Part shown: positions 1-64,000 of the stretch, one piece after another
How the letters are laid out: each line of letters begins with the position of its first letter
Numbering within the stretch: position 1 is the first letter of the stretch
Assembly: GCA_044378055.1 (NCBI GenBank)
Contig: JBILXY010000002.1
Span: 27,122 to 91,121, forward strand
DNA: 64,000 bases
From: Bdellovibrionales bacterium
GTDB lineage: Bacteria > Patescibacteriota > JACMRA01
Direction of reading: 5' to 3'
Notes under the pieces: model-generated
Database searches by the model: none
Seen by the model: only the letters and a program-made list of their open reading frames with translations
What the model was told of the DNA's origin: nothing
Made by a program: the position numbers and the translations under genes

Positions 1-1
1 C

Positions 2-3000
2 AACTCGGTACGGTTTAGTTACGGAAATTTTGACGACCCCTTGAACAGGCCAAGTACAGCCGATATTTTATTCACCCTAACAGTTACCGACACACCATTT
101 GCCGATGGAGTTAATTTAGTTAACCAGGTTCGTTCCAATGTTGGAACCACCAATTCGGTAGGCCAAGTAGCCGATGCTATAGTTCCTGTTATTCTTTCAT
201 TGCCTGGATTAAACACTACCAAAGGCATAGTTTCCAGCGATGTTCCTGCAGCAGTTTATACACCGGTAACCAGAGGGCCTGTTACTTTCAACAACCCAGG
301 TGGTGCAAGTTGTACTTTAGCCAATCACAGATTTACTGGAACAATTAATTCAACTAACAGAACCGCAACACCAATCACAAGTAACATAAGCGGTTTAGAC
401 GCAGGCGATTTAGTAACCATGGTAACTACTGTTGAAAATACTGGTCTTGGGCCAAAAGGAGCCTTTAATGTTACTTTAAACGATGTTTTACCAGCAGGGC
501 TTACAATTCCAACAGGAGGATTAAATTTATGTGTTACCAACGGGGCCGGAACTCCATTAGCCTTTACCCCTGTAAACCCATTAGATACAAACCCATGGGT
601 ACAAAGTGGAATTAGGTTGACCGACCCAAGTGGAATTCAAGGCGCAATTTCAGCTTTTGATGCCACAAGTGGAACAAATATTGTGGTTATAAGTTATGAC
701 TTAGCTGTTGCAACTTCCGCTTCACCTAGGCAGGTATTAACGAACCAAAGCATTCTTTCTAATTATACTGCTTCTGCTGCTGGGCCAAACTTTCTTTCTT
801 CTTCCTTAACCGATTCAGCTAGTGTAACTTTAAGGGCTGGAACAACTGCCAAATCAATTCTTGGCACTAACCAAGCTAGTACTGCTGGTTTAAATGTAGC
901 CATTGGTGAACAAGTTCAATATAGGGTGGTGGTTACTGTTCCAGAAGGAACCTCGGCAAGTTCAACTATTGTGGACACATTGGATTCTGGGCTTGCTTTT
1001 GTTTCTGTAGATTCAATTACTTCCAGTTCAACCGATTTAACAACCAGTATAGTTGGTGGTTATCCAACAGTTTTAGCTAACCGGGTTGTTTCAAGTAGCG
1101 GGGCTGGCGCGACCAATGCTGGAAGAGTTCTAACTTTAAACTTTGGTACTTTAACCAATGTGAACACCAATAATGCCGTAGCAGAAACCATTACCATTGA
1201 TTATACAGTTGTGGTTATAAATACCGCAGGAGCCGTTCGTGGAACTAACTTAAATAACTCTGTTGTTTATAACTGGAATAATGGTTCTGCCCAAAGTTTA
1301 GCGACCGTTTCAGCAACCAATGTTGTAGTTGTAGAGCCAACTTTATTAACCAGCAAAACTGCCAGCGTGGCCACTGGAGACGCCAATGATATTATTACTT
1401 ACACCGTTACAGTAAACCATTCCGGAGCTTCAAACTTAGCAGCATCAGAGGTCAGCTTAAGCGATATTATTCCTGCTGGAATTACTTACCAAACTGGAAC
1501 TTTAGCCTATTTTTCAGGTGCTGTTCCAACTACTTTAACCGAAGCTAGCGGAACTATTACGGCCACCTGGACAACATTCCCGCTTGCAACAACTTCTGTG
1601 TTTAGATTCCAAGCTATAGTAAATACCAATGTAAATCCTTCACAACTTATTGCCAATGTGGCCAACACCCAGTGGACTTCTTTACCAGGAATAATTTCCA
1701 CCACTCAATCCACTTTCAACACCTTAGCCACAGAAAGAACAGGAAATGTAGGTGATGTTGGAGGTGCTGCAAACAATTACAGGGCTGCAGGAACTGCCAA
1801 CTTTACTGTACTTGGAACTATTCCTTTAAAAACTATTGTTACCACTTCCGAAAGCTTCACTGGAAATGTAGCTGGTGTGGAAAGATTAGCAGTTGGTGAA
1901 ATTGTAAGATACAGAATGGCCATTCGTGTACCTGAAGGAATTACCCCGGCTCTTGTTTTAACCGATAACCTGCCAGCTGGGCTTACCTTTATTAATGATG
2001 GAACTGCACTTTATGCCACAAGTTCAAACGGAGGTGTGGTTTCAAGCGTAGGTGCTTTGGCTGTTGGTTGTGATCAAGTAGGTTCTAGCAATGCAATTAC
2101 TGCCACTTGTGCTATTCCGGGTGGAAATATTACTGGAAGCCCATTTAACGATGGAACTGACCCAAGTTTTGTGCTTGGAAGCATTACTAATACCGATAAT
2201 GATGTTAATGAAGAATTCGTTATTGTGGAATTTAATGCTTTAGTTTCCAATGTGGCTGGTAACCAAGCCTTCAACCAAACTACTTCGGCAGTTACAAATA
2301 CAACTTTAGCTAACACTTTCCAAAGCTTTATTAATACATCTACTCTGGTTGGAACTTCAACAGCCCTTAACATTCAAGTGGCAGAACCATTGATTAATAA
2401 TTTGGCTGAATCTTTAGTAGTTGTTCCTACCGATGCTGGTGATCCGATTGAATATAATATTACTTTCAGTAACACTGCCACTGGAAATAATGCATCCCCA
2501 GCTTTTGATTTAACTTTGGTTGACCAACTAAGTTCTAACTTTGATTTGTTAACTGTTACCGTAACTTCTAAACCTGGATACACCAATGTAACCGACAATT
2601 CTGTTACCCCAACTGGACTTGCAAGCTTAGTTTTTGATAGATTAAACCCAGGTGATTCAATTACAGTAAGAATAACCGGACAAGTTATAAGTGCCTTTAA
2701 CCTTGGTGGTAATTTACAAAGCAATCCAAGTTTAAGATACACTTCCCTACCTGGAACTGGAACTGCTTCTAACCCAACTGGTTCTGTTACCCCAATTAGC
2801 CCTGCAACTTCAACTGAAAGAACTGGAACAACCTTGCCAGCTCAAAACGATTATCAGACTTTTGCTTCCTTTAATATTCCAACAGGTACAAATATTGGTG
2901 TCGATAAAATTACACCTGCAATCACCAGTTATACCATTGGTGAACAGCCAGTTTTCGACATTAGAGTTAACCTGCAAGAAGGTGTTATAAACAGTGTGAG

Positions 3001-6000
3001 GGTGAGAGACACCCTACCGGTTGGTTTGGATTTGGTTAGTTATCAGGTAATTACAACCGCGGCTGCAAGTTCAGGGGCTTTAAGCCAAGATTTTGCAGGA
3101 ACTTTAAACCCAGAAACTTTATCAGTATCAGGTCAAAATGCTACTTGGAATTTTGGTAATGTTAATGTAACCTCGGATAATATTAATACAAACAATACAT
3201 TTATAATTAGAGTTACCACCAGAGTTAACAATTTACCTTCCAACATTAATAATTTTGTGCTGGTTAATAATTCCAGTGTAATTTATCAAAACCCTACCAC
3301 CTTGCTTGATGTTACCGTAGTTGATCCTACCCCTGTAAGTATTACAGTTTTAGAACCAGTGATGAGTATTACCAAGGTGTTCAGCCCATCCAGCGCTGCA
3401 CCAAACGATGTCGTAAATATTACATTAACTGCCACAAATAGCGGGGGATCTACTTCTTTCGAAACTAATATTCAAGATTTAGTTAACACAAGTTCCCACT
3501 TTACAAATGTCACCCCAATTACCACCCCAGTAGGATTTACATACTCAACTGCTCCTAGTGGCGGCAATACAATGGTAACTTACACAGGTGGAAATATTCC
3601 TGCCGGTCAGAACAGAGTGTTTGTATTTTCAGCTCAAGTTCAAAGCACATTAGCGGGAGGGCAAACAATTAATAACTCGGCTTCTATAACCCAATCTACT
3701 ACTCTTTCCGGTGTTTCAGCTTTTGAAAGATTAGAACCAGTTGTTAGTGGAAATGCCAACTTAGTTATTCAAGTTCCAGATTTAGTTTTAACCAAAACTG
3801 ATGCTCAAACTACAGTAATTCCAGGTCAAAACCTAGTTTATAACCTTACTGTTACCAATAGCGGAACATACAGGGCAGATAATGTTACAATTACTGAAAA
3901 CCTTCCTGCCAATACAACTTTTAGCGCCACAAACAGTTTACCAGATGTCTGGAGCGGAACAGGACCATACACCATAAATATTGGAACTTTAAACCCAGGA
4001 CAGACCAGAATTGTAAGATTTGCAGTTCAAGTAAATGCTTCAGTACCAAGCGGAGTAACCAGCCTTACCAACAATGCCAGCGTAGTTGATGATGGAACCC
4101 ATGGGGCAGATTTAACCCCTCTAAATAACCAAGCTACGGATGTTGATGTTTTAAATGCCACCCCAGATTTAACCATAACCAAAACCGACGGAAATGTAAC
4201 TGTAACTACTGGAGACTTGATTACCTATACTTTGGGATACAATAATGCGGGCAATCAAAATGCCACTGGTGTGGTAATTTCTGAAACCGTTCCTGCCAAT
4301 ACCACCTTCAATTCTGCCGGCTCAACATCGGGCTGGAGTTGTACTAATGGGGCAATCGCTGGAAGTGTTTGTAACTTTACCATAGGAAACCTTTCGGTAG
4401 GTACAAGCGGTTCTGTAAACTTCGCCGTAACCACCAATGCTACAATACCTGCTGGCGTAAATAATATAACCAACACTGCCACAATTACCGATGATGGAAC
4501 TAATGGAATTGACCCTACCCCCGTAAACAACCAAGCCACTGAACCTACCCCAATTACCGCCACCCCAGATATTGTAATTACCAAAACTGATGGCCAAACT
4601 ACTGTTCTACCAAGCCAAACTTTAACTTATACTTTAACAATTTCAAATGTTGGTAACCAAGGGGCATCAGGAGTGGTAATATCAGATACTTTGCCTGCTG
4701 GAATGAACTATAATTCTTCTTCAAATGCTGGTGTTCCAAGCGGACAAACAATTACATGGCCAACAATTTCACTGGCTGCTGGTGCTGTTATAACTAGAAC
4801 TGTTACAGTTACATTAAACAGTAATTTCCCTTCTGGAGTAAATAGTTTAACCAACAACGCCGCTGCTAATGATGATGGAACAAACGGAGCTGATCCTACC
4901 CCATTGAATAATGCAACTACTGATGTTGATACTTTAAATGCAGCCCCAGATTTAAGAATTACCAAAACTGATGGCGGCGCAACCCCTGTTCCAGGCAATA
5001 ACCTTATTTATACTTTAAATTACGATAATATCGGCAACCAAAACGCCACCGGTGTAGTTATAACCGAGACTGTTCCTAATGATACTACTTTCAGTACAAC
5101 AGGATCTAGTGTTGGTTGGAGCTGTGCTAATGGTGCTGTGGCTGGAACAACTTGTTCGTTTAATGTTGGAAACTTTAATGTTGGAGCTACTGGAAGTATT
5201 ACATTTGCTGTTTTAGTAGATAATCCTTTGCCTAGTGGTGTTGATACAATTACCAATACTGTTTCTATTGCTGATGATGGTACTAATGGTGTGGATCAGA
5301 ATTTAGCCGATAACCAAGCAACCGAAACAACCCCAGTTATTGCCGCCCCAGAAATTTCCATAACCAAAACCGATGGTAAAACCAATTTGGATCCTGACGA
5401 ATTAAATACTTACACTTTAACCATCACCAACAATGGTAATCAAGATGCTACCGGAGTGGTTATTACCGACACATTGCCTCTTTCACTTGGCTATCTAACT
5501 TCAAGCGATTCAGGTGTATTTGCAAGCCCTACAATAACTTGGCCAACTATAACCTTGGCAGCAGGCCAAACAGTAACAAGAACAGTGGATGTTGTGGTTG
5601 CAGATTCTGCCCCAATTCCTGCCGGTCTTGAAACTATAAGAAACGAAGCTTCAGCTAATGATGATGGAACAAACGGAGCCGACCCTATTCCAGCCAATAA
5701 CATAACCGAGGATATTGACACCATAACTGGTTTACCAGACTTAAGAATTACCAAAACAGATAACCAAACTACTGCTACACCAAATCAGCTGGTTATTTAC
5801 AATCTTAATGTTCAAAACACAGGTAATCAAAATGCTTCGGGGGTTATTGTAACTGAAACTGTTCCTGCTGGAAGTACTTTTGTGGCTTCATCAAGCACTC
5901 CAGGCTGGGTTTGTGCTGGCGGAGGAATTGCAGGAAGCACTTGTACATTTAGCCTTGGTGGTTTAAACGGAGGAAGCTCTGCGCCACTAGATTTTGCCGT

Positions 6001-7462
6001 GCAAACAGATACAACAATTAGCGTTCCAAGTTTAATTAACACAACCACAGTAGCCGATGACGGTTTAGGCGGAATTGATGCAACCCCATTGAACAATACA
6101 TCAACTGATACAGATAATTTCCTTGGTAATCCTGATATATCTGTAACTAAAGACGACCTTTTGACTATAGCAAACCCAGGACAAATTTTACCTTACAGCA
6201 TAACTGTTACCAATTTAGGAAATGTTATTTCCACAGGTATTTCCGTGATAGACACAATTCCAGTACAAACTAACTTTGTAAGTGCTTCAAATTCAGGAAC
6301 TTACAACCCAACTGGAAGAACAGTTTCTTGGAACATACCAACTTTAACCCCAGGTCAAAGTGTAATTTTCACAACCAACATCCAAGTAAATAGTTTAATA
6401 CCGGCTGGAATTGATAATCTTTCCAACACTGTTGCTGTAATCGATGATGGAACCCATGGTGTTGATTTAGATTTAAGTAATAATAACGCCGAAGATATTG
6501 ACTTTTTGCAAGCAAGGCCAGAGTTAGAAATTATAAAAACCAGTAACCAAGCTTCAGCCTTCCCTAATGAAATATACATTTACCAACTAAATTATGCTAA
6601 CATAGGCGACCAAGGCAGCACTGGGGTTGTAATAACCGAAACTGTTCCAAATTATTCTACATTTAGCACGACAGGATCTTCCTCAGGTTGGAGCTGTAAT
6701 AACGGCGATATTGCAGGCACAACTTGTACTTATAATGTTGGAGGCTTGGCAGCTACCGAAACCGGTTTAATAACCTTCGCAGTAAGGCTTAATAGCACAG
6801 TTCCAACTGGTATTACCGAGTTAATTAACGAAGTTGAAATTGCTGACGATGGAAACAACGGAAATGAACCAATTTTGGCTAATAACTTCTCTTCACTGAC
6901 TACCCCAATTCCTAAGGTTGATTTGGAAATTATAAAAACTGTTGATAAAACCTCAGTTAGTTTACAAGAAGAACTAACCTACAACTTTATTTACAGAAAC
7001 TTAGGCCCTGATATTGCTACAAATGTTGTAATGTCAGATTTACTTCCTGCAGGCTTCCAGTTCATAAGTGCCAGCCAGAACAATTTGCCAATCACCGTTC
7101 AACTTTCAGATGGTGGAAACGGCAGAACCTTAATTCAGTACCAATTAGGTGCACTGCAACCTGGCTTTGAAGGAACACTTTCAGTTCGAACCAAAATTAT
7201 TAACCCAAGTGCTGGCCAAATTGAAAATCAGGTGACTATTCAATCACGCGAAGTAGATCCTGAAGTTTCCAACAACAGAAGTTCAGCTTTTGTTGAGGTA
7301 ATAATTCCAGGGCAAGGACCAAATTACAACAAATATGTTGTCCGTACCGGAGGAGAATTTTACTCAGGCCTAACAATGCTTATTCTAGCCCTAGTAAGCG
7401 GAGTATATCTACTAAGCTTCCAACCAAATTCCAAGAGAAAAACGGTAGAAGAAAAAGTTTAA
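2..7462 (+). CDS. Giant cell-surface/adhesin-like protein, 5'-partial (2,486 codons in the window), built from DUF11-type 'conserved repeat domain' modules. It ends in a C-terminal sorting-signal-like membrane anchor.
   Basis: The frame is open from nt 2, with no stop upstream of the TTG at 41 used by the ORF track, so the gene probably starts left of the window. A recurring signature is seen: P[DE]LxITKTDG..PGxxLxYTLxxxNxGNQxATGVVIxxTLP...DDGTNGxDPxPxNN. Composition is Thr/Asn/Val-rich. The C-terminus reads VVRTGG-EFYSG-LTMLILALVSGVYLLSF-QPNSKRK. Confidence 0.85.
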   Translation, partial: NSVRFSYGNFDDPLNRPSTADILFTLTVTDTPFADGVNLVNQVRSNVGTTNSVGQVADAIVPVILSLPGLNTTKGIVSSDVPAAVYTPVTRGPVTFNNPGGASCTLANHRFTGTINSTNRTATPITSNISGLDAGDLVTMVTTVENTGLGPKGAFNVTLNDVLPAGLTIPTGGLNLCVTNGAGTPLAFTPVNPLDTNPWVQSGIRLTDPSGIQGAISAFDATSGTNIVVISYDLAVATSASPRQVLTNQSILSNYTASAAGPNFLSSSLTDSASVTLRAGTTAKSILGTNQASTAGLNVAIGEQVQYRVVVTVPEGTSASSTIVDTLDSGLAFVSVDSITSSSTDLTTSIVGGYPTVLANRVVSSSGAGATNAGRVLTLNFGTLTNVNTNNAVAETITIDYTVVVINTAGAVRGTNLNNSVVYNWNNGSAQSLATVSATNVVVVEPTLLTSKTASVATGDANDIITYTVTVNHSGASNLAASEVSLSDIIPAGITYQTGTLAYFSGAVPTTLTEASGTITATWTTFPLATTSVFRFQAIVNTNVNPSQLIANVANTQWTSLPGIISTTQSTFNTLATERTGNVGDVGGAANNYRAAGTANFTVLGTIPLKTIVTTSESFTGNVAGVERLAVGEIVRYRMAIRVPEGITPALVLTDNLPAGLTFINDGTALYATSSNGGVVSSVGALAVGCDQVGSSNAITATCAIPGGNITGSPFNDGTDPSFVLGSITNTDNDVNEEFVIVEFNALVSNVAGNQAFNQTTSAVTNTTLANTFQSFINTSTLVGTSTALNIQVAEPLINNLAESLVVVPTDAGDPIEYNITFSNTATGNNASPAFDLTLVDQLSSNFDLLTVTVTSKPGYTNVTDNSVTPTGLASLVFDRLNPGDSITVRITGQVISAFNLGGNLQSNPSLRYTSLPGTGTASNPTGSVTPISPATSTERTGTTLPAQNDYQTFASFNIPTGTNIGVDKITPAITSYTIGEQPVFDIRVNLQEGVINSVRVRDTLPVGLDLVSYQVITTAAASSGALSQDFAGTLNPETLSVSGQNATWNFGNVNVTSDNINTNNTFIIRVTTRVNNLPSNINNFVLVNNSSVIYQNPTTLLDVTVVDPTPVSITVLEPVMSITKVFSPSSAAPNDVVNITLTATNSGGSTSFETNIQDLVNTSSHFTNVTPITTPVGFTYSTAPSGGNTMVTYTGGNIPAGQNRVFVFSAQVQSTLAGGQTINNSASITQSTTLSGVSAFERLEPVVSGNANLVIQVPDLVLTKTDAQTTVIPGQNLVYNLTVTNSGTYRADNVTITENLPANTTFSATNSLPDVWSGTGPYTINIGTLNPGQTRIVRFAVQVNASVPSGVTSLTNNASVVDDGTHGADLTPLNNQATDVDVLNATPDLTITKTDGNVTVTTGDLITYTLGYNNAGNQNATGVVISETVPANTTFNSAGSTSGWSCTNGAIAGSVCNFTIGNLSVGTSGSVNFAVTTNATIPAGVNNITNTATITDDGTNGIDPTPVNNQATEPTPITATPDIVITKTDGQTTVLPSQTLTYTLTISNVGNQGASGVVISDTLPAGMNYNSSSNAGVPSGQTITWPTISLAAGAVITRTVTVTLNSNFPSGVNSLTNNAAANDDGTNGADPTPLNNATTDVDTLNAAPDLRITKTDGGATPVPGNNLIYTLNYDNIGNQNATGVVITETVPNDTTFSTTGSSVGWSCANGAVAGTTCSFNVGNFNVGATGSITFAVLVDNPLPSGVDTITNTVSIADDGTNGVDQNLADNQATETTPVIAAPEISITKTDGKTNLDPDELNTYTLTITNNGNQDATGVVITDTLPLSLGYLTSSDSGVFASPTITWPTITLAAGQTVTRTVDVVVADSAPIPAGLETIRNEASANDDGTNGADPIPANNITEDIDTITGLPDLRITKTDNQTTATPNQLVIYNLNVQNTGNQNASGVIVTETVPAGSTFVASSSTPGWVCAGGGIAGSTCTFSLGGLNGGSSAPLDFAVQTDTTISVPSLINTTTVADDGLGGIDATPLNNTSTDTDNFLGNPDISVTKDDLLTIANPGQILPYSITVTNLGNVISTGISVIDTIPVQTNFVSASNSGTYNPTGRTVSWNIPTLTPGQSVIFTTNIQVNSLIPAGIDNLSNTVAVIDDGTHGVDLDLSNNNAEDIDFLQARPELEIIKTSNQASAFPNEIYIYQLNYANIGDQGSTGVVITETVPNYSTFSTTGSSSGWSCNNGDIAGTTCTYNVGGLAATETGLITFAVRLNSTVPTGITELINEVEIADDGNNGNEPILANNFSSLTTPIPKVDLEIIKTVDKTSVSLQEELTYNFIYRNLGPDIATNVVMSDLLPAGFQFISASQNNLPITVQLSDGGNGRTLIQYQLGALQPGFEGTLSVRTKIINPSAGQIENQVTIQSREVDPEVSNNRSSAFVEVIIPGQGPNYNKYVVRTGGEFYSGLTMLILALVSGVYLLSFQPNSKRKTVEEKV
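3775..7290 (+). repeat. In-frame tandem array of 9 DUF11-like units inside the giant gene.
   Basis: Unit starts (PDL/PDI/PEL..TKTDG) are at 3775, 4163, 4565, 4946, 5348, 5735, 6131, 6518 and 6914, giving spacings of 381-402 nt. Two unit types alternate. One carries GWSCxxGxxAGxxC; the other carries TITWPTIxLAAG. Confidence 0.85.
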
Positions 7463-7473
7463 CCCAAATGCAG

Positions 7474-7492
7474 GGGAATGCTTGCCATTCCC
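7474..7492. repeat. GC-rich hairpin GGGAATG-CTTGC-CATTCCC. It belongs to the 'GGG..CTTG..CCC' family also seen at 38853, 39074, 39147 and 56607.
   Basis: A perfect 7-bp stem lies 12 nt after the stop of the giant gene. It is not followed by a T-tract, so it is not a canonical terminator. Confidence 0.6.
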
Positions 7493-7553
7493 GTTGAGGG
7501 CCGTAGCGTCGAACGCGGATCGACATGGATCGACATGAAAAAAAACGAGGCCC

Positions 7554-7594
7554 ATTCTCCCTTGTAAAGGGAGGTGCCCAACGGGCGGAGGGTT
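7554..7594 (+). repeat. Two-hairpin GC-rich repeat, family B copy.
   Basis: Sequence ATTCTCCCTTGTAAAGGGAGGTGCCCAACGGGCGGAGGGTT. Hairpin 1 is CTCCCTT/AAGGGAG, hairpin 2 is GCCC-AAC-GGGC, and a G-rich tail follows. Confidence 0.7.
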
Positions 7595-7643
7595 AGAAGC
7601 GTAGGCAAAGGGAAGTTGGAGGGTTATTGGCAAAACTGACACC

Positions 7644-7689
7644 AATTCCCCCTTGAGAAGGGGGTGGCAACCGCAGGTTGACGGGGGTT
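7644..7689 (+). repeat. Two-hairpin GC-rich repeat, family B copy.
   Basis: Sequence AATTCCCCCTTGAGAAGGGGGTGGCAACCGCAGGTTGACGGGGGTT. Hairpin 1 is CCCCCTT/AAGGGGG, hairpin 2 is CAACC-GCA-GGTTG, and the tail is GACGGGGG. Confidence 0.75.
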
Positions 7690-7711
7690 AAAAAAACTCC
7701 CCTTGCGGGGA
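7689..7711 (-). terminator. Intrinsic terminator downstream of tRNA-Thr.
   Basis: The minus strand reads TCCCC-GCAA-GGGGA followed by GTTTTTTTAA, 12 nt after the tRNA 3' end. Confidence 0.7.
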
Positions 7712-7722
7712 ATTAAAATTTC

Positions 7723-7798
7723 TGGAGCCAACAATCGGATTCGAACCGATGACCTTTTCCTTACCATGGAAATGCTCTACCGACTGAGCTATGTTGGC
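7723..7798 (-). tRNA. tRNA-Thr (anticodon GGU), CCA encoded.
   Basis: Manual cloverleaf on the minus strand. Acceptor GCCAACA/TGTTGGC; D arm GCTC-AGTCGGTA-GAGC; anticodon arm TTTCC-ATGGTAA-GGAAA; T arm ATCGG-TTCGAAT-CCGAT; discriminator T followed by CCA. Confidence 0.9.
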
Positions 7799-7892
7799 GT
7801 CTGTTTCATTAAAAAAAGAAGTTAGCAGGCTTTTTGTCAAGCTAATCCCTTTGAGTATACTAGGAGGCTGGGCTACTTATCGTGAACTTGAG

Positions 7893-7924
7893 CTACACTG
7901 TCATCCTGAATTTATTTCAGGATC
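7893..7924 (+). repeat. Hairpin repeat, family C (CTACACTGTCATCCTGAA-loop-TTCAGGAT).
   Basis: ATCCTGAA-TTTAT-TTCAGGAT forms an 8-bp stem. The same arms recur at 8037-8048, 56658-56687 and 56697-56711. This element generates the spurious ORF 7791..7985 (peptide ...HCHPEFISGS...). Confidence 0.7.
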
Positions 7925-8004
7925 TAAAACTGTAAACGACAGTAGCATTGGAAACTTGCCAATTTCTGCCACCCTACACATGTAAACTAATTCATCATCA
8001 CAAT

Positions 8005-8026
8005 GGAGACTGGGAGTCTCCGCTAC
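8005..8026 (+). repeat. REP-like element, family A: GGAGACT-GGG-AGTCTCC + GCTAC.
   Basis: A perfect 7-bp palindrome plus a CTAC tail (GTAG on the opposite strand). Near-identical copies lie at 9987, 10561 and 18913. Confidence 0.8.
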
Positions 8027-8129
8027 AGCCTCGCTTTCATCCTGAATTATACACCAAAAAATTTACCCTTGCCATATATCAAAATGAAATTAAATAAGAA
8101 ACTAGGTTAGTATTATATAGGAGAAGCTA

Positions 8130-8657
8130 ATGTTAGATTGTTTAGGATGGATACGTAGTCTATTTACCTTTGGCTTGTGCTTGTTGATTTTTTCCTCATG
8201 TGCAACAGCCCTGTTTTTTAAACCTACACCACAACCACAGCCGAACGTGGCTATAGAAACACAGCAAGAAAGATTGAATACAAAAGAATCCAGTAAAAAC
8301 CTTACAACAAAAGGCGATATTTATAAGGAAAAAACTATAAAGATTTTGGATTCCGAAGGTAAACCCATTCGCGATGGAAATACTCCAGGTGCTATTTTAT
8401 TTATCGAGGTAAGCCAGAATCTATATCTTGGAGAAACAGCAGAAACAGCGAGATTCATTAAATACTTGCCAGGCGATGATCCGAGCTGGGTTTCAGACGG
8501 ACGAAAAACTTTACCTTACTCTGAACTTGGCAGATATTATAGAAACAAAGATGAGTTGCTTGCGGTTCAAACTTTAATATGTGCGAAGCAAAAAAGGACA
8601 TATGACGAAAATGGCTATTACATTTACGAACCGAAACCAGTTGCTTGCCCAAATTAG
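8130..8657 (+). CDS. Hypothetical secreted protein or lipoprotein.
   Basis: 175-aa ORF with an N-terminal hydrophobic segment ending LLIFSSC (lipobox-like). No family recognised. Confidence 0.5.
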   Translation: MLDCLGWIRSLFTFGLCLLIFSSCATALFFKPTPQPQPNVAIETQQERLNTKESSKNLTTKGDIYKEKTIKILDSEGKPIRDGNTPGAILFIEVSQNLYLGETAETARFIKYLPGDDPSWVSDGRKTLPYSELGRYYRNKDELLAVQTLICAKQKRTYDENGYYIYEPKPVACPN

Positions 8658-8772
8658 TTTTAATTATGAGCAAAATTACAACCCCTGTACAACACAGGGT
8701 TTTATCATGCCCAATTTCAGAACATTTATTTTACTTGCCAAAGCTAAAATTCTTAGAAAGAGTAAAGCACAT

Positions 8773-9954
8773 ATGCAACTTTGGAAATTTGTTCTAGCCG
8801 GAATAACAGGAGATTTGGCCAAGAAAAAGATTTTACCTGCCCTAGCCCAATTCGCTATAAATAATCAAACCGAAGTTCAAATTGAATTAATTGGTTATTC
8901 CCGAAGCTTACCTGACCAAGCTGAAATTAATCTTATACTAAACCAAGCCAGTGTCGGCGAACACAAATTAAGCAAAATTGAATACATTCAAGGTGAATAC
9001 ACCGATCCTAATTTAGTCACCAATTTCACAAATCAGCTAAATGAAAATCAAAGATTGGTAATTTATCTTGCTGTTCCACCATTAACTTACTTGGATATTA
9101 TCGGAAATTCATCTTCAATCCAACACAAACAAGCCGATATAATTATTGAAAAACCTTTTGGCCAAAACAAACAAGAAGCTGAGCAATTGCTAGATTTAAT
9201 TAATAATCAAGGTTTAGAAAACCAGGTTCATTTCTTTGATCATTATTTGTTCAAAAACCCTGCCATGCTTAGTAAGGCGGACAAAACTAATTTAAGCTTT
9301 TTAAAAGACAAATGGCCCTCTGCAATTACAATCAAAGTTATTGAAGAAGAAGGGGTTCTAAACCGTGGCGGTTATTACAACTCTATTGGGGCTTTAAAAG
9401 ACATGTGGCCTCACATTCACAATTTATCTAAATTAATTTTCACCAGCCTTCCCATTAAGCCAAGTGTAAAGCCTTGTAACTATGAATGGAGCAAAGTTTT
9501 ATTTGCCCAATACGATAACTATACCATAGATGTTAATTTGGAAAATTCTAACACTGAAACTTTCTTCAGCCTAAAAGGAAATGTAAAATATAATCGCCGT
9601 GCTATACCCATAGATATTGTTTGTGGGAAAAAACTTGGGAAGAAAGAAACCATTATTGAAATTAATTTTGAAGATGAAACTAAACTAATCTGGACTTTTT
9701 ATCCACATCCTTCCTTACAAATTATTAGTCCAGAAATAAATTTCACCCTAAACTTGGAAAGAAATAACAATTTAGATCACACTAACCTATTTTTGAATCT
9801 ATTAGACAACGACCTTTCAAAATTTGTTACACCTGCCAATATTCACCACATCTGGGATACTTACGCCGACATTTTAAAATTGTGGAAAAAACAAAAACAA
9901 GAGGTTCAATATTATAATTACAGTAACTGGACAGAACTAGTTGAAATTAATTAA
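8773..9954 (+). CDS. zwf: Glucose-6-phosphate 1-dehydrogenase-like protein (divergent).
   Basis: FVLAGITGDLAKKKILPAL (compare GATGDLAxRKLxPAL), IIIEKPFG (EKPxG) and FFDHYLFK (compare RIDHYLGK). I placed the start at ATG 8773 (M65 of the track ORF). The 8581 start would overlap the upstream gene. Confidence 0.7.
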   Translation: MQLWKFVLAGITGDLAKKKILPALAQFAINNQTEVQIELIGYSRSLPDQAEINLILNQASVGEHKLSKIEYIQGEYTDPNLVTNFTNQLNENQRLVIYLAVPPLTYLDIIGNSSSIQHKQADIIIEKPFGQNKQEAEQLLDLINNQGLENQVHFFDHYLFKNPAMLSKADKTNLSFLKDKWPSAITIKVIEEEGVLNRGGYYNSIGALKDMWPHIHNLSKLIFTSLPIKPSVKPCNYEWSKVLFAQYDNYTIDVNLENSNTETFFSLKGNVKYNRRAIPIDIVCGKKLGKKETIIEINFEDETKLIWTFYPHPSLQIISPEINFTLNLERNNNLDHTNLFLNLLDNDLSKFVTPANIHHIWDTYADILKLWKKQKQEVQYYNYSNWTELVEIN

Positions 9955-9986
9955 GGTAGTCTGGAGCTTGGAGATGTTGCCATAAT

Positions 9987-10008
9987 GGAGACTGGGAGTC
10001 TCCGCTAC
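9987..10008 (+). repeat. REP-like element, family A.
   Basis: GGAGACTGGGAGTCTCCGCTAC, 33 nt after the zwf-like stop and 18 nt before the next start codon. Confidence 0.8.
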
Positions 10009-10025
10009 ACATTCAAAACCACAAT

Positions 10026-10547
10026 ATGCCTTTTCAAACTAAAATTACCCTTATACTACTTCAAACCCTAGACGGTTTCATAGCTAAAAACCAAAACGAC
10101 AATTTAGACTGGGGCAGCAGCGAAGATAAAAAGCTTTTTGCTGAAAGAACCAAGAAAATTGGCTTAATGATTTGTGGAAGTAACACTTACCTTAAAATGA
10201 GTCCGGAAAGTTTTGAAGATAGAAAAACCATTGTGGTAACTTCAAGACCAGAGGAAATAGATAAACAGGTTGAAAATGTAGAATTTTTTACCGGCTCACC
10301 GGCAGAATTAAAAGCCAAACTTTCTGATGAGGGTATTGCTGAAGCTGCTCTTGTTGGTGGTGGTAAATTGAACAATGCTTTTTTACAGGAAAATTTAGTT
10401 GATGAAATTTACATAAGCCTAGCTCCGGTACTTTTTGGCACAGGCGTGAGAGGTTACGGCGAAAACCAACTATTTAATAAATTTGAATTAATCTCGAATG
10501 AAATTATCAGCCCCAGCCTAATTCTTTTACATTACCAGAAAATCTAA
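10026..10547 (+). CDS. RibD C-terminal-domain / dihydrofolate-reductase-like reductase.
   Basis: LLQTLDGFIAKNQNDNLDWGSSEDKKLF ... LVGGGKLNNAFLQENLVDEIYISLAPVLFGTG matches the RibD_C fold pattern. Confidence 0.65.
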   Translation: MPFQTKITLILLQTLDGFIAKNQNDNLDWGSSEDKKLFAERTKKIGLMICGSNTYLKMSPESFEDRKTIVVTSRPEEIDKQVENVEFFTGSPAELKAKLSDEGIAEAALVGGGKLNNAFLQENLVDEIYISLAPVLFGTGVRGYGENQLFNKFELISNEIISPSLILLHYQKI

Positions 10548-10560
10548 GGCGATACTTTTT

Positions 10561-10582
10561 GGAGACTAGGAGTCTCCGCTAC
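10561..10582 (+). repeat. REP-like element, family A (one loop substitution).
   Basis: GGAGACTAGGAGTCTCCGCTAC, 14 nt after the stop at 10547. Confidence 0.8.
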
Positions 10583-10656
10583 GGGCATACAAACCAAGAG
10601 TTACGGTCATGCAAACCAAGATTGACAAGCAACCCTGATTCAATCAAACCATTCTT

Positions 10657-10986
10657 ATGGAAAACTTAAAACTAACTTCAGAACAAATCCACTCCCAGCT
10701 TAAACTTCTGCCAGACTGGGCCGATATCGACGAGCTTAAAATTAACAAAACCTTTAAATTTACCAATTTTGTTGAAGCCCTATCTTTTATCAACCAAGTT
10801 GGAAGCCTGGCCGAAACCGCCAAACATCACCCAGATATTCACGTTTATTACAACCAAGTAGTTTTTGAATTATGGACCCACGATGTTCAAGGTTTATCAG
10901 ATAAAGATTTCGATTTAGCGATTAAAATTGAAGAACTTTACACCAATTTCATCGCAGAAGAAAAAACCCTAGAAACGGATTACTAA
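10657..10986 (+). CDS. phhB: Pterin-4a-carbinolamine dehydratase (PCD/DCoH).
   Basis: 109 aa. INKTFKFTNFVEALSFINQVGSLAETAKHHPDIHVYYNQVVFELWTHD is the characteristic PCD core. Confidence 0.75.
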   Translation: MENLKLTSEQIHSQLKLLPDWADIDELKINKTFKFTNFVEALSFINQVGSLAETAKHHPDIHVYYNQVVFELWTHDVQGLSDKDFDLAIKIEELYTNFIAEEKTLETDY

Positions 10987-11020
10987 AATTCCCCTTTTGA
11001 GGAGTGGATTCAAAGAGGTG
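10987..11020 (+). repeat. Degenerate or deleted family B repeat copy.
   Basis: AATTCCCCTTTTGAGGAGTGGATTCAAAGAGGTG starts directly after the stop codon. It aligns to the 63407 copy with an internal deletion. Confidence 0.45.
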
Positions 11021-11092
11021 CTAGTCATCTCTTTTTTCTTGTCCAAATTCTTTATTTTTGACTAAAACTGAACTGCTAAATAAATTTAAATT

Positions 11093-12901
11093 ATGATCAA
11101 TAGGCCCTTGTTGCAAATTAAAGACTTACACAAATCCTTCGGACTGAAGAAAATATTTACCGACGCCAATTTAGTTATTACCGAAAACCAAAAGATTGGA
11201 GTAATTGGCAGAAATGGGGCTGGAAAAACCACACTTTTTAAAATGATTATGGGCCTTGATGAGCCAGACTTAGGTGAAATTCAACATTATCCATACATGC
11301 GTTTAGGATATATCGAGCAAAACGATCCGTTTTTACCTGGTGAAACTGTTATAGATTTCCTTGAAAGATATACCAAAAAACCCACTTGGGAATGTGCCAA
11401 AGTTGCCAGCCGTTTCCAACTTAAAAAAGATAGATTAGAAAAACCAGTAACCGATTTATCTGGAGGTTTCCAAATGAGGGTAAAACTAACTGCCACCCTA
11501 CTTTTCGAACCAAATTTGTTGTTATTGGATGAGCCTACCAACTATTTAGATTTATCAACTTTAATTTTGCTAGAGAAATTTTTATTAGATTTTAAGGGAA
11601 CTGTAATGGTAATTACCCACGACAGAGAATTTATAAAGAAAACCTGCAATTCTACGCTTGATGTTGGTCATGGTCAGCTTTTTTTGCATAACGAAGGTTT
11701 GGAAGAATATTTAGAATACAAGCAAGAACAAGAAGAATTGGCTAAAAGTGTTAATGAAAACATCGAGAAGAAACAGAAACAACTTCAAACTTTCGTTGAT
11801 AAATTTGGTGCTAAAGCCAGTAAAGCCAAATCTGCCCAGTCTAAAATGCGTCAGATTGATAAATTAGATACTAAAAAAATTGGTATAGCCACAGCTTTTT
11901 CTAATGTTAGAATGCATATTCCCACCGTTGAAAACAAACAAGGCGACGCTTTGGAATGTGTAAATATAGATATTGGTTACCCAGGAAAAGTGGTGGTAAA
12001 AGGTATTGATGTTCGGGTTGAACGCGGTAAAAAAGTGGCTATTTTAGGGGATAACGGACAAGGAAAAAGTACTTTCATGAAAACCATCATGAATGAAATT
12101 CCAACTATGAAAGGTGAAGTTGCTTGGAAAAAAGGTTTGAAATTAGGGTTTTATAATCAGCATTTAAGTGCCAGTTTGAATCCAGATGAAACTGTTTTTG
12201 GTTTTGCATCCAAGAAAGCTGAAGGAAATTCCAGTATGGACGAAGTTTTTAGAATTTTAGGAAACTTTTTATTTACAAGGAATGATTATGAAAAAACTGC
12301 TTCGGTTTTAAGTGGAGGGGAAAAAGCCAGACTTTGCTTGGCTGGAATATTTTTAGGTAAAGCCGATGTATATTTATTGGATGAACCTACAAACCATTTA
12401 GATTTTGAAACCGTGGAAGCTTTAGGCGCTGCTTTGGGTAATTTTAATGGAACAGTTTTTGTAATTTCCCATAATCGAACTTTCGTAAGCTTAATTGCCA
12501 ATGAAATTATTGAAATTAAAGACGGAGGATTGAAAAGAATTTTAGGAAGCTACCAAGATTATGTTTGGAATTTAGAACAACAAGCCGATTTGGAAAATGC
12601 CTCAAATAAAAAAGCTGATACCGAGGAAGCTGCGGCGAAGTTTGATGTAACAGGGGCTGGTGGAAGTGGCAAAACAGAAAATGGACAGGTTTCGTCGAGC
12701 GGTGGCGGAAATATGAGTAAAGAAGTTCGCAAAAAACTTTTTGAAATGAACAAAGAACTGAAAAAAGCCGAAAGAAAAATGCAAAACCTGCAAAGCTTAA
12801 TAGAAAGCGAACAAAACGACGATTCAACAAAAGCCAAGTTAGCAGATGCTGAAATTGTTTGGCTAGAATTAAAAGATCAGATTGAGAAGTTGCAAGGGTA
12901 A
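11093..12901 (+). CDS. ABC-F family ATPase (translation-factor type, no transmembrane domain).
   Basis: Two ABC cassettes. The first has GRNGAGKTTLFK / LSGGFQMRV / LLLDEPTNYLD. The second has GDNGQGKSTFMK / LSGGEKARL / LLDEPTNHLD. The C-terminus is a charged coiled coil. Confidence 0.85.
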   Translation: MINRPLLQIKDLHKSFGLKKIFTDANLVITENQKIGVIGRNGAGKTTLFKMIMGLDEPDLGEIQHYPYMRLGYIEQNDPFLPGETVIDFLERYTKKPTWECAKVASRFQLKKDRLEKPVTDLSGGFQMRVKLTATLLFEPNLLLLDEPTNYLDLSTLILLEKFLLDFKGTVMVITHDREFIKKTCNSTLDVGHGQLFLHNEGLEEYLEYKQEQEELAKSVNENIEKKQKQLQTFVDKFGAKASKAKSAQSKMRQIDKLDTKKIGIATAFSNVRMHIPTVENKQGDALECVNIDIGYPGKVVVKGIDVRVERGKKVAILGDNGQGKSTFMKTIMNEIPTMKGEVAWKKGLKLGFYNQHLSASLNPDETVFGFASKKAEGNSSMDEVFRILGNFLFTRNDYEKTASVLSGGEKARLCLAGIFLGKADVYLLDEPTNHLDFETVEALGAALGNFNGTVFVISHNRTFVSLIANEIIEIKDGGLKRILGSYQDYVWNLEQQADLENASNKKADTEEAAAKFDVTGAGGSGKTENGQVSSSGGGNMSKEVRKKLFEMNKELKKAERKMQNLQSLIESEQNDDSTKAKLADAEIVWLELKDQIEKLQG

Positions 12902-12965
12902 TTGACTAAGTCTATTTTATATGCAAAAAAATAAAATGATTTGTAAATAAATTGGATTAAAAACA

Positions 12966-13250
12966 ATGAGTAGTCACTTAGTTGTGTATCAAGATTCTAG
13001 TAAACCCGATGCTAATACCTTATCACTTTTTGCATTGATCGAAGGTTCGATTGGAAACCCTTTATATAGATTAGTTGAAAGAAACCATCCTTTGGAAACT
13101 TTAATTAACTGTGCTTATACACAAGCTATCCATTTGGGTCGAGGTGACTTGAAGGAAATGGCTAACAATTGCCAACAAAATTTGCATCACATCGACTGCA
13201 CAGAGCTTGACTACTTGGTAGTTGATTCTATAGTATATGATGACGATTAA
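12966..13250 (+). CDS. Orphan hypothetical protein (94 aa).
   Basis: ORF followed by its own hairpin and T-tract. No family recognised. Confidence 0.4.
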   Translation: MSSHLVVYQDSSKPDANTLSLFALIEGSIGNPLYRLVERNHPLETLINCAYTQAIHLGRGDLKEMANNCQQNLHHIDCTELDYLVVDSIVYDDD

Positions 13251-13258
13251 CACGCACT

Positions 13259-13285
13259 AACTAGCTTTAAGCTAGTTTATTTATT
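13259..13285 (+). terminator. Intrinsic terminator.
   Basis: AACTAGC-TTTAA-GCTAGTT followed by TATTTATT, between convergent genes. Confidence 0.55.
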
Positions 13286-13303
13286 GCCACTTAAACAGCT
13301 TAA

Positions 13304-15100
13304 CTACATCCCAAGCAAAACCAACCCTGCGTACCACAAAGGCCATTGGGGTTTTGGGATATTGTTTTTTTCTAGCCAGGTTTGTGGGTTTTCTAAATTT
13401 ATTCTATTATCTTCCCCTTCCAAAACTTTCTGAATTATTTCCTGATTAGGTTTTAAATTAAACTGGTTACTAAGTTCTAAGATATTTTGAATTAATTTTT
13501 TAGCGTCAAAAGATCCATCAACAAGAATACAAGGCACTGGGTTTGCGTTATGTTCGGTGTCTGTGGTTTTACCACCGCTAGTAAGCCCTACCATTTCAAT
13601 ATTTCCATGATCGGCCGTAATAAGCATTTTATGATTTCCCTTTTCTACAGCTTTAACCAATCGGCCGATTTCAACATCCAAAGCTTCCATACTTTCTATT
13701 GAAGCTGGAATATTCCCGGTGTGGCCAAGCATATCCGGATTGGCGTAATTTACGATAATATAATCATATTTTCCAAGGCCATTTTCAAGAATATAGTCTG
13801 TGATTTCCTTGGCTTTCATCTCTGGTTTTTCCGCGTGACTATGAACTTTATTTGAATTAATTACATGCCAAGTTTCACCTTCCCACTTTTTGTTTTGCCC
13901 ACCGTTAAAGAAATAAGTTACATGGTTGTACTTTTCAGTTTCTGCAATATGTAACTGAGTTTTTCCTTCGCTACTTAGCACACTAGACATTGGGTTTGAA
14001 ACTGCCTGATTTTTAAAAATTGGATAATATTGCCCTTCTTTAAAAGTTTCTGGATTAAAGTTTTTCGGAATAATCTTTGATGAAATATCCAAGTTGGACT
14101 TTAAGAATATTTCTTGTTCAATTCCGTAACTATTATTAGCTAAAATTGTTAAATTTAAATTAAATTCCTGGTTTAAATGGCATAAAACCGTTGAAAACTC
14201 CTTCATTCTATCGGTTCTAAAGTTCATTAACCAAACTGTGTCAGTCTTTTGTATATAAAAATAACCAACCGCAGAAATCATTTCATCAAATTTGTTATCA
14301 TTATAATTTAGACTGCATACTTGCTTTAATTCCAAGTCAATGGATTTTAAATCTATAAGTTCAGATTTTAACTTTTCTGTTGGATGAATTTCATTTTGTA
14401 TTTTATATTCAGAAAGCAGATATTCATTTACATTTTCCAATTTGGAAAAATCAAACATTGCAGCCATACCTTCAATTACCCTGCCCCAGTTATTATCTCT
14501 ATCCATGGTATAAAAACGACCGCCAACCGAACCCAAAAATATTTTGTCCTGATAAGGCTTTAATTGATTTTCAAAAGTATTAGTAAAATAATTCCAAGTT
14601 GAAACTAAGCTTGTTCTATCAGAATCACGCCCATCAGTTATAATATGTAGAACAATTTTTTCTGCTCCAGAAAGCCCTGCACTAGCAATAGAGGCAGCCC
14701 AATGCCTTAAATCAGAATGGATTGTACCAGTTGAAAACAAACCGACCAGGTGCACAGTTTTGCTTTGGCTTTTAGAAAGTTTCATTTTTAAAAACAATTT
14801 TGGGTCGAAAATTTGATCAGGCCAAGCTTTATTTAAGGTAAAATTTTCCTCCGAGCTTTTGGTTATTTGATAACTTAATTGCTTTATTAAACCTAATCCA
14901 CCTAAATTCATATGCCCCACTTCACTATTTCCAACCAAACCACTTTCTTGCCCAACACAATCTCCATCCGAGTTTAAAGTTGTCCACCAATAATTTTTAA
15001 GCAAATACCTAATATTGGGCATTTTTGCCATACTTACAACATTATTCTGGGAAGTTTCCGCCAAACCAAATCCATCTAAAACACATAAAATTTTTGTCAT
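13304..15100 (-). CDS. gpmI: 2,3-bisphosphoglycerate-independent phosphoglycerate mutase, with internal insertions and a C-terminal extension.
   Basis: LCVLDGFGLA, NSEVGHMNLGG, ANPDMLGHTGN and TADHGN motifs of iPGM. At 598 aa it is longer than typical iPGMs. Confidence 0.85.
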   Translation of the reverse strand: MTKILCVLDGFGLAETSQNNVVSMAKMPNIRYLLKNYWWTTLNSDGDCVGQESGLVGNSEVGHMNLGGLGLIKQLSYQITKSSEENFTLNKAWPDQIFDPKLFLKMKLSKSQSKTVHLVGLFSTGTIHSDLRHWAASIASAGLSGAEKIVLHIITDGRDSDRTSLVSTWNYFTNTFENQLKPYQDKIFLGSVGGRFYTMDRDNNWGRVIEGMAAMFDFSKLENVNEYLLSEYKIQNEIHPTEKLKSELIDLKSIDLELKQVCSLNYNDNKFDEMISAVGYFYIQKTDTVWLMNFRTDRMKEFSTVLCHLNQEFNLNLTILANNSYGIEQEIFLKSNLDISSKIIPKNFNPETFKEGQYYPIFKNQAVSNPMSSVLSSEGKTQLHIAETEKYNHVTYFFNGGQNKKWEGETWHVINSNKVHSHAEKPEMKAKEITDYILENGLGKYDYIIVNYANPDMLGHTGNIPASIESMEALDVEIGRLVKAVEKGNHKMLITADHGNIEMVGLTSGGKTTDTEHNANPVPCILVDGSFDAKKLIQNILELSNQFNLKPNQEIIQKVLEGEDNRINLENPQTWLEKNNIPKPQWPLWYAGLVLLGM

Positions 15101-15239
15101 ATTTTTTTCAATTCCTTCCTATTGTACCCCATTAAAAAGTAAAGGTCAAAGTAGAGGTGTTTTTCACAATCGCCAAGGCCAAAGCGCCAGCAAACTTGCC
15201 ACATTTACAATTAACACTAAAATTCAAATTACCTAACCT

Positions 15240-15938
15240 ATGTTATATGTTATTCCCACCCCAGTTGGTAATTTAGAAGATATTACAATCCGTGCTAAAC
15301 GAATTCTAAGTGAAGCAAAAATCTTACTTTGCGAAGACCCTCGTTCAACTGCTATCCTTTTAAAATTGCTAGATGTAAAAAGTGATCAAAGATTAATTCA
15401 ACTAAGTAAAAAACAAGAAATTAACTTTAAGGGTATTGAGGAAGTGATATCCGAGTTAAAAAAGCATGTTGCTGATGAAAAAGATTACATTATTGGCCTT
15501 GTTTGCGATGCTGGTACACCAGGAATTTCAGATCCTGGAAAAGTTGTAATTCAAAAACTTTGGGAAAATAATTTAGAATTTACTGTACTTCCAGGGGCAA
15601 CCAGCCTTATTCCGGCAGTTGTAGCTTCAGGTATGCTAACCAAAGATTGGTGTTTTAAAGGTTTCCTTCCAATAAAAAAAGGTAGGCAAACAATGTGGAA
15701 GGAAATAACCCAAAGCCAGGTGGCCAGTGTAATTTTCGAATCTGTTCATCGTATGGAAAAAACTATTTTGGAGATGAAAGAGTATCTTCCCCCTAACCGT
15801 CTTGTTTTTTTTGCAAGGGAAATTTCCAAATTACACGAAACCTATTGGCGCGGCAAGATTGAGGATTTGAGTATAGATAGGGTTAAACTAAAAGGTGAGT
15901 TTGTCTTGGTGGTAGGAGGGGTTGAGGATATAGCCTAA
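15240..15938 (+). CDS. rsmI: 16S rRNA (cytidine1402-2'-O)-methyltransferase.
   Basis: LYVIPTPVGNLEDITIRAKRIL..LCEDPRSTAILLK and DAGTPGISDPG. Confidence 0.85.
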   Translation: MLYVIPTPVGNLEDITIRAKRILSEAKILLCEDPRSTAILLKLLDVKSDQRLIQLSKKQEINFKGIEEVISELKKHVADEKDYIIGLVCDAGTPGISDPGKVVIQKLWENNLEFTVLPGATSLIPAVVASGMLTKDWCFKGFLPIKKGRQTMWKEITQSQVASVIFESVHRMEKTILEMKEYLPPNRLVFFAREISKLHETYWRGKIEDLSIDRVKLKGEFVLVVGGVEDIA

Positions 15939-15967
15939 TTTTTTACAATGGGTTTTATTCTTTCTAC

Positions 15968-16000
15968 CAAAAAAATATCGGTCAAAATGCATGACCGATA
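15968..16000 (-). terminator. Intrinsic terminator of the 85-aa orphan gene.
   Basis: TATCGGTCA-7 nt-TGACCGATA (9-bp stem) followed on the minus strand by TTTTTTT. Confidence 0.65.
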
Positions 16001-16013
16001 CAGCAACCTGTTC

Positions 16014-16271
16014 CTATAGCAGAGTGATTCTCATATAAAACTTAGTGATTTTTTCGTCCGAATTTACGAATTTATACCAGTACTCGTATATACAAGTCTT
16101 AAGTTGGTACATATCACCTCTATTGAGGCCTTCCAATTCTGCAACTTCAACGTCACTTAGGTCAACAATGCTATCAAATGTAAGTGATTCAGGAACTTCT
16201 AAAGAATCCCCAGTATATGCATTAATCTGAAAAACCATACTCAACCTATACTCAATCGCTACTGAAATCAA
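16014..16271 (-). CDS. Orphan hypothetical protein (85 aa).
   Basis: ORF with its own terminator. No family recognised. Confidence 0.4.
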   Translation of the reverse strand: MISVAIEYRLSMVFQINAYTGDSLEVPESLTFDSIVDLSDVEVAELEGLNRGDMYQLKTCIYEYWYKFVNSDEKITKFYMRITLL

Positions 16272-16332
16272 TTAATACAGAATTTTCACACTCTGTAAAC
16301 AGCAATTTTAAATTATTCCATCAAGCAAATTT

Positions 16333-17151
16333 CTACCTTAAAACTATAGAATTCTTGTCTAAATAATTTACTGCCCAGCGTAAATCTAGGAATCTGGCTT
16401 CTCTATCTAAGGGTTTAGGGTAATCTAAATCTATAATTCTTTCAGAACCAGCCACAAAACCACTGAAATTGAATACCCCAATTCCAACCACACTTTGCCT
16501 GGAATCACGGACCAAAAATAGGATATCTACTTTTTCAATAAAGAATTCTGTGTTGTTTTTAAAGATAGCTGAAATTTTAATTTTATTGGTACCTGGTTGC
16601 TGAATAATCTGGTCATTCCTGATTTGAATATCTGGCTTTTTTTGATTATTGTTTGCGTTAGGATTATAGAAAACTTTCTGAGTGGTTGGTTCTTCAATTA
16701 AAGTAAGCTTAACAGCACTTGGGTCGGCGGAATTTAAAGTTAGATACTTTACTTCTTCAGGCAATAAATAGCTGGAAAACTTTTGTTGATCTAATAAAGT
16801 TCCGTCTTTCGATGTAATTTGCAAAGTATAAACCCAAGGAAAATAACCTGTAGTTGAATTTTCTTTGTTATTTACCGAAATATACAAGGCTTTTTCACCA
16901 GAAGCCAATGGAACAATTTCAGTTTCGCTTACCTGATAATTAGCCTGGTTAAGGTCTTTTGGGATAACTTCATTTTTGGAATCAAACCAAGTATTTCTAA
17001 ATAAATTAGCCGAGGCAGAGCCGCCAAAATAGACAGGAGCAAGTAAAACCAAACATATTCCGGCAAAAATTATTATCCCTCTTCGCACCCCTCCTTGAAA
17101 AGCAATTGAGAGATTTTCTACACGATATTGTAATGTATCAAGTTGGCTCAT
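16333..17151 (-). CDS. Hypothetical membrane-anchored protein.
   Basis: One N-terminal transmembrane segment (IIIFAGICLVLLAPVYF). The start lies 1 nt downstream of the glgP stop, so it is likely co-transcribed. Confidence 0.55.
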   Translation of the reverse strand: MSQLDTLQYRVENLSIAFQGGVRRGIIIFAGICLVLLAPVYFGGSASANLFRNTWFDSKNEVIPKDLNQANYQVSETEIVPLASGEKALYISVNNKENSTTGYFPWVYTLQITSKDGTLLDQQKFSSYLLPEEVKYLTLNSADPSAVKLTLIEEPTTQKVFYNPNANNNQKKPDIQIRNDQIIQQPGTNKIKISAIFKNNTEFFIEKVDILFLVRDSRQSVVGIGVFNFSGFVAGSERIIDLDYPKPLDREARFLDLRWAVNYLDKNSIVLR

Positions 17152-17152
17152 A

Positions 17153-18808
17153 TTATATTAGATAGGCTTTTATTAAATATTCATTTAACATTCTGTTTGT
17201 GTTGAAATGACTGGCGTTAATAGCAATGCAATTTTTTTGAATTTTTAGCCAACTTTCAAAATCATTTTTATACATAGGCAGAATTATTTCTTCAAGTTTG
17301 AAATATAAATCATGTAATTGTGCATCCGCCAATTTTCCTTCATCCATTTCATTTTCACCCAAAGCCCAGCCAGTAACACCCTCAGTCCAGCCTTCAACCC
17401 ACCAGCCATCTAAAGTTGAAATGTTTGGCACGCCGTTTAAAGATGCTTTCATACCACTAGTTCCAGAAGCTTCAATTGGAACAACAGGGTTGTTTAGCCA
17501 AATATCAACGCCAGCAGTCATCAAACTTCCAATTTCAATATTATAGTTAGGAAGGTAAACAATTTTCAAAAACGACTCTTCCTTTTTACTTGCCTGATAA
17601 ATCTTTTTAATGAAGTTTTCACCCTCAGGTTCATTTGGATAAGCTTTTCCTGAAAAAATAATTTGTAACCCACCAAACTTTTTGGCTATTTTTTCCAGTT
17701 TATCTATGTCAGTTAGGATGAAATCTGCCCTTTTATAACCTACCATTCTTCTGGCGAAACCTATGGTAAATATTTTTTTATCTAATTTTATATTTACAGT
17801 GTTCTGAACATAGTCCAATAAGTTTTCCTTAGCTTCGGCGTGAGCCCAGGCAATTTCCTGCGGCGAAACAACAGCACAAAGCTTAAGGTTTTCTGGTGAA
17901 CTTTTCCAGTTCAAAACATATCTTGAAAATAAACTTTCAAAAGGTTTGGAAACCCAAGTATTAACATGAATACCGTTTGTTATAGCATCAATTTTGTATT
18001 CTGGATACATTTGGCTTGTTACTAGATTATGCCTTTTGGAAACTCCATTACTAAATTTTGCACTGAACAATGCTAAATCAGTCATGTTCATAGAACCTTC
18101 TTGCCATAAATTATCTGGAAGATAGGAAAAATATTCCCCAAGCGTAGATTGCAAAACTTCTTTAGAATAATGGGTGTGAGCAGTTGCCAACGGTGTATGA
18201 GTTGTAAACACCACTCTTTTCTTAACTTCACTCCACATTGCTAATTGTTTCTTTAATTCTAAAGCAGCAAATATAGAGTGGCTTTCGTTGCAGTGGTAAT
18301 TTTGAATATTTTTATGACCAAGAAGTTCTAAAACTTGCACCCCACCAACTCCAAGCAACATTTCTTGTGCGATTCTAACCGACTTATTGGCTGGATAAAC
18401 ATGGCTTGATATCTCTCTCATTTCTGTTGAGTTTTCGGGAAGATCTGCATCCAAAAAATATATTGGAACTTCGTGGCCACCAACCCCAATTACTTCATAT
18501 TTCCATACTTTAAAGGTAACTTTTTGACCACTTATTAACAGTGAATGTTGAATGTTTGTTGGCATTAAATAATCTTCATATTTCCAAACATCATCAGATT
18601 CAATTTGTTCACCTGTTTCAGAAATTTCCTGTTTAAACCAACCATTTTTATACAAAATTGAAACCCCAAACATATTTACACCAAGATCTGCTGCCGATTT
18701 AATAGTATCACCAGCTAAAATGCCCAAACCCCCGCAATAGGTTTTCATTTCACTTTTAATCCCAAATTCAAGGCATAAATAAGCAACGCTAGTTGGTAAA
18801 ATGGACAT
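17153..18808 (-). CDS. glgP: Alpha-glucan (glycogen/maltodextrin) phosphorylase, GT35.
   Basis: GGLGILAGDTIKSAADLG near the N-terminus, and the PLP-lysine region EASGTSGMKA. Confidence 0.8.
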   Translation of the reverse strand: MSILPTSVAYLCLEFGIKSEMKTYCGGLGILAGDTIKSAADLGVNMFGVSILYKNGWFKQEISETGEQIESDDVWKYEDYLMPTNIQHSLLISGQKVTFKVWKYEVIGVGGHEVPIYFLDADLPENSTEMREISSHVYPANKSVRIAQEMLLGVGGVQVLELLGHKNIQNYHCNESHSIFAALELKKQLAMWSEVKKRVVFTTHTPLATAHTHYSKEVLQSTLGEYFSYLPDNLWQEGSMNMTDLALFSAKFSNGVSKRHNLVTSQMYPEYKIDAITNGIHVNTWVSKPFESLFSRYVLNWKSSPENLKLCAVVSPQEIAWAHAEAKENLLDYVQNTVNIKLDKKIFTIGFARRMVGYKRADFILTDIDKLEKIAKKFGGLQIIFSGKAYPNEPEGENFIKKIYQASKKEESFLKIVYLPNYNIEIGSLMTAGVDIWLNNPVVPIEASGTSGMKASLNGVPNISTLDGWWVEGWTEGVTGWALGENEMDEGKLADAQLHDLYFKLEEIILPMYKNDFESWLKIQKNCIAINASHFNTNRMLNEYLIKAYLI

Positions 18809-18912
18809 ATATATGTTATTTTAGTTCGTATATTAAATTTTGTCTAAAGATTATTTTAAATTAGAATGAGAGATATTCAGACACGATAATGTCAACACTA
18901 TCATACTAAACT

Positions 18913-18934
18913 TGAAGACTGGGAGTCTCCGCTA
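18913..18934 (+). repeat. REP-like element, family A (one stem substitution).
   Basis: GAAGACTGGGAGTCTCCGCTAC, 11 nt beyond the stop of the minus-strand GT26-Nudix gene. Confidence 0.75.
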
Positions 18935-18944
18935 CTGACGATTT

Positions 18945-20483
18945 CTATCTATCCTCGTGCATTTTTTGCCAAATAAACTTTTCCCATAAAATTCTTTTAT
19001 CAGCACTTAACACTGAACTTATATCGCTAACTGGCCACCATTTCGCTCTCTGGTTTTCCCAGTTGGTTTTAGGGTGAAGATCTGAACCAATATACTGAAT
19101 TAATTGAACATAATTGATAGTTCTATTATATTTAGCTCCCCATAAAATGTATCTTATTAAAGAGAGTGAAGACATTTCAACCCCCACTTCAACCGGCTTA
19201 CCAATTGGAATTAAATCGGAATAAGCCAAATTTGTTTCTTCAGTAGCTTCTCTAAGGGCTGCGAAAGCTAACTCTTCACCTTTTTCAATTTCGCCTTGAA
19301 CCATGCTCCAGCCTGTGTCTGAAGGTAAGATATTGTAACGCTCGACAAGCAAGAAAGGACTTGTGGCTGAAATATTTACTTGGTTTTGAATCGAAAATGA
19401 ACGATGTATAGCTGCATGCACAGTTTCTCTGGCTTCCCCCTTTTGCATAAATTCCTGCAAAGTTGTCCAAAACCACAAGGTTACAATTGAATCTATAATT
19501 CTAACTCTTCTGTATGGCTGATTATAAAACCGGAAAAGCCATTCCAAACCAATAGATTGCAAAAACTTTGGCGCCTCAGTTTGTTTAGCCCCACCACCTA
19601 AATGATCAACAGCAGCCCCAATTCCTGTAGCTAATGTAAAACTGATCTCTTTATCATTGCACAAATTATCTATAAAAAATTCTTGTTTACCACTTCCACC
19701 TCCAAAACAGGTTAGAATTAAATCTGGCTTTTCTTTGCGAATAAATTCCTTGGCTTCAAACAAATCTGGAAATACTTGGAACAAATTATTACTTGTTACC
19801 AACACTTTCTGGTTAGAAATTAAACTAAGTACCTTATCTACTAAATTACTTGCTGGTCTTTTGGTCACAACTGGCTGAATATCCCTCATCAAGTTAGATT
19901 TTGTATCTTTGGTCCAAGTGACCAGATTAATATCTGGAAATAGTTTGGAAACTAAATTTTTGGTTACCTCGTCGCTGTTTGAATTGCCTCCCAAAATAAC
20001 CGTCTTCCATTTCTTTTCTTCTGCAATTTTAAACAAATCATAAACCAAATCACGACCTAAAATTGTTTGATTCCTGGTTCTTGCAGTAAAATTAATTTTT
20101 AAAATTAAACTGAATAAACCTGAAAAAAGGTTAATGACCAACTCTAAAACAAAGAAAATAAGAAAAATTGGTAACCTAAAAATTATTGGCCAATTTATAA
20201 TAAATTGCGAGTAAACTGTTGGTAAAGTACTAATCTTCATTGTTCTCCACATGGCCCAGTGTAAACCTTTTCCATCAATAGCAGTAATATTAGCTCGGTT
20301 TAAAACCTCTTTGTAAGAAGGGTTTCGGTTAGCCCGAAGCAAAAATTCACTATAGAAAAAATACAAACTGGTTTTACTACCTTCTTTTAAATTTTTAATT
20401 TCGTTTTTTAAGGAAATTTTACTTATTTGTGGAAGTTTTACCCCCATAAGCAAAGGAATTGGCATGACAAATTTTTGATTCAA
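18945..20483 (-). CDS. WecB/TagA/CpsF (GT26) glycosyltransferase fused to a C-terminal Nudix hydrolase domain.
   Basis: The GT26 core shows ITAIDGKGLHWAM, ILGGNSN, LILTCFGGGSGKQEFF and GIGAAVDHLGGGAKQTEAPKFLQSIGLEWLFRFYNQPYRRVRI. The Nudix box is GEIEKGEELAFAALREATEETNL (Gx5Ex7REUxEExxU). A hydrophobic insert (PIFLIFFVLELVINLFSGLFSLIL) lies near the N-terminus. Confidence 0.8.
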   Translation of the reverse strand: MNQKFVMPIPLLMGVKLPQISKISLKNEIKNLKEGSKTSLYFFYSEFLLRANRNPSYKEVLNRANITAIDGKGLHWAMWRTMKISTLPTVYSQFIINWPIIFRLPIFLIFFVLELVINLFSGLFSLILKINFTARTRNQTILGRDLVYDLFKIAEEKKWKTVILGGNSNSDEVTKNLVSKLFPDINLVTWTKDTKSNLMRDIQPVVTKRPASNLVDKVLSLISNQKVLVTSNNLFQVFPDLFEAKEFIRKEKPDLILTCFGGGSGKQEFFIDNLCNDKEISFTLATGIGAAVDHLGGGAKQTEAPKFLQSIGLEWLFRFYNQPYRRVRIIDSIVTLWFWTTLQEFMQKGEARETVHAAIHRSFSIQNQVNISATSPFLLVERYNILPSDTGWSMVQGEIEKGEELAFAALREATEETNLAYSDLIPIGKPVEVGVEMSSLSLIRYILWGAKYNRTINYVQLIQYIGSDLHPKTNWENQRAKWWPVSDISSVLSADKRILWEKFIWQKMHEDR

Positions 20484-20526
20484 GATGCTTGGAAAGTCAA
20501 GCCGGTGAAAATGATTCAGATTTGAT

Positions 20527-22059
20527 TTACTTATCCAAATCCAAAATCCAGGCTGCTAAGCTTCTTACGCTTTGCCCTGTTGCTCCATCTACTTCAAGAT
20601 TGTTGTGGTTCTTATTCCAAACGCTTCCGGCAATATCTAAGTGAGCCCAAGCATAGGCTTTAGGTTCTTTAATATTCAGCTTTGAATTTCTAAAATTTCT
20701 TTGATCCACGAAATGACTTAAGAACAAACCTGCAGTTAAATGCCCAGCCATAGGACCAATTTTACTGGTATTAACAAACTGCCCAACTTTTCCCTTTACT
20801 TCTTTTCTTAAAACTTCTGGCAAAGGTGTGTGCACTGTTTTTTCTCCTTCTTGAATAAAAGTTGCCTCCAATGTACTAATCAATCTGTAATCATTTCCCA
20901 TCATAGCTGTGTAATGTTCAGAAACTGATCTTACTGCGGCACCGGTTAAAGTTGCGGTGTCAATAATGTAATCTGGATCTTGCAGCGTTGCTAAGGTTAA
21001 AGCATCAGCCAAAGTTAATCTTCCTTCAGCGTCTGTGTTCCAAATTTCTACAGTCTGACCAGAATATGTGGTTAAAACATCGTCGCTTTTATAGCTTGCA
21101 CCATCTACCATATTCTCAACCCAGGCTGAAATCCAGTGGACTTCAGTATTTTGCAAATCCATATCAGACAAAGTTTTCATAACACCAAACATTGTGGCAC
21201 TTCCACCCATATCTACTTTCATAGTCTTCATAAACCCACCCACTTTAATATCCAAACCTCCGGAATCATAGGTTACGCCTTTTCCAACCAAACATACCTT
21301 GTTTTTCACTTCACCTTTTGGTTTAATTATTACATGGACCATAGTTGGGTTGTGCCTGCTAGATCTGCCTACAAATGTAATTCCTTCCATCCCTAGTTCT
21401 TGCATTTTGTCGTAATCAATATGTTTAATTTCCACAGAGGCGTTGTCTCCCAATTCTTTTTTAACAAGCGGTGGCAAAGTTGTAGGGTTAATATTTTCAG
21501 GAATATCATCTACCAAACTTCTGGTTAAAGTAATACCGTCATTAAGAGCCTTAAAATTGGAGATGAATTCATCAGTAACCAAAGTGTTTAATTCAGAATC
21601 AAAGTAAACCGAAATTTGCTTGTTCTTAGCTTCCTTTTCAGGTAAATAAGTATCTAAATTCCAGCTAGCCTGAGAAATTCCCAACACTAAATCGAACAAA
21701 TTTTTGGAAAACTTACCAAAGGAATTAGGTGTTTGTTCAGCAAAAATGCTGTGATTATTTAAAACCAAAGCTGTGAGGCTGTAACCTGCAATTTTATTAT
21801 ATATTTTTGCTCCTAAATTGTATAAATTAATTTTATAAAACGGATCAATGGTTTTTTGCTTGGCTTCGAAAGTTAAACCTACAAATAAGGTACTGCTTTC
21901 TGGAAAAACTGCTATTTCTGCATATTTTCCTGTAAATTTAATGTTTTTAAAAGTTTGTTGAATTCCGGTATCCAAATTTTCAAGTTCAGCTGATGTTAAA
22001 AATTTAATGTTCCAAGTTGTATTTTCTTGTGGTGTAGTATTCGTAATAATTGTTAACAT
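20527..22059 (-). CDS. pepA: Leucyl aminopeptidase (M17).
   Basis: VGKGVTYDSGGLDIK and NTDAEGRLTLAD. Confidence 0.85.
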   Translation of the reverse strand: MLTIITNTTPQENTTWNIKFLTSAELENLDTGIQQTFKNIKFTGKYAEIAVFPESSTLFVGLTFEAKQKTIDPFYKINLYNLGAKIYNKIAGYSLTALVLNNHSIFAEQTPNSFGKFSKNLFDLVLGISQASWNLDTYLPEKEAKNKQISVYFDSELNTLVTDEFISNFKALNDGITLTRSLVDDIPENINPTTLPPLVKKELGDNASVEIKHIDYDKMQELGMEGITFVGRSSRHNPTMVHVIIKPKGEVKNKVCLVGKGVTYDSGGLDIKVGGFMKTMKVDMGGSATMFGVMKTLSDMDLQNTEVHWISAWVENMVDGASYKSDDVLTTYSGQTVEIWNTDAEGRLTLADALTLATLQDPDYIIDTATLTGAAVRSVSEHYTAMMGNDYRLISTLEATFIQEGEKTVHTPLPEVLRKEVKGKVGQFVNTSKIGPMAGHLTAGLFLSHFVDQRNFRNSKLNIKEPKAYAWAHLDIAGSVWNKNHNNLEVDGATGQSVRSLAAWILDLDK

Positions 22060-22186
22060 AATCTATTAAGTAGAGGGATAGAAAAAAACCCTTGTTTAGT
22101 CAACCATTTAAGAAAAAAGGGGGATTCGCCTAAAAAAAATAGCTTAATAATTTAAGCTAAGTTCTAGTTTTTTCATTTGAAAGTAA

Positions 22187-22528
22187 TTAGTTAAAAACAA
22201 CTTCAAAGAGGTTAAGCTGGATTTCTTGGCCTTCATAGATAGTTGAAAGTACTTCTCCATCAGGCAAACAACAAACGTTTGAGATTGTATCGCCTGTCTT
22301 GAACATATAAATGTCGGAATTGGCTGTAGGCAAATGTCTTGTAAAGACAAATGGCAAGACAATCGATTCATTAAATGGTACAGGTGTTCGCACAAATTCT
22401 TCATCTATGGAGGAGGCTTCCTGTGCTGGAACTCTGAAATATCCAGTAACTGGATTGTTTAAATCTATTACGGTATGTCCACCATTTACTGAGTGGACTT
22501 TTTTTAAATCATGTATACTAGATGGCAT
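22187..22528 (-). CDS. Orphan hypothetical protein (113 aa).
   Basis: The longest ORF at this locus. A second frame (22144..22404) overlaps it. No family recognised. Confidence 0.35.
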   Translation of the reverse strand: MPSSIHDLKKVHSVNGGHTVIDLNNPVTGYFRVPAQEASSIDEEFVRTPVPFNESIVLPFVFTRHLPTANSDIYMFKTGDTISNVCCLPDGEVLSTIYEGQEIQLNLFEVVFN

Positions 22529-22633
22529 AAATCCAAAATCTCCAACTTAATTGCACTACAACTTATGGCACACTTTTTGAATAAGCGCAAGATCTAATAT
22601 ATTATACAGAATTAAGCCCAAAATAAGTCGCCC

Positions 22634-23704
22634 TTACCCTTTCCCCTCTTCCTTCTTAGAAAATACTTTTTGGTGTAAATCTCTTATTTGCCAGTCGCTT
22701 ACATGGGTGTAAATTTGAGTGGTGGAAATGTTGGAGTGTCCTAAAAGTGTCTGAACTGAGCGTAAATCTCCTCCTTCGGTTAAAATTTTAGTGGCAAAAC
22801 TGTGACGAAGTGTGTGAGGTGTTATGTGTTTGTAAATTCCTAAACGGTTAGCATAACTTTGTAACATCATTTGCACCATTCTGGAAGTTAAAGGCTTTTG
22901 TTTCTTCAAATCTTTGGTCCTATTTTTACTGAATGAAATAAACAACCATGGGTTTTCGTCGTTTCCTCTTAAATGCAGGTATTCGTGGATTGCTTCCACT
23001 GCCACAGGGGCCAAAAAAGCCGAACGAACTTTACCACCTTTACCCTGAATTAAAAGCTGATTCTCGGAAATTCTATCATTTTTAGACAAGTTTTCTTCTG
23101 GAATAATTTCTTCATTCTCTAAATTATTCTGGTCTTGCAAATCGCTAGATTCAATGGCTAGACTATCTTCTGTCCTTTTAGAATAATCTGTTGGAATTTG
23201 TGCCTTTTTTAAACTAAGCAGTTCCGACAAACGCAGTCCAGAGCCAAATAGTGTTAGCACAATAGCTTGGTTTCTTTTTTTCTGAACATCAGCCACCTTG
23301 TGTGAATCTTGAATAATTACTTGAACCAGTTTTTGAACTTCAGCGTCGCTTAAAAATTCAATTTTTCTCATTCTAGTTTTAGGTAATTCAAGCCGGTCTG
23401 GAGAAAGCACCAAAGCCCCATTTTTAATTAAAAATTTTAGAAAAGAACGCAAAACCACAATCTGATAGGCCTGGGTTTTCAAACTAATTTTGTCCCCTCG
23501 AATAGATTCTTGCTTGTTCAAAAATACCCTATACCTATTTACAGTATCCATATCAATCTGATTTGTTCTAACAATTCCAGTTTTATCTAAAAACTTTTCA
23601 AATCTCTCCATAGTAGCCCTGTAATTTCTTACAGTATTAAGTGAATACTGCTTGGTTAGTTCGCAATAAAGCAAAAAATCCTCCATATCTCTTTTGAACG
23701 ACAT
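22634..23704 (-). CDS. Tyrosine site-specific recombinase (XerC/XerD type) with an acidic/Asn-rich insertion.
   Basis: The C-terminal catalytic region is HTLRHSFATKILTEGGDLRSVQTLLGHSNISTTQIYTHV. An insertion of roughly 50 aa (TEDSLAIESSDLQDQNNLENEEIIPEENLSKNDRISENQ) precedes GKGGKVR. Confidence 0.8.
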   Translation of the reverse strand: MSFKRDMEDFLLYCELTKQYSLNTVRNYRATMERFEKFLDKTGIVRTNQIDMDTVNRYRVFLNKQESIRGDKISLKTQAYQIVVLRSFLKFLIKNGALVLSPDRLELPKTRMRKIEFLSDAEVQKLVQVIIQDSHKVADVQKKRNQAIVLTLFGSGLRLSELLSLKKAQIPTDYSKRTEDSLAIESSDLQDQNNLENEEIIPEENLSKNDRISENQLLIQGKGGKVRSAFLAPVAVEAIHEYLHLRGNDENPWLFISFSKNRTKDLKKQKPLTSRMVQMMLQSYANRLGIYKHITPHTLRHSFATKILTEGGDLRSVQTLLGHSNISTTQIYTHVSDWQIRDLHQKVFSKKEEGKG

Positions 23705-23748
23705 AATAATGATTAACTAAAATGACTTCGTATAAATGTCAAACTTTT

Positions 23749-24924
23749 TTAGCTATCTCTTGCAATAAGGTAAGCAGACATATCTCTGATAAATGTTATT
23801 CCATTATTATCTTTATCAAAGGAAGAATAAATTATATCCAAAGCTTCTGCGTTTTCTTTTTGACACCTATCTTTTATTTGATCGACCACTCCACTTTCAA
23901 TCATTTTTTGTTTAAGCTGATCAATTTCTGAATTGGAAATATTTGCATTACCAAGTTGTTCTTTAAGTATTAGTCTTTCCTCATCATTTAACTGATTATA
24001 ATAAGTGGACATCATTAAAGTTCTTTTTCCTTCAACAATATCAGCTTTGCTTGGCTTACCTGTTTTATTTTCATCACCAAACAAACTAATTATATCATCA
24101 GTAAGCTGATAAACTAAACCAATTTTTTCACCAGCAATGTTAAAAGAGGCAATTTGGGAATCTGAAGCGCCAGCCAAAGTTGCCCCAAGTAAAAGTGGCT
24201 TCTGAATTGAATAATTTCCAGACTTCAAGATTAACATATGTTCAATGTTGGCAGGATCTAAAGTATCAAAATCGGCCATTCCAACCCCATAACAATCGTC
24301 TAGCTGGCCTGAGATAAGTTCAAATTGCATTTGATAAAACAGGGTTTTCATAGCATCTACGGCTGGGGAAGAGGGCAATTTACCAATTACTTCCTGTGAA
24401 AGCATGTAGGCGAAATCTCCGGCTAGAATTGTTGCCCCCAAAGCAAAATGATTTGCTCTATTTTCTAGATTCTTATGGAGACCAGGATGATTATCTAACA
24501 AATCTTGCTTAAAATAATCTTGGTAAAAACTTTGAACCGTTGGCGAACCTCTGCGGGTTAAAGATTCATCAATAATATCGTCGTGAATTAGGGCGAAGGT
24601 GTGAAACAATTCCAATGCAATTCCAACTTGAATTATTGTTTCCATTTCTTGCTTGTTTGGGGCTTTTCCTGAGGCAAGAAAACCAAAATAAGTTAGTGCA
24701 GGTCTAATTCTTTTTCCAGCGGATTTAACTTCTAAAATAACCCGGTAAATTTCTTTAAGATTTATTTCTGCAGTTGGGTTTATATGTGATGCTTGCTGAA
24801 TTTTGTTAAGCAAAAATATGCTTAGTTGATTGTCGAAATTGGTTTTAAAATCAATCAGCTGTTCCTTAAAGTTCATAAGTATTGAATATTCTACAAAATT
24901 GGGGTAAAGGGTGTTCCTTGTCAA
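23749..24924 (-). CDS. Polyprenyl diphosphate synthase (trans-IPPS family).
   Basis: First Asp-rich motif LIHDDIIDES and second Asp-rich motif QLTDDIISLFGD. An alternative start is at 24876 (MNFKEQL). Confidence 0.8.
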   Translation of the reverse strand: MTRNTLYPNFVEYSILMNFKEQLIDFKTNFDNQLSIFLLNKIQQASHINPTAEINLKEIYRVILEVKSAGKRIRPALTYFGFLASGKAPNKQEMETIIQVGIALELFHTFALIHDDIIDESLTRRGSPTVQSFYQDYFKQDLLDNHPGLHKNLENRANHFALGATILAGDFAYMLSQEVIGKLPSSPAVDAMKTLFYQMQFELISGQLDDCYGVGMADFDTLDPANIEHMLILKSGNYSIQKPLLLGATLAGASDSQIASFNIAGEKIGLVYQLTDDIISLFGDENKTGKPSKADIVEGKRTLMMSTYYNQLNDEERLILKEQLGNANISNSEIDQLKQKMIESGVVDQIKDRCQKENAEALDIIYSSFDKDNNGITFIRDMSAYLIARDS

Positions 24925-24936
24925 TTTAATCTTTCA

Positions 24937-24967
24937 AATAAAAAATCCGACAAACAATCTGTCGGAT
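24937..24967 (-). terminator. Intrinsic terminator.
   Basis: ATCCGACA-7 nt-TGTCGGAT (8-bp stem) followed on the minus strand by TTTTTTATTT. Confidence 0.7.
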
Positions 24968-24980
24968 CAAAATTAGCAGA

Positions 24981-25184
24981 CTATTCTACAAACCAACAAA
25001 TACCAAAGACAATAAAGAAACAAATTAGAGATCCAAGCCCCTGTTGTATTTCAAATATTTTAATGGCTTCTGAAATCGATATTGCGGTGGAATATCCACT
25101 TAGCCCTTTTGCCAAAAGAGCAATCGAGAATCCAAGAAATCCAAAGGCAATTATATACAAAATATCGCGATAACTAATTTGCAT
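24981..25184 (-). CDS. Small membrane protein (67 aa, 2 predicted TM).
   Basis: Hydrophobic ORF with its own terminator. Confidence 0.45.
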   Translation of the reverse strand: MQISYRDILYIIAFGFLGFSIALLAKGLSGYSTAISISEAIKIFEIQQGLGSLICFFIVFGICWFVE

Positions 25185-25350
25185 TTATTCCTCCAAAATG
25201 ATCTTATTATTTAATAATCTCTAAAATATATCATAGTCAAATTATCCCTTCTCTATGTTGATTTAAAATAGATTATAAAAAAGCCTGAATAATCATTATT
25301 TCATAAGTTTCAAACAACCTTGATTTGTTGAGTAATGTCTAAATTTAGCA

Positions 25351-25374
25351 ACGAAAAAGGTCTCTTGTGAGACC
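25351..25374 (-). terminator. Intrinsic terminator.
   Basis: GGTCTC-ACAA-GAGACC followed by TTTTTCGTT on the minus strand. Confidence 0.65.
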
Positions 25375-25398
25375 ATAGATAGTGATGCTTGTTAAAGC

Positions 25399-25611
25399 CT
25401 AGTTTATATTCCACCTTGTCTTATTTTCAGAAAGTAAGATTGTGAACGCTAAAACGCCGGGCAGCAAGGTAAACGCCGAGAAGCAGCAAAATGCAAATTT
25501 TAGGTTGATGTCTTGAGTTGTAAAAGCTGAAATCCAAGCGACAGCGCCTGTCAACGATGCTAATATAGCACTTAGTAAGAAGAATGTACGGCCATTACAT
25601 GGATTTTTCAT
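25399..25611 (-). CDS. Small membrane protein (70 aa).
   Basis: Two hydrophobic segments, with a terminator downstream. Confidence 0.45.
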   Translation of the reverse strand: MKNPCNGRTFFLLSAILASLTGAVAWISAFTTQDINLKFAFCCFSAFTLLPGVLAFTILLSENKTRWNIN

Positions 25612-25667
25612 GAAAATCTCTCTTATTGCATGTGCGCTTTTACCCTTGGTTATAACCTAACTTTTCG

Positions 25668-27041
25668 TCAAATAAATGCTAGTACAACCATTACGCCATA
25701 AAATATAACACAAGCTAAAACAGACAATATATTAAACATTCTAGGCTTAGTTTCATTGGGTAAGCTTAAGTTTAATTTCAGCAAAAATATTGGATATAAA
25801 GCCATAATAAAAGCAGATGTGGTAGCAGAAATTTGTAATAAACCTGCTGGTTGATTAAACCCAGGAATAATAGCAGTAAACAGCAAAATAACCATTCCTA
25901 TAACCGCAGATAACTGACTTAATCTTTCAGATTTGAATTTAGAAAAAACCTTTGAGCCGGTATTTTTAAGAAGCCTGCCGGTGGCATCTAAAATAGTCAT
26001 CTGTGCCATGAAGAACAGAAGAAAAATTCCCAAAGCCCAAGCAAAGCCTGCTCCAAAAGTTAATTGATTTAATTTATCTACTTGAAAAGTTAAAATGCCA
26101 AAACCAACTTTATTTGAACCAGGAAGTAAAACTGCTGAAATAATGGCGATTAGAAATATTCCTACAAAATTTCCCAGATAAAATAAAATGAAGTGTTCCT
26201 TCCAAATTAAACTCCACCAATTTTTAAAGTTATTAACACTTTCTTCATTCCAAACTATATTCAAATCAGCTGAAGTTTCCCGATTTACAATGTTACTCTG
26301 TTTTGTAGATAAAGAATTACCAACAAGAGATTGTTCATTCTTCATTATTAATTCTTCATTATTAATTTCTAATTGCTGATTGATTCCGTAACCTTTCTTT
26401 GAAACCCAGTCGCTTTGCACTAAATTCAAAACACCAGCCACTCCACCAAAGGCCAACGCCGAGACAAAAGTAATCCTATCATTATTTTTAGGCCACCAAC
26501 CACTTTCAAAGTTAAATTTAATATTTGCTAAATCTGGGGAAAGCCGAATTAAGGTGTATATACCTATAGTTAAAATAATTAACAGCCCGAACCTAGCAAT
26601 ATTTTCCAAAATTTGGTAACTTTTTTTACTCTGCCAAATTAAGATCTGAAACCCAAGTAAAACCAAAGCAAACCAAGCTCCGTAACTGCCAAAGCCAATT
26701 GTATAGGCAAAAATATTTCCAGCAATAGAAATCCAAGCTGGCCAGGCAAGACTAATAATAATTCCAAAAATGAACAATGGCCCCAGCCAAGAATGTCTGT
26801 CAATCATGCCTTTTAAGGTATTTTTTCCAGTTACAATAGAGTATCTTTCAATTTCCAAATTTACCATGAACTGCAAGAACAAAATTAATGGAACTGCCCA
26901 CAAAATGGTTAAAGAATATCTACCAACTAAATCTGGCCATAAAAGCATTTCACCACCATTAAGGCTTAAAGCCACAAAAATAATAGAAGGACCAAGTAGT
27001 TGCCACAAAGTTTTTTTAGCCGCAGGAAAAATCATAGACAA
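25668..27041 (-). CDS. Nramp-related multipass membrane transporter (divergent).
   Basis: The N-terminus GPSIIFVALSLNGGEMLLWPDLVGRYSLTILW...LQFMVNLEIERYSIVTGKN parallels Nramp GPGxLxSxAxxDPGNxxTxxxAGAxxGYxLLW...QxxxxRLGxVTGK. The DPGN metal-binding motif is replaced by LNGGE. Confidence 0.45.
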   Translation of the reverse strand: MSMIFPAAKKTLWQLLGPSIIFVALSLNGGEMLLWPDLVGRYSLTILWAVPLILFLQFMVNLEIERYSIVTGKNTLKGMIDRHSWLGPLFIFGIIISLAWPAWISIAGNIFAYTIGFGSYGAWFALVLLGFQILIWQSKKSYQILENIARFGLLIILTIGIYTLIRLSPDLANIKFNFESGWWPKNNDRITFVSALAFGGVAGVLNLVQSDWVSKKGYGINQQLEINNEELIMKNEQSLVGNSLSTKQSNIVNRETSADLNIVWNEESVNNFKNWWSLIWKEHFILFYLGNFVGIFLIAIISAVLLPGSNKVGFGILTFQVDKLNQLTFGAGFAWALGIFLLFFMAQMTILDATGRLLKNTGSKVFSKFKSERLSQLSAVIGMVILLFTAIIPGFNQPAGLLQISATTSAFIMALYPIFLLKLNLSLPNETKPRMFNILSVLACVIFYGVMVVLAFI

Positions 27042-27110
27042 ATTGTACTCAACTCAAGAATTTTGGTAAAGTTACTTTACAAACCAAGTAAGTAAATTCA
27101 ACAAGATATT

Positions 27111-28193
27111 ATGAAAAAAGTACTTATCTTCCTTTTGATTATAATTATAGTTGCAATATCCATAATTGCCCTTTATAGATTTAAAAATAAAGAGGAAACC
27201 AACTCGCGAAACTTTTCCAACACTACTTTAAATAACTCAGGCACTTCTGGTACAAATAATGCAGTGCAAAACGATACTTACACCCAAAAACTAATTGACC
27301 AAGTTAAAACTGGTGGATCGACCACAGGAAAGGGTACTGCCTTGAAAATTGATGTTTCAGGAACAATCCGCGATTACATTTTATATCTACCACCAAATTT
27401 TAATAAACTGGAGAAGCTGCCGCTAGTGTTTGAACTTCACGGTGGAGAAGGAGATATGAATAAAATGCAAAATTATTCTAACTTTAACGACATCGCCTCT
27501 AAACATGGTTTTGCAGTAGTTTACCCAAATTCGCTAGATGGAAACTGGAACGACGGTCGTTTGAATCAAGCTGATATTAAGAACAAATTGGGCGACGATG
27601 TTGGTTTTATTTCCAGTCTAATTGATTCTTTGGTTCAAAATGCTAAAATAGACCCTGATAAAGTTTATGCAACTGGTATTTCTAATGGAGGTTTCATGAC
27701 CCAAAAATTAGCTTGCGATATTGGTAATAAACTGACAGCTATCGGCCCAATTGCAACCGCAGTACCAACCAACTATGTTACAGATTGTAAGCCTGCAAAA
27801 CCTATTCCTATAATTTGGTTTCAAGGTACAACCGACCCATTAATTCCTTTTAATGGTGGCGATTTAGTTACTAAAAGCTTATTTGGAAATTCGACTAGAA
27901 AAGGTACTGTTCTTTCTTCCCAAGATTCTTTAAAATTCTGGATGGATAATAATGGTGTCTCTGGAAGCCCAGTTATAACACAATTAACTGACCTAGATAA
28001 AAATGACTCTAGCGATATTACACACTTTTCATATTCCTCCAGTAGAAATGCTCCTATTGAATTTTACAAAGTAAACGGCGGAGGCCACAGCGTGCCTGGT
28101 TTAATTCAGTATTTACCCAAAATTATTATTGGAAATGTGAATGGTGATGTTAAAGCCGAAGAACTAATCTGGCAATTTTTCCAGCAGTATTAA
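27111..28193 (+). CDS. Secreted esterase of the PHB-depolymerase/LpqC family.
   Basis: N-terminal TM/signal segment, LPLVFELHGGEGD, VVYPNSLDGNWNDGR, and the nucleophile elbow GISNGG. Confidence 0.7.
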   Translation: MKKVLIFLLIIIIVAISIIALYRFKNKEETNSRNFSNTTLNNSGTSGTNNAVQNDTYTQKLIDQVKTGGSTTGKGTALKIDVSGTIRDYILYLPPNFNKLEKLPLVFELHGGEGDMNKMQNYSNFNDIASKHGFAVVYPNSLDGNWNDGRLNQADIKNKLGDDVGFISSLIDSLVQNAKIDPDKVYATGISNGGFMTQKLACDIGNKLTAIGPIATAVPTNYVTDCKPAKPIPIIWFQGTTDPLIPFNGGDLVTKSLFGNSTRKGTVLSSQDSLKFWMDNNGVSGSPVITQLTDLDKNDSSDITHFSYSSSRNAPIEFYKVNGGGHSVPGLIQYLPKIIIGNVNGDVKAEELIWQFFQQY

Positions 28194-28278
28194 GAATAAT
28201 ACAATCTAAGCAAAGTTACACCCAAATTAAGCTTACCCGCCTTCAACATTTTTCCTGTGTTGGGGTTTAAGTTTTAAA

Positions 28279-29529
28279 TTAGCCTCCGATTGTTGAAGTA
28301 ATAATTCTTGTATAAAGCCTATTATCAGAACCTCTTGCAGATTGAACGCTTCCGCTTAAAATTCCTGGATTATATTCAGGAGTATGTTCTTCAACAGATA
28401 TGTTATTATTTAGAGTAATTCCAGTGTCTTGTACCCAGTTTAAACCAGTTGCAAAACCAAAACTTGTAGAAGTTGAATTTGGATTTTCTACAGCGTATAG
28501 CTTTTTATCAACACCCATTACATAAGCACGCATTGCATAATTTGTTCCGCAACCCAGGTTTATAGAAAGTGCAGTAGATGGTTTATCTGCAGCTTTTAAA
28601 CTGCCTAATCTTACCCAGTTGGTCCAAGTAAGGCCGTCATCAGAATTTCTAAAGTAAATACCTAAATCTGTACCCCTTACAAATTGCATAACTTTGCCAC
28701 TTATAGAAGTACCCACATTATCAGTATCAATTCCTGGGAAAGTGCTTGGTTCGTCTAAAATAGTAATTCCTCCACTATTTCTTGCCCAAGTAGACCAGGT
28801 AGTTGCGTCTGTTGTATATCTACTATACAATCCGTTGTCTGTTCCTCTAGCGAACTGAATTAATGTGCCGTTACGCTCGAATTGCTCGGTTCTTGATGCT
28901 AAAGTAATTGAACCCCCTCTTACCCAATTAGTCCAGCTTGTTCCGTCAGTACTTACTCTGGTATAAAGTCCATTGTCTGTTCCGTGACCTGTTTGAACTA
29001 ATTTTTGATCAAATGTCATGGTTGAAGAGTTGTAAACTTGGAAATGTGAAACAGTTGGTTTTGATTTCAAAGTTATAGCTCCGCCTCTTACCCAGTTTGT
29101 CCAGGTTGTTCCGTTTGTAGATGTTCTAGTGTACAAAGCATTATCTGTTCCATATGCTGTTAAAACAAAAATCTTAGTAGAACCACTAGTTGTTTGGAAA
29201 CCAATTACTTCTGGTTCTGTTTTAATTGTAATTCCATTTCCTTCTTGCCAGTTAGACCAATTACTTTCAGAAACTGTAAGTTGACTTGCTATTCTTGTAT
29301 AAAGTCTATTGTCTGTTCCTCTAATAGCTTGAATTAAAATTTGAGGAGTTGATGATGAGCCAGGAAGGGTTGCAAAAGAAGCTGGTGAACTTATTGTTGC
29401 CGAATTAGCCTGCCAAGGACCAACATAGGTGCAGGTGTTAAAAGCCGCTGCATTGGCTTGAATATTTGGGGATATTAATGTTGCACTTATTAATAAAAGT
29501 GTACTAAACAATTTTGTAACATTTTTCAT
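28279..29529 (-). CDS. Secreted seven-blade beta-propeller repeat protein (Asp-box/PLL-tectonin-like repeats), paralog 1.
   Basis: Signal peptide. Seven repeats of RGTDNxLYTR...(S/T)xDGxTWTNW..GGxIT...P. The last blade (SARGSDNRLYTRI) sits at the extreme C-terminus, consistent with velcro closure. Confidence 0.65.
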   Translation of the reverse strand: MKNVTKLFSTLLLISATLISPNIQANAAAFNTCTYVGPWQANSATISSPASFATLPGSSSTPQILIQAIRGTDNRLYTRIASQLTVSESNWSNWQEGNGITIKTEPEVIGFQTTSGSTKIFVLTAYGTDNALYTRTSTNGTTWTNWVRGGAITLKSKPTVSHFQVYNSSTMTFDQKLVQTGHGTDNGLYTRVSTDGTSWTNWVRGGSITLASRTEQFERNGTLIQFARGTDNGLYSRYTTDATTWSTWARNSGGITILDEPSTFPGIDTDNVGTSISGKVMQFVRGTDLGIYFRNSDDGLTWTNWVRLGSLKAADKPSTALSINLGCGTNYAMRAYVMGVDKKLYAVENPNSTSTSFGFATGLNWVQDTGITLNNNISVEEHTPEYNPGILSGSVQSARGSDNRLYTRIITSTIGG

Positions 29530-29601
29530 GTACTTGTGATAAGAGCATGGATTTATGCTTCTGTCAAAACATTCAGAATCATAAAAATAGATTGTAAATA
29601 C

Positions 29602-29622
29602 AGATAAAACCCCCGAAGGGGC
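29602..29622 (-). terminator. Weak intrinsic terminator.
   Basis: CCCC-TTCG-GGGG followed by GTTTTATCTG on the minus strand, downstream of the 29653 stop. Confidence 0.45.
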
Positions 29623-29652
29623 TATTAGTTTGAAAAAATTAATAATATTTAA

Positions 29653-30936
29653 TTATCCAACAACATTCGAAGTAATTATTCTGGTATACAATTTGTTATC
29701 AGTACCACGAGCAGACTGCACATTTTGAGATTGATCGTTACCTATTACAGAAAAGAATGTAATATAATCTACCACTGAGATATTATTACCTAGGCTAATA
29801 TTAGTATCAACCTCCCAATCTAAACCATCACTAAACCCAAAACTACTTGACTGAGAGCTGGTATTTTCAACAGCATATAGTTTTTTGTCTATACCTTTAA
29901 CATAAACTCTATTGGCATAGGCAGATCCACAATTCCGATTTATTGTACTTACAGCCTCGGGTCTTGCATCGGCGAGTAAATTACCAAGTCTAAACCAATT
30001 TGACCAATTCAAAGCATCCACCGAGCTACGAAAATATATTCCTTTGTCTGTACCTCTAACGAACTGGAGAATTTTTCCTTGAATGGGCTGACCCAAGTTG
30101 TTTGAATCTGTAGCAAGATAAGTAACAGGCTGATCTAAAACAGTTATACCACCACTATTTCTAACCCAAGCAGACCAATTTATGGCATCAGTAGTATTTC
30201 TACTATATAAGCCATTATCTGTTCCTCTGGCGAATTGCACTAATGTATAACCATCGATACTGCTGCCTGCCAAATATTCTTCAGTCGAAGAAGCGATAGT
30301 GATTGTTCCTGCTCTTTCCCAAGGTGTCCAAGTTATACCATCTAAGGTTCTTCGTGTATATAAACCATTATCAGTGCCGTATGCAGTTTGTACTAATCTT
30401 TGTTCAAAAACTGAAGTATCCGAATTAAAAACTTGTATTTCATTAAAAGAAGGCTTCTCTTTAATTGTAATCGAACCTCCTCTAATCCAAGGTGTCCATG
30501 TTAAACCGTTTGATGATGTTCTTGTGTACAGTCCATTATCAGTTCCAAAGGCCGACATTACAAAAATCAACCCAGAAGTGCTGGATAAAACAAATATTTC
30601 TGGCTCTTCTTTAACTGTAATTCCAGCCCCTTCCTGCCATGCTGTAAAATCGCTCTCAGATAAAATATTCGGACTGGTTGTAATTCTTGTGTACAATCTG
30701 TTATCTGTCCCTCTTATAGCCTGCAATAGTGATTGTGGGTCCACGACATCTGGAAGAACTGAGAATGCAACAGGAGAGCTAATTGTGGCAGTACTGGAAA
30801 ACCACTGCCCTACTGAAACACAAGAATTGTAAGCAGCAGCTTTTAATTGAACATTTGGGATTACGAAGGTTGTTGCTATAAATAAAGCAGAAAATAATTT
30901 TACACTTAAATTTTTCATACAAGCTGTCAAAATCAC
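29653..30936 (-). CDS. Secreted seven-blade beta-propeller repeat protein, paralog 2.
   Basis: Alignable along its whole length with the 28279..29529 product. It shows the same RGTDNxLYTR / DGxTWTPW repeats and the same C-terminal SARGTDNKLYTRIITS. Confidence 0.65.
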   Translation of the reverse strand: MILTACMKNLSVKLFSALFIATTFVIPNVQLKAAAYNSCVSVGQWFSSTATISSPVAFSVLPDVVDPQSLLQAIRGTDNRLYTRITTSPNILSESDFTAWQEGAGITVKEEPEIFVLSSTSGLIFVMSAFGTDNGLYTRTSSNGLTWTPWIRGGSITIKEKPSFNEIQVFNSDTSVFEQRLVQTAYGTDNGLYTRRTLDGITWTPWERAGTITIASSTEEYLAGSSIDGYTLVQFARGTDNGLYSRNTTDAINWSAWVRNSGGITVLDQPVTYLATDSNNLGQPIQGKILQFVRGTDKGIYFRSSVDALNWSNWFRLGNLLADARPEAVSTINRNCGSAYANRVYVKGIDKKLYAVENTSSQSSSFGFSDGLDWEVDTNISLGNNISVVDYITFFSVIGNDQSQNVQSARGTDNKLYTRIITSNVVG

Positions 30937-31045
30937 TTATTATTTGAAGTCAAGTTTGGTAATTACAAGTTAACAAGATTTAGCATAAAACATAAACACG
31001 CTCCGCATATAGAAAATACCTTTCAGCAATTCCAAAACCGCACTA

Positions 31046-32845
31046 CTAACCACCATCAACATTTTTTCTATCTACTTCGGTAAGTTTAATTGTAACAGGC
31101 GTTCCTTGAAAATTAAACTGCTTACGAACTACATTTTCCAAAAACCTTACATAAGACCAATGCACTGTAGTTTTATCTTTAATTAAAAGTTCAAAAGTTG
31201 GTGGTTTAGATTTTGAATAAACCAAGTCGTAAATTACCGCTTTTTTCTTATTGGCCACTTTATTTGGTGGTTTTTTCTTCATTAAGAAGTTAAATAACTT
31301 TCTAACATCGGCTTTATCAATTTGCTTTTCACGGTTGGCGATAGATTCATCTATTTTATTCCATATTTGCCACAAATTTGTTCCTTCTTTAGCCGAAACC
31401 CAAACGAAATCGTCTAGTTTTAAGAACACAAATTTATGTAGGAAATCACGGATGAATTTCTTCTTCTGCTCTTCATCAATTAAGTCGGCTTTGTTGGCTA
31501 TTACCACAATACCCTTTTTGGCCTCTCTGCAAATTCCAGCCACAACTTGATCTTGATGGCTTACCGGCAAGGATGCATCTACAATTAAACAAATTACATC
31601 GGCTTGGTAGGCAGCTTCTACAGTTCTAAAAGTAGCAAAAGTTTCAGCCCCAGTGGTTCTTTGTCCTGGCTTTCTTATTCCGGTGGAATCTAGTAAAATA
31701 TATTCCTTTTCAATCCATTCGTATTTTGGCTTTGTGGTTTCGACTTCTACTTTATTTTGCTTCGAACTCTTTTTTCCACTGGCGATTACTTCCTCTGGTA
31801 ATTCTACTACATCATCATTTTCATCTTCCAACTCTTCCAACAATTCTTCAGAAACATTATCAATTTCAGTAGTTTCATCATTATCGAGTAAGTCATCTTC
31901 CAAGTCTTCCAAGTCTAATTCTGATTTATCGAGCAACTCTTCGTCATCTAAATCCAAATTTTCCACAGGTTCCACAATTTCAGTCTTCACCATTCTTTTC
32001 AAAACCATGTCATTTACACTTAAAGTAGTTCCAGGAATATCAGTAACAATTTGAACTTCTTGCCCTATCATAGCATTGAACAAAGAACTTTTTCCAACAT
32101 TCGGTTTTCCAATCAACAAAATTTTAGGGCTTCTTTTTTCCTGCTCTTCAAATTCCAAGTTATCTGGATCAATCGGGGTTTCTTCCATCACAACTTCATA
32201 CAAACCAGGACCATTAGCATCATTTTCACGGGTTACATAATAAGATCCGTCGTTTAGCTTTTTAACAATTCCAGCCTTAGCCCTTTTCTTCTTTTTTGTA
32301 TCAATAATTCTCATCGGCTCTTCAGGAGATTTTTCAAAACCCATAGCCAAACACTTTTCTACCAAAGCATCAAGCAAATCGTTTACGCCGTAACTGTTGG
32401 TTGAACTTACATTAACAAAAGCAAAACCACCCAGCCTTGCGTAATCGGAAATACTTTTTTCCAGGTTTGGATCATCAACCTTGTTAATTACTATCATGAA
32501 GGGTTTTCCGGCCTTCCAAATTTTAGATAAAACTTTCTGGGAAATATTTTCAGGATTCTGTCTTCTATCAATAACCCAAACCAGAATATCGGCCATGGCA
32601 ATTGCTCCGAAAGAGCGAACTTGAATTTCCTTCTGAATTTTATCTTCAGGATCTGGAACCAAACCACCAGTATCAACAAATTGCATGTACATGTTGTCCC
32701 ACTCGGTTTCCGACCAGTTTAAATCTCGGGTTGTGTGTTCTTCTTTGGCAGTAATAGCTTTTTTAGTACCGCAAATTCTATTAAGCAGGGTACTTTTACC
32801 AGAATTAGGCAAACCAATTAAAGCAATGGTAGGTATTCGTTTCAT
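31046..32845 (-). CDS. der: Ribosome-biogenesis GTPase Der/EngA with a large acidic insertion in the second G domain.
   Basis: GD1 has GLPNSGKSTLLN, GD2 has GKPNVGKSSLFN, and the KH-like C-terminus is present. An Asp/Glu-rich insert of roughly 90 aa lies between the GD2 G2 motif (PGTT) and G3 motif (DSTG). Confidence 0.85.
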   Translation of the reverse strand: MKRIPTIALIGLPNSGKSTLLNRICGTKKAITAKEEHTTRDLNWSETEWDNMYMQFVDTGGLVPDPEDKIQKEIQVRSFGAIAMADILVWVIDRRQNPENISQKVLSKIWKAGKPFMIVINKVDDPNLEKSISDYARLGGFAFVNVSSTNSYGVNDLLDALVEKCLAMGFEKSPEEPMRIIDTKKKKRAKAGIVKKLNDGSYYVTRENDANGPGLYEVVMEETPIDPDNLEFEEQEKRSPKILLIGKPNVGKSSLFNAMIGQEVQIVTDIPGTTLSVNDMVLKRMVKTEIVEPVENLDLDDEELLDKSELDLEDLEDDLLDNDETTEIDNVSEELLEELEDENDDVVELPEEVIASGKKSSKQNKVEVETTKPKYEWIEKEYILLDSTGIRKPGQRTTGAETFATFRTVEAAYQADVICLIVDASLPVSHQDQVVAGICREAKKGIVVIANKADLIDEEQKKKFIRDFLHKFVFLKLDDFVWVSAKEGTNLWQIWNKIDESIANREKQIDKADVRKLFNFLMKKKPPNKVANKKKAVIYDLVYSKSKPPTFELLIKDKTTVHWSYVRFLENVVRKQFNFQGTPVTIKLTEVDRKNVDGG

Positions 32846-33091
32846 AAAACAATCAAATCTGCAAGTTCAGGCTTTGTCAAAAGAATCAAATAATTAGACA
32901 GTTTATCCAAGTTAATTGCGGTGAGTGATTACAATTAACCAGATTTTGTGAGCTAAGTCATCGTGAAACAGTTTTCAGGGTATAAGCCTCTAGAACAAAA
33001 TAAATCTGAGAACTTTAAAAGCAGATATTTGACTTCAACAAATATTTATGAAAAAATTATTTTAGTTTATATTATCATGGTTTAAAACTCA

Positions 33092-33538
33092 ATGGATATA
33101 GATTTATCAGATACCCTGATTGCATTACTATTTTTTTGTGATGTTCGCGATGAAAAACAAGTTATGGGCATTAACATGATAGATTTAATGTCCGATATTA
33201 CAGTGCCTCCAACAACCGTATATCACAAATCTAGCAACTTAAGGCTAGTAATTTCAATAGAAAAAGCCTGCAAAGTTGATGGTTTAATTAACTTAGCAGA
33301 GGAAAGTTATCTGGAAGTTTATCAAACACCTAGTGATTTAAAGCTAGATGTTTTAGTTACAATGATTAATTCATTGTTTCTTTACTCAAAAATGGGTAGC
33401 AATATATTGGACATAACTGATCCTTATGTTTTTAGAACTATCTTCGACATTTTCGACATGTTCTGTGAATATATGGATTCGTTAGAGTATAATGAGTTTG
33501 AACATCACAAACTAAAGTGGGCTGAAGTATGCTCATAA
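33092..33538 (+). CDS. Orphan hypothetical protein (148 aa) occupying the position where the lepA G domain would be expected.
   Basis: ORF with its own terminator. No similarity to a GTPase domain is visible. Confidence 0.4.
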   Translation: MDIDLSDTLIALLFFCDVRDEKQVMGINMIDLMSDITVPPTTVYHKSSNLRLVISIEKACKVDGLINLAEESYLEVYQTPSDLKLDVLVTMINSLFLYSKMGSNILDITDPYVFRTIFDIFDMFCEYMDSLEYNEFEHHKLKWAEVCS

Positions 33539-33547
33539 AAAATAATC

Positions 33548-33576
33548 GCCTAGCTAACCCTAGGCCTTTTTATTTG
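33548..33576 (+). terminator. Intrinsic terminator.
   Basis: GCCTAG-CTAACC-CTAGGC followed by CTTTTTATTTG. Confidence 0.65.
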
Positions 33577-33613
33577 CCTAAAATTAATTAAGATTGCAAT
33601 ATTTAAATTAACT

Positions 33614-34834
33614 ATGCTGAAGGCTTTAATTTTTGATTCTTTTTTCGATAAACATCGTGGGGTTATTGCTTTCATTCGTTTATTTAATGGGGAAATAAAG
33701 GCAGGTGACAGTATCTATTTCTTGCAATCTAGCACTAAAATTACAGTTTTAGAAGTTGGGGTTTTCAAACCAGAAATGCAACCAATTTCAAGTTTAAGCA
33801 GTGGTGAGGTTGGTTATTTGGTTACAGGTTTAAAAGAATTAGAAAAGGTTAAAGTTGGCGATACAGTCAGCAGCAAAGATGACCAGAGCTTGGCACTTCA
33901 CGGCTATAAAGAAGTAACTCCAAAAGTTTTTTCCAGTCTTTTCCCAACCAACGCCGATGATTATCCTAAACTTCGCGATGCGGTGGCTAAATTAAAGCTT
34001 AGTGATGCTTCCTTAATGTACGAAACAGAGAATATTCCTGCCCTTGGTTTTGGTTTTAGATGTGGTTTTTTAGGCCTTTTACATATGGATATTGTGCAAG
34101 AAAGATTAAGCAGGGAATTCGATTTAGATTTGGTTTTAACTACCCCTTCTGTAGAATACGAAATTGAGGAAAATAATGGCAGTAAATACACAATTCATAC
34201 CCCAGCTTTGCTTCCTGACCCCAGTAAAATTCGCCACATTTCAGAACCTTGGATTAAGATGGAAATTTTAACTCCTGATATTTACATTGGAAAAATTATC
34301 GAATTAATAACCAACAAACGCGGTACTTATACTTCAATGTCAGCTCTAGCAGCCGATCAAGTTCAAATAACTGCAGATTTACCGCTTGCCGAAATGATTG
34401 TAGATTTTTACGACGAATTAAAGTCTTGCACCAAGGGTTTTGCCACTATGTCTTACGATTTGGTTGGCTTTCAGCAAAGCGACTTGGTTAAAATTGATAT
34501 TCTGGTAAACAAGAAAATTGTTGATCCTTTATCAGTAATGTGCCACAGGGCTAATGCTGAAACCAAAGGAAGAGAAATTTGTGAAAAGCTAAAAGAACTA
34601 ATTCCAAGGCAGCAATTCGATATTTCAATTCAAGCTTCAATCGGCGCAAGAGTTATTGCAAGGGAAACAATCAAACCTTTTAGAAAAGATGTAACTGCCA
34701 AACTTTACGGCGGCGACCCTACCCGAAGAATGAAGCTGCTGGATAAACAAAAGGAAGGGAAGAAGAAAATGAAAATGGTTGGAAATGTAGAAATTCCCCA
34801 ATCAGCCTTCCTAAATGTGTTAAAGAAAAGTTAA
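33614..34834 (+). CDS. lepA: Elongation factor 4 (LepA) domains II through the C-terminal domain only. The N-terminal GTPase domain is absent, so this is a truncated gene or possible pseudogene.
   Basis: The product is collinear with E. coli LepA from about residue 190 (PLQALIIDSWFD, versus MLKALIFDSFFD here) to the C-terminus. Shared stretches include ALGFGFRCGFLGLLHM, LIPRQQFDI.IQA.IG and KQKEGKKKMK. No G1-G4 motifs appear upstream in any frame. Confidence 0.8.
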   Translation: MLKALIFDSFFDKHRGVIAFIRLFNGEIKAGDSIYFLQSSTKITVLEVGVFKPEMQPISSLSSGEVGYLVTGLKELEKVKVGDTVSSKDDQSLALHGYKEVTPKVFSSLFPTNADDYPKLRDAVAKLKLSDASLMYETENIPALGFGFRCGFLGLLHMDIVQERLSREFDLDLVLTTPSVEYEIEENNGSKYTIHTPALLPDPSKIRHISEPWIKMEILTPDIYIGKIIELITNKRGTYTSMSALAADQVQITADLPLAEMIVDFYDELKSCTKGFATMSYDLVGFQQSDLVKIDILVNKKIVDPLSVMCHRANAETKGREICEKLKELIPRQQFDISIQASIGARVIARETIKPFRKDVTAKLYGGDPTRRMKLLDKQKEGKKKMKMVGNVEIPQSAFLNVLKKS

Positions 34835-36657
34835 AAATACCCTCTCCAGGCTATAATTGAAGCCTTGGTTACTTCGCCAAAATAACCTGTTGAACCACCT
34901 GCAAAGTTGAACTTACCTGCACTTTTCATACAGTCTTGCAGCTGTTTAACTCGGTTACTTTGTTCTCCAAAATTCCAAGCCTGGCCTTTTAAATCTTCAC
35001 ATGAAAAATCTGGGGTTGAATTGCCCTTTAATCTGGAAAAAGCTTCAGAAGTTACAGGGCCAAAATAACCAGTATCACTTGGCCAGTTAAACAAACCGGC
35101 TGTTCTTAAACATTTTTGCAATTCCAGCACATCGTTATTTCTATCCCCAATTTTAAAGTTTTTAGATTTGAAAGAATCACAACCAGAAACCGGTGTTAGT
35201 GAAGCTGGAGGGGTGGCTGGAGGTGTAGAATCTTGACCAACCCAATTCTTCAAAGCTGCCGAAGTTATTGGGCCGAAATAGCCTGTATCGGTTGGGAATT
35301 GAAATAATCCAGCTGCCCTTAAACAACCTTGCAAAAGCTTAACCCTGTTTCCAATCTCCCCATCATCAAATTTTTGACTTTTCAAAGATTCACAACTTGT
35401 ATCTTCCTCAGCAACTTCTTGCTTTGGCTCAGAAGGTGTGGTGGTGGTTTTAGCTAATTTTCTGGCTGCATCAGTAATTGGGCCATAATAGCCAGTATTA
35501 CTTGGCCAATTAAACAAGCCAATATTTCGCAAACATTGCTGTAAAGACTTAATGTCTTCACTAACATCGCCAATAGTATATTCAGAATCAATTAATTCTT
35601 TGCACTTAGCATTGTTATCTGCCTGACTTATTCCCAGTTTTTTATCTCTAATAAAGTTCTTTAATGCTTGATCAGTAATTACACCATACATTCCAGTTAT
35701 TTCTCGGTTTAAATAATACCCTTGTTGTCTTAAAAATCTTTGCAGAAGCTTAATATTATCATTATTTTGGCCTAAACTGTATTGAACTTGAATAATATCT
35801 TTAACTGAATCAAAACTAATCTGATCACCTGTATTTACATTAACTTGGATATCTTTTCCTACCAAATTTTTAGCATCTAAATCAGCTTTAGAATAAGTAT
35901 TAGTATCTACTCCCCAACCATTAGAAACTATGATTGCCCACAAATTATAATTTCCCCAATAAACATGTGGTGTATATCTGTAATTTGCAGCAGTAGCAGC
36001 ATTAGTTAAGAAAATATTGTATTCGTCTAAAGTGGTAATTGTGTTATTTACATGGTAAGGTGCTACCATTGAACTTCTAGTTATAGCTAAATTGAAGTTG
36101 AATTGAAGTTGGTAAGCTGCCCAATTCACTTGATTGGCAAAACCAAAGTATTCAGTAGCACAAACCGAAGTATCTGGGCAACCATAACCCATGGCAGTTC
36201 TAATTCTTCTTTCAGGATCTGCATTTGTATCATAACCACTTAAACTTAAAAGGGATTGCTCTTTTTCTAAGTAGGCTAAAATTAATCCTGGGTTTAAATT
36301 TGGAACAACACCCCACTTGCTGCTTGATTGACCCCTAGCTGCAGCAAAAATGTAATAACTTGCCCGCTTTCCCTGTTCAGTATAATTTTTTAAAGGTGAG
36401 TTAACACTATTTAAATAATCTTGAACTTTAGCCTCGTTATCAAAAACCTTGGTCGAACTAAAAGTTTGATCACTAATAATAAAATTTGGATCGAAAATTG
36501 GAGTGTTTGAATTTACCCCCAAAACGGTGTCTGTTGATTTTGCAATTTTATTAATATCAACTTTAGAGCTGTAAAAATTATATACAGCAACTGAAGCTAA
36601 AATTAAATTAAAAAGTATTAAAGCAAAGGTGAATTGTAACAGATTCTTCCGGTTCAT
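34831..36657 (-). CDS. Secreted cell-wall-associated protein with five PG_binding_1 repeats.
   Basis: An N-terminal TM/signal segment is followed by an unassigned domain of roughly 280 aa. Five repeats then follow of LQxCLRxxGLFxxPxxTGYFGPxTxxA. Confidence 0.7.
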   Translation of the reverse strand: MNRKNLLQFTFALILFNLILASVAVYNFYSSKVDINKIAKSTDTVLGVNSNTPIFDPNFIISDQTFSSTKVFDNEAKVQDYLNSVNSPLKNYTEQGKRASYYIFAAARGQSSSKWGVVPNLNPGLILAYLEKEQSLLSLSGYDTNADPERRIRTAMGYGCPDTSVCATEYFGFANQVNWAAYQLQFNFNLAITRSSMVAPYHVNNTITTLDEYNIFLTNAATAANYRYTPHVYWGNYNLWAIIVSNGWGVDTNTYSKADLDAKNLVGKDIQVNVNTGDQISFDSVKDIIQVQYSLGQNNDNIKLLQRFLRQQGYYLNREITGMYGVITDQALKNFIRDKKLGISQADNNAKCKELIDSEYTIGDVSEDIKSLQQCLRNIGLFNWPSNTGYYGPITDAARKLAKTTTTPSEPKQEVAEEDTSCESLKSQKFDDGEIGNRVKLLQGCLRAAGLFQFPTDTGYFGPITSAALKNWVGQDSTPPATPPASLTPVSGCDSFKSKNFKIGDRNNDVLELQKCLRTAGLFNWPSDTGYFGPVTSEAFSRLKGNSTPDFSCEDLKGQAWNFGEQSNRVKQLQDCMKSAGKFNFAGGSTGYFGEVTKASIIAWRGYF

Positions 36658-36737
36658 TTTTATTTTTGTTTAGGTTTTATGCAAAATCGTTGCAATCTTA
36701 GTTATTATAACCCTAAAAACTTAATTTGGCAAAATTT

Positions 36738-38201
36738 TTATTGATTGTGCCTACTAAAAATAATTACGAAAGGTGTTTTCATTAAAATCCACAAATCTAG
36801 CCAAAAACTCCAGTTTTCTAAGTAGTGTACATCCAGCAAAACTTCGCCTTCAAAATCTAGATCACTTCTGCCATTTACTTGGGCAAGCCCAGTAATTCCT
36901 GGCTTAATATTCAAGACCTTCATGTGATGTGATTTATATTTAGCAACCTCTCTTGGTTGATGTGGTCTTGGGCCTACTAAAGACATACTTCCAAGTAAAA
37001 CATTTATAAATTGTGGCAATTCATCTATACTATATTTTTCGATGAAGGCTCCTACTTTAGTTTGTCTAGGGTCATCTTTAATTTTATAAAGAATATCATC
37101 ACGCATATTACTTTTCTTAATCAGCTCTGCTTCTAATTCCAAAGCTTTAACAGAATTAGGATCGCTTTCCGAGGTATTAAATTCTTGATAGTACCTTCTA
37201 AATTTCCACAATTTAAAAACCTTACCATCCGGCCCAATCCTTTCGCTAAAGTATATCACCATACCGGCCGATTCTAAACGAATAGCAATAGCAGTAATTA
37301 TTAAAATTGGCGAAGTAATGATAAGTAAAAATAAGCTGGCAACAATATCAAAAAGTCTTTTCCAAACCAACATCCAACCATCTAAATTTGTATGCTTCAA
37401 TCTTAAGAAAAAAGTATTTTGAATTTTCTGAAATTCCGTTCCAAAAGCTCCAAATCTTTCAACACCAGTTGGATGCACCAAAAAATCCACTTTATTTAAC
37501 TCGGCTAAACTTGCCAATTTGGTTTCAAGCTCATGGTTGCTGGAAAATAAATAAATTTCTGAAATATTTCCAAACTTTATTAGGTCGCTAATAGCAGTAA
37601 AAGAGTTTGTGTTTAATTCTGCATAAGTATAAATTAAGGCCACCTCTGCTTTGTTAGCCAGCCATTTCCCAATTTCAGCATTATTTTTTCCAACTAAAAT
37701 AACCTTACTTTTTAAGTAGCCTAATTTATACAAAAGCTGTTCTATCGCCCACACCCCAAGCCTTGCTAAAACTACACAATACAGAGTTACAAACCCCCCT
37801 GTTCCTAATATAAATCTGCTGATTGGAACACCTTCAGGCAGTGTATCACGATTAAATTCGTTGAAGAAAAAGAAGGTAATAATCGCCAACAAAACCGAAA
37901 ATATTCCCAAGAATAATTGAAAAAAAGTGGCAATCCAATTTTGCTTTCTATTGACTTCGTATAATCCAAGAAGGCTATAAATTACTATTACAGCCAAAGC
38001 CAAAGCTATGGATAAATAAAAGTAATCTAATCTTTCAATTTGTTTGGTTCCAGAAAGTTGAAAACCCAACAAAGTATCTTCATTAAACCACCTGTATCTG
38101 ATTAAATAAACCAAGCCTGCCCCAAATACAATGCTTAAAAAGTCTAATATGGGCTGAAAGGTTATCCTCCAAATATTTTTTGTTTCAGAATTACTAAACA
38201 T
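36738..38201 (-). CDS. Polyprenyl-phosphate sugar phosphotransferase (WbaP/EpsB 'bacterial sugar transferase' family).
   Basis: Several N-terminal TM segments. C-terminal KRLFDIVASLFLLIITSPILIITAIAIRLES, FKLWKFRRY and DELPQFINVLLGSMSLVGPRP. Confidence 0.85.
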   Translation of the reverse strand: MFSNSETKNIWRITFQPILDFLSIVFGAGLVYLIRYRWFNEDTLLGFQLSGTKQIERLDYFYLSIALALAVIVIYSLLGLYEVNRKQNWIATFFQLFLGIFSVLLAIITFFFFNEFNRDTLPEGVPISRFILGTGGFVTLYCVVLARLGVWAIEQLLYKLGYLKSKVILVGKNNAEIGKWLANKAEVALIYTYAELNTNSFTAISDLIKFGNISEIYLFSSNHELETKLASLAELNKVDFLVHPTGVERFGAFGTEFQKIQNTFFLRLKHTNLDGWMLVWKRLFDIVASLFLLIITSPILIITAIAIRLESAGMVIYFSERIGPDGKVFKLWKFRRYYQEFNTSESDPNSVKALELEAELIKKSNMRDDILYKIKDDPRQTKVGAFIEKYSIDELPQFINVLLGSMSLVGPRPHQPREVAKYKSHHMKVLNIKPGITGLAQVNGRSDLDFEGEVLLDVHYLENWSFWLDLWILMKTPFVIIFSRHNQ

Positions 38202-38202
38202 T

Positions 38203-38577
38203 TTATTGAATCATGCTTTGTAGAAAAACTAAAAGCCAGGCCAGTCCAAAATATGTTCCAATAGAAGATGCAAACAATAAGACTATACTAAATAATAACT
38301 CGTACTTACCTTTTAAGAAACCAAGCTTAGCCCAAAACTTTGCCAAAACTTTGTCGGCAAAAAGTATGCAGCCTGTAAATAAACCAAAAACAATTACAGA
38401 GAGCGCAATTACAGAGGCAAGTTCATTAAAACTGTTTACGAAGGAGGTTAAATGTAATAGTCGAACCAGTGTAACAAATAACATACTTATTCCAACAAAA
38501 ACAATTCCAAAAATCCAAAGCGAAATGGATAGCACGAAATAGTTAAAACTTAAACTAATTTTATTATTTTCTGGCAT
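38203..38577 (-). CDS. Small membrane protein (124 aa, about 4 TM).
   Basis: Hydrophobic ORF whose stop lies 1 nt upstream of the sugar-transferase start (same strand). Confidence 0.5.
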   Translation of the reverse strand: MPENNKISLSFNYFVLSISLWIFGIVFVGISMLFVTLVRLLHLTSFVNSFNELASVIALSVIVFGLFTGCILFADKVLAKFWAKLGFLKGKYELLFSIVLLFASSIGTYFGLAWLLVFLQSMIQ

Positions 38578-38726
38578 TTGTATGAAAAGTATAGTTGGTG
38601 GTGGAATTTGTCAACCTGAAAAACAAACAAAGGGATTTATTTATAAGAGTCTAAAATAGTGGCAGAAATGTTTTTGACAAGCGCATAAAGTCCAATTTTA
38701 ACTACTACATTAATTTAGAGCAAAAT

Positions 38727-39341
38727 ATGGCTATAAAACAAACACGCAAATCAAATCGTCTTCCATTTAAATCAATTTATACATCCAACAATTCCTTTTT
38801 TATTACCATGTGTGTGGAAGGGAGGATTTGTTGTTTGTCTAAAATATTTGATGGGAAGGCAAGCCTTACCCCTACGGGTAAAATTGTTGAGGAATCTTGG
38901 TTATCTTTGACCAATTTGGTAAATGATATTCAACTTGATGAATTTGTGATTATGCCAAATCATTTTCACGGAATTATTACTTTTTTCGACCCACCAACAT
39001 TTAAAAATTCAGAAAGATTGGTTGATTTATCCCAAATAATGGCCATATTTAAATCTAAAACAACAAATTTAATCCGTAGGGGAATGCCTTCGGCTTCCCG
39101 AGATAACCGAAGAATTTTGACTGCCCAAGACAACATGGTTTGTAACGGGAAGGCAAGCCTTACCCCTACGAATATACCGAAATTTCAATGGCAGAAATCT
39201 TTTTATGATCATGTTATACGGGATGAAACAGATTTGCTTCGGGTTCGAGAATATATTTTTAATAACCCTTTACAGTGGGAACTGGATATTCTTAATCCAA
39301 AAAATGAGGATGAATACCAAAGATGGTTAATTGCAAAATAA
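38727..39341 (+). CDS. IS200/IS605-type HUH-Y1 transposase of the REP-associated (RAYT-like, COG1943) kind.
   Basis: HUH motif in MPNHFHGII and catalytic Tyr context WQKSFYDHVIRDE. The N-terminus NRLPFKSIYTSNNSFFITMCVEGR is typical of the family. No terminal inverted repeats or second transposase ORF are present. Confidence 0.75.
   Translation: MAIKQTRKSNRLPFKSIYTSNNSFFITMCVEGRICCLSKIFDGKASLTPTGKIVEESWLSLTNLVNDIQLDEFVIMPNHFHGIITFFDPPTFKNSERLVDLSQIMAIFKSKTTNLIRRGMPSASRDNRRILTAQDNMVCNGKASLTPTNIPKFQWQKSFYDHVIRDETDLLRVREYIFNNPLQWELDILNPKNEDEYQRWLIAK
38853..38876 (+). repeat. GC-rich palindromic element inside the RAYT ORF (copy a).
   Basis: GGGAAGGCAAGCCTTACCCCTACG, identical over 24 nt to 39147-39170. 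It ends in CTAC. Confidence 0.8.
39074..39098 (-). repeat. GC-rich palindromic element inside the RAYT ORF (copy b, inverted).
   Basis: CGTAGGGGAATGCCTTCGGCTTCCC, an imperfect reverse complement of copies a and c. It begins (C)GTAG. Confidence 0.7.
39147..39170 (+). repeat. GC-rich palindromic element inside the RAYT ORF (copy c).
   Basis: GGGAAGGCAAGCCTTACCCCTACG. It forms an inverted pair with copy b, separated by 48 nt. Confidence 0.8.
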
Positions 39342-39419
39342 GAAAAAAGATAGAAGTAAAGAATACCAAAATCTAAGCGATATGAACCTAAGAAAATTTT
39401 AAAACACTGTGATTACCCC

Positions 39420-39764
39420 CTACCCAATTCTAACTTCAACTTGAAGATTGGAGTGTTTTTCTTTTAATTTTTCTTCGAACACGCCAATATTGGTTTTTAG
39501 AAAAGCTAGCAAAGTTCTGTTTTCTGATTGAATTTTAATGTTTAAGTCGCTCAATTCCTCGGTCTGTTTCACAAAAACTTGAATTTGTTCAATGTCTTGT
39601 TTATCTAAACCCAGGCTTTCTAAAACCGTGTTAATATCTTCCCTAACTGTGAAATTAAGAAAGGCAAGTTGCTTTAACTTGCCAAACCCGCTTTGTTTTA
39701 TTTTTTCGCCTAATGTTCCTAATTTTGAAAGCTTGGACACTTTTAATATATTAAACTTGTACAA
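39420..39764 (-). CDS. Hypothetical protein (114 aa).
   Basis: The ORF start overlaps the 3' end of the RNase J gene by 14 nt on the same strand. Confidence 0.45.
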   Translation of the reverse strand: MYKFNILKVSKLSKLGTLGEKIKQSGFGKLKQLAFLNFTVREDINTVLESLGLDKQDIEQIQVFVKQTEELSDLNIKIQSENRTLLAFLKTNIGVFEEKLKEKHSNLQVEVRIG

Positions 39765-41946
39765 TAACTGGAATAATCATCGGTTCTTTTTCAGTTTTAG
39801 CTGAAATAAAGTCTTTAGCGATATTCCTTACTTGCTGTCTCATTTCGGTCCAATAAGTTTTAGATTCAGGATCAACTTTGATGCCAGGGAATTTAGCTCT
39901 TATTTCATCTCTAATAAGATCGAACAAATCTACACTGGTTTTCATGTAAACGAAACCTCTGCTGATAAGTTCTGGGCCACCAACCAAGTTCTTTTGTTTG
40001 TTAACCAGAAGTACAACTATAACGCTTCCTTGGGTGCTCATTTGTCTTCTTTCTTCTAAAACAACTTCAGAAACTGCCCCTACTCCTGTTCCATCCACTA
40101 GAAGATAGCTTTCGGTAATTACATCTTCAGTTAAGGCAACTTCTTTGGAACGCAGCTCAATAATTCTACCGTTTTCGCCAATTAAACAGTGATCGGCTGG
40201 AATTCCTACTCCGGCTCCTAATTCGCCAACTTTCTTCAACATGAAGTGATTTCCGTGAATTGGTTGTAAATAATCTGGTCTTGTTAAAGCAAACAATAAT
40301 TTCAAATCTTCCTGGCAAGCGTGACCAGAAACATGTAACTGGAATTCCTTTGGAGAATAAACAGTAACACCTTTCCTAGATAGTTGAGCAATAAGATGCT
40401 GAATTGAATCTTCGTTACCTGGAATAGTTGTGGAAGAGAAGATAACTGCATCTCCACCTTGAAGACGAATTTGATCATGCTCATCACGGGACATTCTGCT
40501 TAGACCTGCTAATTCTTCACCTTGTGAACCTGTTGCTAAAACACAAACTTGATTGTCTGGTAATTTAGCAATATCTTTCATTTCAACAATCATTCCTTGT
40601 GGAACTTTTAGGTATCCAAGTTCAAAACAAGCTTTGAAGTTAGTAATCATGGATCTGCCAACTAAAGCAAGCTTCCTATTATTTTTTACACAGGCGTCGA
40701 TAACTAGTTGAGCTCTTGAAATACTGGAAGCAAAGGTTGTGAAAATTATTCTACCTTCACATTCAGCAAAGATTTTAGAAATAGTTTTACCAATTTCCTT
40801 TTCAGAGATCTGGTAACCAGGCTTCATTACACCTAAAGAATCGGTTAAAAGTAATCTAACTCCTTCGTCTCCGAATTTAGCTAATTTTCCGTAATCACTT
40901 AACTGTCCATCAATAGGGGTATTATCAAATTTCCAATCTGTTGCGTAAATAATTCTTCCCATTGGGGTGTCGATACAAAGACCAACTACATCTGGGATTG
41001 AGTGATTTAATCTAAAGAATTGGAACTTGAATACACCTAAAGTTAATGGTTGTTCTAAGTTGATAATTTTAGCTACAATTTTGTCGGCTAAATCAAATTC
41101 TTGAAGTCTATTTTTTAACAAGGCCAAAGTTAGTGGCATGCTAAAAATTGGGATTGGCCCTAATTTAGGCAAAATATATGGCGCTGCACCGATATGGTCT
41201 AAATGTCCGTGAGTATAAATAATACCGCGAATTTTGTGCCTGTTTTGCTCGATATATCCAGTATCAGGAATAATGTAATCTACACCTGGGAATCTTTCAC
41301 CTCCTCCGAAGCCTAGGCCTGAATCTACTAATACAATGTCGTCACCGCATTCAATGGCTGTCATGTTCATTCCAACTTCATTTACCCCACCAAGTGGAAT
41401 AAGTCTTACAATGTTTCCTTCTGGAAAAACTGGAATAGAGTTAGTTTGAATTAACGGGCCAGTATTGAAAGAAGCTGATACAGTAGCATGTCCAAGATTG
41501 CCTTTGGTTAACATTCCTGTACCTCTGCTTTGTTTGCTGGAAGAATAAGACTTACTTTTTCCATTAAGGAAATCAAGGTTTTGGGTTTGGCTATTTTCTT
41601 CTCTTCTAGCCATGTATTGTGGCCTTTGCGCTGTTACAGATTGAGTTTTTGGATCTGTATTAACAGGTCTTCTGTTGTTCCTTCTTGGGGAATTATTTCC
41701 AGAATTCTGACGATTTGAACCATTAGAATTTCCATTGTTGGGGTTATTCATTGGCTTAAAATTGTTTATTCTTGGGATAGAGTTTACTTTCTCAGAATTA
41801 ACTGGATTGTTGGTATTTCTTGAGGTGTTACCGTTACCTGTGTTTTTATTTTCGCCCAAATTTAAAGGAGGAAAATTAATAAGATTTTCGTTTATCATAT
41901 AGATATTTTTTTGATTATTTAATAATCTCAGTTCTAAAGTATTCAT
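39751..41946 (-). CDS. rnj: Ribonuclease J (metallo-beta-lactamase/beta-CASP) with an Asn-rich N-terminal extension of roughly 180 aa.
   Basis: The canonical core starts at VRLIPLGGVNEVGMNM. The HxHxDH motif is THGHLDHIGA. The N-terminal extension is rich in N/S/P/R. Confidence 0.85.
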   Translation of the reverse strand: MNTLELRLLNNQKNIYMINENLINFPPLNLGENKNTGNGNTSRNTNNPVNSEKVNSIPRINNFKPMNNPNNGNSNGSNRQNSGNNSPRRNNRRPVNTDPKTQSVTAQRPQYMARREENSQTQNLDFLNGKSKSYSSSKQSRGTGMLTKGNLGHATVSASFNTGPLIQTNSIPVFPEGNIVRLIPLGGVNEVGMNMTAIECGDDIVLVDSGLGFGGGERFPGVDYIIPDTGYIEQNRHKIRGIIYTHGHLDHIGAAPYILPKLGPIPIFSMPLTLALLKNRLQEFDLADKIVAKIINLEQPLTLGVFKFQFFRLNHSIPDVVGLCIDTPMGRIIYATDWKFDNTPIDGQLSDYGKLAKFGDEGVRLLLTDSLGVMKPGYQISEKEIGKTISKIFAECEGRIIFTTFASSISRAQLVIDACVKNNRKLALVGRSMITNFKACFELGYLKVPQGMIVEMKDIAKLPDNQVCVLATGSQGEELAGLSRMSRDEHDQIRLQGGDAVIFSSTTIPGNEDSIQHLIAQLSRKGVTVYSPKEFQLHVSGHACQEDLKLLFALTRPDYLQPIHGNHFMLKKVGELGAGVGIPADHCLIGENGRIIELRSKEVALTEDVITESYLLVDGTGVGAVSEVVLEERRQMSTQGSVIVVLLVNKQKNLVGGPELISRGFVYMKTSVDLFDLIRDEIRAKFPGIKVDPESKTYWTEMRQQVRNIAKDFISAKTEKEPMIIPVIVQV

Positions 41947-42099
41947 AAAAATTATGAATCTGAACTTCGAACCAGAGAAAAATGTATATTTGTAAGATTT
42001 ATGCTGAACATAAACTTTAGTTCTTTAAAACTACACTTTCGTCTGCTACTAAGTTTTCCAGCTGGGAATAAATTGAATTTAAATTGATTTATATTTTTG

Positions 42100-42174
42100 T
42101 GGTGCCGAAGGTCAGAATCGGACTGACGACACGAGGCTCTTCAGGCCACTGCTCTACCACTGAGCTACTTCGGC
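42100..42174 (-). tRNA. tRNA-Phe (anticodon GAA), CCA encoded, with an atypical T-loop.
   Basis: Manual cloverleaf on the minus strand. Acceptor GCCGAAG/CTTCGGC; D arm GCTC-AGTGGTA-GAGC; anticodon arm GTGGC-CTGAAGA-GCCTC; T arm GTCAG-TCCGATT-CTGAC; discriminator A followed by CCA. Confidence 0.8.
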
Positions 42175-42226
42175 AAAATTCCAACTATGTTAAGTTAAGA
42201 ATAATGTTATTTTTATTTTATGTAAA

Positions 42227-42586
42227 CTATTTCGAGTGAAGATTCTGAAAAAGCTTTCTTACAGTTGGTAAGATTTGGTTTTCCATCTCTGTCAAATCTA
42301 ATTTTAAAAATTTAGGATCTTTTACCTGAATTACGCAATTTAAACTATTTGGAAGTCTATCTTGAAACTGCAGATTAGAGAAAATTGCATGAATTTTTCT
42401 ACGAAGCCTATTTCTTCTATTAGATCTTCTTAGAACTTTTTTGGAAATCACTACTAAAAGTTTAAACTCGGTGTTTGTGGACGGACTTAAACAAGTTTGA
42501 AATAACTTATTGCTGTCTCTATATTTTGTCCTGTAAGCGGATTTAATCTCTTTTTCTAGGCGAATTCTGTTTGTTCTAGGAAGCAC
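42227..42586 (-). CDS. rnpA: RNase P protein component.
   Basis: Basic 119-aa protein immediately downstream of rpmH, the conserved rpmH-rnpA order. Arg-rich motif RRSNRRNRLRRKI. Confidence 0.65.
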   Translation of the reverse strand: MLPRTNRIRLEKEIKSAYRTKYRDSNKLFQTCLSPSTNTEFKLLVVISKKVLRRSNRRNRLRRKIHAIFSNLQFQDRLPNSLNCVIQVKDPKFLKLDLTEMENQILPTVRKLFQNLHSK

Positions 42587-42596
42587 TTTTTAAAGC

Positions 42597-42740
42597 TTAT
42601 TTTGATGATGCTTGAAAAGTCAAAGCCCACCTTCCTTTAGCCCTTCGGCTTTTTAAAATGTGGGGTGCATTTTTTAATCTGGCACGAAATCCAGCTTTTC
42701 TTGCTCTTTGCCTCTTTTTTGGCTGATAAGTAACAGACAT
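42597..42740 (-). CDS. rpmH: 50S ribosomal protein L34 (not in the supplied ORF track; 47 aa).
   Basis: The manual minus-strand translation is MSVTYQPKKRQRARKAGFRARLKNAPHILKSRRAKGRWALTFQASSK. This matches the L34 pattern M.xTYQPxxxxRxxxxGFRxRMxxxxGxxxxxxRRxKGR. Confidence 0.85.
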   Translation of the reverse strand: MSVTYQPKKRQRARKAGFRARLKNAPHILKSRRAKGRWALTFQASSK

Positions 42741-42748
42741 TTGAATTT

Positions 42749-42777
42749 ACAATATTCAAGTTGAACTTTCCTGTCAA
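42749..42777 (-). promoter_or_regulatory. Candidate sigma70-type promoter of rpmH with leaderless geometry.
   Basis: The minus strand reads TTGACA-17 nt-TATTGT, then 8 nt to the ATG of rpmH. Confidence 0.45.
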
Positions 42778-42837
42778 GTATTATAACGATTAGGCTTGAT
42801 AGCTGATTATGCTTTAATGCCTTAATATAGCTTAAAT

Positions 42838-43125
42838 TTGCCTTTTAAGGAAAAGTGTGTATTTATTAGTTGGAAAACCGTATTTTATAGAAGTGGGGGT
42901 AACACAGTGGAAGGTATTGCGATTGGATTTTGTGTTATTGGTTTTTTATTTTCAGCTCTATTCGCTATCATCTGTATATCAGATGATTCGACATTTGCAC
43001 TGGGGCTGGCAGTTCTTGCAGTTGCCTTCGGTTTGGCTGGATTTAACCAGCTTTTATTTGGATTAATATTGGGATTACTGTCTTTGGGGATAATGATCTC
43101 ACCTCATATAATCAAACGGTTGTAA
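42838..43125 (+). CDS. Small membrane protein (start uncertain; the track uses TTG).
   Basis: Hydrophobic ORF with 2-3 TM segments. Confidence 0.4.
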   Translation: MPFKEKCVFISWKTVFYRSGGNTVEGIAIGFCVIGFLFSALFAIICISDDSTFALGLAVLAVAFGLAGFNQLLFGLILGLLSLGIMISPHIIKRL

Positions 43126-43189
43126 ACTTAGTTACTATACCCACTTCAAGTGGGTCTTTCTTTGCCCAAAATTTCCTACCTTTATCCTC

Positions 43190-43681
43190 TTGCCATTTAG
43201 AAAAATATATGCACTGCTTAAATATTGTGGATTATTAATGAAAAGGAGATCAGGTATGCAGTTTCCAACTTTTGGGTATGGTTTTATCATTGACTTGCTA
43301 TTTCTCGTTGGATTTTTGATGATCGCGTTTGGCTGGCTGTTTGAACGCAGAAATCCATTGCTGTACGCTGGCATTATTATAATTTATATAAGCGGATTTA
43401 GTTGGTCCGTAATAGTAGGTAGCAGTGTTGGTATACTCCCTGTCACAGTATATAGCTGTGTCTTCTACATAGCCATATTCTTTGCCTTTAAAATTAAGGC
43501 GACCAGGGTGTATTTCGGTTTAGGTATAATTATTACGAACATTTGTATAATGTTTTTTTCCAGCTTAAAAAAGCAACAAGCTGATATCCTTATTCAGTAC
43601 ATTCTTCCTGTAATAATGTGTATGCTTATTGCAAGTATAATTCTAAGGCTTATTCAAAAAACTCTGAGGAGGTGGAGATAA
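43190..43681 (+). CDS. Membrane protein (163 aa, about 5 TM).
   Basis: Hydrophobic ORF. Its stop abuts the next start at 43682. Confidence 0.5.
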   Translation: MPFRKIYALLKYCGLLMKRRSGMQFPTFGYGFIIDLLFLVGFLMIAFGWLFERRNPLLYAGIIIIYISGFSWSVIVGSSVGILPVTVYSCVFYIAIFFAFKIKATRVYFGLGIIITNICIMFFSSLKKQQADILIQYILPVIMCMLIASIILRLIQKTLRRWR

Positions 43682-43894
43682 ATGGATATTAACCTTGTTT
43701 TGGCAGTCATCCTAGCCTGCATCTTTGCGGTACTAGGAATCATTTCATTTCAAAACAATTTGAATGGAATTGGATGGATATTTATAATTGCTGCAGGCAT
43801 CTGCATTCTATGCAAAGATTTTTTCTTGCTAGTAATTGCAGGATGTTCGATTATAGTTTTAGTATATTTTCTAGCCAAATCATATAAAGGTTAG
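43682..43894 (+). CDS. Small membrane protein (70 aa).
   Basis: Two TM segments. A strong terminator follows. Confidence 0.5.
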   Translation: MDINLVLAVILACIFAVLGIISFQNNLNGIGWIFIIAAGICILCKDFFLLVIAGCSIIVLVYFLAKSYKG

Positions 43895-43916
43895 CAAAGA
43901 ATTATTCACTAAAACC

Positions 43917-43944
43917 GCCCCGAATTTACGGGGCTTTATTTTTT
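43917..43944 (+). terminator. Intrinsic terminator.
   Basis: GCCCCG-AATTTA-CGGGGC followed by TTTATTTTTT. Confidence 0.8.
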
Positions 43945-43965
43945 GGTAAAATTACAAATTTCCAA

Positions 43966-45021
43966 TTAGTTTGCGTACCAATCCCATGGGTTTATGTTGG
44001 GTGTTGTTTTGCCTGTTTCAACCACAACCTCCAAAATTGTAGTGTGAAAACTTGCTGGAACATCAACCCCTTGGCATTCTTTACCAGGATAGCCTATCAT
44101 CATACAATCCTTTACATATTTATTATAATAAACTAAAGAAGGCCATTCCTGAAGCATACCCTTAGCATCTAGAACACCTTTCACATACACATTATACTTT
44201 CCAGGATCAACAGCAATGAAATAAGTTTGGCCACTTGTGTCTATGCACTTTTCGGCTGCTGAAACCAAATTTTTAGCGCAAAGCCTTTGATTAGGAACAA
44301 ATTCTGAAGGGTAAGTTAGCCCGCCGGAAATACCAGTTTTAGCAGTGGAAGAAGAACCATCGGTAATTTGTAAATTATCTGAAATAGACCAACCCTTGCT
44401 TCCGTCTGTCCAACTTACTTGATACCAAGTGTACTTTCCGCCCAAACATTCTTTTTCAATAGGGCCGCCTAGTAATTCGCCGGTTGAATCCCATTTTTGC
44501 AAGTTTCCAGTAATTGTTTCGCAAGGATTTATTCTAACATTCACCCCTGTTCCCTTCGAACCGTTGGCAATACTTTTTACCGCTTTTTTAGTTACTACAG
44601 GAACTTCAGGTTTAGCATCTGTGATTTTAGTTGGAACTTTAACTAATTCGGTGAAAGTTTCCCCTTCGGCAGTTTTACACTGATTAGGATTTTTTGTTAT
44701 TGTGGATGAAGTGATAGCAGCGCATTCTTCGTAAGTAGAAGCCTTACTTTCTTTTTTAGTGTCAGCAGTATTAGAGTTTGAACTAGAGCCAGGTTTATCC
44801 CTATTTTGAAACATGGCATAAGCCCCTGCCCCAACCCCTGCCGCAATTAGCATGCAGCCAATTATTACAGCAACCCACACAGGCCAAGAAATTGAAGCTA
44901 TACCACTTTCAGGCTGATGAATTTCAGGCATGGAAGCCCCAAAATTAGGTTGTGGATTATAATTTCCAGTATCTTGTTGGTTGTTATTAATATCAGGATT
45001 GTTAGGATTATTTTCAGACAT
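43966..45021 (-). CDS. Membrane-anchored protein with an SH3b-like domain.
   Basis: A Pro/Asn-rich N-terminus and one TM segment (WPVWVAVIIGCMLIAAGVGAGAYAMF). The segment GVNVRINPCETITGNL...YTWYQVSWTDGSKGWSISDNLQI resembles bacterial SH3. Confidence 0.5.
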   Translation of the reverse strand: MSENNPNNPDINNNQQDTGNYNPQPNFGASMPEIHQPESGIASISWPVWVAVIIGCMLIAAGVGAGAYAMFQNRDKPGSSSNSNTADTKKESKASTYEECAAITSSTITKNPNQCKTAEGETFTELVKVPTKITDAKPEVPVVTKKAVKSIANGSKGTGVNVRINPCETITGNLQKWDSTGELLGGPIEKECLGGKYTWYQVSWTDGSKGWSISDNLQITDGSSSTAKTGISGGLTYPSEFVPNQRLCAKNLVSAAEKCIDTSGQTYFIAVDPGKYNVYVKGVLDAKGMLQEWPSLVYYNKYVKDCMMIGYPGKECQGVDVPASFHTTILEVVVETGKTTPNINPWDWYAN

Positions 45022-45160
45022 GGAAAGATGAAGTTTAGATCAGCAAATATTTGTAGCTACTTCATTTAAAACTTATTTCAAAAAGTCAAACTAACTATTG
45101 CTATTTAAATAAATTTGTGTATAATTTAAAAAGGTTTCTGAATTTCTACTAAATCTATAA

Positions 45161-45391
45161 TTGGTAAGCCAAATGAACATTGAAACAATTTTTAGTGTGC
45201 TGTTAGCCATAATTGCGATGGCGTTGCTGTATGGAGCTACACAAAAAGTATCGCCAAAAAAATGGATGCTTTGGATTGAAATTCCAGTAGCCATTGCTAT
45301 CTGTGGGGCGCTTTCGTTAAACTGGCCAATTTGGCTGTGCTTGCTGATTCTCGACTTCATACTAGCAATTTGCGTGTATAGTCTAGAATAG
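45161..45391 (+). CDS. Small membrane protein (76 aa).
   Basis: I preferred this over the overlapping antisense ORF 45091..45360. It is hydrophobic with 2-3 TM segments and is followed by a hairpin terminator. Confidence 0.4.
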   Translation: MVSQMNIETIFSVLLAIIAMALLYGATQKVSPKKWMLWIEIPVAIAICGALSLNWPIWLCLLILDFILAICVYSLE

Positions 45392-45418
45392 TATATTTAT
45401 GTTTTCCAAATAAAAAGT

Positions 45419-45466
45419 CCTCTCTGATTAAAAGCAACCTAGCCTTTCAGAGAGGCAATTTTTTTT
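45419..45466. terminator. Bidirectional terminator hairpin between convergent genes.
   Basis: CCTCTCTGA-19 nt-TCAGAGAGG (9-bp stem). T-tracts lie on both strands (CAATTTTTTTT on plus, ACTTTTTA on minus). Confidence 0.6.
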
Positions 45467-45468
45467 GC

Positions 45469-47112
45469 TTAATTTTGCTTAACCCAAAATGAATATCTTC
45501 CGCTTACCTGTTCTTCTAAAATATAATTTTGTGGAAGATAGGCCAATAACTTCTTGGACAGGCTAGATTGTGAATCGATTAAAATTAATTTTGTGTTCTT
45601 TTCTACTAAAAGTTTGTATAGCCCCTCTTCGTTAATTCCTATTAAAGGGTGATAATCTACCACATATTTATAGGCATTCAATCTTCCTGAAAGAGGATAA
45701 ATTTCTGGCATTGTTGAAGCTATAAAAATTTTATCGTTATCGGAGGTGTATTTTTGGACTGTGGGGACCAGAAGGCGGGTTTTATCTACTGTGTTTGGGT
45801 CGAAACTTCTTTGCCAATTTGCTAGGCTTTGCTGACCTGTTATAACTGAATTAAAACCATTTATCCCCCAGTATTTATCAATATTAAAATAGTTTAAAAC
45901 CCCACTTCCACCTGTAAAATTGCTTAGCAGAATTTGGAAGAAAACGAGACCTGCCAAAACCGAGGCTAGTTTCGATGTAAAGTTTAAATTTGAGTGTTTC
46001 GCCAAACTTATAATCCAAACTATAAAAATGGCTGTAATTGGCAATATTTGTTGTAGATAATGGGGATAACTTCGTTCGGCAATAAACACACTAAAAGTGG
46101 CAATACTTAACCAGTTAATAATTATAAATCCATTTTTACCTAAATTATATTTCTGAAATTGACCTTGCAAGAAAGCGTAAAGTGTAGCTAAAAATACAGC
46201 GATGACGAGGAAAAACCTGAAATATAAAGCTTTAATTGGAACAATGAAACCTAGTAAAACTGGATAGGAATTTTCTGGAAGATAGTAAGTGTTGTTATAT
46301 TGCCAAACCGCAAACCAAAACTGATTAAAATAGCCACTGGCAAAATAGACTAAGCCAATTAAAACTGGCAGAAAAACCGAGGAAATTAGAATAATTCCCA
46401 AAGAAATCCAAACTTTTTTATTTTGAATAAATTGAATAGTTTTAGGGTAAATTTCTGAAACTGAATTGATGGTTTTTACCAACCAAACCGTGTACAAAAT
46501 TACAATTAACCAAGCTATTTCAGCCAGTGCCGGAATTTTAGTAAGAATAGCAAGGCTAAAAGATAAACCGCCAGCTATTAAGTTAAGGTATATTTTGGAG
46601 AACTTATTAGCTTCGATTTCCTCGGTAAAGTTTGATAATTTTGAAATTTGTGGAGCGATGAAGTAAAAACCAAGCAAAACCAAAGGTACAAACAAGTTTT
46701 CGCCATTAAATATGGTAACTTCAAAATATACAGCTTGAAGGGCGATTGATACAAAAAATGCGACTTGGGATAATTTTTCCCCAAAATTAAATACATTTTT
46801 AGATATTTTATAAACCAGGAAACAAATCAGGAAACCAAGGAGGAAGTTTAGCACCCGAAGTGGCCACAATTCCATTCCAAACAACCAAACAGAGAGAGAA
46901 TAAACAATATAAATTAGCGGTGGTTTATTATCCCAAGCCCCAACATAAAGCCACTCCCCGCCCTTTACTATGCTTTGAGCAACAGCTAGATAATAATTTT
47001 CATCACCATACCAAAAAGTTTCAAAAAAAGATGGTAATCTGAAGAACAAAAGCGTAAAAAAACCAATAACTAAAAACCTAAATTCCATTAAAATATTTTT
47101 AAAAAGATTCAT
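45469..47112 (-). CDS. GT-C fold membrane glycosyltransferase (ArnT/PMT, GT39/GT83-like).
   Basis: At least 10 TM segments. The first extracytoplasmic loop carries WYGDENYYLAVAQSI (DExY-type motif), and a soluble C-terminal domain follows. Confidence 0.6.
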   Translation of the reverse strand: MNLFKNILMEFRFLVIGFFTLLFFRLPSFFETFWYGDENYYLAVAQSIVKGGEWLYVGAWDNKPPLIYIVYSLSVWLFGMELWPLRVLNFLLGFLICFLVYKISKNVFNFGEKLSQVAFFVSIALQAVYFEVTIFNGENLFVPLVLLGFYFIAPQISKLSNFTEEIEANKFSKIYLNLIAGGLSFSLAILTKIPALAEIAWLIVILYTVWLVKTINSVSEIYPKTIQFIQNKKVWISLGIILISSVFLPVLIGLVYFASGYFNQFWFAVWQYNNTYYLPENSYPVLLGFIVPIKALYFRFFLVIAVFLATLYAFLQGQFQKYNLGKNGFIIINWLSIATFSVFIAERSYPHYLQQILPITAIFIVWIISLAKHSNLNFTSKLASVLAGLVFFQILLSNFTGGSGVLNYFNIDKYWGINGFNSVITGQQSLANWQRSFDPNTVDKTRLLVPTVQKYTSDNDKIFIASTMPEIYPLSGRLNAYKYVVDYHPLIGINEEGLYKLLVEKNTKLILIDSQSSLSKKLLAYLPQNYILEEQVSGRYSFWVKQN

Positions 47113-47227
47113 GCTTCAGTATTGAAATAATTGAGAATTGAAGTCAATAAACTAGGACTTCATATCAACGACTTATAATTTGGAGCAAAGAAAAAAACCA
47201 TCCATTTGGACAGTTTCTGGTTTAATA

Positions 47228-47476
47228 TTAAGTTGTATTTTTAACCTTTACACTTTTTGGTCTTACCAATGCTAAATTTACTGGCAACTCTTCTTGAGTT
47301 TTATTAGTATAAGCACGATCGAATCTCTCGCCGCTCGAATCAAAAATTTCTTTACATGCTCGACATTGAAAAGTGTTTGTTATTCTACACATTTGAAATA
47401 AGCTACAATAACTCGAATTCCCTCCACAATTTTGCTCTGAAATATGAGGAGTTTCAGCATCTCTATGTTGACCCAT
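47228..47476 (-). CDS. Small Cys-rich hypothetical protein (82 aa).
   Basis: CGGNSSYC...CRITNTFQCRAC pattern, possibly a zinc ribbon. Confidence 0.35.
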   Translation of the reverse strand: MGQHRDAETPHISEQNCGGNSSYCSLFQMCRITNTFQCRACKEIFDSSGERFDRAYTNKTQEELPVNLALVRPKSVKVKNTT

Positions 47477-47607
47477 TTTTTATCCTTCTTGCTAAATTAT
47501 TTTAATGCTGTTTGATAAGCAGTTATTAACCAATAGCAAAAATTTGTGGCTAGTCAAATTTACTTCCTTTTGACAAAACTAGGGGTATTTTGGAAAGCTG
47601 AATTGTT

Positions 47608-48336
47608 ATGAACAAATATGTGCTTGGAATTGTAATTCCCACCTATAAAGAAAGTGAGAATATTTCAGATTTACTTGAAAAAATTGCTGATGAAGTTAAA
47701 AAAGATGAAATTAGTACCTTGGTTTTGGTTATGGATGATAATTCCCCAGACGGAACCGCGGATTTAGCCAAGGCAAGTGCTGCCAAACTTAACAGTGAAG
47801 ATTTTACAATCGAAGTTAAAGTTCGCCCTGGTAAAATGGGCCTTGCTTCAGCTTATATACAAGGTTTTGAACATATTAAAGACAGAGTGGATTTTCTTCA
47901 AGAAATGGACGCAGATTTTTCCCATAATCCAAAATATTTAAAAGAATTAGTTCATCAAGCTAAAGCAGGATATGACTATGTAATTGGTTCGCGAAATATT
48001 CCTGGTGGAAGCGTGGTTGGTTGGGGCCCTGTGCGAAATATGGTAAGCAAGCTTGGTTCATTGTATTCAAAAATAATTTTAGGCGTAAACATTAACGATT
48101 TTACTGGTGGATTCAACCTTTATAACACAAAAGTTTTTGATAAACTAGATTTAAAAAGCATCAAAGCCGAAGGCTATTTATTCCAAATTGAAATGAAATA
48201 TAGGGCCGCTAAGCTTGGTTTTAAATTTACCGAAATTCCTATTGTTTTTGTTGATAGGCAGAAGGGAAAAAGCAAGTTTAATAAAAAGATTGTATTGGAA
48301 GCTTTGCTGGGTGTAATTAGACTAAGGACCAGTTAA
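47608..48336 (+). CDS. Polyprenyl-phosphate mannose/glucose synthase (Dpm1/GtrB-like GT2).
   Basis: IVIPTYKESENI, MDDNSPDGT, and MDADFSHNP (DxD region). Confidence 0.8.
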   Translation: MNKYVLGIVIPTYKESENISDLLEKIADEVKKDEISTLVLVMDDNSPDGTADLAKASAAKLNSEDFTIEVKVRPGKMGLASAYIQGFEHIKDRVDFLQEMDADFSHNPKYLKELVHQAKAGYDYVIGSRNIPGGSVVGWGPVRNMVSKLGSLYSKIILGVNINDFTGGFNLYNTKVFDKLDLKSIKAEGYLFQIEMKYRAAKLGFKFTEIPIVFVDRQKGKSKFNKKIVLEALLGVIRLRTS

Positions 48337-48337
48337 T

Positions 48338-48808
48338 ATGTTTACTGGCGAAGTTTACAGACTATTTATTTTTGTAGTTTTGGCGGGAGTAAGAACTTTG
48401 TTAGAACTGGGATTGTGGAAATTCCTAGTGGTGATTGGTGAAAAATCTGAAAAAATTACTAGTTTTCTTAGCTTAATTAGATTAAATATTTATGCTTTCT
48501 CTCACGGAGTTTCTTTTATAGCCTCGGTTATTGCTAGTTATTTTTTGAATAGATACATTACCTTTTCTGATACAAACCAGTTAACAAACCCTGAACTTGT
48601 TACAAAGTTTGTAGTTGTAAGTGTTATAACTTTGGTTATTTCGGTTTGGTTGATTAACTTTTTAACTTCTGAAAAGTTTATTTTAGAAAAAGTAAAACTG
48701 TTTGATCTGGTTAACAAACACTGGCCTTTATTAGCCAAGATTGGAACCATAGGGGTTACCATGCTGATTAATTATTTTGGCTACAGGTGGTTTGTTTTTC
48801 TTGTTTAA
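48338..48808 (+). CDS. GtrA-family membrane protein.
   Basis: 156 aa with 4 TM segments. It starts 1 nt after the GT2 stop, the classic GtrB-GtrA pairing. Confidence 0.55.
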   Translation: MFTGEVYRLFIFVVLAGVRTLLELGLWKFLVVIGEKSEKITSFLSLIRLNIYAFSHGVSFIASVIASYFLNRYITFSDTNQLTNPELVTKFVVVSVITLVISVWLINFLTSEKFILEKVKLFDLVNKHWPLLAKIGTIGVTMLINYFGYRWFVFLV

Positions 48809-48901
48809 CTGTTGGATTTAATTTTGGAGGGTAAATAAATGTCTAATCTTTGGGCATAATTTTTTCTTTACATGTTAAACTTAAACATGCTTATTTAATT
48901 T

Positions 48902-49582
48902 ATGGGAAAATCACTCATTTCTATAAATAATTTGAACAAATCCTTTACACTTCAAAAGGAAATTTCACCACTTGGCAGCAGAAAAATTAATGTACTTCAG
49001 AATTTTAATTTTCAATCAGACAAACCAGATATTATCGGCTTAATTGGAGAAAAAAATTCAGGCAAAACTACATTGTTTAAAATATTAATTGGTTGCATCC
49101 CACCTTGCAGTGGCGAAGTTAATGTACTTGGTTTAAAGCCAAACTTTAGAGACACAAAATACTCTACACAAATTGGTTTTGTTAGTGGTCTTAAATTTAC
49201 AGATTCCACCTTACCTATACAAGAATCCTTAACACTTTTGGCATATTTGCTGAATATTCCAGAGGTTGAATTTACAAAAAGATGCATGAAATTAATCAAC
49301 GATTTCCAATTTAACCAGCTATTAAACATCCCAATTAACCAGCTTAATAATATGGAAAAAATACAATTTGAATTAATTTGTGCCCTAATACACAACCCTA
49401 AAATAGTATTTATAGACAATATAATTGATGACTTAAATTCACAGATTTTAGAAAAGGTGAAGTCTTTAATTTTAGAATATCATAAAAAGGAAAAAACCAG
49501 CTTTATCATATTCAGCCAAAACAAAGATAAGATAGATAACATCTGCCAGAATTTGGTTCAAATAAAACAAAATGAGTTTTAA
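48902..49582 (+). CDS. ABC-type ATPase with degenerate signature motifs.
   Basis: Walker A is GEKNSGKTTLFK. The signature is degraded to NNMEKIQ and Walker B to IVFIDNIIDDL. Confidence 0.6.
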   Translation: MGKSLISINNLNKSFTLQKEISPLGSRKINVLQNFNFQSDKPDIIGLIGEKNSGKTTLFKILIGCIPPCSGEVNVLGLKPNFRDTKYSTQIGFVSGLKFTDSTLPIQESLTLLAYLLNIPEVEFTKRCMKLINDFQFNQLLNIPINQLNNMEKIQFELICALIHNPKIVFIDNIIDDLNSQILEKVKSLILEYHKKEKTSFIIFSQNKDKIDNICQNLVQIKQNEF

Positions 49583-49619
49583 ATTGACTTTTTAGCTAGT
49601 CTTGCCTTAGCTTAAGAAC

Positions 49620-50639
49620 ATGAGCAATAATTATGTGGATTACCGATCTTTTCTTATGGCCAATGTGGAGACTATGCTTCAAGCAGCCTCTACTTTAAGG
49701 CAGTCGGCTGGAATTGAAAGTGAAGATTTATTTGGAGCTGAAAGTGATGATCAAAATACCGGCAAAACAGATATTCAATGGATACAAAAAGCAGAAAATT
49801 TATCTCCATTTCAAGTTTTGCTGAAAGAAAAAGACAGTTTAGGATTATTCGTATCGGGAAATCCTTTGGATGAATACCAACATATTCTCGAATGGGTTCA
49901 GGAAACAGCCGCAAGAGACGATATACATCTGATTTTAATTACTAAAATTCGCAAAATATTTACCAAAGCCGGACAAATGATGTTCGCCCTGCAAATTACT
50001 ATGTACAATGCCGAAGTTGAAGGTGTTATCTTCCCTAAAAAAGCCATGGATCTTTCACCAAGATTAGCCGAAGGGGAACTTTTCTGGGTTCGTGGAAAAA
50101 TAAGCGTTCCAAAAAAACGAGACACCAAACAAAAACCTTTACCATCGACTCCGATTGCTGATGCAAATGAAGATTTAGATACCTCTAGCGAGGGGAATGT
50201 TGAGCAGCCTATTTCTGAAACTGTTGAGGAAGTTAAGGAATACGATGAATTACCAAAACTATTAATCGACAATTTAGTTCCATTCCAAGAAGGCGCTCTG
50301 GCCGTTTTAGCCGATGAAGACATAAGAATTTCAATTAATCGCGAGAAACTTTTTAAATCTGTAAACTGGGAAAAGCTTAAAGTAGATCCAAATTCTTTCC
50401 ATGAAAATTTCGGAGAAAGTAACAATAAAAGAGTGCCTGAAGATAAATCTGGAAAACCCAAGTTGATTAAATTAACCAAAGATGTCGGGGCAAGTGCTTT
50501 AATGGAGGTAAAACAAAATTTGAAAAAAACCCCAGAAACTGGAACTATTGAAGTTGAAGTTTGGGTTGAAAACTTGGGTGAGTTGAAAAAGGTAAAAGGC
50601 CAATTCTGGCTTCCTGAATCTATCGCCAAAAATTATTAG
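49620..50639 (+). CDS. dnaE: Stand-alone C-terminal fragment of DNA polymerase III alpha (OB-fold plus C-terminal tail). The PHP and polymerase-core regions are absent.
   Basis: YRSFLMANVETMLQAAS...DLFG...KEKDSLGLFVSGNPLDEY...IFTKAGQMMFALQITMYNAEVEGVIFPK...LFWVRGKIS is collinear with the last ~260 residues of E. coli DnaE (RAQLMASLDDAL...ETLGLYLTGHPINQY...). The upstream gene is an unrelated ABC ATPase. Confidence 0.7.
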   Translation: MSNNYVDYRSFLMANVETMLQAASTLRQSAGIESEDLFGAESDDQNTGKTDIQWIQKAENLSPFQVLLKEKDSLGLFVSGNPLDEYQHILEWVQETAARDDIHLILITKIRKIFTKAGQMMFALQITMYNAEVEGVIFPKKAMDLSPRLAEGELFWVRGKISVPKKRDTKQKPLPSTPIADANEDLDTSSEGNVEQPISETVEEVKEYDELPKLLIDNLVPFQEGALAVLADEDIRISINREKLFKSVNWEKLKVDPNSFHENFGESNNKRVPEDKSGKPKLIKLTKDVGASALMEVKQNLKKTPETGTIEVEVWVENLGELKKVKGQFWLPESIAKNY

Positions 50640-50704
50640 GTGTTAGATTTGTTTTCATCTGTTTGCCTTGCTAAAATATTGCTTTTGTATAACTTTTAAA
50701 ATAC

Positions 50705-51730
50705 ATGATTCCAATTACAATTTTAACAGGTTTTCTAGGTAGCGGTAAGACAACTTTAGTAAACAAAATTATTCAAGATAACCCAAAATTAAAGTTTGGT
50801 TTAATTATTAACGAATTTGGCAGTGAAGGTATCGATGGGCAATTAGTTGAAACCAGTGGTGAGGAGTTGGTTGAGATGTCGAATGGTTGTTTGTGCTGCA
50901 TTGTAAGAAAAGATTTACAGGAAGCAGTTCTAAAGCTTGCCGAACAAAAAATTGATTACATTATTATTGAAGCTTCCGGACTTGCTGAACCAAAACCTGT
51001 GGCACAAACTTTTGCTATGGAAAATTTGGAAGAGAAAGTTCAGCTCGATGCAGTTGTAGCTGTTTTAGATTGCGAAAACTATAATTTAACCAGCGAAACT
51101 TATCAGGTTGCCGTGGAACAAATTGAATTTGCCGATATTGTTATTTTAAATAAGCTGGATAATATTGATGAAAAAAGACTTGCTACTTTTTATACATTGG
51201 TTAAACAAATTAATTCCGATGCAGTTATTCTTGAAAACAAACCAGATTCTTTCCACACTTCTTTATTGATAGATGCTGGAAAATGGAGCGTTGAAAGATT
51301 GGAAGCTTTAGAAGATGAGGAAGACGATCACGACCATTCAGAACATGATCACCATGAACACAATCACGACGATGACCACGGTCATTCAGGCCATCATCAC
51401 GATCATGCACATCATCACGGACATGAACACGATGAAGTTGATGAGGTTGTGTTTACTACAACAATTCCTTTAGATCCAGGTAAACTTGATGATTGGTTAA
51501 TTAACCACTTCCCAAAAAATGTAGTTAGAGCCAAAGGTTTAATAAATATTCAGCTTTCTGAAACAGACACTAAAATGTTTTTGTTCCAAATGATTGGTGC
51601 TAAAAGATTGTTAGATCATTTTCAGCCAAAAAAAGAAATTGATCAGCATACAACAAGATTAGTTTTAATTGGAAAAAATTTGAATAAAGAAGAGATTTTA
51701 AATAATTTAAATCTGGTTTTAGGTCTTTAG
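50705..51730 (+). CDS. COG0523 (CobW/ZigA/YeiR-type) metallochaperone GTPase with a His-rich tract.
   Basis: GFLGSGKTTLVN, the CxCC motif (GCLCCIV), and a His/Asp-rich stretch DHDHSEHDHHEHNHDDDHGHSGHHHDHAHHHGHEHDE. Confidence 0.85.
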   Translation: MIPITILTGFLGSGKTTLVNKIIQDNPKLKFGLIINEFGSEGIDGQLVETSGEELVEMSNGCLCCIVRKDLQEAVLKLAEQKIDYIIIEASGLAEPKPVAQTFAMENLEEKVQLDAVVAVLDCENYNLTSETYQVAVEQIEFADIVILNKLDNIDEKRLATFYTLVKQINSDAVILENKPDSFHTSLLIDAGKWSVERLEALEDEEDDHDHSEHDHHEHNHDDDHGHSGHHHDHAHHHGHEHDEVDEVVFTTTIPLDPGKLDDWLINHFPKNVVRAKGLINIQLSETDTKMFLFQMIGAKRLLDHFQPKKEIDQHTTRLVLIGKNLNKEEILNNLNLVLGL

Positions 51731-51771
51731 AATAACACTTTCGCCAAATATATTCAACTTGTTAAAATTAC

Positions 51772-51799
51772 TTGACACTTAACAAAAAAAGTGTAAGAT
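51772..51799 (+). promoter_or_regulatory. Candidate promoter in front of a short leader region.
   Basis: TTGACA-16 nt-TAAGAT. An ATG (mini-ORF MFFWDR) starts 7 nt after the -10 element. Confidence 0.4.
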
Positions 51800-51866
51800 T
51801 AAAATATGTTCTTTTGGGATAGGTAAGATATAACGATGGCCTATTTCAAAAAGCATGATGAAGTTT

Positions 51867-51899
51867 CAGAGTCCCGCAAGGGACTTTGTTTATTTGTTT
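51867..51899 (+). terminator. Intrinsic terminator or attenuator hairpin upstream of chorismate mutase.
   Basis: CAGAGTCCC-GCAA-GGGACTTTG (9 bp including one G-T pair; GNRA loop) followed by TTTATTTGTTTGG. Confidence 0.7.
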
Positions 51900-51943
51900 G
51901 GAGATATTGACGGATTGCTTAAACTGTTTCAAAAATAATCAAC

Positions 51944-52246
51944 ATGCCCATTTCAATTCAAGATTCAAACAAACTAGTTCAAGAAATAGATTTACAAATT
52001 CTAGATTTACTACAAAAAAGATTTGAAATTACTAATCAGGTTGCAGAAATTAGCGAGATAGACAAGAAAACTGTTGAAAAGGGAATCAAAGAATATCAAT
52101 TGAATCTTATTCATACTGCCAAAACTAAAGGCTTAAGAAGAACTTTAATCCGCAAAATATTTCGCTCAATTCAGCAGGATGCGCAGTACAGTTTAAATAA
52201 AAAAGTTAAAAAGTTAGCTGCAGAAAACGAATCAGCTAAGATTTAA
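51944..52246 (+). CDS. Chorismate mutase, AroQ (type II) class, monofunctional.
   Basis: 100 aa, all-helical. EIDLQILDLLQKRFEITNQVAEI resembles the CM_2 N-terminal helix (R..ID.ID..ll.Ll..R). The C-terminus is IRKIFRSIQQDA. Confidence 0.5.
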   Translation: MPISIQDSNKLVQEIDLQILDLLQKRFEITNQVAEISEIDKKTVEKGIKEYQLNLIHTAKTKGLRRTLIRKIFRSIQQDAQYSLNKKVKKLAAENESAKI

Positions 52247-52251
52247 AATGG

Positions 52252-52857
52252 CTAGAGGCTAACAAAGAAACTTTGGCCAATATATACTCCATAAACTACT
52301 ATTGCAATACTGGATAAAAGTAAAAGAAATCCGGCGATAGCAGATAATAATGAAACTAGACCATCTTTTGTTACAATTCCAAGTGCAACCATTAAAACAA
52401 TTAACGAAGATAAAGAGTTTATTATTGGCAAAGGAATAATCATTACTATTGAAGCTGCTAAAATACCCAAACCGAGCAAAGGTTTAGAAAATTTAGAATT
52501 TGTTACCCACCCTAACCTAGGTTTTATAACTAATTCAACCCACCCTAAAAGCTTGGTCATGGCTTTAAAAAAACCACCGTCTGGTTTGAAAGGTAATTTC
52601 CTATTGTTTATAAAATTTGGAAGTCTGAACTCTTCCTTGTTTAAAATTAAGCTGAAAGAAAGAAAAATACAGGCGATGGCGAAAGGTGTATTAATTCCAG
52701 GCGGAGTAAAAGGCAAAGCAATTGGTAAGGCTAATAAAGCAATTATAACGGCGGAAGAACGATAACCAAAGTGAGTTGTAAAATCGGAGATACGAACAAC
52801 ACCATCTGCGGATTCTTTCTGAATAATTTCTTGAATTTCTTGTGATACTTTTAACAT
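52252..52857 (-). CDS. ExoD-family membrane protein.
   Basis: VVRISDFTTHFGYRSSAVIIALLALPIALPFTPPGINTPFAI... matches the ExoD N-terminal pattern, followed by TM segments. Confidence 0.6.
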   Translation of the reverse strand: MLKVSQEIQEIIQKESADGVVRISDFTTHFGYRSSAVIIALLALPIALPFTPPGINTPFAIACIFLSFSLILNKEEFRLPNFINNRKLPFKPDGGFFKAMTKLLGWVELVIKPRLGWVTNSKFSKPLLGLGILAASIVMIIPLPIINSLSSLIVLMVALGIVTKDGLVSLLSAIAGFLLLLSSIAIVVYGVYIGQSFFVSL

Positions 52858-52941
52858 AATTTTATTTAATTAAGGATTATTAGAATTTAAAAAACCGGTC
52901 AATAAAAAACCCTTCAAGATTATGAAGGATAATGGAAAAAA

Positions 52942-53478
52942 CTAATGTTTCTGAAGCTTTATTCCATAATATATTTGGTTTTTTTGGCCATCTAAAGTAA
53001 CATAACAATTTATTTGCAATTCAGTCTTACCAATTGAACCAACTGATCTTTGAAAAACAAATTTTGCTTCGCCTTCAACACCAAGGGTATTGATTGTAAG
53101 TTTGTTTGTATTAAGATAAAGTGATTCAATTCTTGATCGACGAGCCCTAATTAGACTAGCGTCGTTTGAATGCCAACCAGCAACATCGTTGAGGCTATCC
53201 CAATTAATTATTGCAGATTCATGGTCGATGCATTCCAATGATTCAAAGTTGAACCAATTTTGAAATGCCTTTCCTTCCGATGTAACAAACTCAATATAAA
53301 AACCTTGGTCAATTGTTAATTCATCTTGTTCATGTTTATCAGAGTAGATTAATTGAAAATAAATAAACTGAAGAAATAGTTCTGGCGTTTGAAACTTAAT
53401 ATCCCAGTTGATATTTGAAAGCTCATTTAAGAATTGAATGACATTAGGTGTTATTACTATCTTATTTCTTTGTATCAC
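52942..53478 (-). CDS. Orphan hypothetical protein (178 aa).
   Basis: ORF only. No signal peptide and no recognisable motif. Confidence 0.45.
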   Translation of the reverse strand: MIQRNKIVITPNVIQFLNELSNINWDIKFQTPELFLQFIYFQLIYSDKHEQDELTIDQGFYIEFVTSEGKAFQNWFNFESLECIDHESAIINWDSLNDVAGWHSNDASLIRARRSRIESLYLNTNKLTINTLGVEGEAKFVFQRSVGSIGKTELQINCYVTLDGQKNQIYYGIKLQKH

Positions 53479-53539
53479 AAAAAAAATTTACCCTCGGCTA
53501 TCTACACTAAACTTGTTAAAGTTATTTAAAACTTTGTAA

Positions 53540-53567
53540 AGAAAAATTCCCACTTTTTAGGTGGGAA
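53540..53567 (-). terminator. Intrinsic terminator.
   Basis: TTCCCAC-7 nt-GTGGGAA followed by TTTTTC on the minus strand, 12 nt after the stop at 53579. Confidence 0.6.
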
Positions 53568-53578
53568 AAGTGTAAGCT

Positions 53579-54025
53579 TCATGACTTTTTTACAATTTTC
53601 ATATTTTCAGAAATTCTTTTGAAAATCTCATGAACCTTGATTATGCTTAGCTCATCTAGGCTAATTTGGTATAGATTTCTGAAACCAAGCGAAGTTTCGA
53701 AATCTAAACAGAGTGAAAATTCTCCTTTTGAAGTAGAAACGTAAAGTTTGAATTGTTGATTCTCGGATGAAATAGTCATCCATAAATCGAGCATATTCAA
53801 CCTCTCAACCTTGGCTATGATAACTGATTCGTCTTCTGTAGTGACTTTTAAATAGCCACTTCCAGTATAAACATTAATCATGAATATTTCACATGAATCA
53901 CGATTATTATAAACTAATTTTACTTGAATTTGGTCTCTACTTACTAGATAAGTGCAAGTATAGCAATATACCTTCTGATTTACACTTAGAAACAATTTTC
54001 CAATGCAACTTTCCATATTATTCAC
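53579..54025 (-). CDS. Orphan hypothetical protein (148 aa).
   Basis: ORF with its own terminator. No family recognised. Confidence 0.45.
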   Translation of the reverse strand: MNNMESCIGKLFLSVNQKVYCYTCTYLVSRDQIQVKLVYNNRDSCEIFMINVYTGSGYLKVTTEDESVIIAKVERLNMLDLWMTISSENQQFKLYVSTSKGEFSLCLDFETSLGFRNLYQISLDELSIIKVHEIFKRISENMKIVKKS

Positions 54026-54140
54026 TGAAACAACAATTTAATAAATTCAGTATTTTCAGGTATTGTAAAGTAGGTTTTTACTGAAATTGACAAACAATCA
54101 ACTTGTTTAGAAAGTATCTTAACATTTTATCTGCTACAAT

Positions 54141-55895
54141 ATGAATAATTTAGACTTTTCCGCCTTCCTAAATTCCGAAATTAAAACTGATTCGGGCTTT
54201 CAATTTGGTAAAATTCCTGCTTCCAAAACTGCCATCGATTTAGTTTTTATTCACGATCCCAAAACCAAAATAACAATTTATACAGCTGTTAGTGCTAGTC
54301 AGTATCCTTTTCAATCTGTGTTAGCTTTTGCCGGAGCTAGATATTCCCGGGCGGATGGTATTATTTCAATTCTTTCCCAAATTCAAGAAAGCAATACAAA
54401 TGCCGATAAAAAACTTGGAAACATTGTAAATAATTACGGTCATTCAAGTGTGGCTGAAATGGCCAATATTCCTATTTACATTGAAGGTTTAACCAAATTT
54501 CAAAGCGAACGATTGTTTCATTTAAGTGCCATTTATTCTGGCCAAGAAAGATCAAGCCGGTACCAGAAATTAGATGGAATGCAACCAGTTAGCTTAGGCA
54601 AATATTTTAGAGAAGGCGAAACTTTAAATAATGAAAATATGGATGATGAAGGCCTATTTAGCGATGCAGGTCTATTTAACCAAACTACAGAAGACAACTT
54701 TTTGTACACAGAGTTTGAAAATATTCAGAGATTAGCCAAAGCAAATTATTTAGAATTTTTCCAAAAAACCCAAGATTTTTATATTAACCACTTTAGTATC
54801 GATACAAACAGTAAAAAGGAAATGAACACTGTTATAAGCCGAAGCTTAGATACTGCCAGGTATTTTCTACCGCTTGGTGCCATGCATACCACTTCTATGG
54901 CCTTGTTTACCAACGCCCGGGAATGGTCTAGGCTGATAGGGCAATTACAAAGTAAAACAGATTTAGAGGCTATAAATATTGCAGCCATGCTTAAACATCT
55001 TCTTGCTCCAACCGAGGAAATAGCATTGCAGCTGAATTATACCCCTGAAGCTGCGGAATTAATTCGTTATACAAGTGCCGATGAAATTACTGGAGACAAT
55101 CTTCAAACTTTGCAAAATTATTTAGAAACCTTGGAAACTTTTCAGAAATTGGTTGATTCAAACTTTAATGAAATTAAATTTATCAATGCCGAGGCAACTT
55201 TATTCGGAGATAAATTAAGCTCTGGGGGGAAGCTGATTTTGCAGAATATTCTTTGTTTATACCCCACCCTAAATATTGCAAAATTATCTGTTTGGTTGCA
55301 AAGTTTAAGCAAGAACGAAGCAGAAAAGCTTGGTACTATTTGTTTCCAGAATTTTAATCATCACAGACAAATTGGTCAGCCACTTTCAACTAATCAAGTT
55401 AGTTTTGAACTTAAAACCGATTTTGGGGCCATGATGGATTTAAACCGGCACAGAGCTTGGGGCAGATTTAACCCAATTTTTAACTATCTAAACTTTTCAA
55501 CCGACTTGATTAAAAATGGTTTTGTTTTGCCTCTTTATCTAACGGAGATTCCAGAAATGAAAGCAATAAAAGATGAGTTTGAGAAAAGAATGCTTGAATA
55601 TTATAAACAAGTGGAAATATTCTGGAATGATGCTTCGCAAGTTGAAAATTTCCCAAAACAAGCTCTGATTGATTTATTACCCCTAGCCCACAACGCCAAT
55701 ATTTTAATGCACGCTTCAGCCAAGGAAATTGATTATATGACCAAACTTAGGGTAAGGCCAGGAGGACATATAAATTACCGTTTTTTGGTTTACCAAATGC
55801 AGCAAGAAGTAATCAAAGCCGACCCATTCTTCAGACCCCAGGAACTTACAAAACCAGATTCCAACTCCAAAGCAGAATTCATGGATAGAAGTTAG
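54141..55895 (+). CDS. Long ThyX-like (flavin-dependent thymidylate synthase family) protein, apparently a tandem duplication of the ThyX fold.
   Basis: The first half has SERLFHLSAIYSGQERSSRYQ, where S.RY is kept and RHR is degraded to FHL. The second half has MDLNRHRAWGRF, where RHR is kept and no S.RY follows. LRVRPGGHINYRF lies near the C-terminus. Confidence 0.5.
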   Translation: MNNLDFSAFLNSEIKTDSGFQFGKIPASKTAIDLVFIHDPKTKITIYTAVSASQYPFQSVLAFAGARYSRADGIISILSQIQESNTNADKKLGNIVNNYGHSSVAEMANIPIYIEGLTKFQSERLFHLSAIYSGQERSSRYQKLDGMQPVSLGKYFREGETLNNENMDDEGLFSDAGLFNQTTEDNFLYTEFENIQRLAKANYLEFFQKTQDFYINHFSIDTNSKKEMNTVISRSLDTARYFLPLGAMHTTSMALFTNAREWSRLIGQLQSKTDLEAINIAAMLKHLLAPTEEIALQLNYTPEAAELIRYTSADEITGDNLQTLQNYLETLETFQKLVDSNFNEIKFINAEATLFGDKLSSGGKLILQNILCLYPTLNIAKLSVWLQSLSKNEAEKLGTICFQNFNHHRQIGQPLSTNQVSFELKTDFGAMMDLNRHRAWGRFNPIFNYLNFSTDLIKNGFVLPLYLTEIPEMKAIKDEFEKRMLEYYKQVEIFWNDASQVENFPKQALIDLLPLAHNANILMHASAKEIDYMTKLRVRPGGHINYRFLVYQMQQEVIKADPFFRPQELTKPDSNSKAEFMDRS

Positions 55896-55963
55896 AGAAA
55901 GTTCAAACAAAATGATACTTTGATATAAAAACGAGTACAAGTTAAACCTATTGCGAAACTAAA

Positions 55964-56049
55964 AATTCCCCTCTTGAGGCACTGGTACAGTTCGGGTTTC
56001 CCGAACGACATGAGTGTCCGAAGGGTGGCAGTCGCAGACTGACGGGGTG
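55964..56049 (+). repeat. Family B repeat copy interrupted by a ~44-nt nested GC-rich insertion.
   Basis: AATTCCCCTCTTGAGG[CACTGGTACAGTTCGGGTTTCCCGAACGACATGAGTGTCCGAAG]GGTGGCAGTCGCAGACTGACGGGGTG. Hairpin 2 is CAGTC-GCA-GACTG. The insert carries its own hairpin GTTCGGG-TTT-CCCGAAC. Confidence 0.7.
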
Positions 56050-56156
56050 TTTTTCATAATGATAAGCTATCACATTCACTCTAATAAGAAAATTAGCGAG
56101 CTTAACAACAACTCCCCCAATAAAAAATCACCCTCAGTTAAAAGGGTAATTCGCCG

Positions 56157-56540
56157 TTATGTTAATTCTACCATTGAAAGAACTGTGGCTTCAATCTGCA
56201 CATTTTCAGTATCCTGATCAATGTTGCTGTCAAGAATAAAACAAGCATTAAAAAAGAAATTGTCTTTAACAGAAAGGGAATTGGGTGTAACAAGCAAATC
56301 AAACACCACCCTTCTCAGCTGAACTAATCCTTCTGTTGCCTGAATATTAAAAAGTTCTGGAAGAATTAGCTCCCAAAAAGTGTTATCAGGCTCTTCTTCA
56401 TAAAAATTTAAAACTCCAACCAAAGTGTAAATTTGACGAAGCAGGGTAACTAAATAACCTTTTTCAGTATTTTGACTTTGTAGGAACACTTCTATTTCAA
56501 TTATAACTCGTCTATCTTGGGTAAAAACCATGGTTTGCAC
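56157..56540 (-). CDS. Orphan hypothetical protein (127 aa).
   Basis: ORF only, flanked on both sides by repeat islands. Confidence 0.4.
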   Translation of the reverse strand: MQTMVFTQDRRVIIEIEVFLQSQNTEKGYLVTLLRQIYTLVGVLNFYEEEPDNTFWELILPELFNIQATEGLVQLRRVVFDLLVTPNSLSVKDNFFFNACFILDSNIDQDTENVQIEATVLSMVELT

Positions 56541-56606
56541 TCCGCTTCATTACCATTTTATTAATTCACAGAAATTACAGTAAGTCAAAATTTTATCCCC
56601 AAACCA

Positions 56607-56650
56607 CCGTAGGGGCGTAGCTTGCTAGCCCAGGGCCTGACTGCCACTAC
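56607..56650 (+). repeat. GC-rich GTAG-hairpin element, related to the palindromes inside the RAYT ORF.
   Basis: CCGTAGGGGCGTAGCTTGCTAGCCCAGGGCCTGACTGCCACTAC. It shares CGTAGGGG...CTTG...CCC with 39074-39098 and ends in CTAC. Confidence 0.55.
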
Positions 56651-56657
56651 ACATTTT

Positions 56658-56711
56658 GGATCCTGAAACCTTTTTCAGGATGACAGTATCGCGAAGTTCA
56701 GGATGACAGTG
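56658..56711 (-). repeat. Family C hairpin repeat plus an extra half-copy.
   Basis: GGATCCTGAAA-CCTT-TTTCAGGATGACAGT is followed by a second TTCAGGATGACAGTG. This is the reverse complement of CACTGTCATCCTGAA at 7896-7910. Confidence 0.7.
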
Positions 56712-56762
56712 CCGAGAAATTCTAGATTTTAGCGCCTTCATCTTCACGATACCAACAACGCC

Positions 56763-58493
56763 CTACCCCTTCCTCCAAAGCCCGTATCCCCATGGATAAT
56801 CGTCTATTTGGAAACCTAATTTATCTATTTCTTTTCTTAATTCATCACTTTTTTGAAAATCTTTTTCAGCCCTTGCCTTCAATCTTTCTTCGGCTAATTC
56901 TTCAGACTTTTGGTATTTGGAAAGCAATTTGTCTTCCGAAGTTTTATCTATATTAAACAAACCTAAATTCAACAGATTTAAATCAAACTGAGCAACAATA
57001 TCATAAATCCCAGGGTCGATAAATTGCGCTTTGGTAGCTAGGTTAGATAATTCTGAAAGTTTAGCCTGATATTCTTCCAAAAACTTGGCTGTGTCTAAGT
57101 TATTACAAAGTATTTCAAGCCATTCTTTTTTAAGATCCGTAGAGGAAACCGCCTGCTTTCCATGTGAAGTGGATGTTGAGGCGACACTCGGGTCGTCGTT
57201 GGCAGTCAATTCACCTAAACTTGAAATATACGAACTTATTTTAGCCGCGTCTTTTCTTAAATTATATAATCTGTTTTGGGCCTGAGCCATTTTATCCCAA
57301 GTAAAATTCATCTGATCTTGGTAATTGTGTTCAAACATTAACAATTTGTAAGCCAGCGGATCGAAACCTTTTTCAATAATATCCCACATGGTATAGCTAT
57401 TTCCAAGGCTTTTACTCATTTTTCCGCCATCAATTAAAAGGTGTTCAAAATGCACCCAATATTTAGACAAATGAAAACCCAAAGCTTCAGATTGGATTAT
57501 TTCATTCTTATGATGAATGGGAATATGCTCAATTCCCCCGGTGTGTAAATCAATTTCGTATGATGGAGAGATGGCTTTTGAAAATAGCTTATTCGGGTTT
57601 GAAAAACGCTTCTGTCCAATTATTTCGCTGATCATAGCTACACATTCGCTGTGCCAACCTGGGCAACCCCATTTAAAATCTATGGCTGTTGGATAAATAA
57701 GCTTAAAAACTTCGTCAGCTTTCATTTTTGCGAAAATTGCTGGTGGCCTTCCCTGCTCTATTTCTTGATTAAAACTGTCTGAACCAATTCCTAATTCTTC
57801 AGATATTTCCAAGAAAATATTTTTAGGCTGCTGAAAATCTGTAAACCTCCATTTTTGTAGTGAATTTTCATCAACAAATTTCCACAAAGCAAAATCAGCA
57901 GAGTTTTTTAAGTTGTTTACAATATGCCTTCCTGTATAGTTGCTATCGTTTTTAGAGTTTGAATTATCCTGCTCATCTTCCCTGCTATCATAATAAATTC
58001 CATCTTCCAATAAATAGGCTTTTCCGATTTTCAATAATTCCAAAGCTAAGATCATCTGCTCTTGAATGTAATCGGTGGCCATTGGCATCATTTTTCCTGC
58101 CGGCAAATTTAAACCAAGTTTTGAAGCCTGTTGTAAATAATCAGATAAATAAAAATCTATTATTTCTTTCACAGTTTTTCCATCTTTTTTCGCAGCTTTT
58201 TCCACCTTGTCTTCTGAATTAGAAACATTTTGACCATCATCACCATCGGCTACTAAATGCCCTACATCAGTGATATTTAAAACCCAATCAACTTGCCAGC
58301 TTGCCAGTTTAGCCAGTTTTGCAACTGTATCATTAAACCAAGCAGCCCGCATGTTTCCAATGTGCTGGTAACTATAAATTGTAGGGCCGCAAGAATATAA
58401 TTTTAAGGTATTAGGAACAACAGTTTCTTCTGGTTTTATATGAACAAATTCTTTCTTATAACTATCAAAAAGAGTAATAGGCAATGGCTGCAT
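56763..58493 (-). CDS. cysS: Cysteinyl-tRNA synthetase (with insertions).
   Basis: LYSCGPTIYSYQHIGNMR (HIGH-type motif), KMSKSLGN (KMSKS), and WGCPGWHSEC. Confidence 0.85.
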   Translation of the reverse strand: MQPLPITLFDSYKKEFVHIKPEETVVPNTLKLYSCGPTIYSYQHIGNMRAAWFNDTVAKLAKLASWQVDWVLNITDVGHLVADGDDGQNVSNSEDKVEKAAKKDGKTVKEIIDFYLSDYLQQASKLGLNLPAGKMMPMATDYIQEQMILALELLKIGKAYLLEDGIYYDSREDEQDNSNSKNDSNYTGRHIVNNLKNSADFALWKFVDENSLQKWRFTDFQQPKNIFLEISEELGIGSDSFNQEIEQGRPPAIFAKMKADEVFKLIYPTAIDFKWGCPGWHSECVAMISEIIGQKRFSNPNKLFSKAISPSYEIDLHTGGIEHIPIHHKNEIIQSEALGFHLSKYWVHFEHLLIDGGKMSKSLGNSYTMWDIIEKGFDPLAYKLLMFEHNYQDQMNFTWDKMAQAQNRLYNLRKDAAKISSYISSLGELTANDDPSVASTSTSHGKQAVSSTDLKKEWLEILCNNLDTAKFLEEYQAKLSELSNLATKAQFIDPGIYDIVAQFDLNLLNLGLFNIDKTSEDKLLSKYQKSEELAEERLKARAEKDFQKSDELRKEIDKLGFQIDDYPWGYGLWRKG

Positions 58494-58585
58494 ACTTTGA
58501 ACTTACAAATATATTAAGAAATTGGGCAAGAAAAAAATTCAGACGGTATTTTGACATTAAATCCTATGACTCCTTTATTCAAATT

Positions 58586-59929
58586 ATGAACTGGTTAAAA
58601 TTCCAAAAGTGGCAATATATTTTTATTTTTGTATTTTTATTTTTTGTCGCGATAAGTATTGCAGCTTATAACAACAGTCCGGTTTTGTTTTGGGGCTGGG
58701 AAGGTGAATTATATTGGAGGTTTTATACCTATGTATCTCGGGGTGAAATGCCTTTTATTAACTTTTTTATAGAATACCCGCCTTTTGCTGCCTATTTTAT
58801 TGCCATTCCTGCCCTATTTAGCAGAAGCTTCAGCCAATTACAGTTTCTAAGTTTTTTCGCCAGCATTTCAGCAATTTTGGCTTTATCAGCCCCATTTATT
58901 TTCAATTGGACTTTTTCTAAAATTCAAAACGGAAGCGACGCGATTAACAGAGCCTCGGCAACTTTGCTTTCAATTTACCTTTTACTTTTAATTCCAAATT
59001 TCACCTTACTTACCACCAGATACGATGTTTTCCCAGCCTTTTTTAGTTTTCTTGGAATATGTTTATATTTGATTAGTTTAAAGCGAAGTAAATGGATTTG
59101 GTCATTTTCTGCCTATCTTATTCTAGCAATCGCAACCTTCATTAAAATTTATCCTATCTTAATTATTGTTTTGCTTGTTTTACTGGATATTTGGAGAAGA
59201 AAATGGTTGAACATTGGCACAGCTTTAGTAGCCTTGGTTTTAATAAGCTTACCAACCGCCTACTTCGTAATTAATGGACAGCAAAATTTCCAATCTTTCA
59301 TACAATACCAAACTGCTTCTCGTGATTTACAAATTGAAAGTATCTGGGCCAGTGTTGCTTTTGGTTTAGAAAAAATAAACTTAGTCGAGAAGAGCGTAAT
59401 TCAACTACAAAGTGGCTCTATGGAGCTTACAAATGCCTATGCTAAATCATTAGCAAGACAAAATTTACTTATTATTGCCTTCATTCTGGCAATATCCTTT
59501 CTTGCCCTAATATTTAAGCTAAAACCCTGGAAAGATAAAACTAGTTGGAGTTTGAACGAAATTAAACAAATTAAATTTAGAATACCCACACAAGATGAAA
59601 TAATAAGATTAACTGTGATTGGCAGCCTATTTTTAATCACCACTTTCATGCTTTGGAACAAAGTTTTCTCGCCGCAGTATTTATTGTGGGTAATACTTTT
59701 ACTACCCCTGCTTGGGCTGCTTGAATATTCCAGAAAAGAATTGATGAATATTGGAATTGGCTGGTTCTTAATTTCCTTGCTTACCTTGATTATTTATCCT
59801 TTAAGCTATGGGGCCTTAACAGCAACCCAAACCGTCATGGTTATTATTTTAATTTGCAGAAACCTGCTTATTTTAGCCTGGTGGTGGTGGCTAATAAAAG
59901 AATTGATAACCAAACCAACAACAAATTAG
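58586..59929 (+). CDS. GT-C-like integral membrane glycosyltransferase (DUF2029/GT87-like).
   Basis: At least 10 TM segments, with YPPFAAYFIAIP in the first loop region. I placed the start at ATG 58586 (MNWLKF). The 58484 start would overlap the divergent cysS start. Confidence 0.5.
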   Translation: MNWLKFQKWQYIFIFVFLFFVAISIAAYNNSPVLFWGWEGELYWRFYTYVSRGEMPFINFFIEYPPFAAYFIAIPALFSRSFSQLQFLSFFASISAILALSAPFIFNWTFSKIQNGSDAINRASATLLSIYLLLLIPNFTLLTTRYDVFPAFFSFLGICLYLISLKRSKWIWSFSAYLILAIATFIKIYPILIIVLLVLLDIWRRKWLNIGTALVALVLISLPTAYFVINGQQNFQSFIQYQTASRDLQIESIWASVAFGLEKINLVEKSVIQLQSGSMELTNAYAKSLARQNLLIIAFILAISFLALIFKLKPWKDKTSWSLNEIKQIKFRIPTQDEIIRLTVIGSLFLITTFMLWNKVFSPQYLLWVILLLPLLGLLEYSRKELMNIGIGWFLISLLTLIIYPLSYGALTATQTVMVIILICRNLLILAWWWWLIKELITKPTTN

Positions 59930-61119
59930 AGTTGCATTACTTGGTAAAAATCCACATCGCCATCTCTATAAATTAAAATAACCTGGCCACTTAATCTGTC
60001 TAAATAGCCTCCAATAATATTTCTATCATCTCTTGTTGGATCTACATTATATTCTTCCAAAGTTTTTGCGGTTTCAGAATTTAATAAACTTATCTTGGTA
60101 TCTTGACCGGCTGAAAGTATTAAATTGGTGTCATCTATTGGCATAAACATTACCACAGATTTAGTATGGGTGGTTTTAAAATCTTTTAATTTATTAAGAA
60201 ATGCTTGATCCCAAACTTCAACTTGCACCACTTCCCTTTCAAGATTTGTTAGTTTAGATAAATTAACTGGCACTTGTTCTTTTCCCATCTTTAGAATAAA
60301 ATTTTTGTCTTTAAAATGCATAATATCCACCAAAGAACCAGATAAGGTTTTGCTGAATTTTTCTAAACCGCTGGCACTATAAAATAGCAAATCATTAGTG
60401 CCTTTATTGTTAAAAACTATGGTGTCTTTGTCTTCCGTAAAATACATACTTGTAGATTTAGGAATTTCAAACGAGTTTTCAACTTTACCATTTTCAATGT
60501 TCCAAGAAACTACTATTGAGTTTTTGTTATCATTAATATACAAAGCCCATATTTGCTTATTTTCAGGCCAATATTTTATCTTTTGTAAAACATGGTTTAG
60601 TGAAGATTCTAAAAGAGCAGAGCTTTGCAAACTAGTATTTTTAGTTCCAGTTTTAATAGCAGTAGGAATATCTTGTTTCATTTCCAATTTGGCAGCTTCT
60701 TGTTTGTTCATAAACCAATATGTATTTTTTTCAAGATCAAGTGATTTACTTCCCTTCACTAAATCCCAAGCTTGGCTTTGTGCTGGAATAGGATTCCCTT
60801 CCTGATATACATTTAATAACAATTTCAAATAATCATCAGCTTCATAAAAATCTATTGCAGAAGTGTTTGAATTTACATCCAAAGCGGCTTTGTATGAACT
60901 TGCTTCAATAATTTTTAAATAACTTCTTGATGGTGTTGAATTATAGTTGAATAATTCACCTGAAAATGGAAGAAAAATGTTGGAAATATTAATTTTAGAA
61001 CCACCAAATGTGGTATAAATTGCCAAAGATAAAACAACAAAGGCAAATAAAATTATGGCCATCAATAGTTTATTTAATACTGAAGGACTTTCCAAATGTT
61101 TCGGGGTGTTTACTATCAT
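59926..61119 (-). CDS. Hypothetical membrane-anchored extracytoplasmic protein.
   Basis: A single N-terminal TM segment (LLMAIILFAFVVLSLAIYTTF). The rest is unassigned. It is divergent from the heliorhodopsin gene. Confidence 0.5.
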   Translation of the reverse strand: MIVNTPKHLESPSVLNKLLMAIILFAFVVLSLAIYTTFGGSKINISNIFLPFSGELFNYNSTPSRSYLKIIEASSYKAALDVNSNTSAIDFYEADDYLKLLLNVYQEGNPIPAQSQAWDLVKGSKSLDLEKNTYWFMNKQEAAKLEMKQDIPTAIKTGTKNTSLQSSALLESSLNHVLQKIKYWPENKQIWALYINDNKNSIVVSWNIENGKVENSFEIPKSTSMYFTEDKDTIVFNNKGTNDLLFYSASGLEKFSKTLSGSLVDIMHFKDKNFILKMGKEQVPVNLSKLTNLEREVVQVEVWDQAFLNKLKDFKTTHTKSVVMFMPIDDTNLILSAGQDTKISLLNSETAKTLEEYNVDPTRDDRNIIGGYLDRLSGQVILIYRDGDVDFYQVMQL

Positions 61120-61231
61120 TGTTAGATTTTAATAATTTGCAAGATTATAATATTATATTTAGTATTTGTCATCTTCTAATAAATTATTCATAATATCCAC
61201 AATCAAATTAAGAGTGAAATATTTTTCTTAT

Positions 61232-62005
61232 ATGTCCGAAGTTAAATTAAGCAGAAAAAAAATAGAGGATATGAAAATCTTCCAGGTAGGAGTAGGGCTT
61301 ATCTTGCTGATAGAAAGCTTGGTAATTTGGCTATTAAGTTCCACTTTTACCCTACCTGTTACAACCACCTATTTTGAATCTAGCGGTGTTGGTAATTCCT
61401 TAGCACATGTTACCAGAGAAATATTCAGGGTTCAAACCGCCCATATATTGGTAATTTTTCTTTTAGTGCCATCAATTATGCACTTAATCATTGCCCTACC
61501 AGGTGTTTTTCCCAAATACAGACAATTGATTGAAAATAAATTTAATCCACTTCGTTGGTTAGAATATAGTATTACCGCCCCCTTGATGATTGTTTTACTG
61601 GCCATGTTAAGCGGAATATTCGATTTTTCAACCATAATTTTACTTTTCGCCGTTTCAGTAAGTATGTTGCTTTTTGGTGCAAACATGGAGGTAATCAACC
61701 GAAAACTTGAAAAAGTACAATGGTCTTCCTTTATTTTTGGATCTATCTTTGGAATTGTACCTTGGATAATTATTTGGATGCATATTTCAGGAGCAAGAGA
61801 TATTAGTTTAATTCCATATTATACCTTAATTGCCTTCTTCTCTTTACTAGCCTTCTTTGCTTTTTTTCCGCTTAACATGTTTCTTTACTACAAAAAAATT
61901 GGCCCATGGAAAGACTATGAATTTGTAGAAACCTGCTTTGTAATTCTAAGTTTATGCAGTAAATCAGCCTTAGCCTGGCAAGTATTTATTGGTTTAATGG
62001 GGTAG
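61232..62005 (+). CDS. Heliorhodopsin (7-TM retinal protein).
   Basis: FNPLRWLEYSITAPLMIVLLAMLSGIFDFSTIILLFAVSVSMLLFG and VILSLCSKSALAWQVFIG match heliorhodopsin 48C12 (NIFRWVEYSLSSSVMIVLIAQICG..., IVLSLVAKSALAWQIFSG). Both the Schiff-base Lys and the counterion Glu are present. I placed the start at ATG 61232 (MSEVKL). Confidence 0.85.
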   Translation: MSEVKLSRKKIEDMKIFQVGVGLILLIESLVIWLLSSTFTLPVTTTYFESSGVGNSLAHVTREIFRVQTAHILVIFLLVPSIMHLIIALPGVFPKYRQLIENKFNPLRWLEYSITAPLMIVLLAMLSGIFDFSTIILLFAVSVSMLLFGANMEVINRKLEKVQWSSFIFGSIFGIVPWIIIWMHISGARDISLIPYYTLIAFFSLLAFFAFFPLNMFLYYKKIGPWKDYEFVETCFVILSLCSKSALAWQVFIGLMG

Positions 62006-62563
62006 ATCGGCGGTGGGTTTTTTCATGTTGCTTACATCAATGCTGGCGATATATTCTTTAATGGCTGAAGCACCTTTCTTCATTAAAGCCGAAGCTTGTA
62101 ATATTTTTGGTGCACCGTAAACATTTGGTAACAAATTAATAAACTTCCCCCACTCTGCAATATTAGCAGCAAATTCTTTAGCTTTGGCTTTATCTGTTTT
62201 CGTAAAAATAACACTGAAAGGAACCTTGTTTTCCACCAACCAAACTAAAAATTCCTTATCTATTTTAACCGGAGGAATGGAGCTATCTATAAGAACAAAA
62301 AGATGAGTAAACAAATTATCTTCAAAAAATAATTCCAACATAATTTTATCCCAAATCTCGCGTTTTTTACCATCAACTGCAGCATAACCGTAACCAGGCA
62401 TATCTACCAAATCAAATTTTCCGTTTAGTTTAAACAAATCATGTTTCCTGGTTTTTCCAGGATGTTTAGAAGTTTTAGCAACATTTTGACCAAGAATATA
62501 ATTTATCAAACTAGACTTTCCAACATTAGACCGACCAATAAAGGCAATTTTAAACTGTGGCAT
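61994..62563 (-). CDS. engB: Ribosome-biogenesis GTPase YsxC/EngB.
   Basis: IAFIGRSNVGKSSLINYILGQ, DMPGYGYA, and FTKTDK (NKxD-like). Confidence 0.85.
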   Translation of the reverse strand: MPQFKIAFIGRSNVGKSSLINYILGQNVAKTSKHPGKTRKHDLFKLNGKFDLVDMPGYGYAAVDGKKREIWDKIMLELFFEDNLFTHLFVLIDSSIPPVKIDKEFLVWLVENKVPFSVIFTKTDKAKAKEFAANIAEWGKFINLLPNVYGAPKILQASALMKKGASAIKEYIASIDVSNMKKPTADLPH

Positions 62564-62566
62564 GTT

Positions 62567-63121
62567 TTAACCGTGGTGGATTATTTGGTTTAGGGCAAGA
62601 GCTGATAATTTCCTTACGGTATTTATATTTCTAGCAGTAATTTGAGTATACAATTTAGAGCCAATAAACTTTGGCACCATGCCTTGGTCATAGTTTACCC
62701 TTAGTATATTCCAAACCAAAGCCCCCGGCACATAAATTAAATTTTCTTTTTCAGGATCATGCTTTAATTCTTTCAAAACCTCAGGCGAATCAATTTCTGG
62801 TGGTAAAAACATAACATCCGTCTTCATTTCTTCATTATTCAGCCATTCTAAATTGATGGAACTACATATTTCTTCAAGCTTTGAAGTTGATAGCACCAAC
62901 ACTTTAACCTGAATACCAAACACTTCTTTAATTTTGTCTTGAATTATCTCAACTAACTTGTTGGTCGAGGGATTATCACTTTCAAACAAAACATTACCTG
63001 AATTTATATATGTTTTAACAGCATTGAAGCCTAATAGGCCAAAAATTTCAGCCAAAGTCTTCATATCTACTTTATTATTTCCTCCTACATTTATCCCCCT
63101 AATCAGTGCTATATAATACAT
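62567..63121 (-). CDS. DUF1697-family protein.
   Basis: MYYIALIRGINVGGNNKVDMKTLAEIF...TYINSGNVLF is the characteristic DUF1697 N-terminus. Confidence 0.7.
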   Translation of the reverse strand: MYYIALIRGINVGGNNKVDMKTLAEIFGLLGFNAVKTYINSGNVLFESDNPSTNKLVEIIQDKIKEVFGIQVKVLVLSTSKLEEICSSINLEWLNNEEMKTDVMFLPPEIDSPEVLKELKHDPEKENLIYVPGALVWNILRVNYDQGMVPKFIGSKLYTQITARNINTVRKLSALALNQIIHHG

Positions 63122-63216
63122 AAATAATAATATTTACTACGAATTTTTGTTTTTCTTCAACTTACAAGTACCTTTTGCTTAACTTTAGGAGTATTTAAAA
63201 TTTATTAGTTAATCTC

Positions 63217-63258
63217 AATCCACCTCTTGAGGGGTGGCAGGCAAAGCCTGACGGGGTG
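63217..63258 (+). repeat. Two-hairpin GC-rich repeat, family B copy.
   Basis: AATCCACCTCTTGAGGGGTGGCAGGCAAAGCCTGACGGGGTG. Hairpin 2 is CAGGC-AAA-GCCTG. Confidence 0.75.
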
Positions 63259-63314
63259 GGCTTAACTCATAGAATTTTCAGAATTTGAATCGGTGGATTT
63301 AACCCGTGAATTAT

Positions 63315-63356
63315 CCACCTCCCCCACTTCGTGGGTACTCCTCAAAGAGGAGAATT
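63315..63356 (-). repeat. Two-hairpin GC-rich repeat, family B copy in reverse orientation.
   Basis: The minus strand reads AATTCTCCTCTTTGAGGAGTACCCACGAAGTGGGGGAGGTGG. Hairpin 2 is CCCAC-GAA-GTGGG. Confidence 0.7.
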
Positions 63357-63406
63357 TCAATGAACTGTAATTTTAGGAAACATTTTAAAATCAAACTTTA
63401 CTGAGC

Positions 63407-63450
63407 TTCCCCTCTTGAGGGGTGGCAAATTCAAAGAATTTGACGGGGTG
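63407..63450 (+). repeat. Two-hairpin GC-rich repeat, family B copy.
   Basis: TTCCCCTCTTGAGGGGTGGCAAATTCAAAGAATTTGACGGGGTG. Hairpin 2 is AAATTC-AAA-GAATTT. It lies 11 nt beyond the stop of the 63461 gene. Confidence 0.75.
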
Positions 63451-63460
63451 GACTTTTTCC

Positions 63461-63877
63461 CTACCGCACCAACCCAGGCCTCTTTTCCGCTTCCAACAAA
63501 ACCTTCTTCAACACATCTAAATTTACATCTTCCAGTTTTTTAATATTAATACAACTTTTCCCAACCTTCACCTTACCAAGTTCTTTAGCATGCATTTCAG
63601 CAATATATTCACCGTTATTTAAAGCACAAACATATAGGCTAATATAGTTTTTCTGACTGGCAAGCGAAATTATAGGCCACGAAAGGGTTTCTTTTTTAGA
63701 ATTAAGATAAGTAAAAGAACCAAAACCTATCATATTGCTAGCAAAATACGGCTTGAAGGCAGGCAAAGTTTGGGTTATGAAATTATATAGAAAATTAAAC
63801 ATTTCCTTGCGCCCTGCGGGTACGGATGCTATATAGTCTGGGATGTTTGTGGCTTTGGTGGGTTTGAACATGTTCAT
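63461..63877 (-). CDS. DUF1801 (YdhG-like) domain protein.
   Basis: IPDYIASVPAGRKEMFNFLYNFITQTLPAFKPYFASNMIGFGSF resembles the DUF1801 N-terminal pattern. Confidence 0.55.
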   Translation of the reverse strand: MNMFKPTKATNIPDYIASVPAGRKEMFNFLYNFITQTLPAFKPYFASNMIGFGSFTYLNSKKETLSWPIISLASQKNYISLYVCALNNGEYIAEMHAKELGKVKVGKSCINIKKLEDVNLDVLKKVLLEAEKRPGLVR

Positions 63878-63888
63878 AGGGAGTAGTT

Positions 63889-64000
63889 TTAACTATTTGT
63901 CATTCCTAAAGTTTCGCCATTTTTATTCTTCCATTTGTCTAAACCATTCACACTGTAACCTGTAGCAAATCTTGCGGCCATTGAGGGGCTTTTTAACAAA
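63889..64000 (-). CDS. 3' end of an unidentified gene (partial, runs off the window).
   Basis: The minus-strand frame is open to the window edge and ends ...ARFATGYSVNGLDKWKNKNGETLGMTNS*. Confidence 0.3.
   Translation of the reverse strand, partial: LLKSPSMAARFATGYSVNGLDKWKNKNGETLGMTNS

What the first reader, a model, noticed from the sequence alone, without database searches (positions are those of the whole stretch)
8005..10582. REP-like 'hairpin + CTAC' elements punctuating an operon-like gene row
GGAGACT-GGG-AGTCTCC-GCTAC occurs four times, at 8005, 9987, 10561 and 18913. There are only two substitutions overall, and all copies are in the same orientation. Three of them lie in the short gaps around the zwf-like, RibD_C-like and PCD genes. 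A truncated derivative, GGAGGCTGGG-CTAC, is at 7864. Read on the other strand the element is GTAG-C-hairpin. That is the organisation of classical enterobacterial/pseudomonad REP elements: a conserved GTAG tetranucleotide 5' of an imperfect palindrome, recognised and cleaved by RAYT HUH transposases. CTAC/GTAG also flanks the other repeat families here (CTACACTGTCATCC, CGTAGGGG..., GTAGCGTCGAACGC). A RAYT-type gene is present in the same window at 38727.
Basis: partly seen in the sequence, partly recalled or inferred. Interest (0 to 1): 0.65.

Follow-up and report, generated by a model that had tools for sequence, protein, structure and literature searches.

The report
GTAG-tagged REP hairpins with RAYT gene
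The repeated 22-base hairpin is a genuine member of the well-known GTAG-tagged REP class of small mobile palindromes, found here in an uncultured small-genome (Patescibacteria-like) bacterium that also carries the matching type of REP-associated transposase gene, so it is a new example of a known system, not a new system.

Summary
GGAGACTGGGAGTCTCCGCTAC occurs at 8005, 9987, 10561 and 18914, all on the + strand, with two substitutions in total and none expected by chance. Position 7861 holds a decayed fifth copy.

Scans that did not require the CTAC tag found 21 unique tagged copies, the window's three exact-core copies among them. All lie in 32-39% GC contigs of this lineage. One further lineage copy reads GCTAT, and 0 of 44 hits in unrelated organisms have the tag.

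On the - strand the element reads GTAG-C, a 7-bp perfect stem and a 3-nt loop. That is the build of a short GTAG-tagged REP.

ORF 38727-39341 is a RAYT/TnpA-REP of subclass 2.4:
- Its motifs are NHFH, WQ and YIFNNP.
- Its modelled fold best matches E. coli TnpA-REP (4ER8).
- It carries an in-frame REP dimer between the HUH and Tyr motifs.

The pairing between this gene and the hairpin family is not shown. No copy lies within 19 kb of the gene, and the REPs embedded in it belong to another family. In one MAG, a RAYT about 37-43% identical to the window's carries this family as an in-frame dimer.

This is a new member of a known kind, of modest interest.

The parts
8005..8026 (-). REP family A, copy 1. 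On the - strand it reads GTAG-C-GGAGACT-CCC-AGTCTCC. It lies in the divergent gap between tRNA-Thr and ORF 8130.
   Evidence: DNA fold -5.8 kcal/mol. The ortholog in L039 carries one stem mutation.
9987..10008 (-). REP family A, copy 2, between the G6PD-like and RibD_C-like ORFs. With the GTAG at 9957 it may form a degenerate 52-nt unit with outward GTAG...CTAC tags (9957-10008).
10561..10582 (-). REP family A, copy 3 (loop variant), 13 nt after the RibD_C-like stop codon.
   Evidence: DNA fold z-score -4.5.
18914..18935 (-). REP family A, copy 4 (first stem pair broken), 9 nt beyond the stop of - strand ORF 18945-20483.
7861..7876 (-). Decayed family A copy (TAGGAGGCTGGGCTAC).
   Evidence: The orthologous site in L039 holds a full copy, GGAGACTGGGAGTCTCCCCTAC.
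38727..39341 (+). RAYT / TnpA-REP gene of subclass 2.4 (HUH NHFH at residues 78-81, WQ 155-156, catalytic Tyr in YIFNNP 176-181). It is the candidate, unproven, mobilising enzyme.
   Evidence: NCBIfam REP_Tyr_transpos E=1e-15, 57.8 bits, below the cut-off of 80. Pfam Y1_Tnp 19.8 bits against a cut-off of 23. 4ER8 is the only PDB sequence hit. AlphaFold2 model pLDDT 87. 4ER8 is the top Foldseek hit, E=2e-6. Motifs match Table 1 of PMC6006769.
39076..39167 (+). In-frame REP dimer (REPIN-like, 'double foot' GTAG...CTAC) of another family (B) inside the RAYT ORF. It encodes the loop RRGMPSASRDN...NGKASLTPT.
   Evidence: Folds as one long hairpin, -19.3 kcal/mol, z -3.9. The encoded residues, about 119-150, have low pLDDT, with 127-148 below 50.
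38851..38873 (+). Third family B hairpin+CTAC copy inside the RAYT ORF. It is nearly identical to 39145-39167 and encodes the conserved stretch GKASLTPTG.

Best explanation
The four copies, plus one relic, belong to a family of GTAG-tagged repetitive extragenic palindromes (REPs). These are non-autonomous elements of about 22-25 nt. On the - strand of the window each reads 5'-GTAG, one spacer base, a 7-bp perfect stem and a 3-nt loop.

Shown here:
- The family is dispersed at many unrelated loci in this low-GC lineage. The nearest named CysRS relatives are Patescibacteria-group bacteria.
- Sequence similarity ends directly after CTAC and within a few T-rich bases 5' of the stem.
- The loop identity and the tag are always on the same strand.
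- One copy keeps the stem through a compensatory double change.
- Copies sit mostly just downstream of stop codons. In one related MAG they occur as 60-nt dimers with outward tags, inserted in frame in ORFs.

Inferred from the known biochemistry of TnpA-REP (4ER8; PMC3479197, PMC8266576):
- The hairpin folds in single-stranded DNA, probably at the replication fork.
- A RAYT-type HUH/Y1 nuclease recognises it through the stem-loop and the GTAG 'guide'.
- That nuclease cuts and rejoins the DNA nearby and so spreads the element.

The window encodes such an enzyme of subclass 2.4 at 38727-39341, and it keeps the residues that contact GTAG in E. coli TnpA-REP. Whether this copy of the enzyme or an unseen paralog acts on this REP family is not established.

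Once inserted behind ORFs, the hairpins may also act as RNA 3'-end hairpins. They are not intrinsic terminators.
For: - Four copies against zero expected by chance.
- Perfect 7-bp stem and 3-nt loop followed by G-CTAC.
- Scans of genome, metagenome and viral collections with a pattern lacking the tag gave 66 unique core hits when pooled with the window. 21 carry NCTAC, all in 32-39% GC contigs of this lineage. 44 hits in unrelated organisms have no tag, and one lineage copy reads GCTAT.
- An alignment of 25 non-orthologous copies shows unrelated flanks and sharp element ends, with a compensatory stem change in L009:3351.
- 9 of 20 intergenic copies lie within 45 nt of an ORF 3' end.
- RAYT identity of ORF 38727 rests.
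- Its motifs NHFH / WQ / YIxNNP, its length and its in-frame REP between HuH and Y are the published hallmarks of subclass 2.4 (PMC6006769).
- W155, Q156, D161, H162 and R165 align with the GTAG-contacting W94, Q95, E100, H101 and R104 of 4ER8.
- The only genome in the GTDB representative set with several copies (MAG JBIIDY01) has a RAYT homolog within 0.25-4.5 kb of four copies. That homolog carries a family A dimer in its own ORF.
- The architecture matches the 23-nt S. maltophilia REP (GTAG, 8-bp perfect stem, 3-nt loop) that its RAYT cleaves in vitro.
Against: - No family A copy lies within 19 kb of the RAYT gene, and its flanks hold no hairpins, so the REPtron criterion fails.
- The REPs embedded in the gene are family B. 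Closer homologs of the window's RAYT (P0004, P0005, P0006) also encode family B-like peptides. This points to B, not A, as that enzyme's own REP.
- No clean filled-versus-empty site was found, so mobility is inferred from dispersal only.
- Genome-wide copy number is unknown because the source genome is not in the collections searched.
- The curated HMM cut-offs are not reached.
- The strand bias relative to GC skew is weak: the skew is negative for 19 of 26 copies, which are not independent, and it is confounded with gene orientation.
Confidence: 0.75

Rival explanations
1. The elements are REPs, but the enzyme at 38727 is not their partner. They would be mobilised by another RAYT paralog elsewhere in the genome (an L009-type enzyme), or they are now immobile relics of one that was lost.
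For: - The RAYT-embedded REPs in the window are family B, not A.
- The L009 RAYT, about 37-43% identical, carries a family A dimer in frame.
- Related small genomes hold two or three RAYT paralogs on one contig (P0018, P0069 and P0073; P0036 and P0048; two paralogs 1 kb apart in L069).
- All window copies are orthologously conserved in the roughly 92% identical relative L039, and one is decaying.
Against: - No RAYT with family A peptides was found among 199 retrieved homologs, apart from the L009 ortholog.
- The GTAG-contact residues are conserved in the window's enzyme. Cross-activity on any GTAG hairpin cannot be excluded.
Confidence: 0.45
2. The hairpins are kept mainly as functional RNA or DNA elements and are not currently mobile. 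Possible roles are 3'-end mRNA stabilisers, transcription attenuators or protein-binding sites at gene ends.
For: - Three of four window copies lie 9-32 nt after a stop codon, and 9 of 20 lineage copies lie within 45 nt of an ORF 3' end.
- The stem is conserved, with one compensatory change.
- REPs elsewhere are reported to act as RNA elements (PMC3733652).
Against: - No T-run follows the stem, and none is called terminator-like.
- The 18914 copy is antisense to both neighbouring genes, and five lineage copies lie in divergent promoter gaps.
- Copies occur in frame inside ORFs in a relative.
- A one-sided tag and a strand-fixed loop are not needed for an RNA hairpin or a symmetric operator.
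- Near-identical 22-mers at unrelated loci need a copying mechanism.
Confidence: 0.2
3. It is an operator-like palindrome for a dimeric regulator of the zwf / ribD-like / PCD gene row.
For: The sequence GGAGACT-N3-AGTCTCC is a 17-bp palindrome, and three copies cluster in one gene row.
Against: - The same element occurs next to unrelated genes at 20 or more other loci and inside ORFs.
- The asymmetric GCTAC tag is conserved.
- Copies sit after stop codons, not at promoters.
Confidence: 0.03

Closest known systems
GTAG-tagged REP superfamily (Di Nocera, De Gregorio & Rocco 2013, PMC3733652)
   Same: - An unpaired GTAG at one end of a 6-13 bp stem with a 2-3 nt loop.
- Singletons, dimers with outward tags, and clusters.
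- Mostly between unidirectional or convergent ORFs, close to 3' ends.
- Occasional in-frame intragenic dimers that encode 20-30 residues.
- Several families per genome.
   Different: The stem-loop sequence GGAGACT-CCC-AGTCTCC was not checked against the 24 published families. The host is an uncultured, roughly 35% GC, Patescibacteria-like lineage, and candidate-phyla (Patescibacteria) bacteria are not among the hosts named in the parts of that survey I read. One spacer base separates the tag from the stem.
Short perfect-stem REPs of Stenotrophomonas / Pseudomonas with subclass 2.5 (Bertels group 3) RAYTs (PMC8266576, PMC6006769)
   Same: - 22-23 nt in length.
- A perfect stem (7 versus 8 bp) and a 3-nt loop.
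- The tag 1-2 nt from the stem, with foot plus stem totalling 12 nt, inside the reported 10-13 nt range.
- A strand-fixed loop.
   Different: The RAYT here is subclass 2.4 by its motifs, not 2.5. The copy density seen (4-5 per 64 kb) is modest. No cleavage data exist.
TnpA-REP / RAYT subclass 2.4 (Quentin et al. 2018) = Bertels group 4
   Same: - NH[IFV]H, WQ and YIxNNP motifs, and about 194 aa in length.
- 'Double foot' GTAG...CTAC REPs.
[quoted passage not shown]
   Different: In the published set REPs are also usually found within 1 kb of the gene; here none flank it. The taxonomic context is Patescibacteria-like instead of Cyanobacteria or Bacteroidetes.
Rickettsia palindromic elements (RPE) and other coding-region palindromes
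   Same: In the relative MAG JBIIDY01 the family A-containing 60-nt dimers sit in frame inside ORFs. They include a methyltransferase with three copies.
   Different: RPEs are reported as longer or CGTC-tagged, and no dedicated transposase is known for them (PMC3733652). In the window itself family A is extragenic.

Membership tests
GTAG-tagged REP | Short (20-40 nt) palindrome able to form a stem-loop | tested here: met
   A 7-bp perfect stem and 3-nt loop in three copies, with one mismatch in the fourth.
GTAG-tagged REP | Unpaired GTAG (GT[AG]G) tag at one end, conserved in most members | tested here: met
   With a search pattern that lacked the tag, 21 of 22 unique lineage copies have NCTAC directly after the stem (17 of them GCTAC). 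None of the 44 hits in unrelated organisms has it.
GTAG-tagged REP | Many copies dispersed at unrelated sites of one genome | tested here: inconclusive
   There are 4 copies plus 1 relic in 64 kb, and at least 25 non-orthologous sites across lineage contigs with unrelated flanks. No complete genome was available for a count.
GTAG-tagged REP | Mainly extragenic, near ORF 3' ends | tested here: met
   All window copies are intergenic, and 3 of 4 lie 9-32 nt after a stop codon. In the lineage, 9 of 20 lie within 45 nt of a 3' end.
REPtron (RAYT gene flanked by its own REPs) | Cognate REPs within about 1 kb on both sides of the RAYT gene | tested here: not met
   The nearest family A copy is 19.8 kb away, and the flanks 38600-38726 and 39342-39450 hold no hairpin. 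Only REPs of another family lie inside the ORF.
RAYT / TnpA-REP subclass 2.4 | HuH motif NH[IFV]H, W motif WQ, Y motif YIxNNP | tested here: met
   NHFH (78-81), WQ (155-156) and YIFNNP (176-181). These positions are invariant or nearly so in 61 homologs. The motif definitions come from PMC6006769 Table 1.
RAYT / TnpA-REP subclass 2.4 | HUH/Y1 fold like TnpA-REP | tested here: met
   AlphaFold2 pLDDT 87.1 and pTM 0.81. The top Foldseek PDB hit is 4ER8 at E=2e-6, followed by IS200/IS605 TnpA structures.
RAYT / TnpA-REP subclass 2.4 | [quoted passage not shown] | tested here: met
   The GTAG...CTAC dimer at 39076-39167 is absent from 160-170 aa homologs. It folds as a long hairpin and maps to a low-confidence loop of the model.
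RAYT (curated HMMs) | Score above the curated cut-off of NCBIfam NF047646 or Pfam PF01797 | tested here: not met
   57.8 bits against a cut-off of 80, and 19.8 against 23. The protein is a significant but distant relative.
RAYT | Binds and cleaves its REP as single-stranded DNA | not testable with these tools
   This needs purified protein and oligonucleotides.
Intrinsic terminator | GC-rich hairpin followed by a T-run | tested here: not met
   None of the four copies is among the 13 terminator-like sites in 7400-19200. The stem is followed by GCTAC.
MITE | Terminal inverted repeats plus target-site duplication | tested here: not met
   Inspection of the aligned flanks of 25 copies shows no direct duplication and no repeat beyond the hairpin itself.

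The most novel reading that the evidence does not exclude
REP/RAYT systems of subclass 2.4 may be active in ultra-small Patescibacteria (CPR) genomes. There the unit of spread would be a dimer of about 60 nt with outward GTAG...CTAC tags. It would routinely colonise coding sequence in frame, including restriction-modification methyltransferases, an aminoacyl-tRNA synthetase and the RAYT gene itself. The RAYT ORF with its embedded REPIN, rather than a flanked REPtron, would then be the heritable unit. One enzyme might also service several REP families that share only the GTAG guide.
Probability: 0.2. Interest if true: 0.5.

Novelty: new member of a known kind. Interest (0 to 1): 0.3.

Why it matters
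The finding adds an uncultured, reduced-genome lineage to the hosts of GTAG REPs and subclass 2.4 RAYTs. It also gives a compact natural test case: a 22-nt perfect-stem REP, a 204-aa RAYT with the GTAG-contact residues, and relatives in which the same REP is translated inside proteins. That case could be used to ask whether one RAYT serves several REP families, and how streamlined genomes tolerate such elements. It does not reveal a new mechanism. The tag, the dimers, the in-frame insertions and even REPs inside the RAYT gene have all been described before (PMC3733652, PMC6006769).

Tried and rejected
1. The genome-contig scan did not recover the source genome, so no genome-wide count or chromosome-wide strand analysis was possible.

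2. I tested whether GTAG is generally enriched 5' of hairpins in the window, using perfect stems, DNA folding energies and imperfect GC-rich stems against 11 control tetranucleotide patterns.

3. I looked for filled-versus-empty sites in close relatives (L036, L039, L051, L067). All window copies are shared with L039. The other differences are synteny breaks or replaced islands, not clean insertions.

4. I looked for a RAYT with family A-encoded peptides in the window's own lineage among 199 retrieved homologs. Only the L009 ortholog (P0046) has one.

5. The strand bias against local GC skew is only suggestive: the skew is negative for 19 of 26 copies, which are not independent, and it is confounded with gene orientation.

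6. The viral contig scan gave three unrelated high-GC hits without the tag.

7. Terminator, operator, MITE and CRISPR readings were considered and rejected.
Full report
**Observation**

The 22-mer GGAGACTGGGAGTCTCCGCTAC occurs at 8005, 9987, 10561 and 18914. All four copies are on the + strand, with two substitutions in total. None is expected in dinucleotide-preserving shuffles.
- Each copy has a 7-bp perfect stem and a 3-nt loop, followed by G-CTAC.
- The window is about 35% GC, so these GC-richer hairpins stand out.
- All four copies are intergenic.
- Copy 2 lies 32 nt after the stop of a G6PD-like ORF and 17 nt before a RibD_C/DHFR-like ORF.
- Copy 3 lies 13 nt after that ORF and 74 nt before a pterin-4a-carbinolamine dehydratase ORF.
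- Copy 1 lies between tRNA-Thr (7723-7798, - strand) and ORF 8130.
- Copy 4 lies 9 nt beyond the stop of a - strand ORF and is antisense to its neighbours.
- The 'truncated derivative' at 7861-7876 is a decayed copy. The orthologous site of a roughly 92% identical metagenome contig (L039) holds a full GGAGACTGGGAGTCTCCCCTAC.

**Is the family larger, and is the tag real?**

I scanned the genome, metagenome and viral collections with the palindrome alone (GGAGACTRGGAGTCTCC, with one extra 5' T for the metagenome scan). The tag was deliberately left out.
- Pooled with the window and dereplicated, 66 unique core hits remain.
- 21 of them are followed directly by NCTAC (17 GCTAC, 2 TCTAC, 1 ACTAC, 1 CCTAC). 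All 21 lie in contigs of 32-39% GC that belong to this lineage, and three of them are the window's own exact-core copies.
- The 44 hits in unrelated organisms never carry the tag. One lineage copy reads GCTAT.
- Allowing two mismatches gives 25 non-orthologous lineage sites whose flanks are unrelated. Similarity starts at a T-rich 1-3 nt before the stem and stops right after CTAC.
- The loop (GGG or AGG on the CTAC strand) never occurs in the opposite orientation relative to the tag.
- One copy (L009:3351) keeps the stem through a compensatory A>G / T>C change.

**What the element is**

On the - strand it reads 5'-GTAG, one spacer base, a 7-bp stem, a 3-nt loop and the return stem.
- This is the definition of a GTAG-tagged REP (PMC3733652).
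- Its size and shape are closest to the short perfect-stem REPs. The 23-nt S. maltophilia REP has GTAG, an 8-bp stem and a 3-nt loop, and its RAYT cleaves it in vitro. There the GTAG and the first loop base are critical (PMC8266576).
- Foot plus stem equals 12 nt, inside the 10-13 nt range reported for short REPs.
- No T-run follows the stem, and none of the copies is scored as terminator-like.
- In the lineage, 9 of 20 intergenic copies lie within 45 nt of an ORF 3' end, and five lie in divergent gaps. This resembles published REP distributions.

**Relatives show the dimer form and coding insertions**

The only genome in the GTDB representative set with several copies is MAG JBIIDY01. It is labelled Limisphaerales, but these contigs are 34-35% GC.
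- The element there is half of a 60-nt unit: GTAG-GGGAAAGC-CCCT-GCTTTCC-ATATGGGTTTTCAT-GGAGACT-GGG-AGTCTCC-GCTAC. This is a dimer with both tags facing outward.
- Three such units lie in frame in one 622-aa ORF that carries a DPAGGSGAF SAM-binding-type motif, which I read as a DNA methyltransferase. They encode the peptide VAETPSLHENPYGKQGLSPT.
- Others lie in frame in neighbouring ORFs. All have GTA read as a Val codon.
- In-frame REP dimers that encode 20-30 residues have been described in other bacteria.
- The window has one such case of another family. GTAGAGGAAACCGCCTGCTTTCC at 57139 encodes HGKQAVSST in a variable loop of cysteinyl-tRNA synthetase. That stretch is absent from most homologs.

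**The RAYT-like gene**

ORF 38727-39341 encodes a 204-aa protein.
- It matches NCBIfam REP_Tyr_transpos at E=1e-15 (57.8 bits, below the equivalog cut-off of 80) and Pfam Y1_Tnp at 19.8 bits (cut-off 23).
- Its only PDB sequence hit is E. coli TnpA-REP (4ER8), aligned over the HUH and Tyr regions.
- Two hundred and forty-five homologs were found. Many are named RayT by IMG, and they range from about 120 to 290 aa.
- The alignment shows a core of about 165 aa with invariant M-P-N-H-x-H, W-Q and Y-I-x-x-N-P. There are two hot spots for variable, low-complexity insertions.
- An AlphaFold2 model has pLDDT 87 and pTM 0.81. Its best structural match is 4ER8 (E=2e-6), followed by IS200/IS605 transposases.
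- Four features are the published hallmarks of TnpA-Y1 subclass 2.4 (Bertels group 4): the motifs NHFH / WQ / YIFNNP, the length, 'double foot' GTAG...CTAC REPs, and REPs inserted in frame between HuH and Y (PMC6006769).
- Positions 39076-39167 are such an insertion: GTAG-GGGAATGCC-TTCG-GCTTCCC, a 45-nt spacer, then GGGAAGGC-AAGC-CTTACCC-CTAC. It folds as one long hairpin (-19.3 kcal/mol, z -3.9).
- That insertion encodes residues of about 119-150, where model confidence is low (127-148 are below pLDDT 50).
- The residues that contact GTAG in 4ER8 (W94, Q95, E100, H101, R104) align with W155, Q156, D161, H162 and R165.

**Is this gene the partner of this repeat?**

This is not shown, and the evidence is mixed.
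- No family A copy lies within 19 kb of the gene, and its flanks have no hairpins. The REPtron arrangement is therefore absent.
- The REPs embedded in the gene are a different family (B). Apart from the three copies inside the gene, only one GCAG-tagged copy near 7472 occurs in the window.
- The closer homologs P0004, P0005 and P0006 encode B-like peptides at the same place.
- The L009 RAYT, about 37-43% identical, carries a family A-containing dimer (NVAEIPSLYGKQGLSPT).
- Related small genomes carry two or three RAYT paralogs.
- No RAYT carrying family A was found for the window's own lineage.
- I therefore put about 0.75 on 'RAYT-mobilised GTAG REP family' and only about 0.4 on 'mobilised by the 38727 product'.

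**Mechanism**

Shown: the sequence anatomy, the dispersal, the tag-loop strand coupling and the presence of a RAYT with intact catalytic and guide-contact motifs.

Inferred from 4ER8 and the in vitro work on three REPtrons: the hairpin forms in single-stranded DNA; the RAYT recognises the stem-loop plus GTAG; it cleaves nearby (CT or CA in the studied systems) and performs strand transfer.

A weak trend places the GTAG strand on the G-rich strand. Local GC skew on the CTAC strand is negative for 19 of 26 copies, which are not independent. That fits action on the lagging-strand template, but the trend is confounded by gene orientation. A secondary role as RNA 3' hairpins is plausible and untested.

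**Lineage and novelty**

The closest named relatives of the window's CysRS are Patescibacteria-group, SR1 and Parcubacteria bacteria. RAYT homologs sit on contigs of 1.16 and 1.27 Mb. I found no paper that links RAYT or REP elements to the Candidate Phyla Radiation. Every structural feature seen here is already described elsewhere. The finding is a new member of a known kind in an under-studied lineage, and it is correct but ordinary in mechanism.

Noticed in passing
window 39076-39167 and 38851-38873: The RAYT ORF contains three GTAG/CTAC-tagged hairpins of a second family. Two of them form a 92-nt inverted dimer (REPIN-like, -19.3 kcal/mol) that is translated as a disordered loop. The third (38851-38873) is nearly identical to 39145-39167, yet it encodes the conserved core stretch GKASLTPTG. 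Repeat DNA has therefore either overwritten, or been copied from, a conserved part of the gene.
   Followed up: partly
window 57139-57163 (inside CysRS ORF 56763-58493, - strand): An in-frame GTAG hairpin (GTAGAGGAAACCGCCTGCTTTCC) encodes HGKQAVSST in a variable loop of cysteinyl-tRNA synthetase. The same hairpin family is the partner of family A in the 60-nt dimers of MAG JBIIDY01.
   Followed up: partly
window 7465-7720: A dense cluster of GC-rich hairpin repeats lies between the stop of the 2473-aa ORF and the 3' end of tRNA-Thr. Some are GTAG-tagged, for example 7503 GTAGCGTCGAACGCGGATCGAC. The cluster differs by several element-sized indels (10-60 nt) from the roughly 92% identical relative L039.
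   Followed up: partly
window 7645-7720, 55966-56030, 63223-63260, 63407-63450; L009 6480-6525: Another repeat family, TTCCCCTCTTGAGGGGTGGCA...GACGGGGTGG, has no GTAG tag. In L009 it lies in frame in the methyltransferase-like ORF just before the DPAGGSGAF motif.
   Followed up: no
window 7892-7944, 56674-56711: The repeat ACTGTCATCCTGAATTTATTTCAGGAT has an AT-rich 8-bp hairpin. At 7892-7944 it has CTACACTGTC...GACAGTAG ends. In relatives it often sits directly next to family A copies (L036, L045, L050, L057), which gives BIME-like clusters.
   Followed up: no
L009 6110-7978 (- strand), MAG JBIIDY010000008: A 622-aa ORF with a DPAGGSGAF SAM-binding-type motif carries three in-frame 60-nt GTAG...CTAC dimers plus one element of the untagged family. 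The neighbouring 521-aa ORF and the RAYT gene carry further copies. The MAG is labelled Limisphaerales, but these contigs are 34-35% GC and share REP families and a RAYT homolog with the Patescibacteria-like window, so the binning may be wrong.
   Followed up: partly
window 34834 vs L067 9853; window 42780-43926 vs L036: Synteny with close relatives breaks exactly at a family A copy in L067. A 1.1-kb island of small membrane-protein ORFs in the window is replaced in L036 by a shorter island that begins with a family A plus ACTGTCATCC cluster.
   Followed up: partly
proteins P0269, P0300, P0257, P0287 (homologs of window CysRS): Some CysRS homologs of this group are 770-950 aa long and carry an extra Y1_Tnp (RAYT) or DUF559/Vsr endonuclease domain according to precomputed Pfam. 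This suggests whole genes fused with or inserted into CysRS.
   Followed up: no
L069 10001-10570 and 11559-12137: Two RAYT paralogs lie about 1 kb apart and flank a grpE gene. The first carries an in-frame GTAG...CTAC dimer of yet another hairpin family.
   Followed up: no
window 41-7462 and 28300-30750: A very large ORF (2473 aa) has internal repeats of about 390 nt. A second region holds repeated coding units of about 160 nt (beta-propeller-like by the neighbouring Pfam hits). Neither is related to the REPs.
   Followed up: no

Follow-up and report, generated by a model that had tools for sequence, protein, structure and literature searches.

The translational GTPase EF4, the product of lepA, is described as a one-chain protein (TIGR01393; PDB 3CB4, 3DEG, 2YWE, 4W2E and 5IMQ). 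Split genes with working products are described from other systems. [quoted passage not shown] 2011, PMC3045599). The reduced, symbiont-type genomes of Nanoarchaeum equitans and other Nanoarchaeota contain conserved genes cut at domain boundaries, the halves of which are scattered (PMC3491384, PMC3655853). EF4 itself has been altered in the laboratory by deletions of its C-terminal domain (CTD) or other elements (PMC4339808). Our literature search found no description of a split or fissioned lepA/EF4, or of gene fission in Patescibacteria/CPR that covers lepA.

Here, we analyze a window of 64,000 nucleotides (GCA_044378055.1 JBILXY010000002.1:27122-91121), in which lepA is present without its GTPase (G) domain. 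Positions in the window are counted from its first nucleotide. The original prediction, made from this sequence alone, offered three explanations for the locus: a recent deletion or replacement that left an intact pseudogene, a stand-alone EF4 body, or an assembly chimera. We conclude that the locus is almost certainly one part of a conserved, selectively maintained gene fission, in which the G domain is encoded in trans.

The lepA body gene and its neighborhood

The lepA body gene (33614..34834, + strand) encodes a 406-aa protein composed of EF4 domains II, III, and V, and the LepA-specific CTD. The frame is uninterrupted, and its first residues, MLKALIFDS, fall at the first strand of domain II. 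The product matches positions 190-594 of the lepA equivalog profile TIGR01393 with 570.8 bits, and thus exceeds the whole-protein cut-off of 533.9 bits without a G domain. The Pfam domains GTP_EFTU_D2 (PF03144), EFG_C (PF00679), and LepA_C (PF06421; 4.9e-49) are present. EF4 chains from the PDB align to the product with E-values of about 1e-129, E. coli EF4 (3cb4) over residues 191-592 and 2ywe over residues 193-598. The profile, Pfam, and 3cb4 alignments agree with the earlier view that the frame is unbroken and collinear with LepA/EF4 from domain II to the C-terminus. The G domain is absent beside the body gene, as had also been claimed: a GTP_EFTU search found no such domain in the body ORF, and its only match near this ORF in the window was der.

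The divergent neighbor der/engA (31046..32845, − strand) encodes a double GTPase with a KH-like domain, 599 aa in length. A long insert of low complexity and highly acidic character, with many D, E, and L residues (approximately residues 290-370), is found in its second GTPase domain, C-terminal to the P-loop of that domain.

An orphan hypothetical gene of 148 aa (33092..33538, + strand) shares its frame with the body ORF (522 nt apart). It ends in an intrinsic-terminator-like element (33548..33575, + strand) that consists of a hairpin at 33548-33565, with a six-nucleotide loop between GCCTAG and CTAGGC, and a T-run. Both the orphan and its terminator had been predicted; the open frame was confirmed and has no match among Pfam, NCBIfam, and PHROG families, and our scan recovered the hairpin and the T-run. 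A search of 5.8 billion proteins yielded two homologs of the orphan, with identities of 88% and 65% and lengths of 148 and 146 aa. Both are flanked by der and a 406-aa lepA body gene; some strains have two additional genes in this interval. By BLAST, the orphan is absent from the lepA-body locus of a genome from the same genus. The AlphaFold2 model of the orphan protein has a pLDDT of 62 and contains an N-terminal β-α-β-β-α-β unit with a ferredoxin-like look; a comparison with the PDB gave no significant match. The possibility that the orphan is a hidden, very divergent G domain, which would have overturned the original prediction, was rejected because the protein lacks a P-loop and a family match, occurs in close relatives only, and has a ferredoxin-like model, albeit of low confidence. 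The orphan and the terminator are real but incidental genus-level neighbors and not part of EF4.

The T-run of the orphan terminator abuts the −35 box of a promoter-like site of the body gene (33574..33602, + strand). The site is composed of the −35 box TTGCCT (33574-33579), a 17-nt spacer, and the extended −10 box TGcAATAT (33595-33602). The two boxes (TTGCCT and CAATAT) are weak, and the site was missed by a consensus promoter scan because the −10 box matches only three of the six consensus positions. Transcription from this site would start approximately 4-5 nt before the ATG of the body gene and give a near-leaderless mRNA. There is no Shine-Dalgarno sequence at the body gene, presumably because a promoter this near to the ATG leaves the mRNA almost or entirely leaderless.

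Body genes of relatives carry the motif TTGAC 35-40 nt 5' of the start codon in 14 of 21 cases, or 17 of 21 if TTGCC is counted, compared with a chance expectation of 1.5% per gene, for 21 genomes that are kin; TTGCCT in the window occupies the homologous position. Throughout the genome that contains the window (G000), the motif TTGAC[AC] has a sharp peak 35-40 nt 5' of the ATG of long ORFs, at about 130 genes, and control motifs are flat. The peak suggests that leaderless or near-leaderless mRNAs are common in the lineage. The body gene is probably transcribed as a unit of its own. A promoter adjoining an in-frame ATG may, in such a genome, be enough for a working new gene start.

The 464 long frames of G000 end in TAA (298), TAG (156), or TGA (10). 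Recoding of UGA as a source of false stop codons was rejected: RF2 (prfB) is present, the genes for EF-G and IF2, der, and lepA contain no in-frame TGA, and TGA serves as a rare stop.

The G-domain gene and the pieces of lepA across the class

We searched the contigs of G000, a 34-contig MAG of 1.0 Mb with an estimated completeness of 87%, using the profiles PF00009 and TIGR01393. The search for a separate G-domain ORF, which had been proposed as a check, was decisive. An intact EF4 G-domain gene of 214 aa is located outside the window, on another contig (G000:C12:34785-35429, − strand; L004 1483..2127). Its product matches positions 1-185 of TIGR01393 with 286 bits and residues 2-186 of Aquifex LepA. 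The protein ends in ...IVERIPSPKTIE, three residues past ...RIPSPK (RIPSPKTIE and the stop codon), and the body ORF starts with MLKALIFDSFFD. One-piece relatives read ...KRIPAPSGEEEAPLRALIFDS across the junction, which places the cut in the short linker between domain I (G) and domain II. Combined, the two pieces correspond to residues 2-186 and 193-598 of Aquifex LepA, and are short of only about six residues of the linker. All parts of EF4 are thus present, but as two chains, and motifs G1-G5 are not in the same polypeptide as the body.

The five G motifs are intact in all 26 G pieces recovered from the class, and read AH[IV]DHGKS, RGITI, DTPGH, NKxD, and S[AG]K. The β2-β3 hairpin of the LepA G domain, which spans the interval from G2 to G3, is 17-46 aa long across the phylum, and 46 aa long in G000. 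Its expansion was rejected as a compensation for the cut, since the range of 17-46 aa is found in split and intact lineages alike.

The class was sampled by 27 Patescibacteria genomes from 27 species; it comprises a single order with two families and 19 genera. lepA is in pieces, with the same cut between the G domain and domain II (the G/II cut), in 27 of the 27 genomes, and both halves were recovered in 22. Incomplete sets of pieces were found in five genomes that are 68-84% complete: G013 is without the G piece, G003 and G004 are without the body, the body of G024 is a contig-end fragment, and that of G005 begins at about position 207. Co-retention of the halves is therefore seen in 22 of the 27 genomes, not in every one. 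The G genes encode approximately 185-215 aa and the body genes approximately 406 aa, and each half has its own start codon and its own stop codon. The C-termini of the G pieces consist of ...RIP(x)PK followed by 0-7 residues. All 18 complete body genes examined from family f1 begin with M/V-L/T-K/Q/R-A-L/M-IFDS. The body of the single family f2 genome starts five residues earlier and retains slightly more of the linker (MSETKPLTALIFDS).

The halves are never adjacent to each other. They are 216 kb apart and on opposite strands in G001, a single-contig genome from the same genus as G000, and 75 kb apart in G008; elsewhere they are on separate contigs. G001 contains no one-piece lepA. Clustering of the neighboring ORFs at 53 loci revealed no gene neighborhood that links the halves, and the shared neighbors are scattered. 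The order der, orphan, 406-aa lepA also occurs on independent JGI and ENA contigs.

Four genomes of the class have three lepA genes, because the hairpin that connects domains III and V is cut as well (loci L080/L094/L090 in G007, L078/L093/L089 in G021, L076/L091 in G010, and L081/L092/L088 in G012). At this second cut, about 35 aa have been added to the C-terminus of the middle piece and about 80 aa to the N-terminus of the last piece. These additions are possible candidates for docking sequences. The 80-aa extension is rich in Leu and Glu. In G010, the gene for the last piece precedes that for the middle piece and has the same orientation.

Within genera, the G piece has a dN/dS of 0.04-0.07 and the body one of about 0.05 (0.051 between G000 and G001), with dS saturated. 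This estimate was another of the checks proposed earlier, and the values of about 0.05 in both halves indicate strong purifying selection. The LepA tree unites the 22 split proteins from the class in one clade with a support of 100, on branches that do not exceed those of one-piece relatives in length. As judged from the sequences, the fission of lepA has a single origin within the class. The common cut, the dN/dS values, the intact G motifs, and the tree together rule out a recent lesion or a decaying gene.

We compared the class with 190 other genomes of the phylum that are at least 85% complete. One-piece lepA is present in about 170 of these, and three genomes of one family have no lepA. 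The sample contained 12 two-piece candidates, ten of which were inspected (G056 and G109 were left out). The inspected candidates were mostly insertions within one open frame, with one case of contig-end fragments and one N-gap; the only true split was that of G144. This genome belongs to another class. Its lepA is cut at the same G/II linker (L175 and L176, on G144:C11 and C2) and is placed among one-piece proteins on the tree. The split is found in nine genomes of the order to which G144 belongs, from three genera of one family; others among the nine are G217, G218, G222, and G224-G227. Intact lepA is present in three other genera of the same family and in all eight genomes of the sister family. 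The placement of G144 and its intact nearest relatives indicate that the G/II cut arose at least twice. The body gene of G144 probably starts with GTG, and no clear promoter was found at this start.

A two-chain EF4 and its alternatives

We conclude that lepA was almost certainly divided in the common ancestor of the class by a cut in the short stretch that links the GTPase domain to domain II. The G-domain gene and the body gene have been kept since then as two unlinked genes. The body gene would be transcribed from its own promoter next to the ATG, an arrangement that illustrates a way for a new start inside a gene to become functional. We propose that the two chains reassemble via the native interface of domains I and II, either in solution or on the ribosome. 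No docking tails longer than seven residues are present on the G/II pieces, so that assembly would have to rest on the native interface alone. The outcome would be a two-chain EF4 that behaves like the one-chain factor, a ribosome-dependent GTPase. The purifying selection on both halves gives indirect support to such an activity and to a part played in translation or in 30S biogenesis. We consider it likely that the two chains work together as one EF4.

The local view of the window, taken alone, fits a decaying gene or an artefact, that is, a fragment left by a recent deletion or insertion, or a chimeric bin or assembly. The orphan and its terminator occupy the place of the G domain, and the genome is an incomplete MAG in many contigs. 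A recent deletion that left an intact pseudogene is contradicted by the cut common to 27 of 27 species and by dN/dS of about 0.05 in both halves. The proposed assembly chimera is contradicted by the same arrangement in 27 independent assemblies, including the single-contig genome of the same genus, which has the same two genes and no one-piece lepA, and by the reproduction of the locus on the JGI and ENA contigs. The pseudogene and artefact readings are refuted, and we give them practically no weight. The remaining proposal, a stand-alone EF4 body, was correct in that the body is a separate polypeptide; the G domain, however, was not lost, and is encoded in trans by the 214-aa gene. Split inteins rejoin the separately encoded halves of essential proteins, as in cyanobacterial DnaE. 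The cut in lepA is clean, and a split intein, trans-splicing of RNA, or translational bypassing could likewise make a single polypeptide or a single mRNA of the pieces. However, there is no room for intein halves, as the G piece ends 0-7 aa past its domain and the body starts at domain II. No intron-like or intein sequence is apparent beside the pieces, which in G001 lie on opposite strands at a distance of 216 kb, each with its own start and stop codons. Rejoining is thus extremely improbable.

The halves might also have diverged in function. The body would then act on the ribosome independently of GTP, and another role, or that of a regulator, would fall to the free G domain. Since E. coli can do without lepA, each half might in principle have been retained for a function of its own. 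The two genes are unlinked, each with its own promoter, and docking extensions are absent at the G/II cut. EF-G without its G domain reportedly retains partial activity in vitro, so that a body without a G domain is not necessarily inert. Nevertheless, both halves are as near to the EF4 profile as one-piece proteins (1.4-1.7 bits per position) and retain all G motifs and CTD motifs. The single-contig genome has both halves, 22 of the 27 class genomes have both, and the tree shows no acceleration. Moreover, the same cut was made twice, and both halves were retained each time. We therefore regard functional divergence as unlikely. It is similarly doubtful that the obligate partnership of the free G domain and the body has been lost, with the G module binding transiently or conditionally and the body working without a covalent GTPase. 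If this were true, EF4 activity would be set by the supply of subunits, and the class would have a natural "GTPase-in-trans" translation factor, with three-subunit versions in some genera.

With the halves cooperating as one EF4, as we favor, a whole bacterial class has the parts of this factor as separate proteins, three of them in some genera. The class-wide split and the independent cut at the same site indicate that the covalent link between the G domain and the body is dispensable. The linker between domains I and II looks like a natural fault line of the protein. The split EF4 provides a ready-made system for studying the coupling between GTP hydrolysis and the body in a translational GTPase. 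TIGR01393 is a standard phylogenomic marker. Annotation pipelines will call the split lepA partial or a pseudogene, or lose about 190 alignment columns.

Other split genes and comparison with known systems

Two further genes of G000 are split. The N-terminal part of bipA/typA (L178 1480..2709 = G000:C33:21016-22245; 409 aa) is cut after domain III, and the C-terminal part (L178 3225..3884 = G000:C33:22761-23420; 219 aa) follows behind an unrelated ORF of 124 aa on the opposite strand (L178 2763..3137). Relatives have the same cut in bipA, with the halves 0.7 kb apart in G001, 6.3 kb apart in G019, and on different contigs in G002. The gene is intact in G018 and G025. These states look like successive stages that lead from insertion to dispersal, and may serve as a model for the history of lepA. 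The main part of dnaE (G000:C31:24746-27547) matches positions 7-887 of TIGR00594. Its tail, an OB fold and the terminal segment, is encoded by a separate ORF in the window (49620-50639, with the match at approximately 49641-50033) that covers positions 884-1022. Given the split lepA, bipA, and dnaE and the widespread leaderless-type promoters, the lineage may be a bacterial counterpart of Nanoarchaeum. The combination of split genes with leaderless-type promoters suggests how gene fission becomes viable.

The lepA products of the class resemble one-chain EF4 in that all domains are present and normally conserved. They differ in that unlinked genes supply the G domain and the body as two separate chains; in four relatives, three genes are involved. 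The engineered EF4 deletions are similar in that modules of a translational GTPase are separated or removed at domain borders. However, these are laboratory constructs short of a module, whereas here both modules have been kept by natural selection. EF-G without a G domain is likewise a laboratory construct that lacks one module, and the lepA of the class keeps both modules as genes.

Aeh1 NrdA and EF4 share the division of the gene for an important enzyme into parts that encode separate polypeptides, which form a working enzyme in NrdA and are predicted to do so in EF4. In contrast to Aeh1 NrdA, the G/II halves of lepA are dispersed, have no mobile endonuclease between them, and carry no tails longer than seven residues. 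An endonuclease insertion of the Aeh1 type is not seen at the G/II cut: the halves are 75-216 kb apart or on other contigs, and the ORF upstream of the body has no nuclease match. The three-piece lepA, with new tails at the cut, and the split bipA, with a foreign ORF between its halves, bear a closer likeness to the Aeh1 system. The new tails of the three-piece lepA are reminiscent of the interaction tails on the pieces of NrdA.

The Nanoarchaeota are similar in their reduced symbiont-type genomes, in the cutting of conserved genes at domain boundaries, and in the scattering of the halves. They belong, however, to another domain of life, and the genes concerned are others; to our knowledge, lepA is absent from archaea. 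The lepA cut described here is moreover class-wide and independently recurrent. In comparison with these systems, the lepA of the class belongs to an ordinary protein family, and what is unusual is its form, two genes maintained by selection.

Follow-up and report, generated by a model that had tools for sequence, protein, structure and literature searches.

In-frame REP palindromes within a tnpA_REP (RAYT Group 4) gene of an AT-rich uncultivated lineage

The partnership of RAYT and REP is the best example of a transposase that was domesticated together with its non-autonomous elements, and the long-term matching of the two is a live question. Enzymes of Groups 2 and 3 bind the folded single-stranded REP with GTAG as a guide and cleave at a nearby CT or CA to yield a 5′-phosphotyrosyl link, with strand transfer as a possible outcome (PMC3479197, PMC8266576). 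Published activity covers these two groups only, and no enzyme biochemistry for subclass 2.4, or Group 4, was found in the literature. Subclass 2.4 is the same as RAYT Group 4 (Bertels et al. 2017, PMC5581495) and is defined by the motifs NH[IFV]H, WQ and YIxNNP (PMC6006769). Its REPs have a GT[AG]G foot and are either canonical long hairpins with three basal G-C pairs or 'double foot' forms (PMC6006769).

In-frame REPs within the tnpA_REP gene were described as a "unique feature" of this subclass (Quentin et al. 2018, BMC Genomics 19:475, PMC6006769), with the insert placed in the beta3/alphaC loop, 'generally between HuH and Y', a position that is typical and does not strictly define the subclass. 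An earlier catalogue lists GTAG REPs that lie in frame in numerous unrelated genes (Di Nocera et al. 2013, PMC3733652). A full-text literature search found no other papers on REPs inside RAYT genes beyond PMC6006769. The occurrence of in-frame REPs in their own RAYT gene was accordingly already published in 2018, and the gene described here is modestly new in that it adds variant insertion sites.

The gene and its predicted product

The gene occupies positions 38727-39341 on the plus strand of the window, by which we mean the whole 64-kb stretch of DNA that was analysed (GC ~35%, AT-rich), and consists of one intact ORF of 204 aa. Its product is, on the basis of sequence and modelled fold, a Y1 HUH enzyme of TnpA_REP subclass 2.4, which agrees with the RAYT-like HUH-Y1 ORF recognised in an earlier note on this DNA. 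The NCBIfam model REP_Tyr_transpos (NF047646) matched the protein with E = 1.1e-15 and 57.8 bits against a cutoff of 80, and Pfam Y1_Tnp (PF01797) gave a significant E-value with 19.8 bits against a cutoff of 23. Both scores are sub-threshold, probably because the inserts split the core domain, and the internal REPs would for annotation purposes explain these scores as well as the odd low-complexity segments 'VGAG...APT' and 'GKASLTPT'. When a profile of 38 homologues was compared with the PDB, E. coli TnpA_REP (4ER8) was the sole sequence match, covering the HUH strand and WQKSFYDHVIR...EYIFNNP. The AF2 model of the protein (pLDDT 85, pTM 0.78) likewise had 4er8_A as its best Foldseek match (E = 5e-6, target-normalised TM-score 0.61), and the IS608 and ISDra2 TnpA structures ranked after it.

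The HUH motif, H79-F80-H81 of PNHFH (38961-38969), falls in invariant columns of alignment A1 and is aligned with PEHMH of the E. coli protein. The predicted catalytic residue is Tyr176 in YIFNNP (39252-39254), since Y176 and N180 are invariant in A1 and aligned with E. coli Y115 and N119; the whole of Y176-IFN-N180-P181 is invariant or near-invariant, with Y115...N119-P120 as the E. coli counterpart. The earlier note had instead taken KSFYDHVIRDE for the catalytic-Tyr region. This segment belongs to beta4, W155-R165 (WQKSFYDHVIR, 39189-39221), which is aligned with W94-R104 of E. coli TnpA_REP such that W94, Q95, W99, E100, H101 and R104 correspond to W155, Q156, Y160, D161, H162 and R165. 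The E. coli residues contact the GTAG foot (PMC6006769, Messing 2012), and their counterparts are the predicted GTAG-recognition residues here. As SFYDHVIR is aligned with the GTAG-contacting strand and Y176 with Y115, the former assignment of the tyrosine was wrong. All three elements of the subclass 2.4 signature are recognisable, as NHFH, WQ and YIFNNP (compared with Table 1 of PMC6006769). By analogy with the characterised enzymes, the 204-aa protein would be predicted to bind and cleave single-stranded REPs.

Comparison with orthologues gave a dN/dS of 0.16-0.34, which indicates purifying selection. The whole-gene dS against the relative L001 is 0.19, while that of the neighbouring gene is 0.66, and this low value agrees with the slow evolution of Group 4 RAYTs noted by Bertels (PMC5581495). 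L001 has 86% protein identity and is syntenic on the upstream side, where a Bac_transf gene and a small ORF are shared, and the relatives L164 and L167 are mutually syntenic with the RAYT between rpoB and leuS. There is one copy of the gene in the 64-kb window, and the family is nearly absent from plasmids, 5 of 72,556 of which carry a homologue. A pseudogene was rejected, given the intact ORF, the conserved catalytic residues and the dN/dS values above. The layout of an IS200/IS605 insertion sequence, a multi-copy element with subterminal hairpins beyond the tnpA ORF and often a tnpB, is not seen either, the gene being a single syntenic locus in the 64 kb without tnpB and without flanking hairpins.

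Internal REPs, their extragenic relatives and the family-wide pattern

Three REP-type palindromes lie in the reading frame, as the earlier note had proposed, and all three carry GTAG followed by a GGG...CCC hairpin, the foot and stem by which subclass 2.4 REPs are recognised. The 24-mer GGGAAGGCAAGCCTTACCCCTACG has two exact copies in the window, copy a at 38853-38876 and copy c at 39147-39170, which are in the same codon phase and both code for GKASLTPT (aa 43-50 and aa 141-148), precisely as had been read from the letters. No further copies were found at ≤3 mismatches in 64 kb, with 0 expected by chance. In their minus-strand reading, CGTAGGGGtAAGG-CTTG-CCTTCCC, the two form a GTAG foot and a hairpin with three G-C basal pairs (CGTAG-GGGtAAGG-CTTG-CCTTCCC). 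Copy b (39075-39099, plus strand) has the structure CGTAGGGGAAtGCC-TTC-GGCTTCCC, reading CGTAG-GGGAAtGCC-TTC-GGCTTCCC; it codes for RRGMPSAS (aa 117-124) directly after helix alphaC and forms a ssDNA hairpin of -5.8 kcal/mol. This is the inverted imperfect copy CGTAGGGGAATGCCTTCGGCTTCCC that had been placed at 39074; the copy is real and begins one base later, at 39075, its GTAG following from 39076 on.

Copies b and c are 47-48 nt apart and form an inverted pair, with 79% complementarity over 19 nt and the feet pointing outward. The doublet of b, a 47-nt spacer and c spans 39075-39170 (plus strand), a length of exactly 96 nt (32 codons) with CGTAG...CTACG as its boundaries, so that GTAG...CTAC delimits a 'double-foot' or REPIN-like layout. 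As ssDNA, the doublet (folded over 39072-39173) forms one long imperfect hairpin of -19.3 kcal/mol (z = -3.98), which none of 200 shuffles equalled. The hairpins of the single REPs are weak and do not surpass their shuffles (z -0.7 to -1.6), so that their folding energies do not count as evidence by themselves. No extra copies of either doublet arm were detected at ≤3 mismatches in 64 kb, and no Rfam family covers any of these repeats.

In line with what had been claimed, no GTAG-hairpin flanks the gene (38578-38726 and 39342-39420). Related GTAG-GGG hairpins had also been reported outside genes at 7474 and 56607, and this holds for the latter only: the intergenic element CGTAGGGGCgTAG-CTTG-CTAGCCC (CGTAGGGGCGTAGCTTGCTAGCCC) at 56608-56631 (plus strand) is a GTAGGGG-type REP with near-identical counterparts in the relative L170 (at 2497 and 8339), while the element at 7470-7492 carries GCAG, not GTAG. 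Three of the four hairpin-forming GTAGGGG-type elements of the window are thereby inside the gene. A second extragenic REP family, GTAGCGGAGACTCCCAGTCTCC, has four copies, all intergenic, at 8005-8026 (minus strand), 9987-10008, 10561-10582 and 18914-18935, and forms a ssDNA hairpin (z = -2.96).

Two relatives are informative on the distribution of the same REPs. L168 is a MAG contig that encodes a RAYT of 59% identity. The exact 24-mer recurs there at 2094-2116, in an intergenic position beside a tRNA gene, as the minus arm of a doublet with a b-like plus arm 64 nt upstream. The 24-mer is thus found outside the gene, though not elsewhere in the window. In L170, the coding sequence is REP-free and intact-looking, and it is bracketed by two REPs, the plus one ending ~20 nt short of the start codon and the minus one beginning ~20 nt past the stop. 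These bracketing REPs are of the same sequence family as the internal copies of the window gene, and two further intergenic REPs of L170 match the window element at 56608.

The internal copies differ in their relation to the protein. The b-c doublet follows helix 101-118 (alphaC) and coincides with the alphaC-beta4 loop of the AF2 model, in which aa 123-147 (pLDDT <50) are the sole low-confidence stretch besides the N-terminal five residues. The REP-free homologues P0021 and P0028 have ~4 residues at the site of this 32-residue insert, and the length variation that the earlier note proposed to look for by aligning homologues is thereby observed where the doublet sits. Copy a lies before the HUH motif, in a small beta-hairpin ahead of helix alphaA, where its residues are modelled with confidence as a hairpin strand and a helix N-cap (mean pLDDT ~95). 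In alignment A1 there is no change in length at copy a compared with REP-free homologues. On the earlier note's question whether the insert is a surface loop, the models agree with this for the doublet, which is predicted to be a disordered loop, and not for copy a, which is predicted to be a structured strand.

The unchanged length and the structured strand indicate that copy a is not a simple loop insertion. K-A-S-L of copy a makes the second beta-hairpin strand in both AF2 models, that of the window protein and that of P0005 (= L169), and in the latter the residues extra to the REP-coded KASL strand form a low-confidence loop. The gene of L169 has a GGGAAGG direct repeat flanking 10 extra codons, which would fit a scenario in which a REP was inserted and the native strand then lost, and L166 has kept the native strand SIKLSPLG beside a REP doublet. 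In some lineages native residues seem to have been replaced by REP-coded ones.

The published site, the beta3/alphaC loop, is also that of most family genes, whose plus REP starts 9-24 aa past PNHxH. The corresponding distance is 40-44 aa in the window gene and in L001, L164/L165, L166 and L167, and the minus copy of the window gene and its close relatives ends 6-10 aa before WQ, after alphaC. The family sample comprised 152 non-redundant genes from Cyanobacteria, Chloroflexota, Proteobacteria, Bacteroidota, Patescibacteria and other groups; scans of public genome and metagenome contigs were dominated by the common motifs MPNHFH and DEFVIMPN, and the relatives returned had ≤39% identity. An internal GTAGGGG was present in 101 of the 152 genes and lacking in 51, the commonest layout being one plus copy and then one minus copy between HUH and WQ. 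Never among the 152 genes was a plus head in the phase that gives an in-frame TAG. The density of GTAGGGG was ~2.3/kb in the family genes compared with 0.22/kb in 1.9 Mb of surrounding DNA, and a hairpin followed the in-gene head in 85% of cases compared with 28% when tails were shuffled. This per-sequence detection against shuffled tails was employed because, owing to bulges and differing stem lengths, the stems did not line up in a MAFFT alignment of 23 REPs. A control with permuted head tetranucleotides was uninformative, since it re-detects the same hairpins in a shifted register.

Every close homologue whose DNA was compared has the invariant head GTAGGGG (or GTAGAGG), followed by stems that are genome-specific and self-complementary, namely GAGAAAC/GTTTCTC and CGAATT/AATTCG in L164, CaGGAT/ATCCGC and AcGCAT/ATGCT in L166 and AACG/CGTT in L167. 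Copies inside one such gene are near-identical to one another. Minus copies of close relatives are always in the ...PT phase, and plus copies read VG.. or RRG.... It might be proposed from the recurrence of G....[AST]PT at the protein level in many homologues that GKASLTPT and RRGMPSAS are ordinary conserved peptides whose palindromes are incidental. The recurring residues are, however, the translation of the foot (CCCCTAC to PT, GTAGGGG to VG or RRG), the residues between the feet vary freely while the DNA stays self-complementary, and the same DNA occurs in non-coding positions. What the homologues have is different peptides encoded by different yet palindromic DNA. Neither of the two outcomes that the earlier note had named as refuting was thus obtained, the other having been a 24-mer confined to this gene. 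Ordinary coding conservation is refuted by these self-complementary variable stems, the extragenic copies and the excess of hairpins over shuffles, and we attach practically no credence to it.

Origin and possible function of the internal REPs

The best explanation of these observations, which we hold to be probable, is that of a chromosomal, vertically inherited subclass 2.4 RAYT carrying three cognate in-frame REPs that entered without disrupting the frame. The earlier note had left two readings side by side, and the evidence favours the one in which the elements invaded the gene over the one in which the gene is their source. At the corresponding positions, the loops of REP-free homologues are shorter; the b-c insert is exactly bounded by its outward feet, amounts to a whole number of codons and is predicted to be disordered; the identical 24-mer is part of an intergenic doublet in L168; and REPs of the same family lie on both sides of the L170 coding sequence, itself REP-free. 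That one REP family is found flanking, dispersed or internal depending on the relative suggests that the gene received these elements and did not give rise to them.

The contrary proposition, that the gene segment has served as source or template of the REPs of the genome, draws on copy a, which lies in native codons of a conserved beta-hairpin of unchanged length, on the strand beside the REPs of L002 (YLTPAG, CTT ACA CCT GCA GGT), which resembles the 3′ half of a REP, and on the concentration of the window's hairpin-forming elements inside the gene. It is nonetheless very unlikely. The same design of foot plus hairpin is seen in extragenic subclass 2.4 REPs of unrelated phyla, and a different loop hosts the REP in most family members. 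L170 combines a REP-free coding sequence with REPs of this family both beside the gene and elsewhere. Furthermore, stems that are wholly different between genomes and near-identical within a gene fit repeated import or homogenisation.

Under the favoured invasion of the gene, one may envisage the following course. Enzymes of this kind would bind ssDNA hairpins, i.e. REPs, with a 5′ GTAG foot and cut nearby by means of the tyrosine (here presumably Y176, with H79/H81 at the HUH metal site), and the gene's own DNA would, when single-stranded, present three REP substrates. REP units may have entered near the site of synthesis, by RAYT-mediated strand transfer that action in cis would have favoured, or by conversion, and only in-frame, stop-free versions in permissive positions would have survived. 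The two identical 24-mers may reflect recent copying or conversion between sites. In this manner the 96-nt doublet would have come to encode a disordered insert of 32 residues in the alphaC-beta4 surface loop, and the eight codons of copy a would now provide the second strand of the beta-hairpin. The inserts would largely be tolerated passengers.

Some observations suggest that the REPs are not purely neutral passengers. Third-codon identity is higher in REP codons than in the rest of the gene, both against L169 (0.88 vs 0.61) and against L002 (0.80 vs 0.55), with p ~0.03 each, and compensatory stem changes are seen as AAGG/CCTT to AAGC/GCTT in L168 and as a shifted bulge in L002. This comparison of sequences suggests either a constraint at the DNA level or homogenisation with extragenic copies, and constitutes modest evidence for DNA-level constraint on the internal copies. 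The REPs could then be selected cis-elements, through which the RAYT regulates itself by way of a DNA or mRNA hairpin (binding of gene or transcript, translation, stability), or a protected 'master copy' through which enzyme and REP would be passed on together and co-evolve. Apart from the third-codon positions and the compensatory changes, such a role would accord with the GTAGGGG head being preserved across many phyla, mostly as a plus-minus pair, with the dS of the gene being low next to that of its neighbour, and with the internal-only window gene and the flanking-only L170 looking substitutable in arrangement. We nevertheless find it rather unlikely. The head is lacking from about one third of the family genes and the coding sequence of L170 is intact-looking without any REP, which implies that internal REPs are not required; the positions depend on the clade, being beta3-alphaC in most and alphaC-beta4 and pre-HUH here, so that the data fall short of establishing a required function. 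An equal explanation of the conservation would be gene conversion involving the extragenic REPs, and the p-values are modest and the sample small. Similarly doubtful is the more far-reaching proposition that REPs in subclass 2.4 genes are kept by DNA-level selection, as a self-recognition or autoregulatory site or as a master copy, that the peptide has been co-opted as a beta-strand in this clade, and that the internal layout of the window gene and the flanking layout of L170 are interchangeable.

A coupling of enzyme and substrate is naturally sought in genes whose reading frame includes the recognition hairpins of the product. The present locus extends the phenomenon to an AT-rich uncultivated lineage and indicates that REPs can be accommodated in further loops and even within a structured strand. 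It also supplies a matched pair of relatives, one with this REP family internal to the gene and the other with it in the flanks, that could be of experimental use.

Comparison with described systems

The closest described system is subclass 2.4 itself, with which the window gene shares the motifs, the GTAG foot, the three basal G-C pairs and the in-frame internal REPs, as well as a variable insert with a predicted peripheral position, slow evolution and, probably, a chromosomal locus of low copy number. The differences concern placement. The published site is beta3/alphaC, whereas the window gene and its close AT-rich relatives have the insert after alphaC, 40-44 aa past PNHxH, and the window gene has an extra REP before the HUH motif in a structured beta-hairpin. 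Flanking REPs were described as present 'in addition' (REPtron), while the window gene is without them and its relative L170 has them.

E. coli TnpA_REP (RayT/YafM, 4ER8) belongs to subclass 2.2, or Group 2, and resembles the window protein in fold, HUH motif and catalytic Tyr-x3-N-P, and the W, Q, aromatic, acidic, H and R residues that contact GTAG can be aligned. Identity is, however, 17% and the C-terminal regions differ. The REPs of the E. coli enzyme are furthermore bulged and reside in flanking BIMEs, never in the gene.

REPINs (Bertels & Rainey 2011) are similar to the b-c doublet in that two inverted REPs and a spacer make one long hairpin, which for b-c is reflected in the z-score given above. 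REPINs lie outside genes, at tens to hundreds of copies in a genome, flanking RAYTs of Groups 2 and 3; in contrast, the b-c arms are different REP variants within a gene, and no second doublet was found in 64 kb.

Intragenic insertions of REPs (Di Nocera et al. 2013, PMC3733652) and of Rickettsia palindromic elements (RPEs) are also comparable, being GTAG-tagged palindromes that occur singly or as dimers, add 8-30 extra residues, are tolerated in loops and are sometimes found twice per ORF. Their hosts are unrelated housekeeping genes, whereas here, and throughout the subclass, the host is the gene of the enzyme that presumably acts on the element.

Divergence of the RAYT locus

The window was compared with L001, a relative's locus carrying an orthologous RAYT gene, over the interval 36738-39341; synteny between the two is lost upstream of ~36660. 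For the RAYT gene dS was 0.19, and for the adjoining Bac_transf gene, its syntenic upstream neighbour, dS was 0.66 with a dN/dS of 0.04.

REP arrangements within the RAYT genes of relatives

Two paralogous RAYT genes of subclass 2.4 are found ~1.3 kb apart on the same contig in the related locus L166 (715-1368 and 2690-3163), each harbouring an internal REP pair that differs between the two genes. The gene encoding the homologous protein P0045 (L164, 10001-10819) carries the whole REP doublet, an inverted REP pair with spacer, twice, once before the HUH metal-site motif and once after helix alphaC. These doublets encode near-identical stretches of ~40 residues, starting with VGEKLVSPIPSQVAPQG... 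and ending with ...GELKFAPT, the pre-HUH copy having a few additional residues compared to the post-alphaC copy, and a third minus REP is located close to the C-terminus. In the homologues P0007 and P0008, the same site carries tandem QKETGFI repeats.

Structured intergenic repeats and hairpins

Another structured repeat was found in four intergenic copies on the plus strand (7662-7686, 56023-56047, 63232-63256 and 63420-63448), each consisting, in this order, of a preceding hairpin, GGGTGGCA, a variable hairpin and TGACGGGG. The preceding hairpin is C-rich/G-rich in three of the four, e.g. CCCCTCT-TGAG-GGGG, and the variable hairpin covaries (ACC/GGT, GTC/GAC, GGC/GCC and AAATTC/GAATTT). Orientation relative to adjacent genes is inconsistent. 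No matching family was found in Rfam, and the repeat was absent from the 169 other loci compared.

Dense GC-rich hairpins occupy the intergenic region 7463-7722, which follows an ORF (41-7462) that is very long, at 2473 aa, and runs off near the window start, and which adjoins a minus-strand tRNA-Thr (7723-7798). The region includes a degenerate REP (7470-7492) whose foot reads GCAG, a GTAGCG with hairpin (~7504-7525) and a tandem duplication of GGATCGACAT (~7517-7537).

A second REP family

Four intergenic REPs of the GTAGCGG type, read on the minus strand as GTAG-C-GGAGACT-CCC-AGTCTCC, are present in the window (8005-8026, 9987-10008, 10561-10582 and 18914-18935) and differ from one another by 0-1 mismatch, with 0 copies expected by chance. 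Similar GTAGCGG-type REPs also occur in the related loci L164 and L167; in L167, one follows directly downstream of the RAYT gene. The window family is distinct from the GTAGGGG-type REPs within the window RAYT gene, and the genome may contain a second cognate RAYT elsewhere.

Follow-up and report, generated by a model that had tools for sequence, protein, structure and literature searches.

A probable intein-free fission of the gene for DNA polymerase III alpha in a family of Patescibacteria

The window analysed here is a stretch of 64,000 nucleotides, and one of its genes encodes a 339-aa protein that corresponds to the C-terminal part of DnaE, which serves DNA polymerase III (Pol III) as its alpha subunit. 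The rest of the subunit is encoded by an intact open reading frame elsewhere in the same genome, and the arrangement is shared across the family. We think it likely that this is a genuine and ancient gene fission, free of inteins, and that Pol III alpha is made in these bacteria as two polypeptides from unlinked genes that would assemble non-covalently. We call the two products the N-part, or body, and the C-part, or tail. The C-part gene and its components are as follows.

49620..50639, + strand: dnaE C-part gene, coding, with its stop codon, for the separate 339-aa 'tail' subunit of Pol III alpha
49620..49718, + strand: residues 1-33, a short variable head and the conserved helix hairpin RSFLxxNVExxLEN, corresponding to about residues 894-917 of E. 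coli alpha
49719..49733, + strand: residues 34-38, SEDLF, the predicted internal beta-clamp-binding motif (from the alignment)
49806..49910, + strand: residues 63-97, two helices, including the EKDSLGLFVSGNPL motif, ahead of the OB fold (from the orthologue alignment and the model)
49923..50105, + strand: residues 102-162, the OB-fold domain, through which the alpha tail contacts ssDNA and the clamp (five strands with pLDDT >90; Foldseek; a sub-threshold match to PF01336)
50121..50237, + strand: residues 168-206, a disordered, charged linker of variable length (pLDDT <50; gappy alignment)
50256..50636, + strand: residues 213-339, a C-terminal alpha/beta domain, homologue of alpha's tau-binding domain (pLDDT ~90)

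The identity of the ORF as the C-terminal part of DnaE is confirmed. The first-pass annotation of this DNA had aligned it with only the last part of DnaE and had named an HMM search as a check; in that search the DnaE model NF004226 matches solely at its positions 887-1062 of 1146 (E 3.5e-15), six further DnaE models in the NCBIfam search likewise match with their C-terminal part only, and the OB fold gives a Pfam match that stays below threshold (PF01336, tRNA_anti-codon, residues 108-167, E 0.0023, 18.3 bits against a cut-off of 27). Among the C-part orthologues the DnaE profile match extends further, to positions 1140-1141 of 1146. A phmmer search of the PDB with the single C-part sequence returned no match, and a family profile was needed. 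We therefore relied on an alignment of 23 C-part orthologues from related genomes (A1), which underlies both the PDB profile search and the AlphaFold2 model. The profile aligns to residues 953-1110 of Taq alpha and to residues 894-978 of E. coli alpha.

The model (mean pLDDT 78) runs from a helical head through an OB barrel to an alpha/beta domain at the C-terminus, and its best Foldseek match in the PDB is Mycobacterium tuberculosis DnaE1, followed by the OB folds of RPA, PriB and SSB. The presence of an OB fold and a C-terminal tail, claimed from the sequence at the outset, is thereby upheld; the ORF holds more than these two, as the clamp-binding motif lies on it too. All three features of a DnaE tail (clamp motif, OB fold and tau-binding domain) are thus found in the window ORF, the motif lacking its canonical Q. 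Residues 1-33 correspond to the last helices of the fingers/beta-binding domain and are modelled as helices at residues 5-14 and 16-33, and the clamp motif falls in a disordered stretch after this hairpin (residues 5-33). SEDLF aligns column for column with QADMF at residues 920-924 of E. coli alpha (QLDLF in the engineered chain 5fku) and with QFDLF of M. tuberculosis DnaE1, as well as with GQxDLF of fused Patescibacteria DnaE. Throughout the class S or T replaces the canonical Q, giving [ST][DE]DLF, with ESDSLF in the fused sister family.

In the alignment of 23 orthologues R9, N15, L20 and F38 of the C-part are invariant, and D36 and L37 nearly so. Compared with two close relatives from metagenomes, the C-part has an overall dN/dS ratio of 0.09. 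By region, the ratio is 0.02-0.06 in residues 1-40 (hairpin and clamp motif) and 0.05-0.06 in the C-terminal domain, and rises to 0.23-0.36 in the linker. Judged by these ratios, the C-part is under strong purifying selection, strongest in its N-terminal head. Public gene calls for the C-part and its close relatives begin at Met13 (49656) and give proteins of 325-327 aa, dropping the conserved MS[KN]NYVDYRSFL and with it the invariant Arg9. Because the 12 codons 5' of Met13 are kept in close relatives, with R9, S10 and L12 invariant or nearly invariant across the family, we place the true start at the ATG at 49620.

The PHP domain and the palm, thumb and fingers are absent from the ORF, as had been claimed, but the missing portion amounts to about 890 residues and not to about 800. 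The first-pass annotation had proposed looking for an N-terminal dnaE part elsewhere, and one exists. The host genome (G000; 1.0 Mb, a 34-contig draft, 86.65% complete) was searched with the NF004226 DnaE profile, which hits exactly two places, the window ORF, matched there over positions 887-1049, and an intact frame on contig C31:

G000:C31:24743-27544: dnaE N-part ('body'), about 940-950 aa (open frame 955 aa), with its own stop codon, matching NF004226 positions 11-889

In Pfam it shows PHP, DNA_pol3_alpha, DNA_pol3_finger and HHH_6, and HHH_6 ends at the end of the protein. It aligns to residues 16-950 of Taq alpha, next to which the C-part profile takes up at residue 953, and it keeps the catalytic aspartates, PDIDGDF and KMDILG aligning to the Taq catalytic motifs. 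In other words, the features of a DnaE body (PHP, a palm with three catalytic aspartates, thumb/fingers and HhH) are present on the partner ORF and not on the window ORF, and the two parts are complementary to within 2-3 profile positions (11-889 and 887-1062). Neither reaches the NCBIfam equivalog cut-off of 1002 bits for a single DnaE polypeptide with all domains, the N-part scoring 851.7 bits and the C-part 53.8-55 bits. Because the N-part is the sole PF07733 match in G000, no PolC or second DnaE was found in this genome.

Three components of the replisome have peculiarities of their own. The PHP domain of the N-part (L002:1486-4305) carries substitutions at several metal-ligand positions (SLLSS, TDED, GATL), and the N-part is therefore probably without PHP proofreading. 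A DnaQ-like protein (G000:C33:15612-16217, 202 aa) ends directly after its exonuclease domain and has no alpha-binding tail of the epsilon type; E. coli epsilon binds alpha through just such a C-terminal extension, so the epsilon bridge may not exist here. The beta clamp scores 102 bits, below the NCBIfam cut-off of 137.65. With S or T in place of Q in the motif and a divergent clamp, binding of the clamp by the C-part is something we infer, and the pair of changes suggests, at the level of sequence, that the DnaE clamp motif and the beta clamp have diverged together.

The two parts meet where fused DnaE proteins are continuous. Fused Patescibacteria DnaE reads ...GALDSLG(E/D)RxxLLxNxExIL...SGQxDLFG across the junction. 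In the split family the N-part ends with ...ALDSLG followed by 4-20 variable residues, and the C-part starts with Met and 6-38 variable residues before RSFLxxNVExxLEN...[ST][DE]DLF. The fused DnaE of the sister family has a 27-aa insertion exactly at the break point, which suggests a permissive loop that predated the break. This insert is AT-rich (30% GC) and not itself a palindromic repeat, and thus gives no support to a GC-rich palindromic repeat as the seed of the break.

The class to which these genomes belong, within the Patescibacteria, consists of a single order with two families, represented by 26 genomes in the split family and one (G025) in the sister family. Of the 26, which span 18 genera, 25 show the same dnaE split with identical breakpoints, and in draft assemblies the parts lie on different contigs. 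The exception is G003 (84% complete), the only family genome without a detected C-part. In a closed single-contig genome of 1.27 Mb from the same genus (G001) the parts lie at about 182 kb and about 961 kb, some 775 kb apart. The sister family has a fused dnaE in a 1404-aa frame, so that the comparison with relatives recommended by the first-pass annotation sets a family in which the gene is split beside one in which it is whole. More widely, we sampled 200 Patescibacteria genomes at least 80% complete. About 190 of these lie outside the class and about 165 of the latter have a match, which falls in a frame of more than 1000 aa except in a few cases at contig ends. No clear stand-alone C-part was found outside the family in this 200-genome sample, the few shorter frames lying at contig ends; in one genome (G162) the C-part match sits in a 194-aa frame with an internal stop.

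A search with A1 of 1.84 billion cluster-representative proteins gave 81 matches at E<1e-30, of which 80 are stand-alone or shorter pieces of 125-404 aa (most of them 300-400) and one is a fused 1323-aa protein that resembles the sister family. Several short, distant proteins in the same library (e.g. P0128, P0150 and P0178) start near the same boundary; either separate fissions in other lineages or gene calls cut short could account for them. A generic DnaE peptide-pattern search of genome contigs gave, among the matches listed, only distant fused DnaE and no member of the family.

The first-pass annotation had left open whether the truncated gene reflects gene splitting, what is left of duplication and recombination, or errors in scaffolding. 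A chimeric contig or a pseudogene remnant of a duplicated dnaE would be conceivable in a genome that is a 34-contig draft at 86.65% completeness. However, the architecture is identical in 25 independently assembled genomes including the closed one, which excludes scaffolding error and chimerism, and a decaying remnant fits neither the overall dN/dS of 0.09 nor the fact that no full-length copy was found in G000 to serve as its source. Artefact or decay is thus effectively refuted, with a probability that we put close to nil, and of the options first listed it is the split gene, with its N-part intact on another contig, that stands. Equally improbable is that a split intein or RNA trans-splicing restores a single chain from the two products. 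A split intein needs roughly 100 aa or more in its N half and about 35 aa in its C half, against the 4-20 and 6-38 aa of non-DnaE sequence at the two junction ends, neither of which has a conserved intein nucleophile. Pfam detects no intein or Hint domain in the N-part or the C-part, and Rfam no intron or other RNA family near either junction. The break itself, at profile positions 887-889 of 1146, is not inside the fingers. With no room for an intein, no Hint domain, no Rfam match and hardly any sequence between genes (37 nt between the C-part and the gene upstream, 2 nt between the N-part and the gene downstream), the products must stay two polypeptides. The cyanobacterial C-half profile NF005616 does match the C-part weakly, but in the OB region only (positions 200-345). 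The precedent for rejoining is the cyanobacterial pair DnaE-n/DnaE-c of Synechocystis and Nostoc, two unlinked genes joined by a split intein according to the citation in PMC3919608 (Caspi et al. 2003).

The alternative that retains some weight, although we consider it unlikely, is that the C-part is an independent accessory protein, such as a clamp- or ssDNA-binding factor or a regulator, and that the truncated N-part alone is the replicase. Residues 1-917 of E. coli alpha form a folded fragment with the polymerase domains (PMC3384344), the halves are unlinked and lie in unrelated gene neighbourhoods, and sequence comparison revealed no conserved new docking motif at the N-part tail or the C-part head beyond the features of fused DnaE, all of which such a division of labour would accommodate. 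Against it, the strongest constraint falls on the features that couple alpha to the replisome (hairpin, clamp motif and tau-binding domain), and the split is stable across the 18 genera, with a C-part in 25 of the 26 genomes searched. The N-part, moreover, has variable tails and no clamp-binding motif of its own, while clamp binding by E. coli alpha is mainly through residues 920-924 (PMC3384344). We therefore prefer a single enzyme in two pieces.

We hypothesize that the N-part and C-part of this two-piece alpha would reassemble non-covalently at the replication fork. The body would comprise PHP, palm, thumb, fingers and HhH, encoded at G000:C31, and the tail would consist of the hairpin that closes the beta-binding domain together with the clamp-binding motif, OB fold and tau-binding domain. 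Hypothetically, the tail's conserved N-terminal helix hairpin settles back on the body's HhH/little-finger domain by fragment complementation, and bridging contacts from the beta clamp (through SEDLF and the OB fold) and from tau hold the assembly together, so that the tail would act as a detachable subunit for processivity and for coupling to the clamp loader. The hairpin region, equivalent to about residues 894-917 of E. coli alpha, is the most constrained part of the C-part. E. coli alpha can be divided into two fragments that are stable on their own, residues 1-917 and 917-1160; it binds the clamp primarily through residues 920-924 and has its tau site at residues 1120-1160 (PMC3384344). 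The E. coli tail (an OB fold at 960-1071 and a tau-binding domain at 1079-1160) moves by about 35 degrees as a rigid body, tau500 contacts both the fingers and the tail, and a second contact to the clamp, an indirect one, is made through epsilon (PMC4703070).

These laboratory fragments of E. coli alpha, 1-917 (crystal structures 2HNH/2HQA) and 917-1160 (PMC3384344), have nearly the same body/tail boundary as the natural pair. They differ in that the natural break lies about 25 residues before the laboratory cut, and the helix at about residues 894-917 therefore goes with the tail. We know of no demonstration that the E. coli laboratory fragments reconstitute a working replicase in vivo.

The gene neighbourhood provides a plausible hypothesis for how the fission came about. 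Two further features of the window are relevant here.

48902..49582, + strand: ABC-type ATPase, 226 aa, with degenerate signature and Walker B motifs (ABC_tran, E 1e-12)
33614..34834, + strand: lepA C-part (domains II to the C-terminus), the second split essential gene in the window

The ABC ATPase gene ends 37 nt upstream of the ATG of the C-part, as first described. The order PMT_2, GT2, GtrA, ABC and dnaE C-part is identical in the closed genome, and a scan found no terminator-like site on the + strand between the ABC gene and the C-part. Going by this layout, the ATPase gene is probably co-transcribed with the dnaE C-part. The promoter and terminator scan yielded fewer promoter-like sites than shuffled controls and was uninformative. 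The N-part is followed, two bases downstream of its stop, by a convergent gene.

In the sister family (G025, C25:112-5752) the lepA C-part ends 140 nt upstream of the start of the fused dnaE, in the same orientation. In one genus of the split family (G002, C29:9096-11216; G019, C6:76583-78322) the dnaE C-part follows within about 15 nt of the lepA C-part, the C-terminal parts of two split genes thus adjoining each other in the same orientation; in the window and in G001 the two are 15-17 kb apart on the same strand. This synteny argues that the C-part stayed in place and that the 2.8-kb coding segment of the N-part came to lie elsewhere. The ancestor may thus have had the lepA C-part followed by a full-length dnaE, and duplication followed by complementary deletions would be the most likely and the simplest viable route of the fission.

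The first-pass annotation had also pointed to lepA as another essential gene starting with an ATG at a domain boundary, and had suspected something systematic. Both observations hold. The G-domain gene of lepA (EF4) lies elsewhere in the genome, unlinked to the C-part gene, and alaS, recJ and uvrC are split as well:

G000:C12:34791-35417, - strand: lepA G-domain gene, profile positions 1-185 (the C-part gene covers 189-594)
G000:C26:38338-39252, - strand; C20:~7135-7470, + strand; C20:9297-10004, + strand: alaS in three pieces (catalytic, tRNA-recognition and editing)
G000:C4:6084-6917, + strand; C18:5491-6597, + strand: recJ in two unlinked genes (DHH, positions 14-162; DHHA1/C-terminal, positions 197-545)
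G000:C1:47650-48645 and 48995-50125, + strand: uvrC in two adjacent genes (TIGR00194, 2-300; NF001824, 348-622)

Both families of the class share the lepA split, which takes the form of three pieces in G007, G021, G010 and G012, four genomes belonging to three genera; in 14 outgroup families lepA is a single fused gene. Pieces 2 and 3 of alaS on C20 have two unrelated genes between them. The sister family and about half of the split family carry this gene as two pieces, the rest as three, with both states occurring within one genus, and it is fused in 15 of 15 outgroup families and apparently in one family genome (G006). The recJ gene is split in G000, G001 and G007 and fused in G008, G017 and G025. 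The uvrC pieces in G000 are separated by a gap of about 350 nt with a small ORF inside. Core genes in pieces, conserved in relatives and fused in outgroups, are thus pervasive in this lineage, and the coexistence of two- and three-piece alaS in one genus, together with the mixed states of recJ, indicates that the lineage is fission-prone and the process ongoing. The screen behind this census compared G000 with the complete outgroup genome G028 and checked candidates with NCBIfam profiles. It found homologues for 234 of 514 ORFs and missed the dnaE C-part itself, so the census is a lower bound. The recG homologue of G000 (C26:10006-11265, - strand; 420 aa) is without the N-terminal wedge domain of the outgroup protein.

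Among the closest known systems is cyanobacterial DnaE, which breaks inside the fingers (at about residue 774) and whose intein halves trans-splice the products into one chain. The present alpha is like it in that Pol III alpha comes from two unlinked genes conserved across a lineage, and unlike it in that the break lies about 120 residues further downstream, at the boundary of HhH and clamp motif (about residue 893 of E. coli alpha), and has no intein. The family-B DNA polymerase of Methanothermobacter thermautotrophicus is also a two-subunit enzyme from two separate genes without an intein, but the present case concerns another polymerase family, another domain of life and another structural position of the break. 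In DnaE3 of Bacilli the domain is absent outright and PolC is the main replicase, whereas here the domain has moved to a separate gene and no PolC was found in G000. A wider parallel is offered by Nanoarchaeum equitans and its relatives, likewise organisms with reduced genomes and several informational genes in separately encoded pieces. In N. equitans alaS is split, its pieces being unlinked and broken at domain boundaries; the split polymerase of the Nanoarchaeota is of family B and has a split intein, and their set of split genes differs. Those organisms are archaea, whereas the lineage described here is a bacterial class in which fission appears to be ongoing, with two- and three-piece states in one genus. 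The passages on Nanoarchaeota in PMC3491384 and PMC3655853 describe multiple split or fragmented genes, with mention of alanyl-tRNA synthetase.

Two surveys of bacterial C-family polymerases mention no split other than the cyanobacterial one with an intein, fragments having been repaired or discarded, and the survey of the two that dates from 2026 does not mention Patescibacteria. Full-text literature searches returned no relevant description of a split dnaE or of split genes in Patescibacteria/CPR. We therefore rate an intein-free, two-gene Pol III alpha as not previously described in the literature found. In gene calling and in surveys of polymerases such halves end up discarded or mislabelled, and completeness estimates of these genomes may suffer from split genes.

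In the textbook picture of bacterial replication the alpha body and the clamp- and tau-binding tail are one chain, and a swing of the tail has been proposed as the processivity switch that recycles the lagging-strand polymerase. Here the link between body and tail has been cut, and kept cut across at least 18 genera. A split alpha would make it possible to test directly which contacts, be it helix docking, the clamp or tau, are enough to keep a replicase in one piece. That lepA, alaS, recJ and uvrC are split as well points to a leaning towards fission throughout this lineage of bacteria with reduced genomes, parallel to that of the Nanoarchaeota, and bears on how genome reduction and rearrangement reshape essential proteins. 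A more far-reaching and distinctly speculative proposal, to which we give rather less than even credence, is that this class-level lineage is in progressive, recurrent fission of dnaE, lepA, alaS, recJ, uvrC and possibly recG, as a bacterial counterpart of the Nanoarchaeota, and that the alpha tail is a free, exchangeable subunit. If true, the polymerase body would join and leave the clamp through association and dissociation of a separate protein, and not through an intramolecular swing.

A further ORF of the window, at 54141-55895 on the + strand (584 aa), contains two stretches matching Thy1 (ThyX). ThyX is usually about 220-250 aa long, and at more than twice this length the ORF may encode a duplicated or fused flavin-dependent thymidylate synthase.
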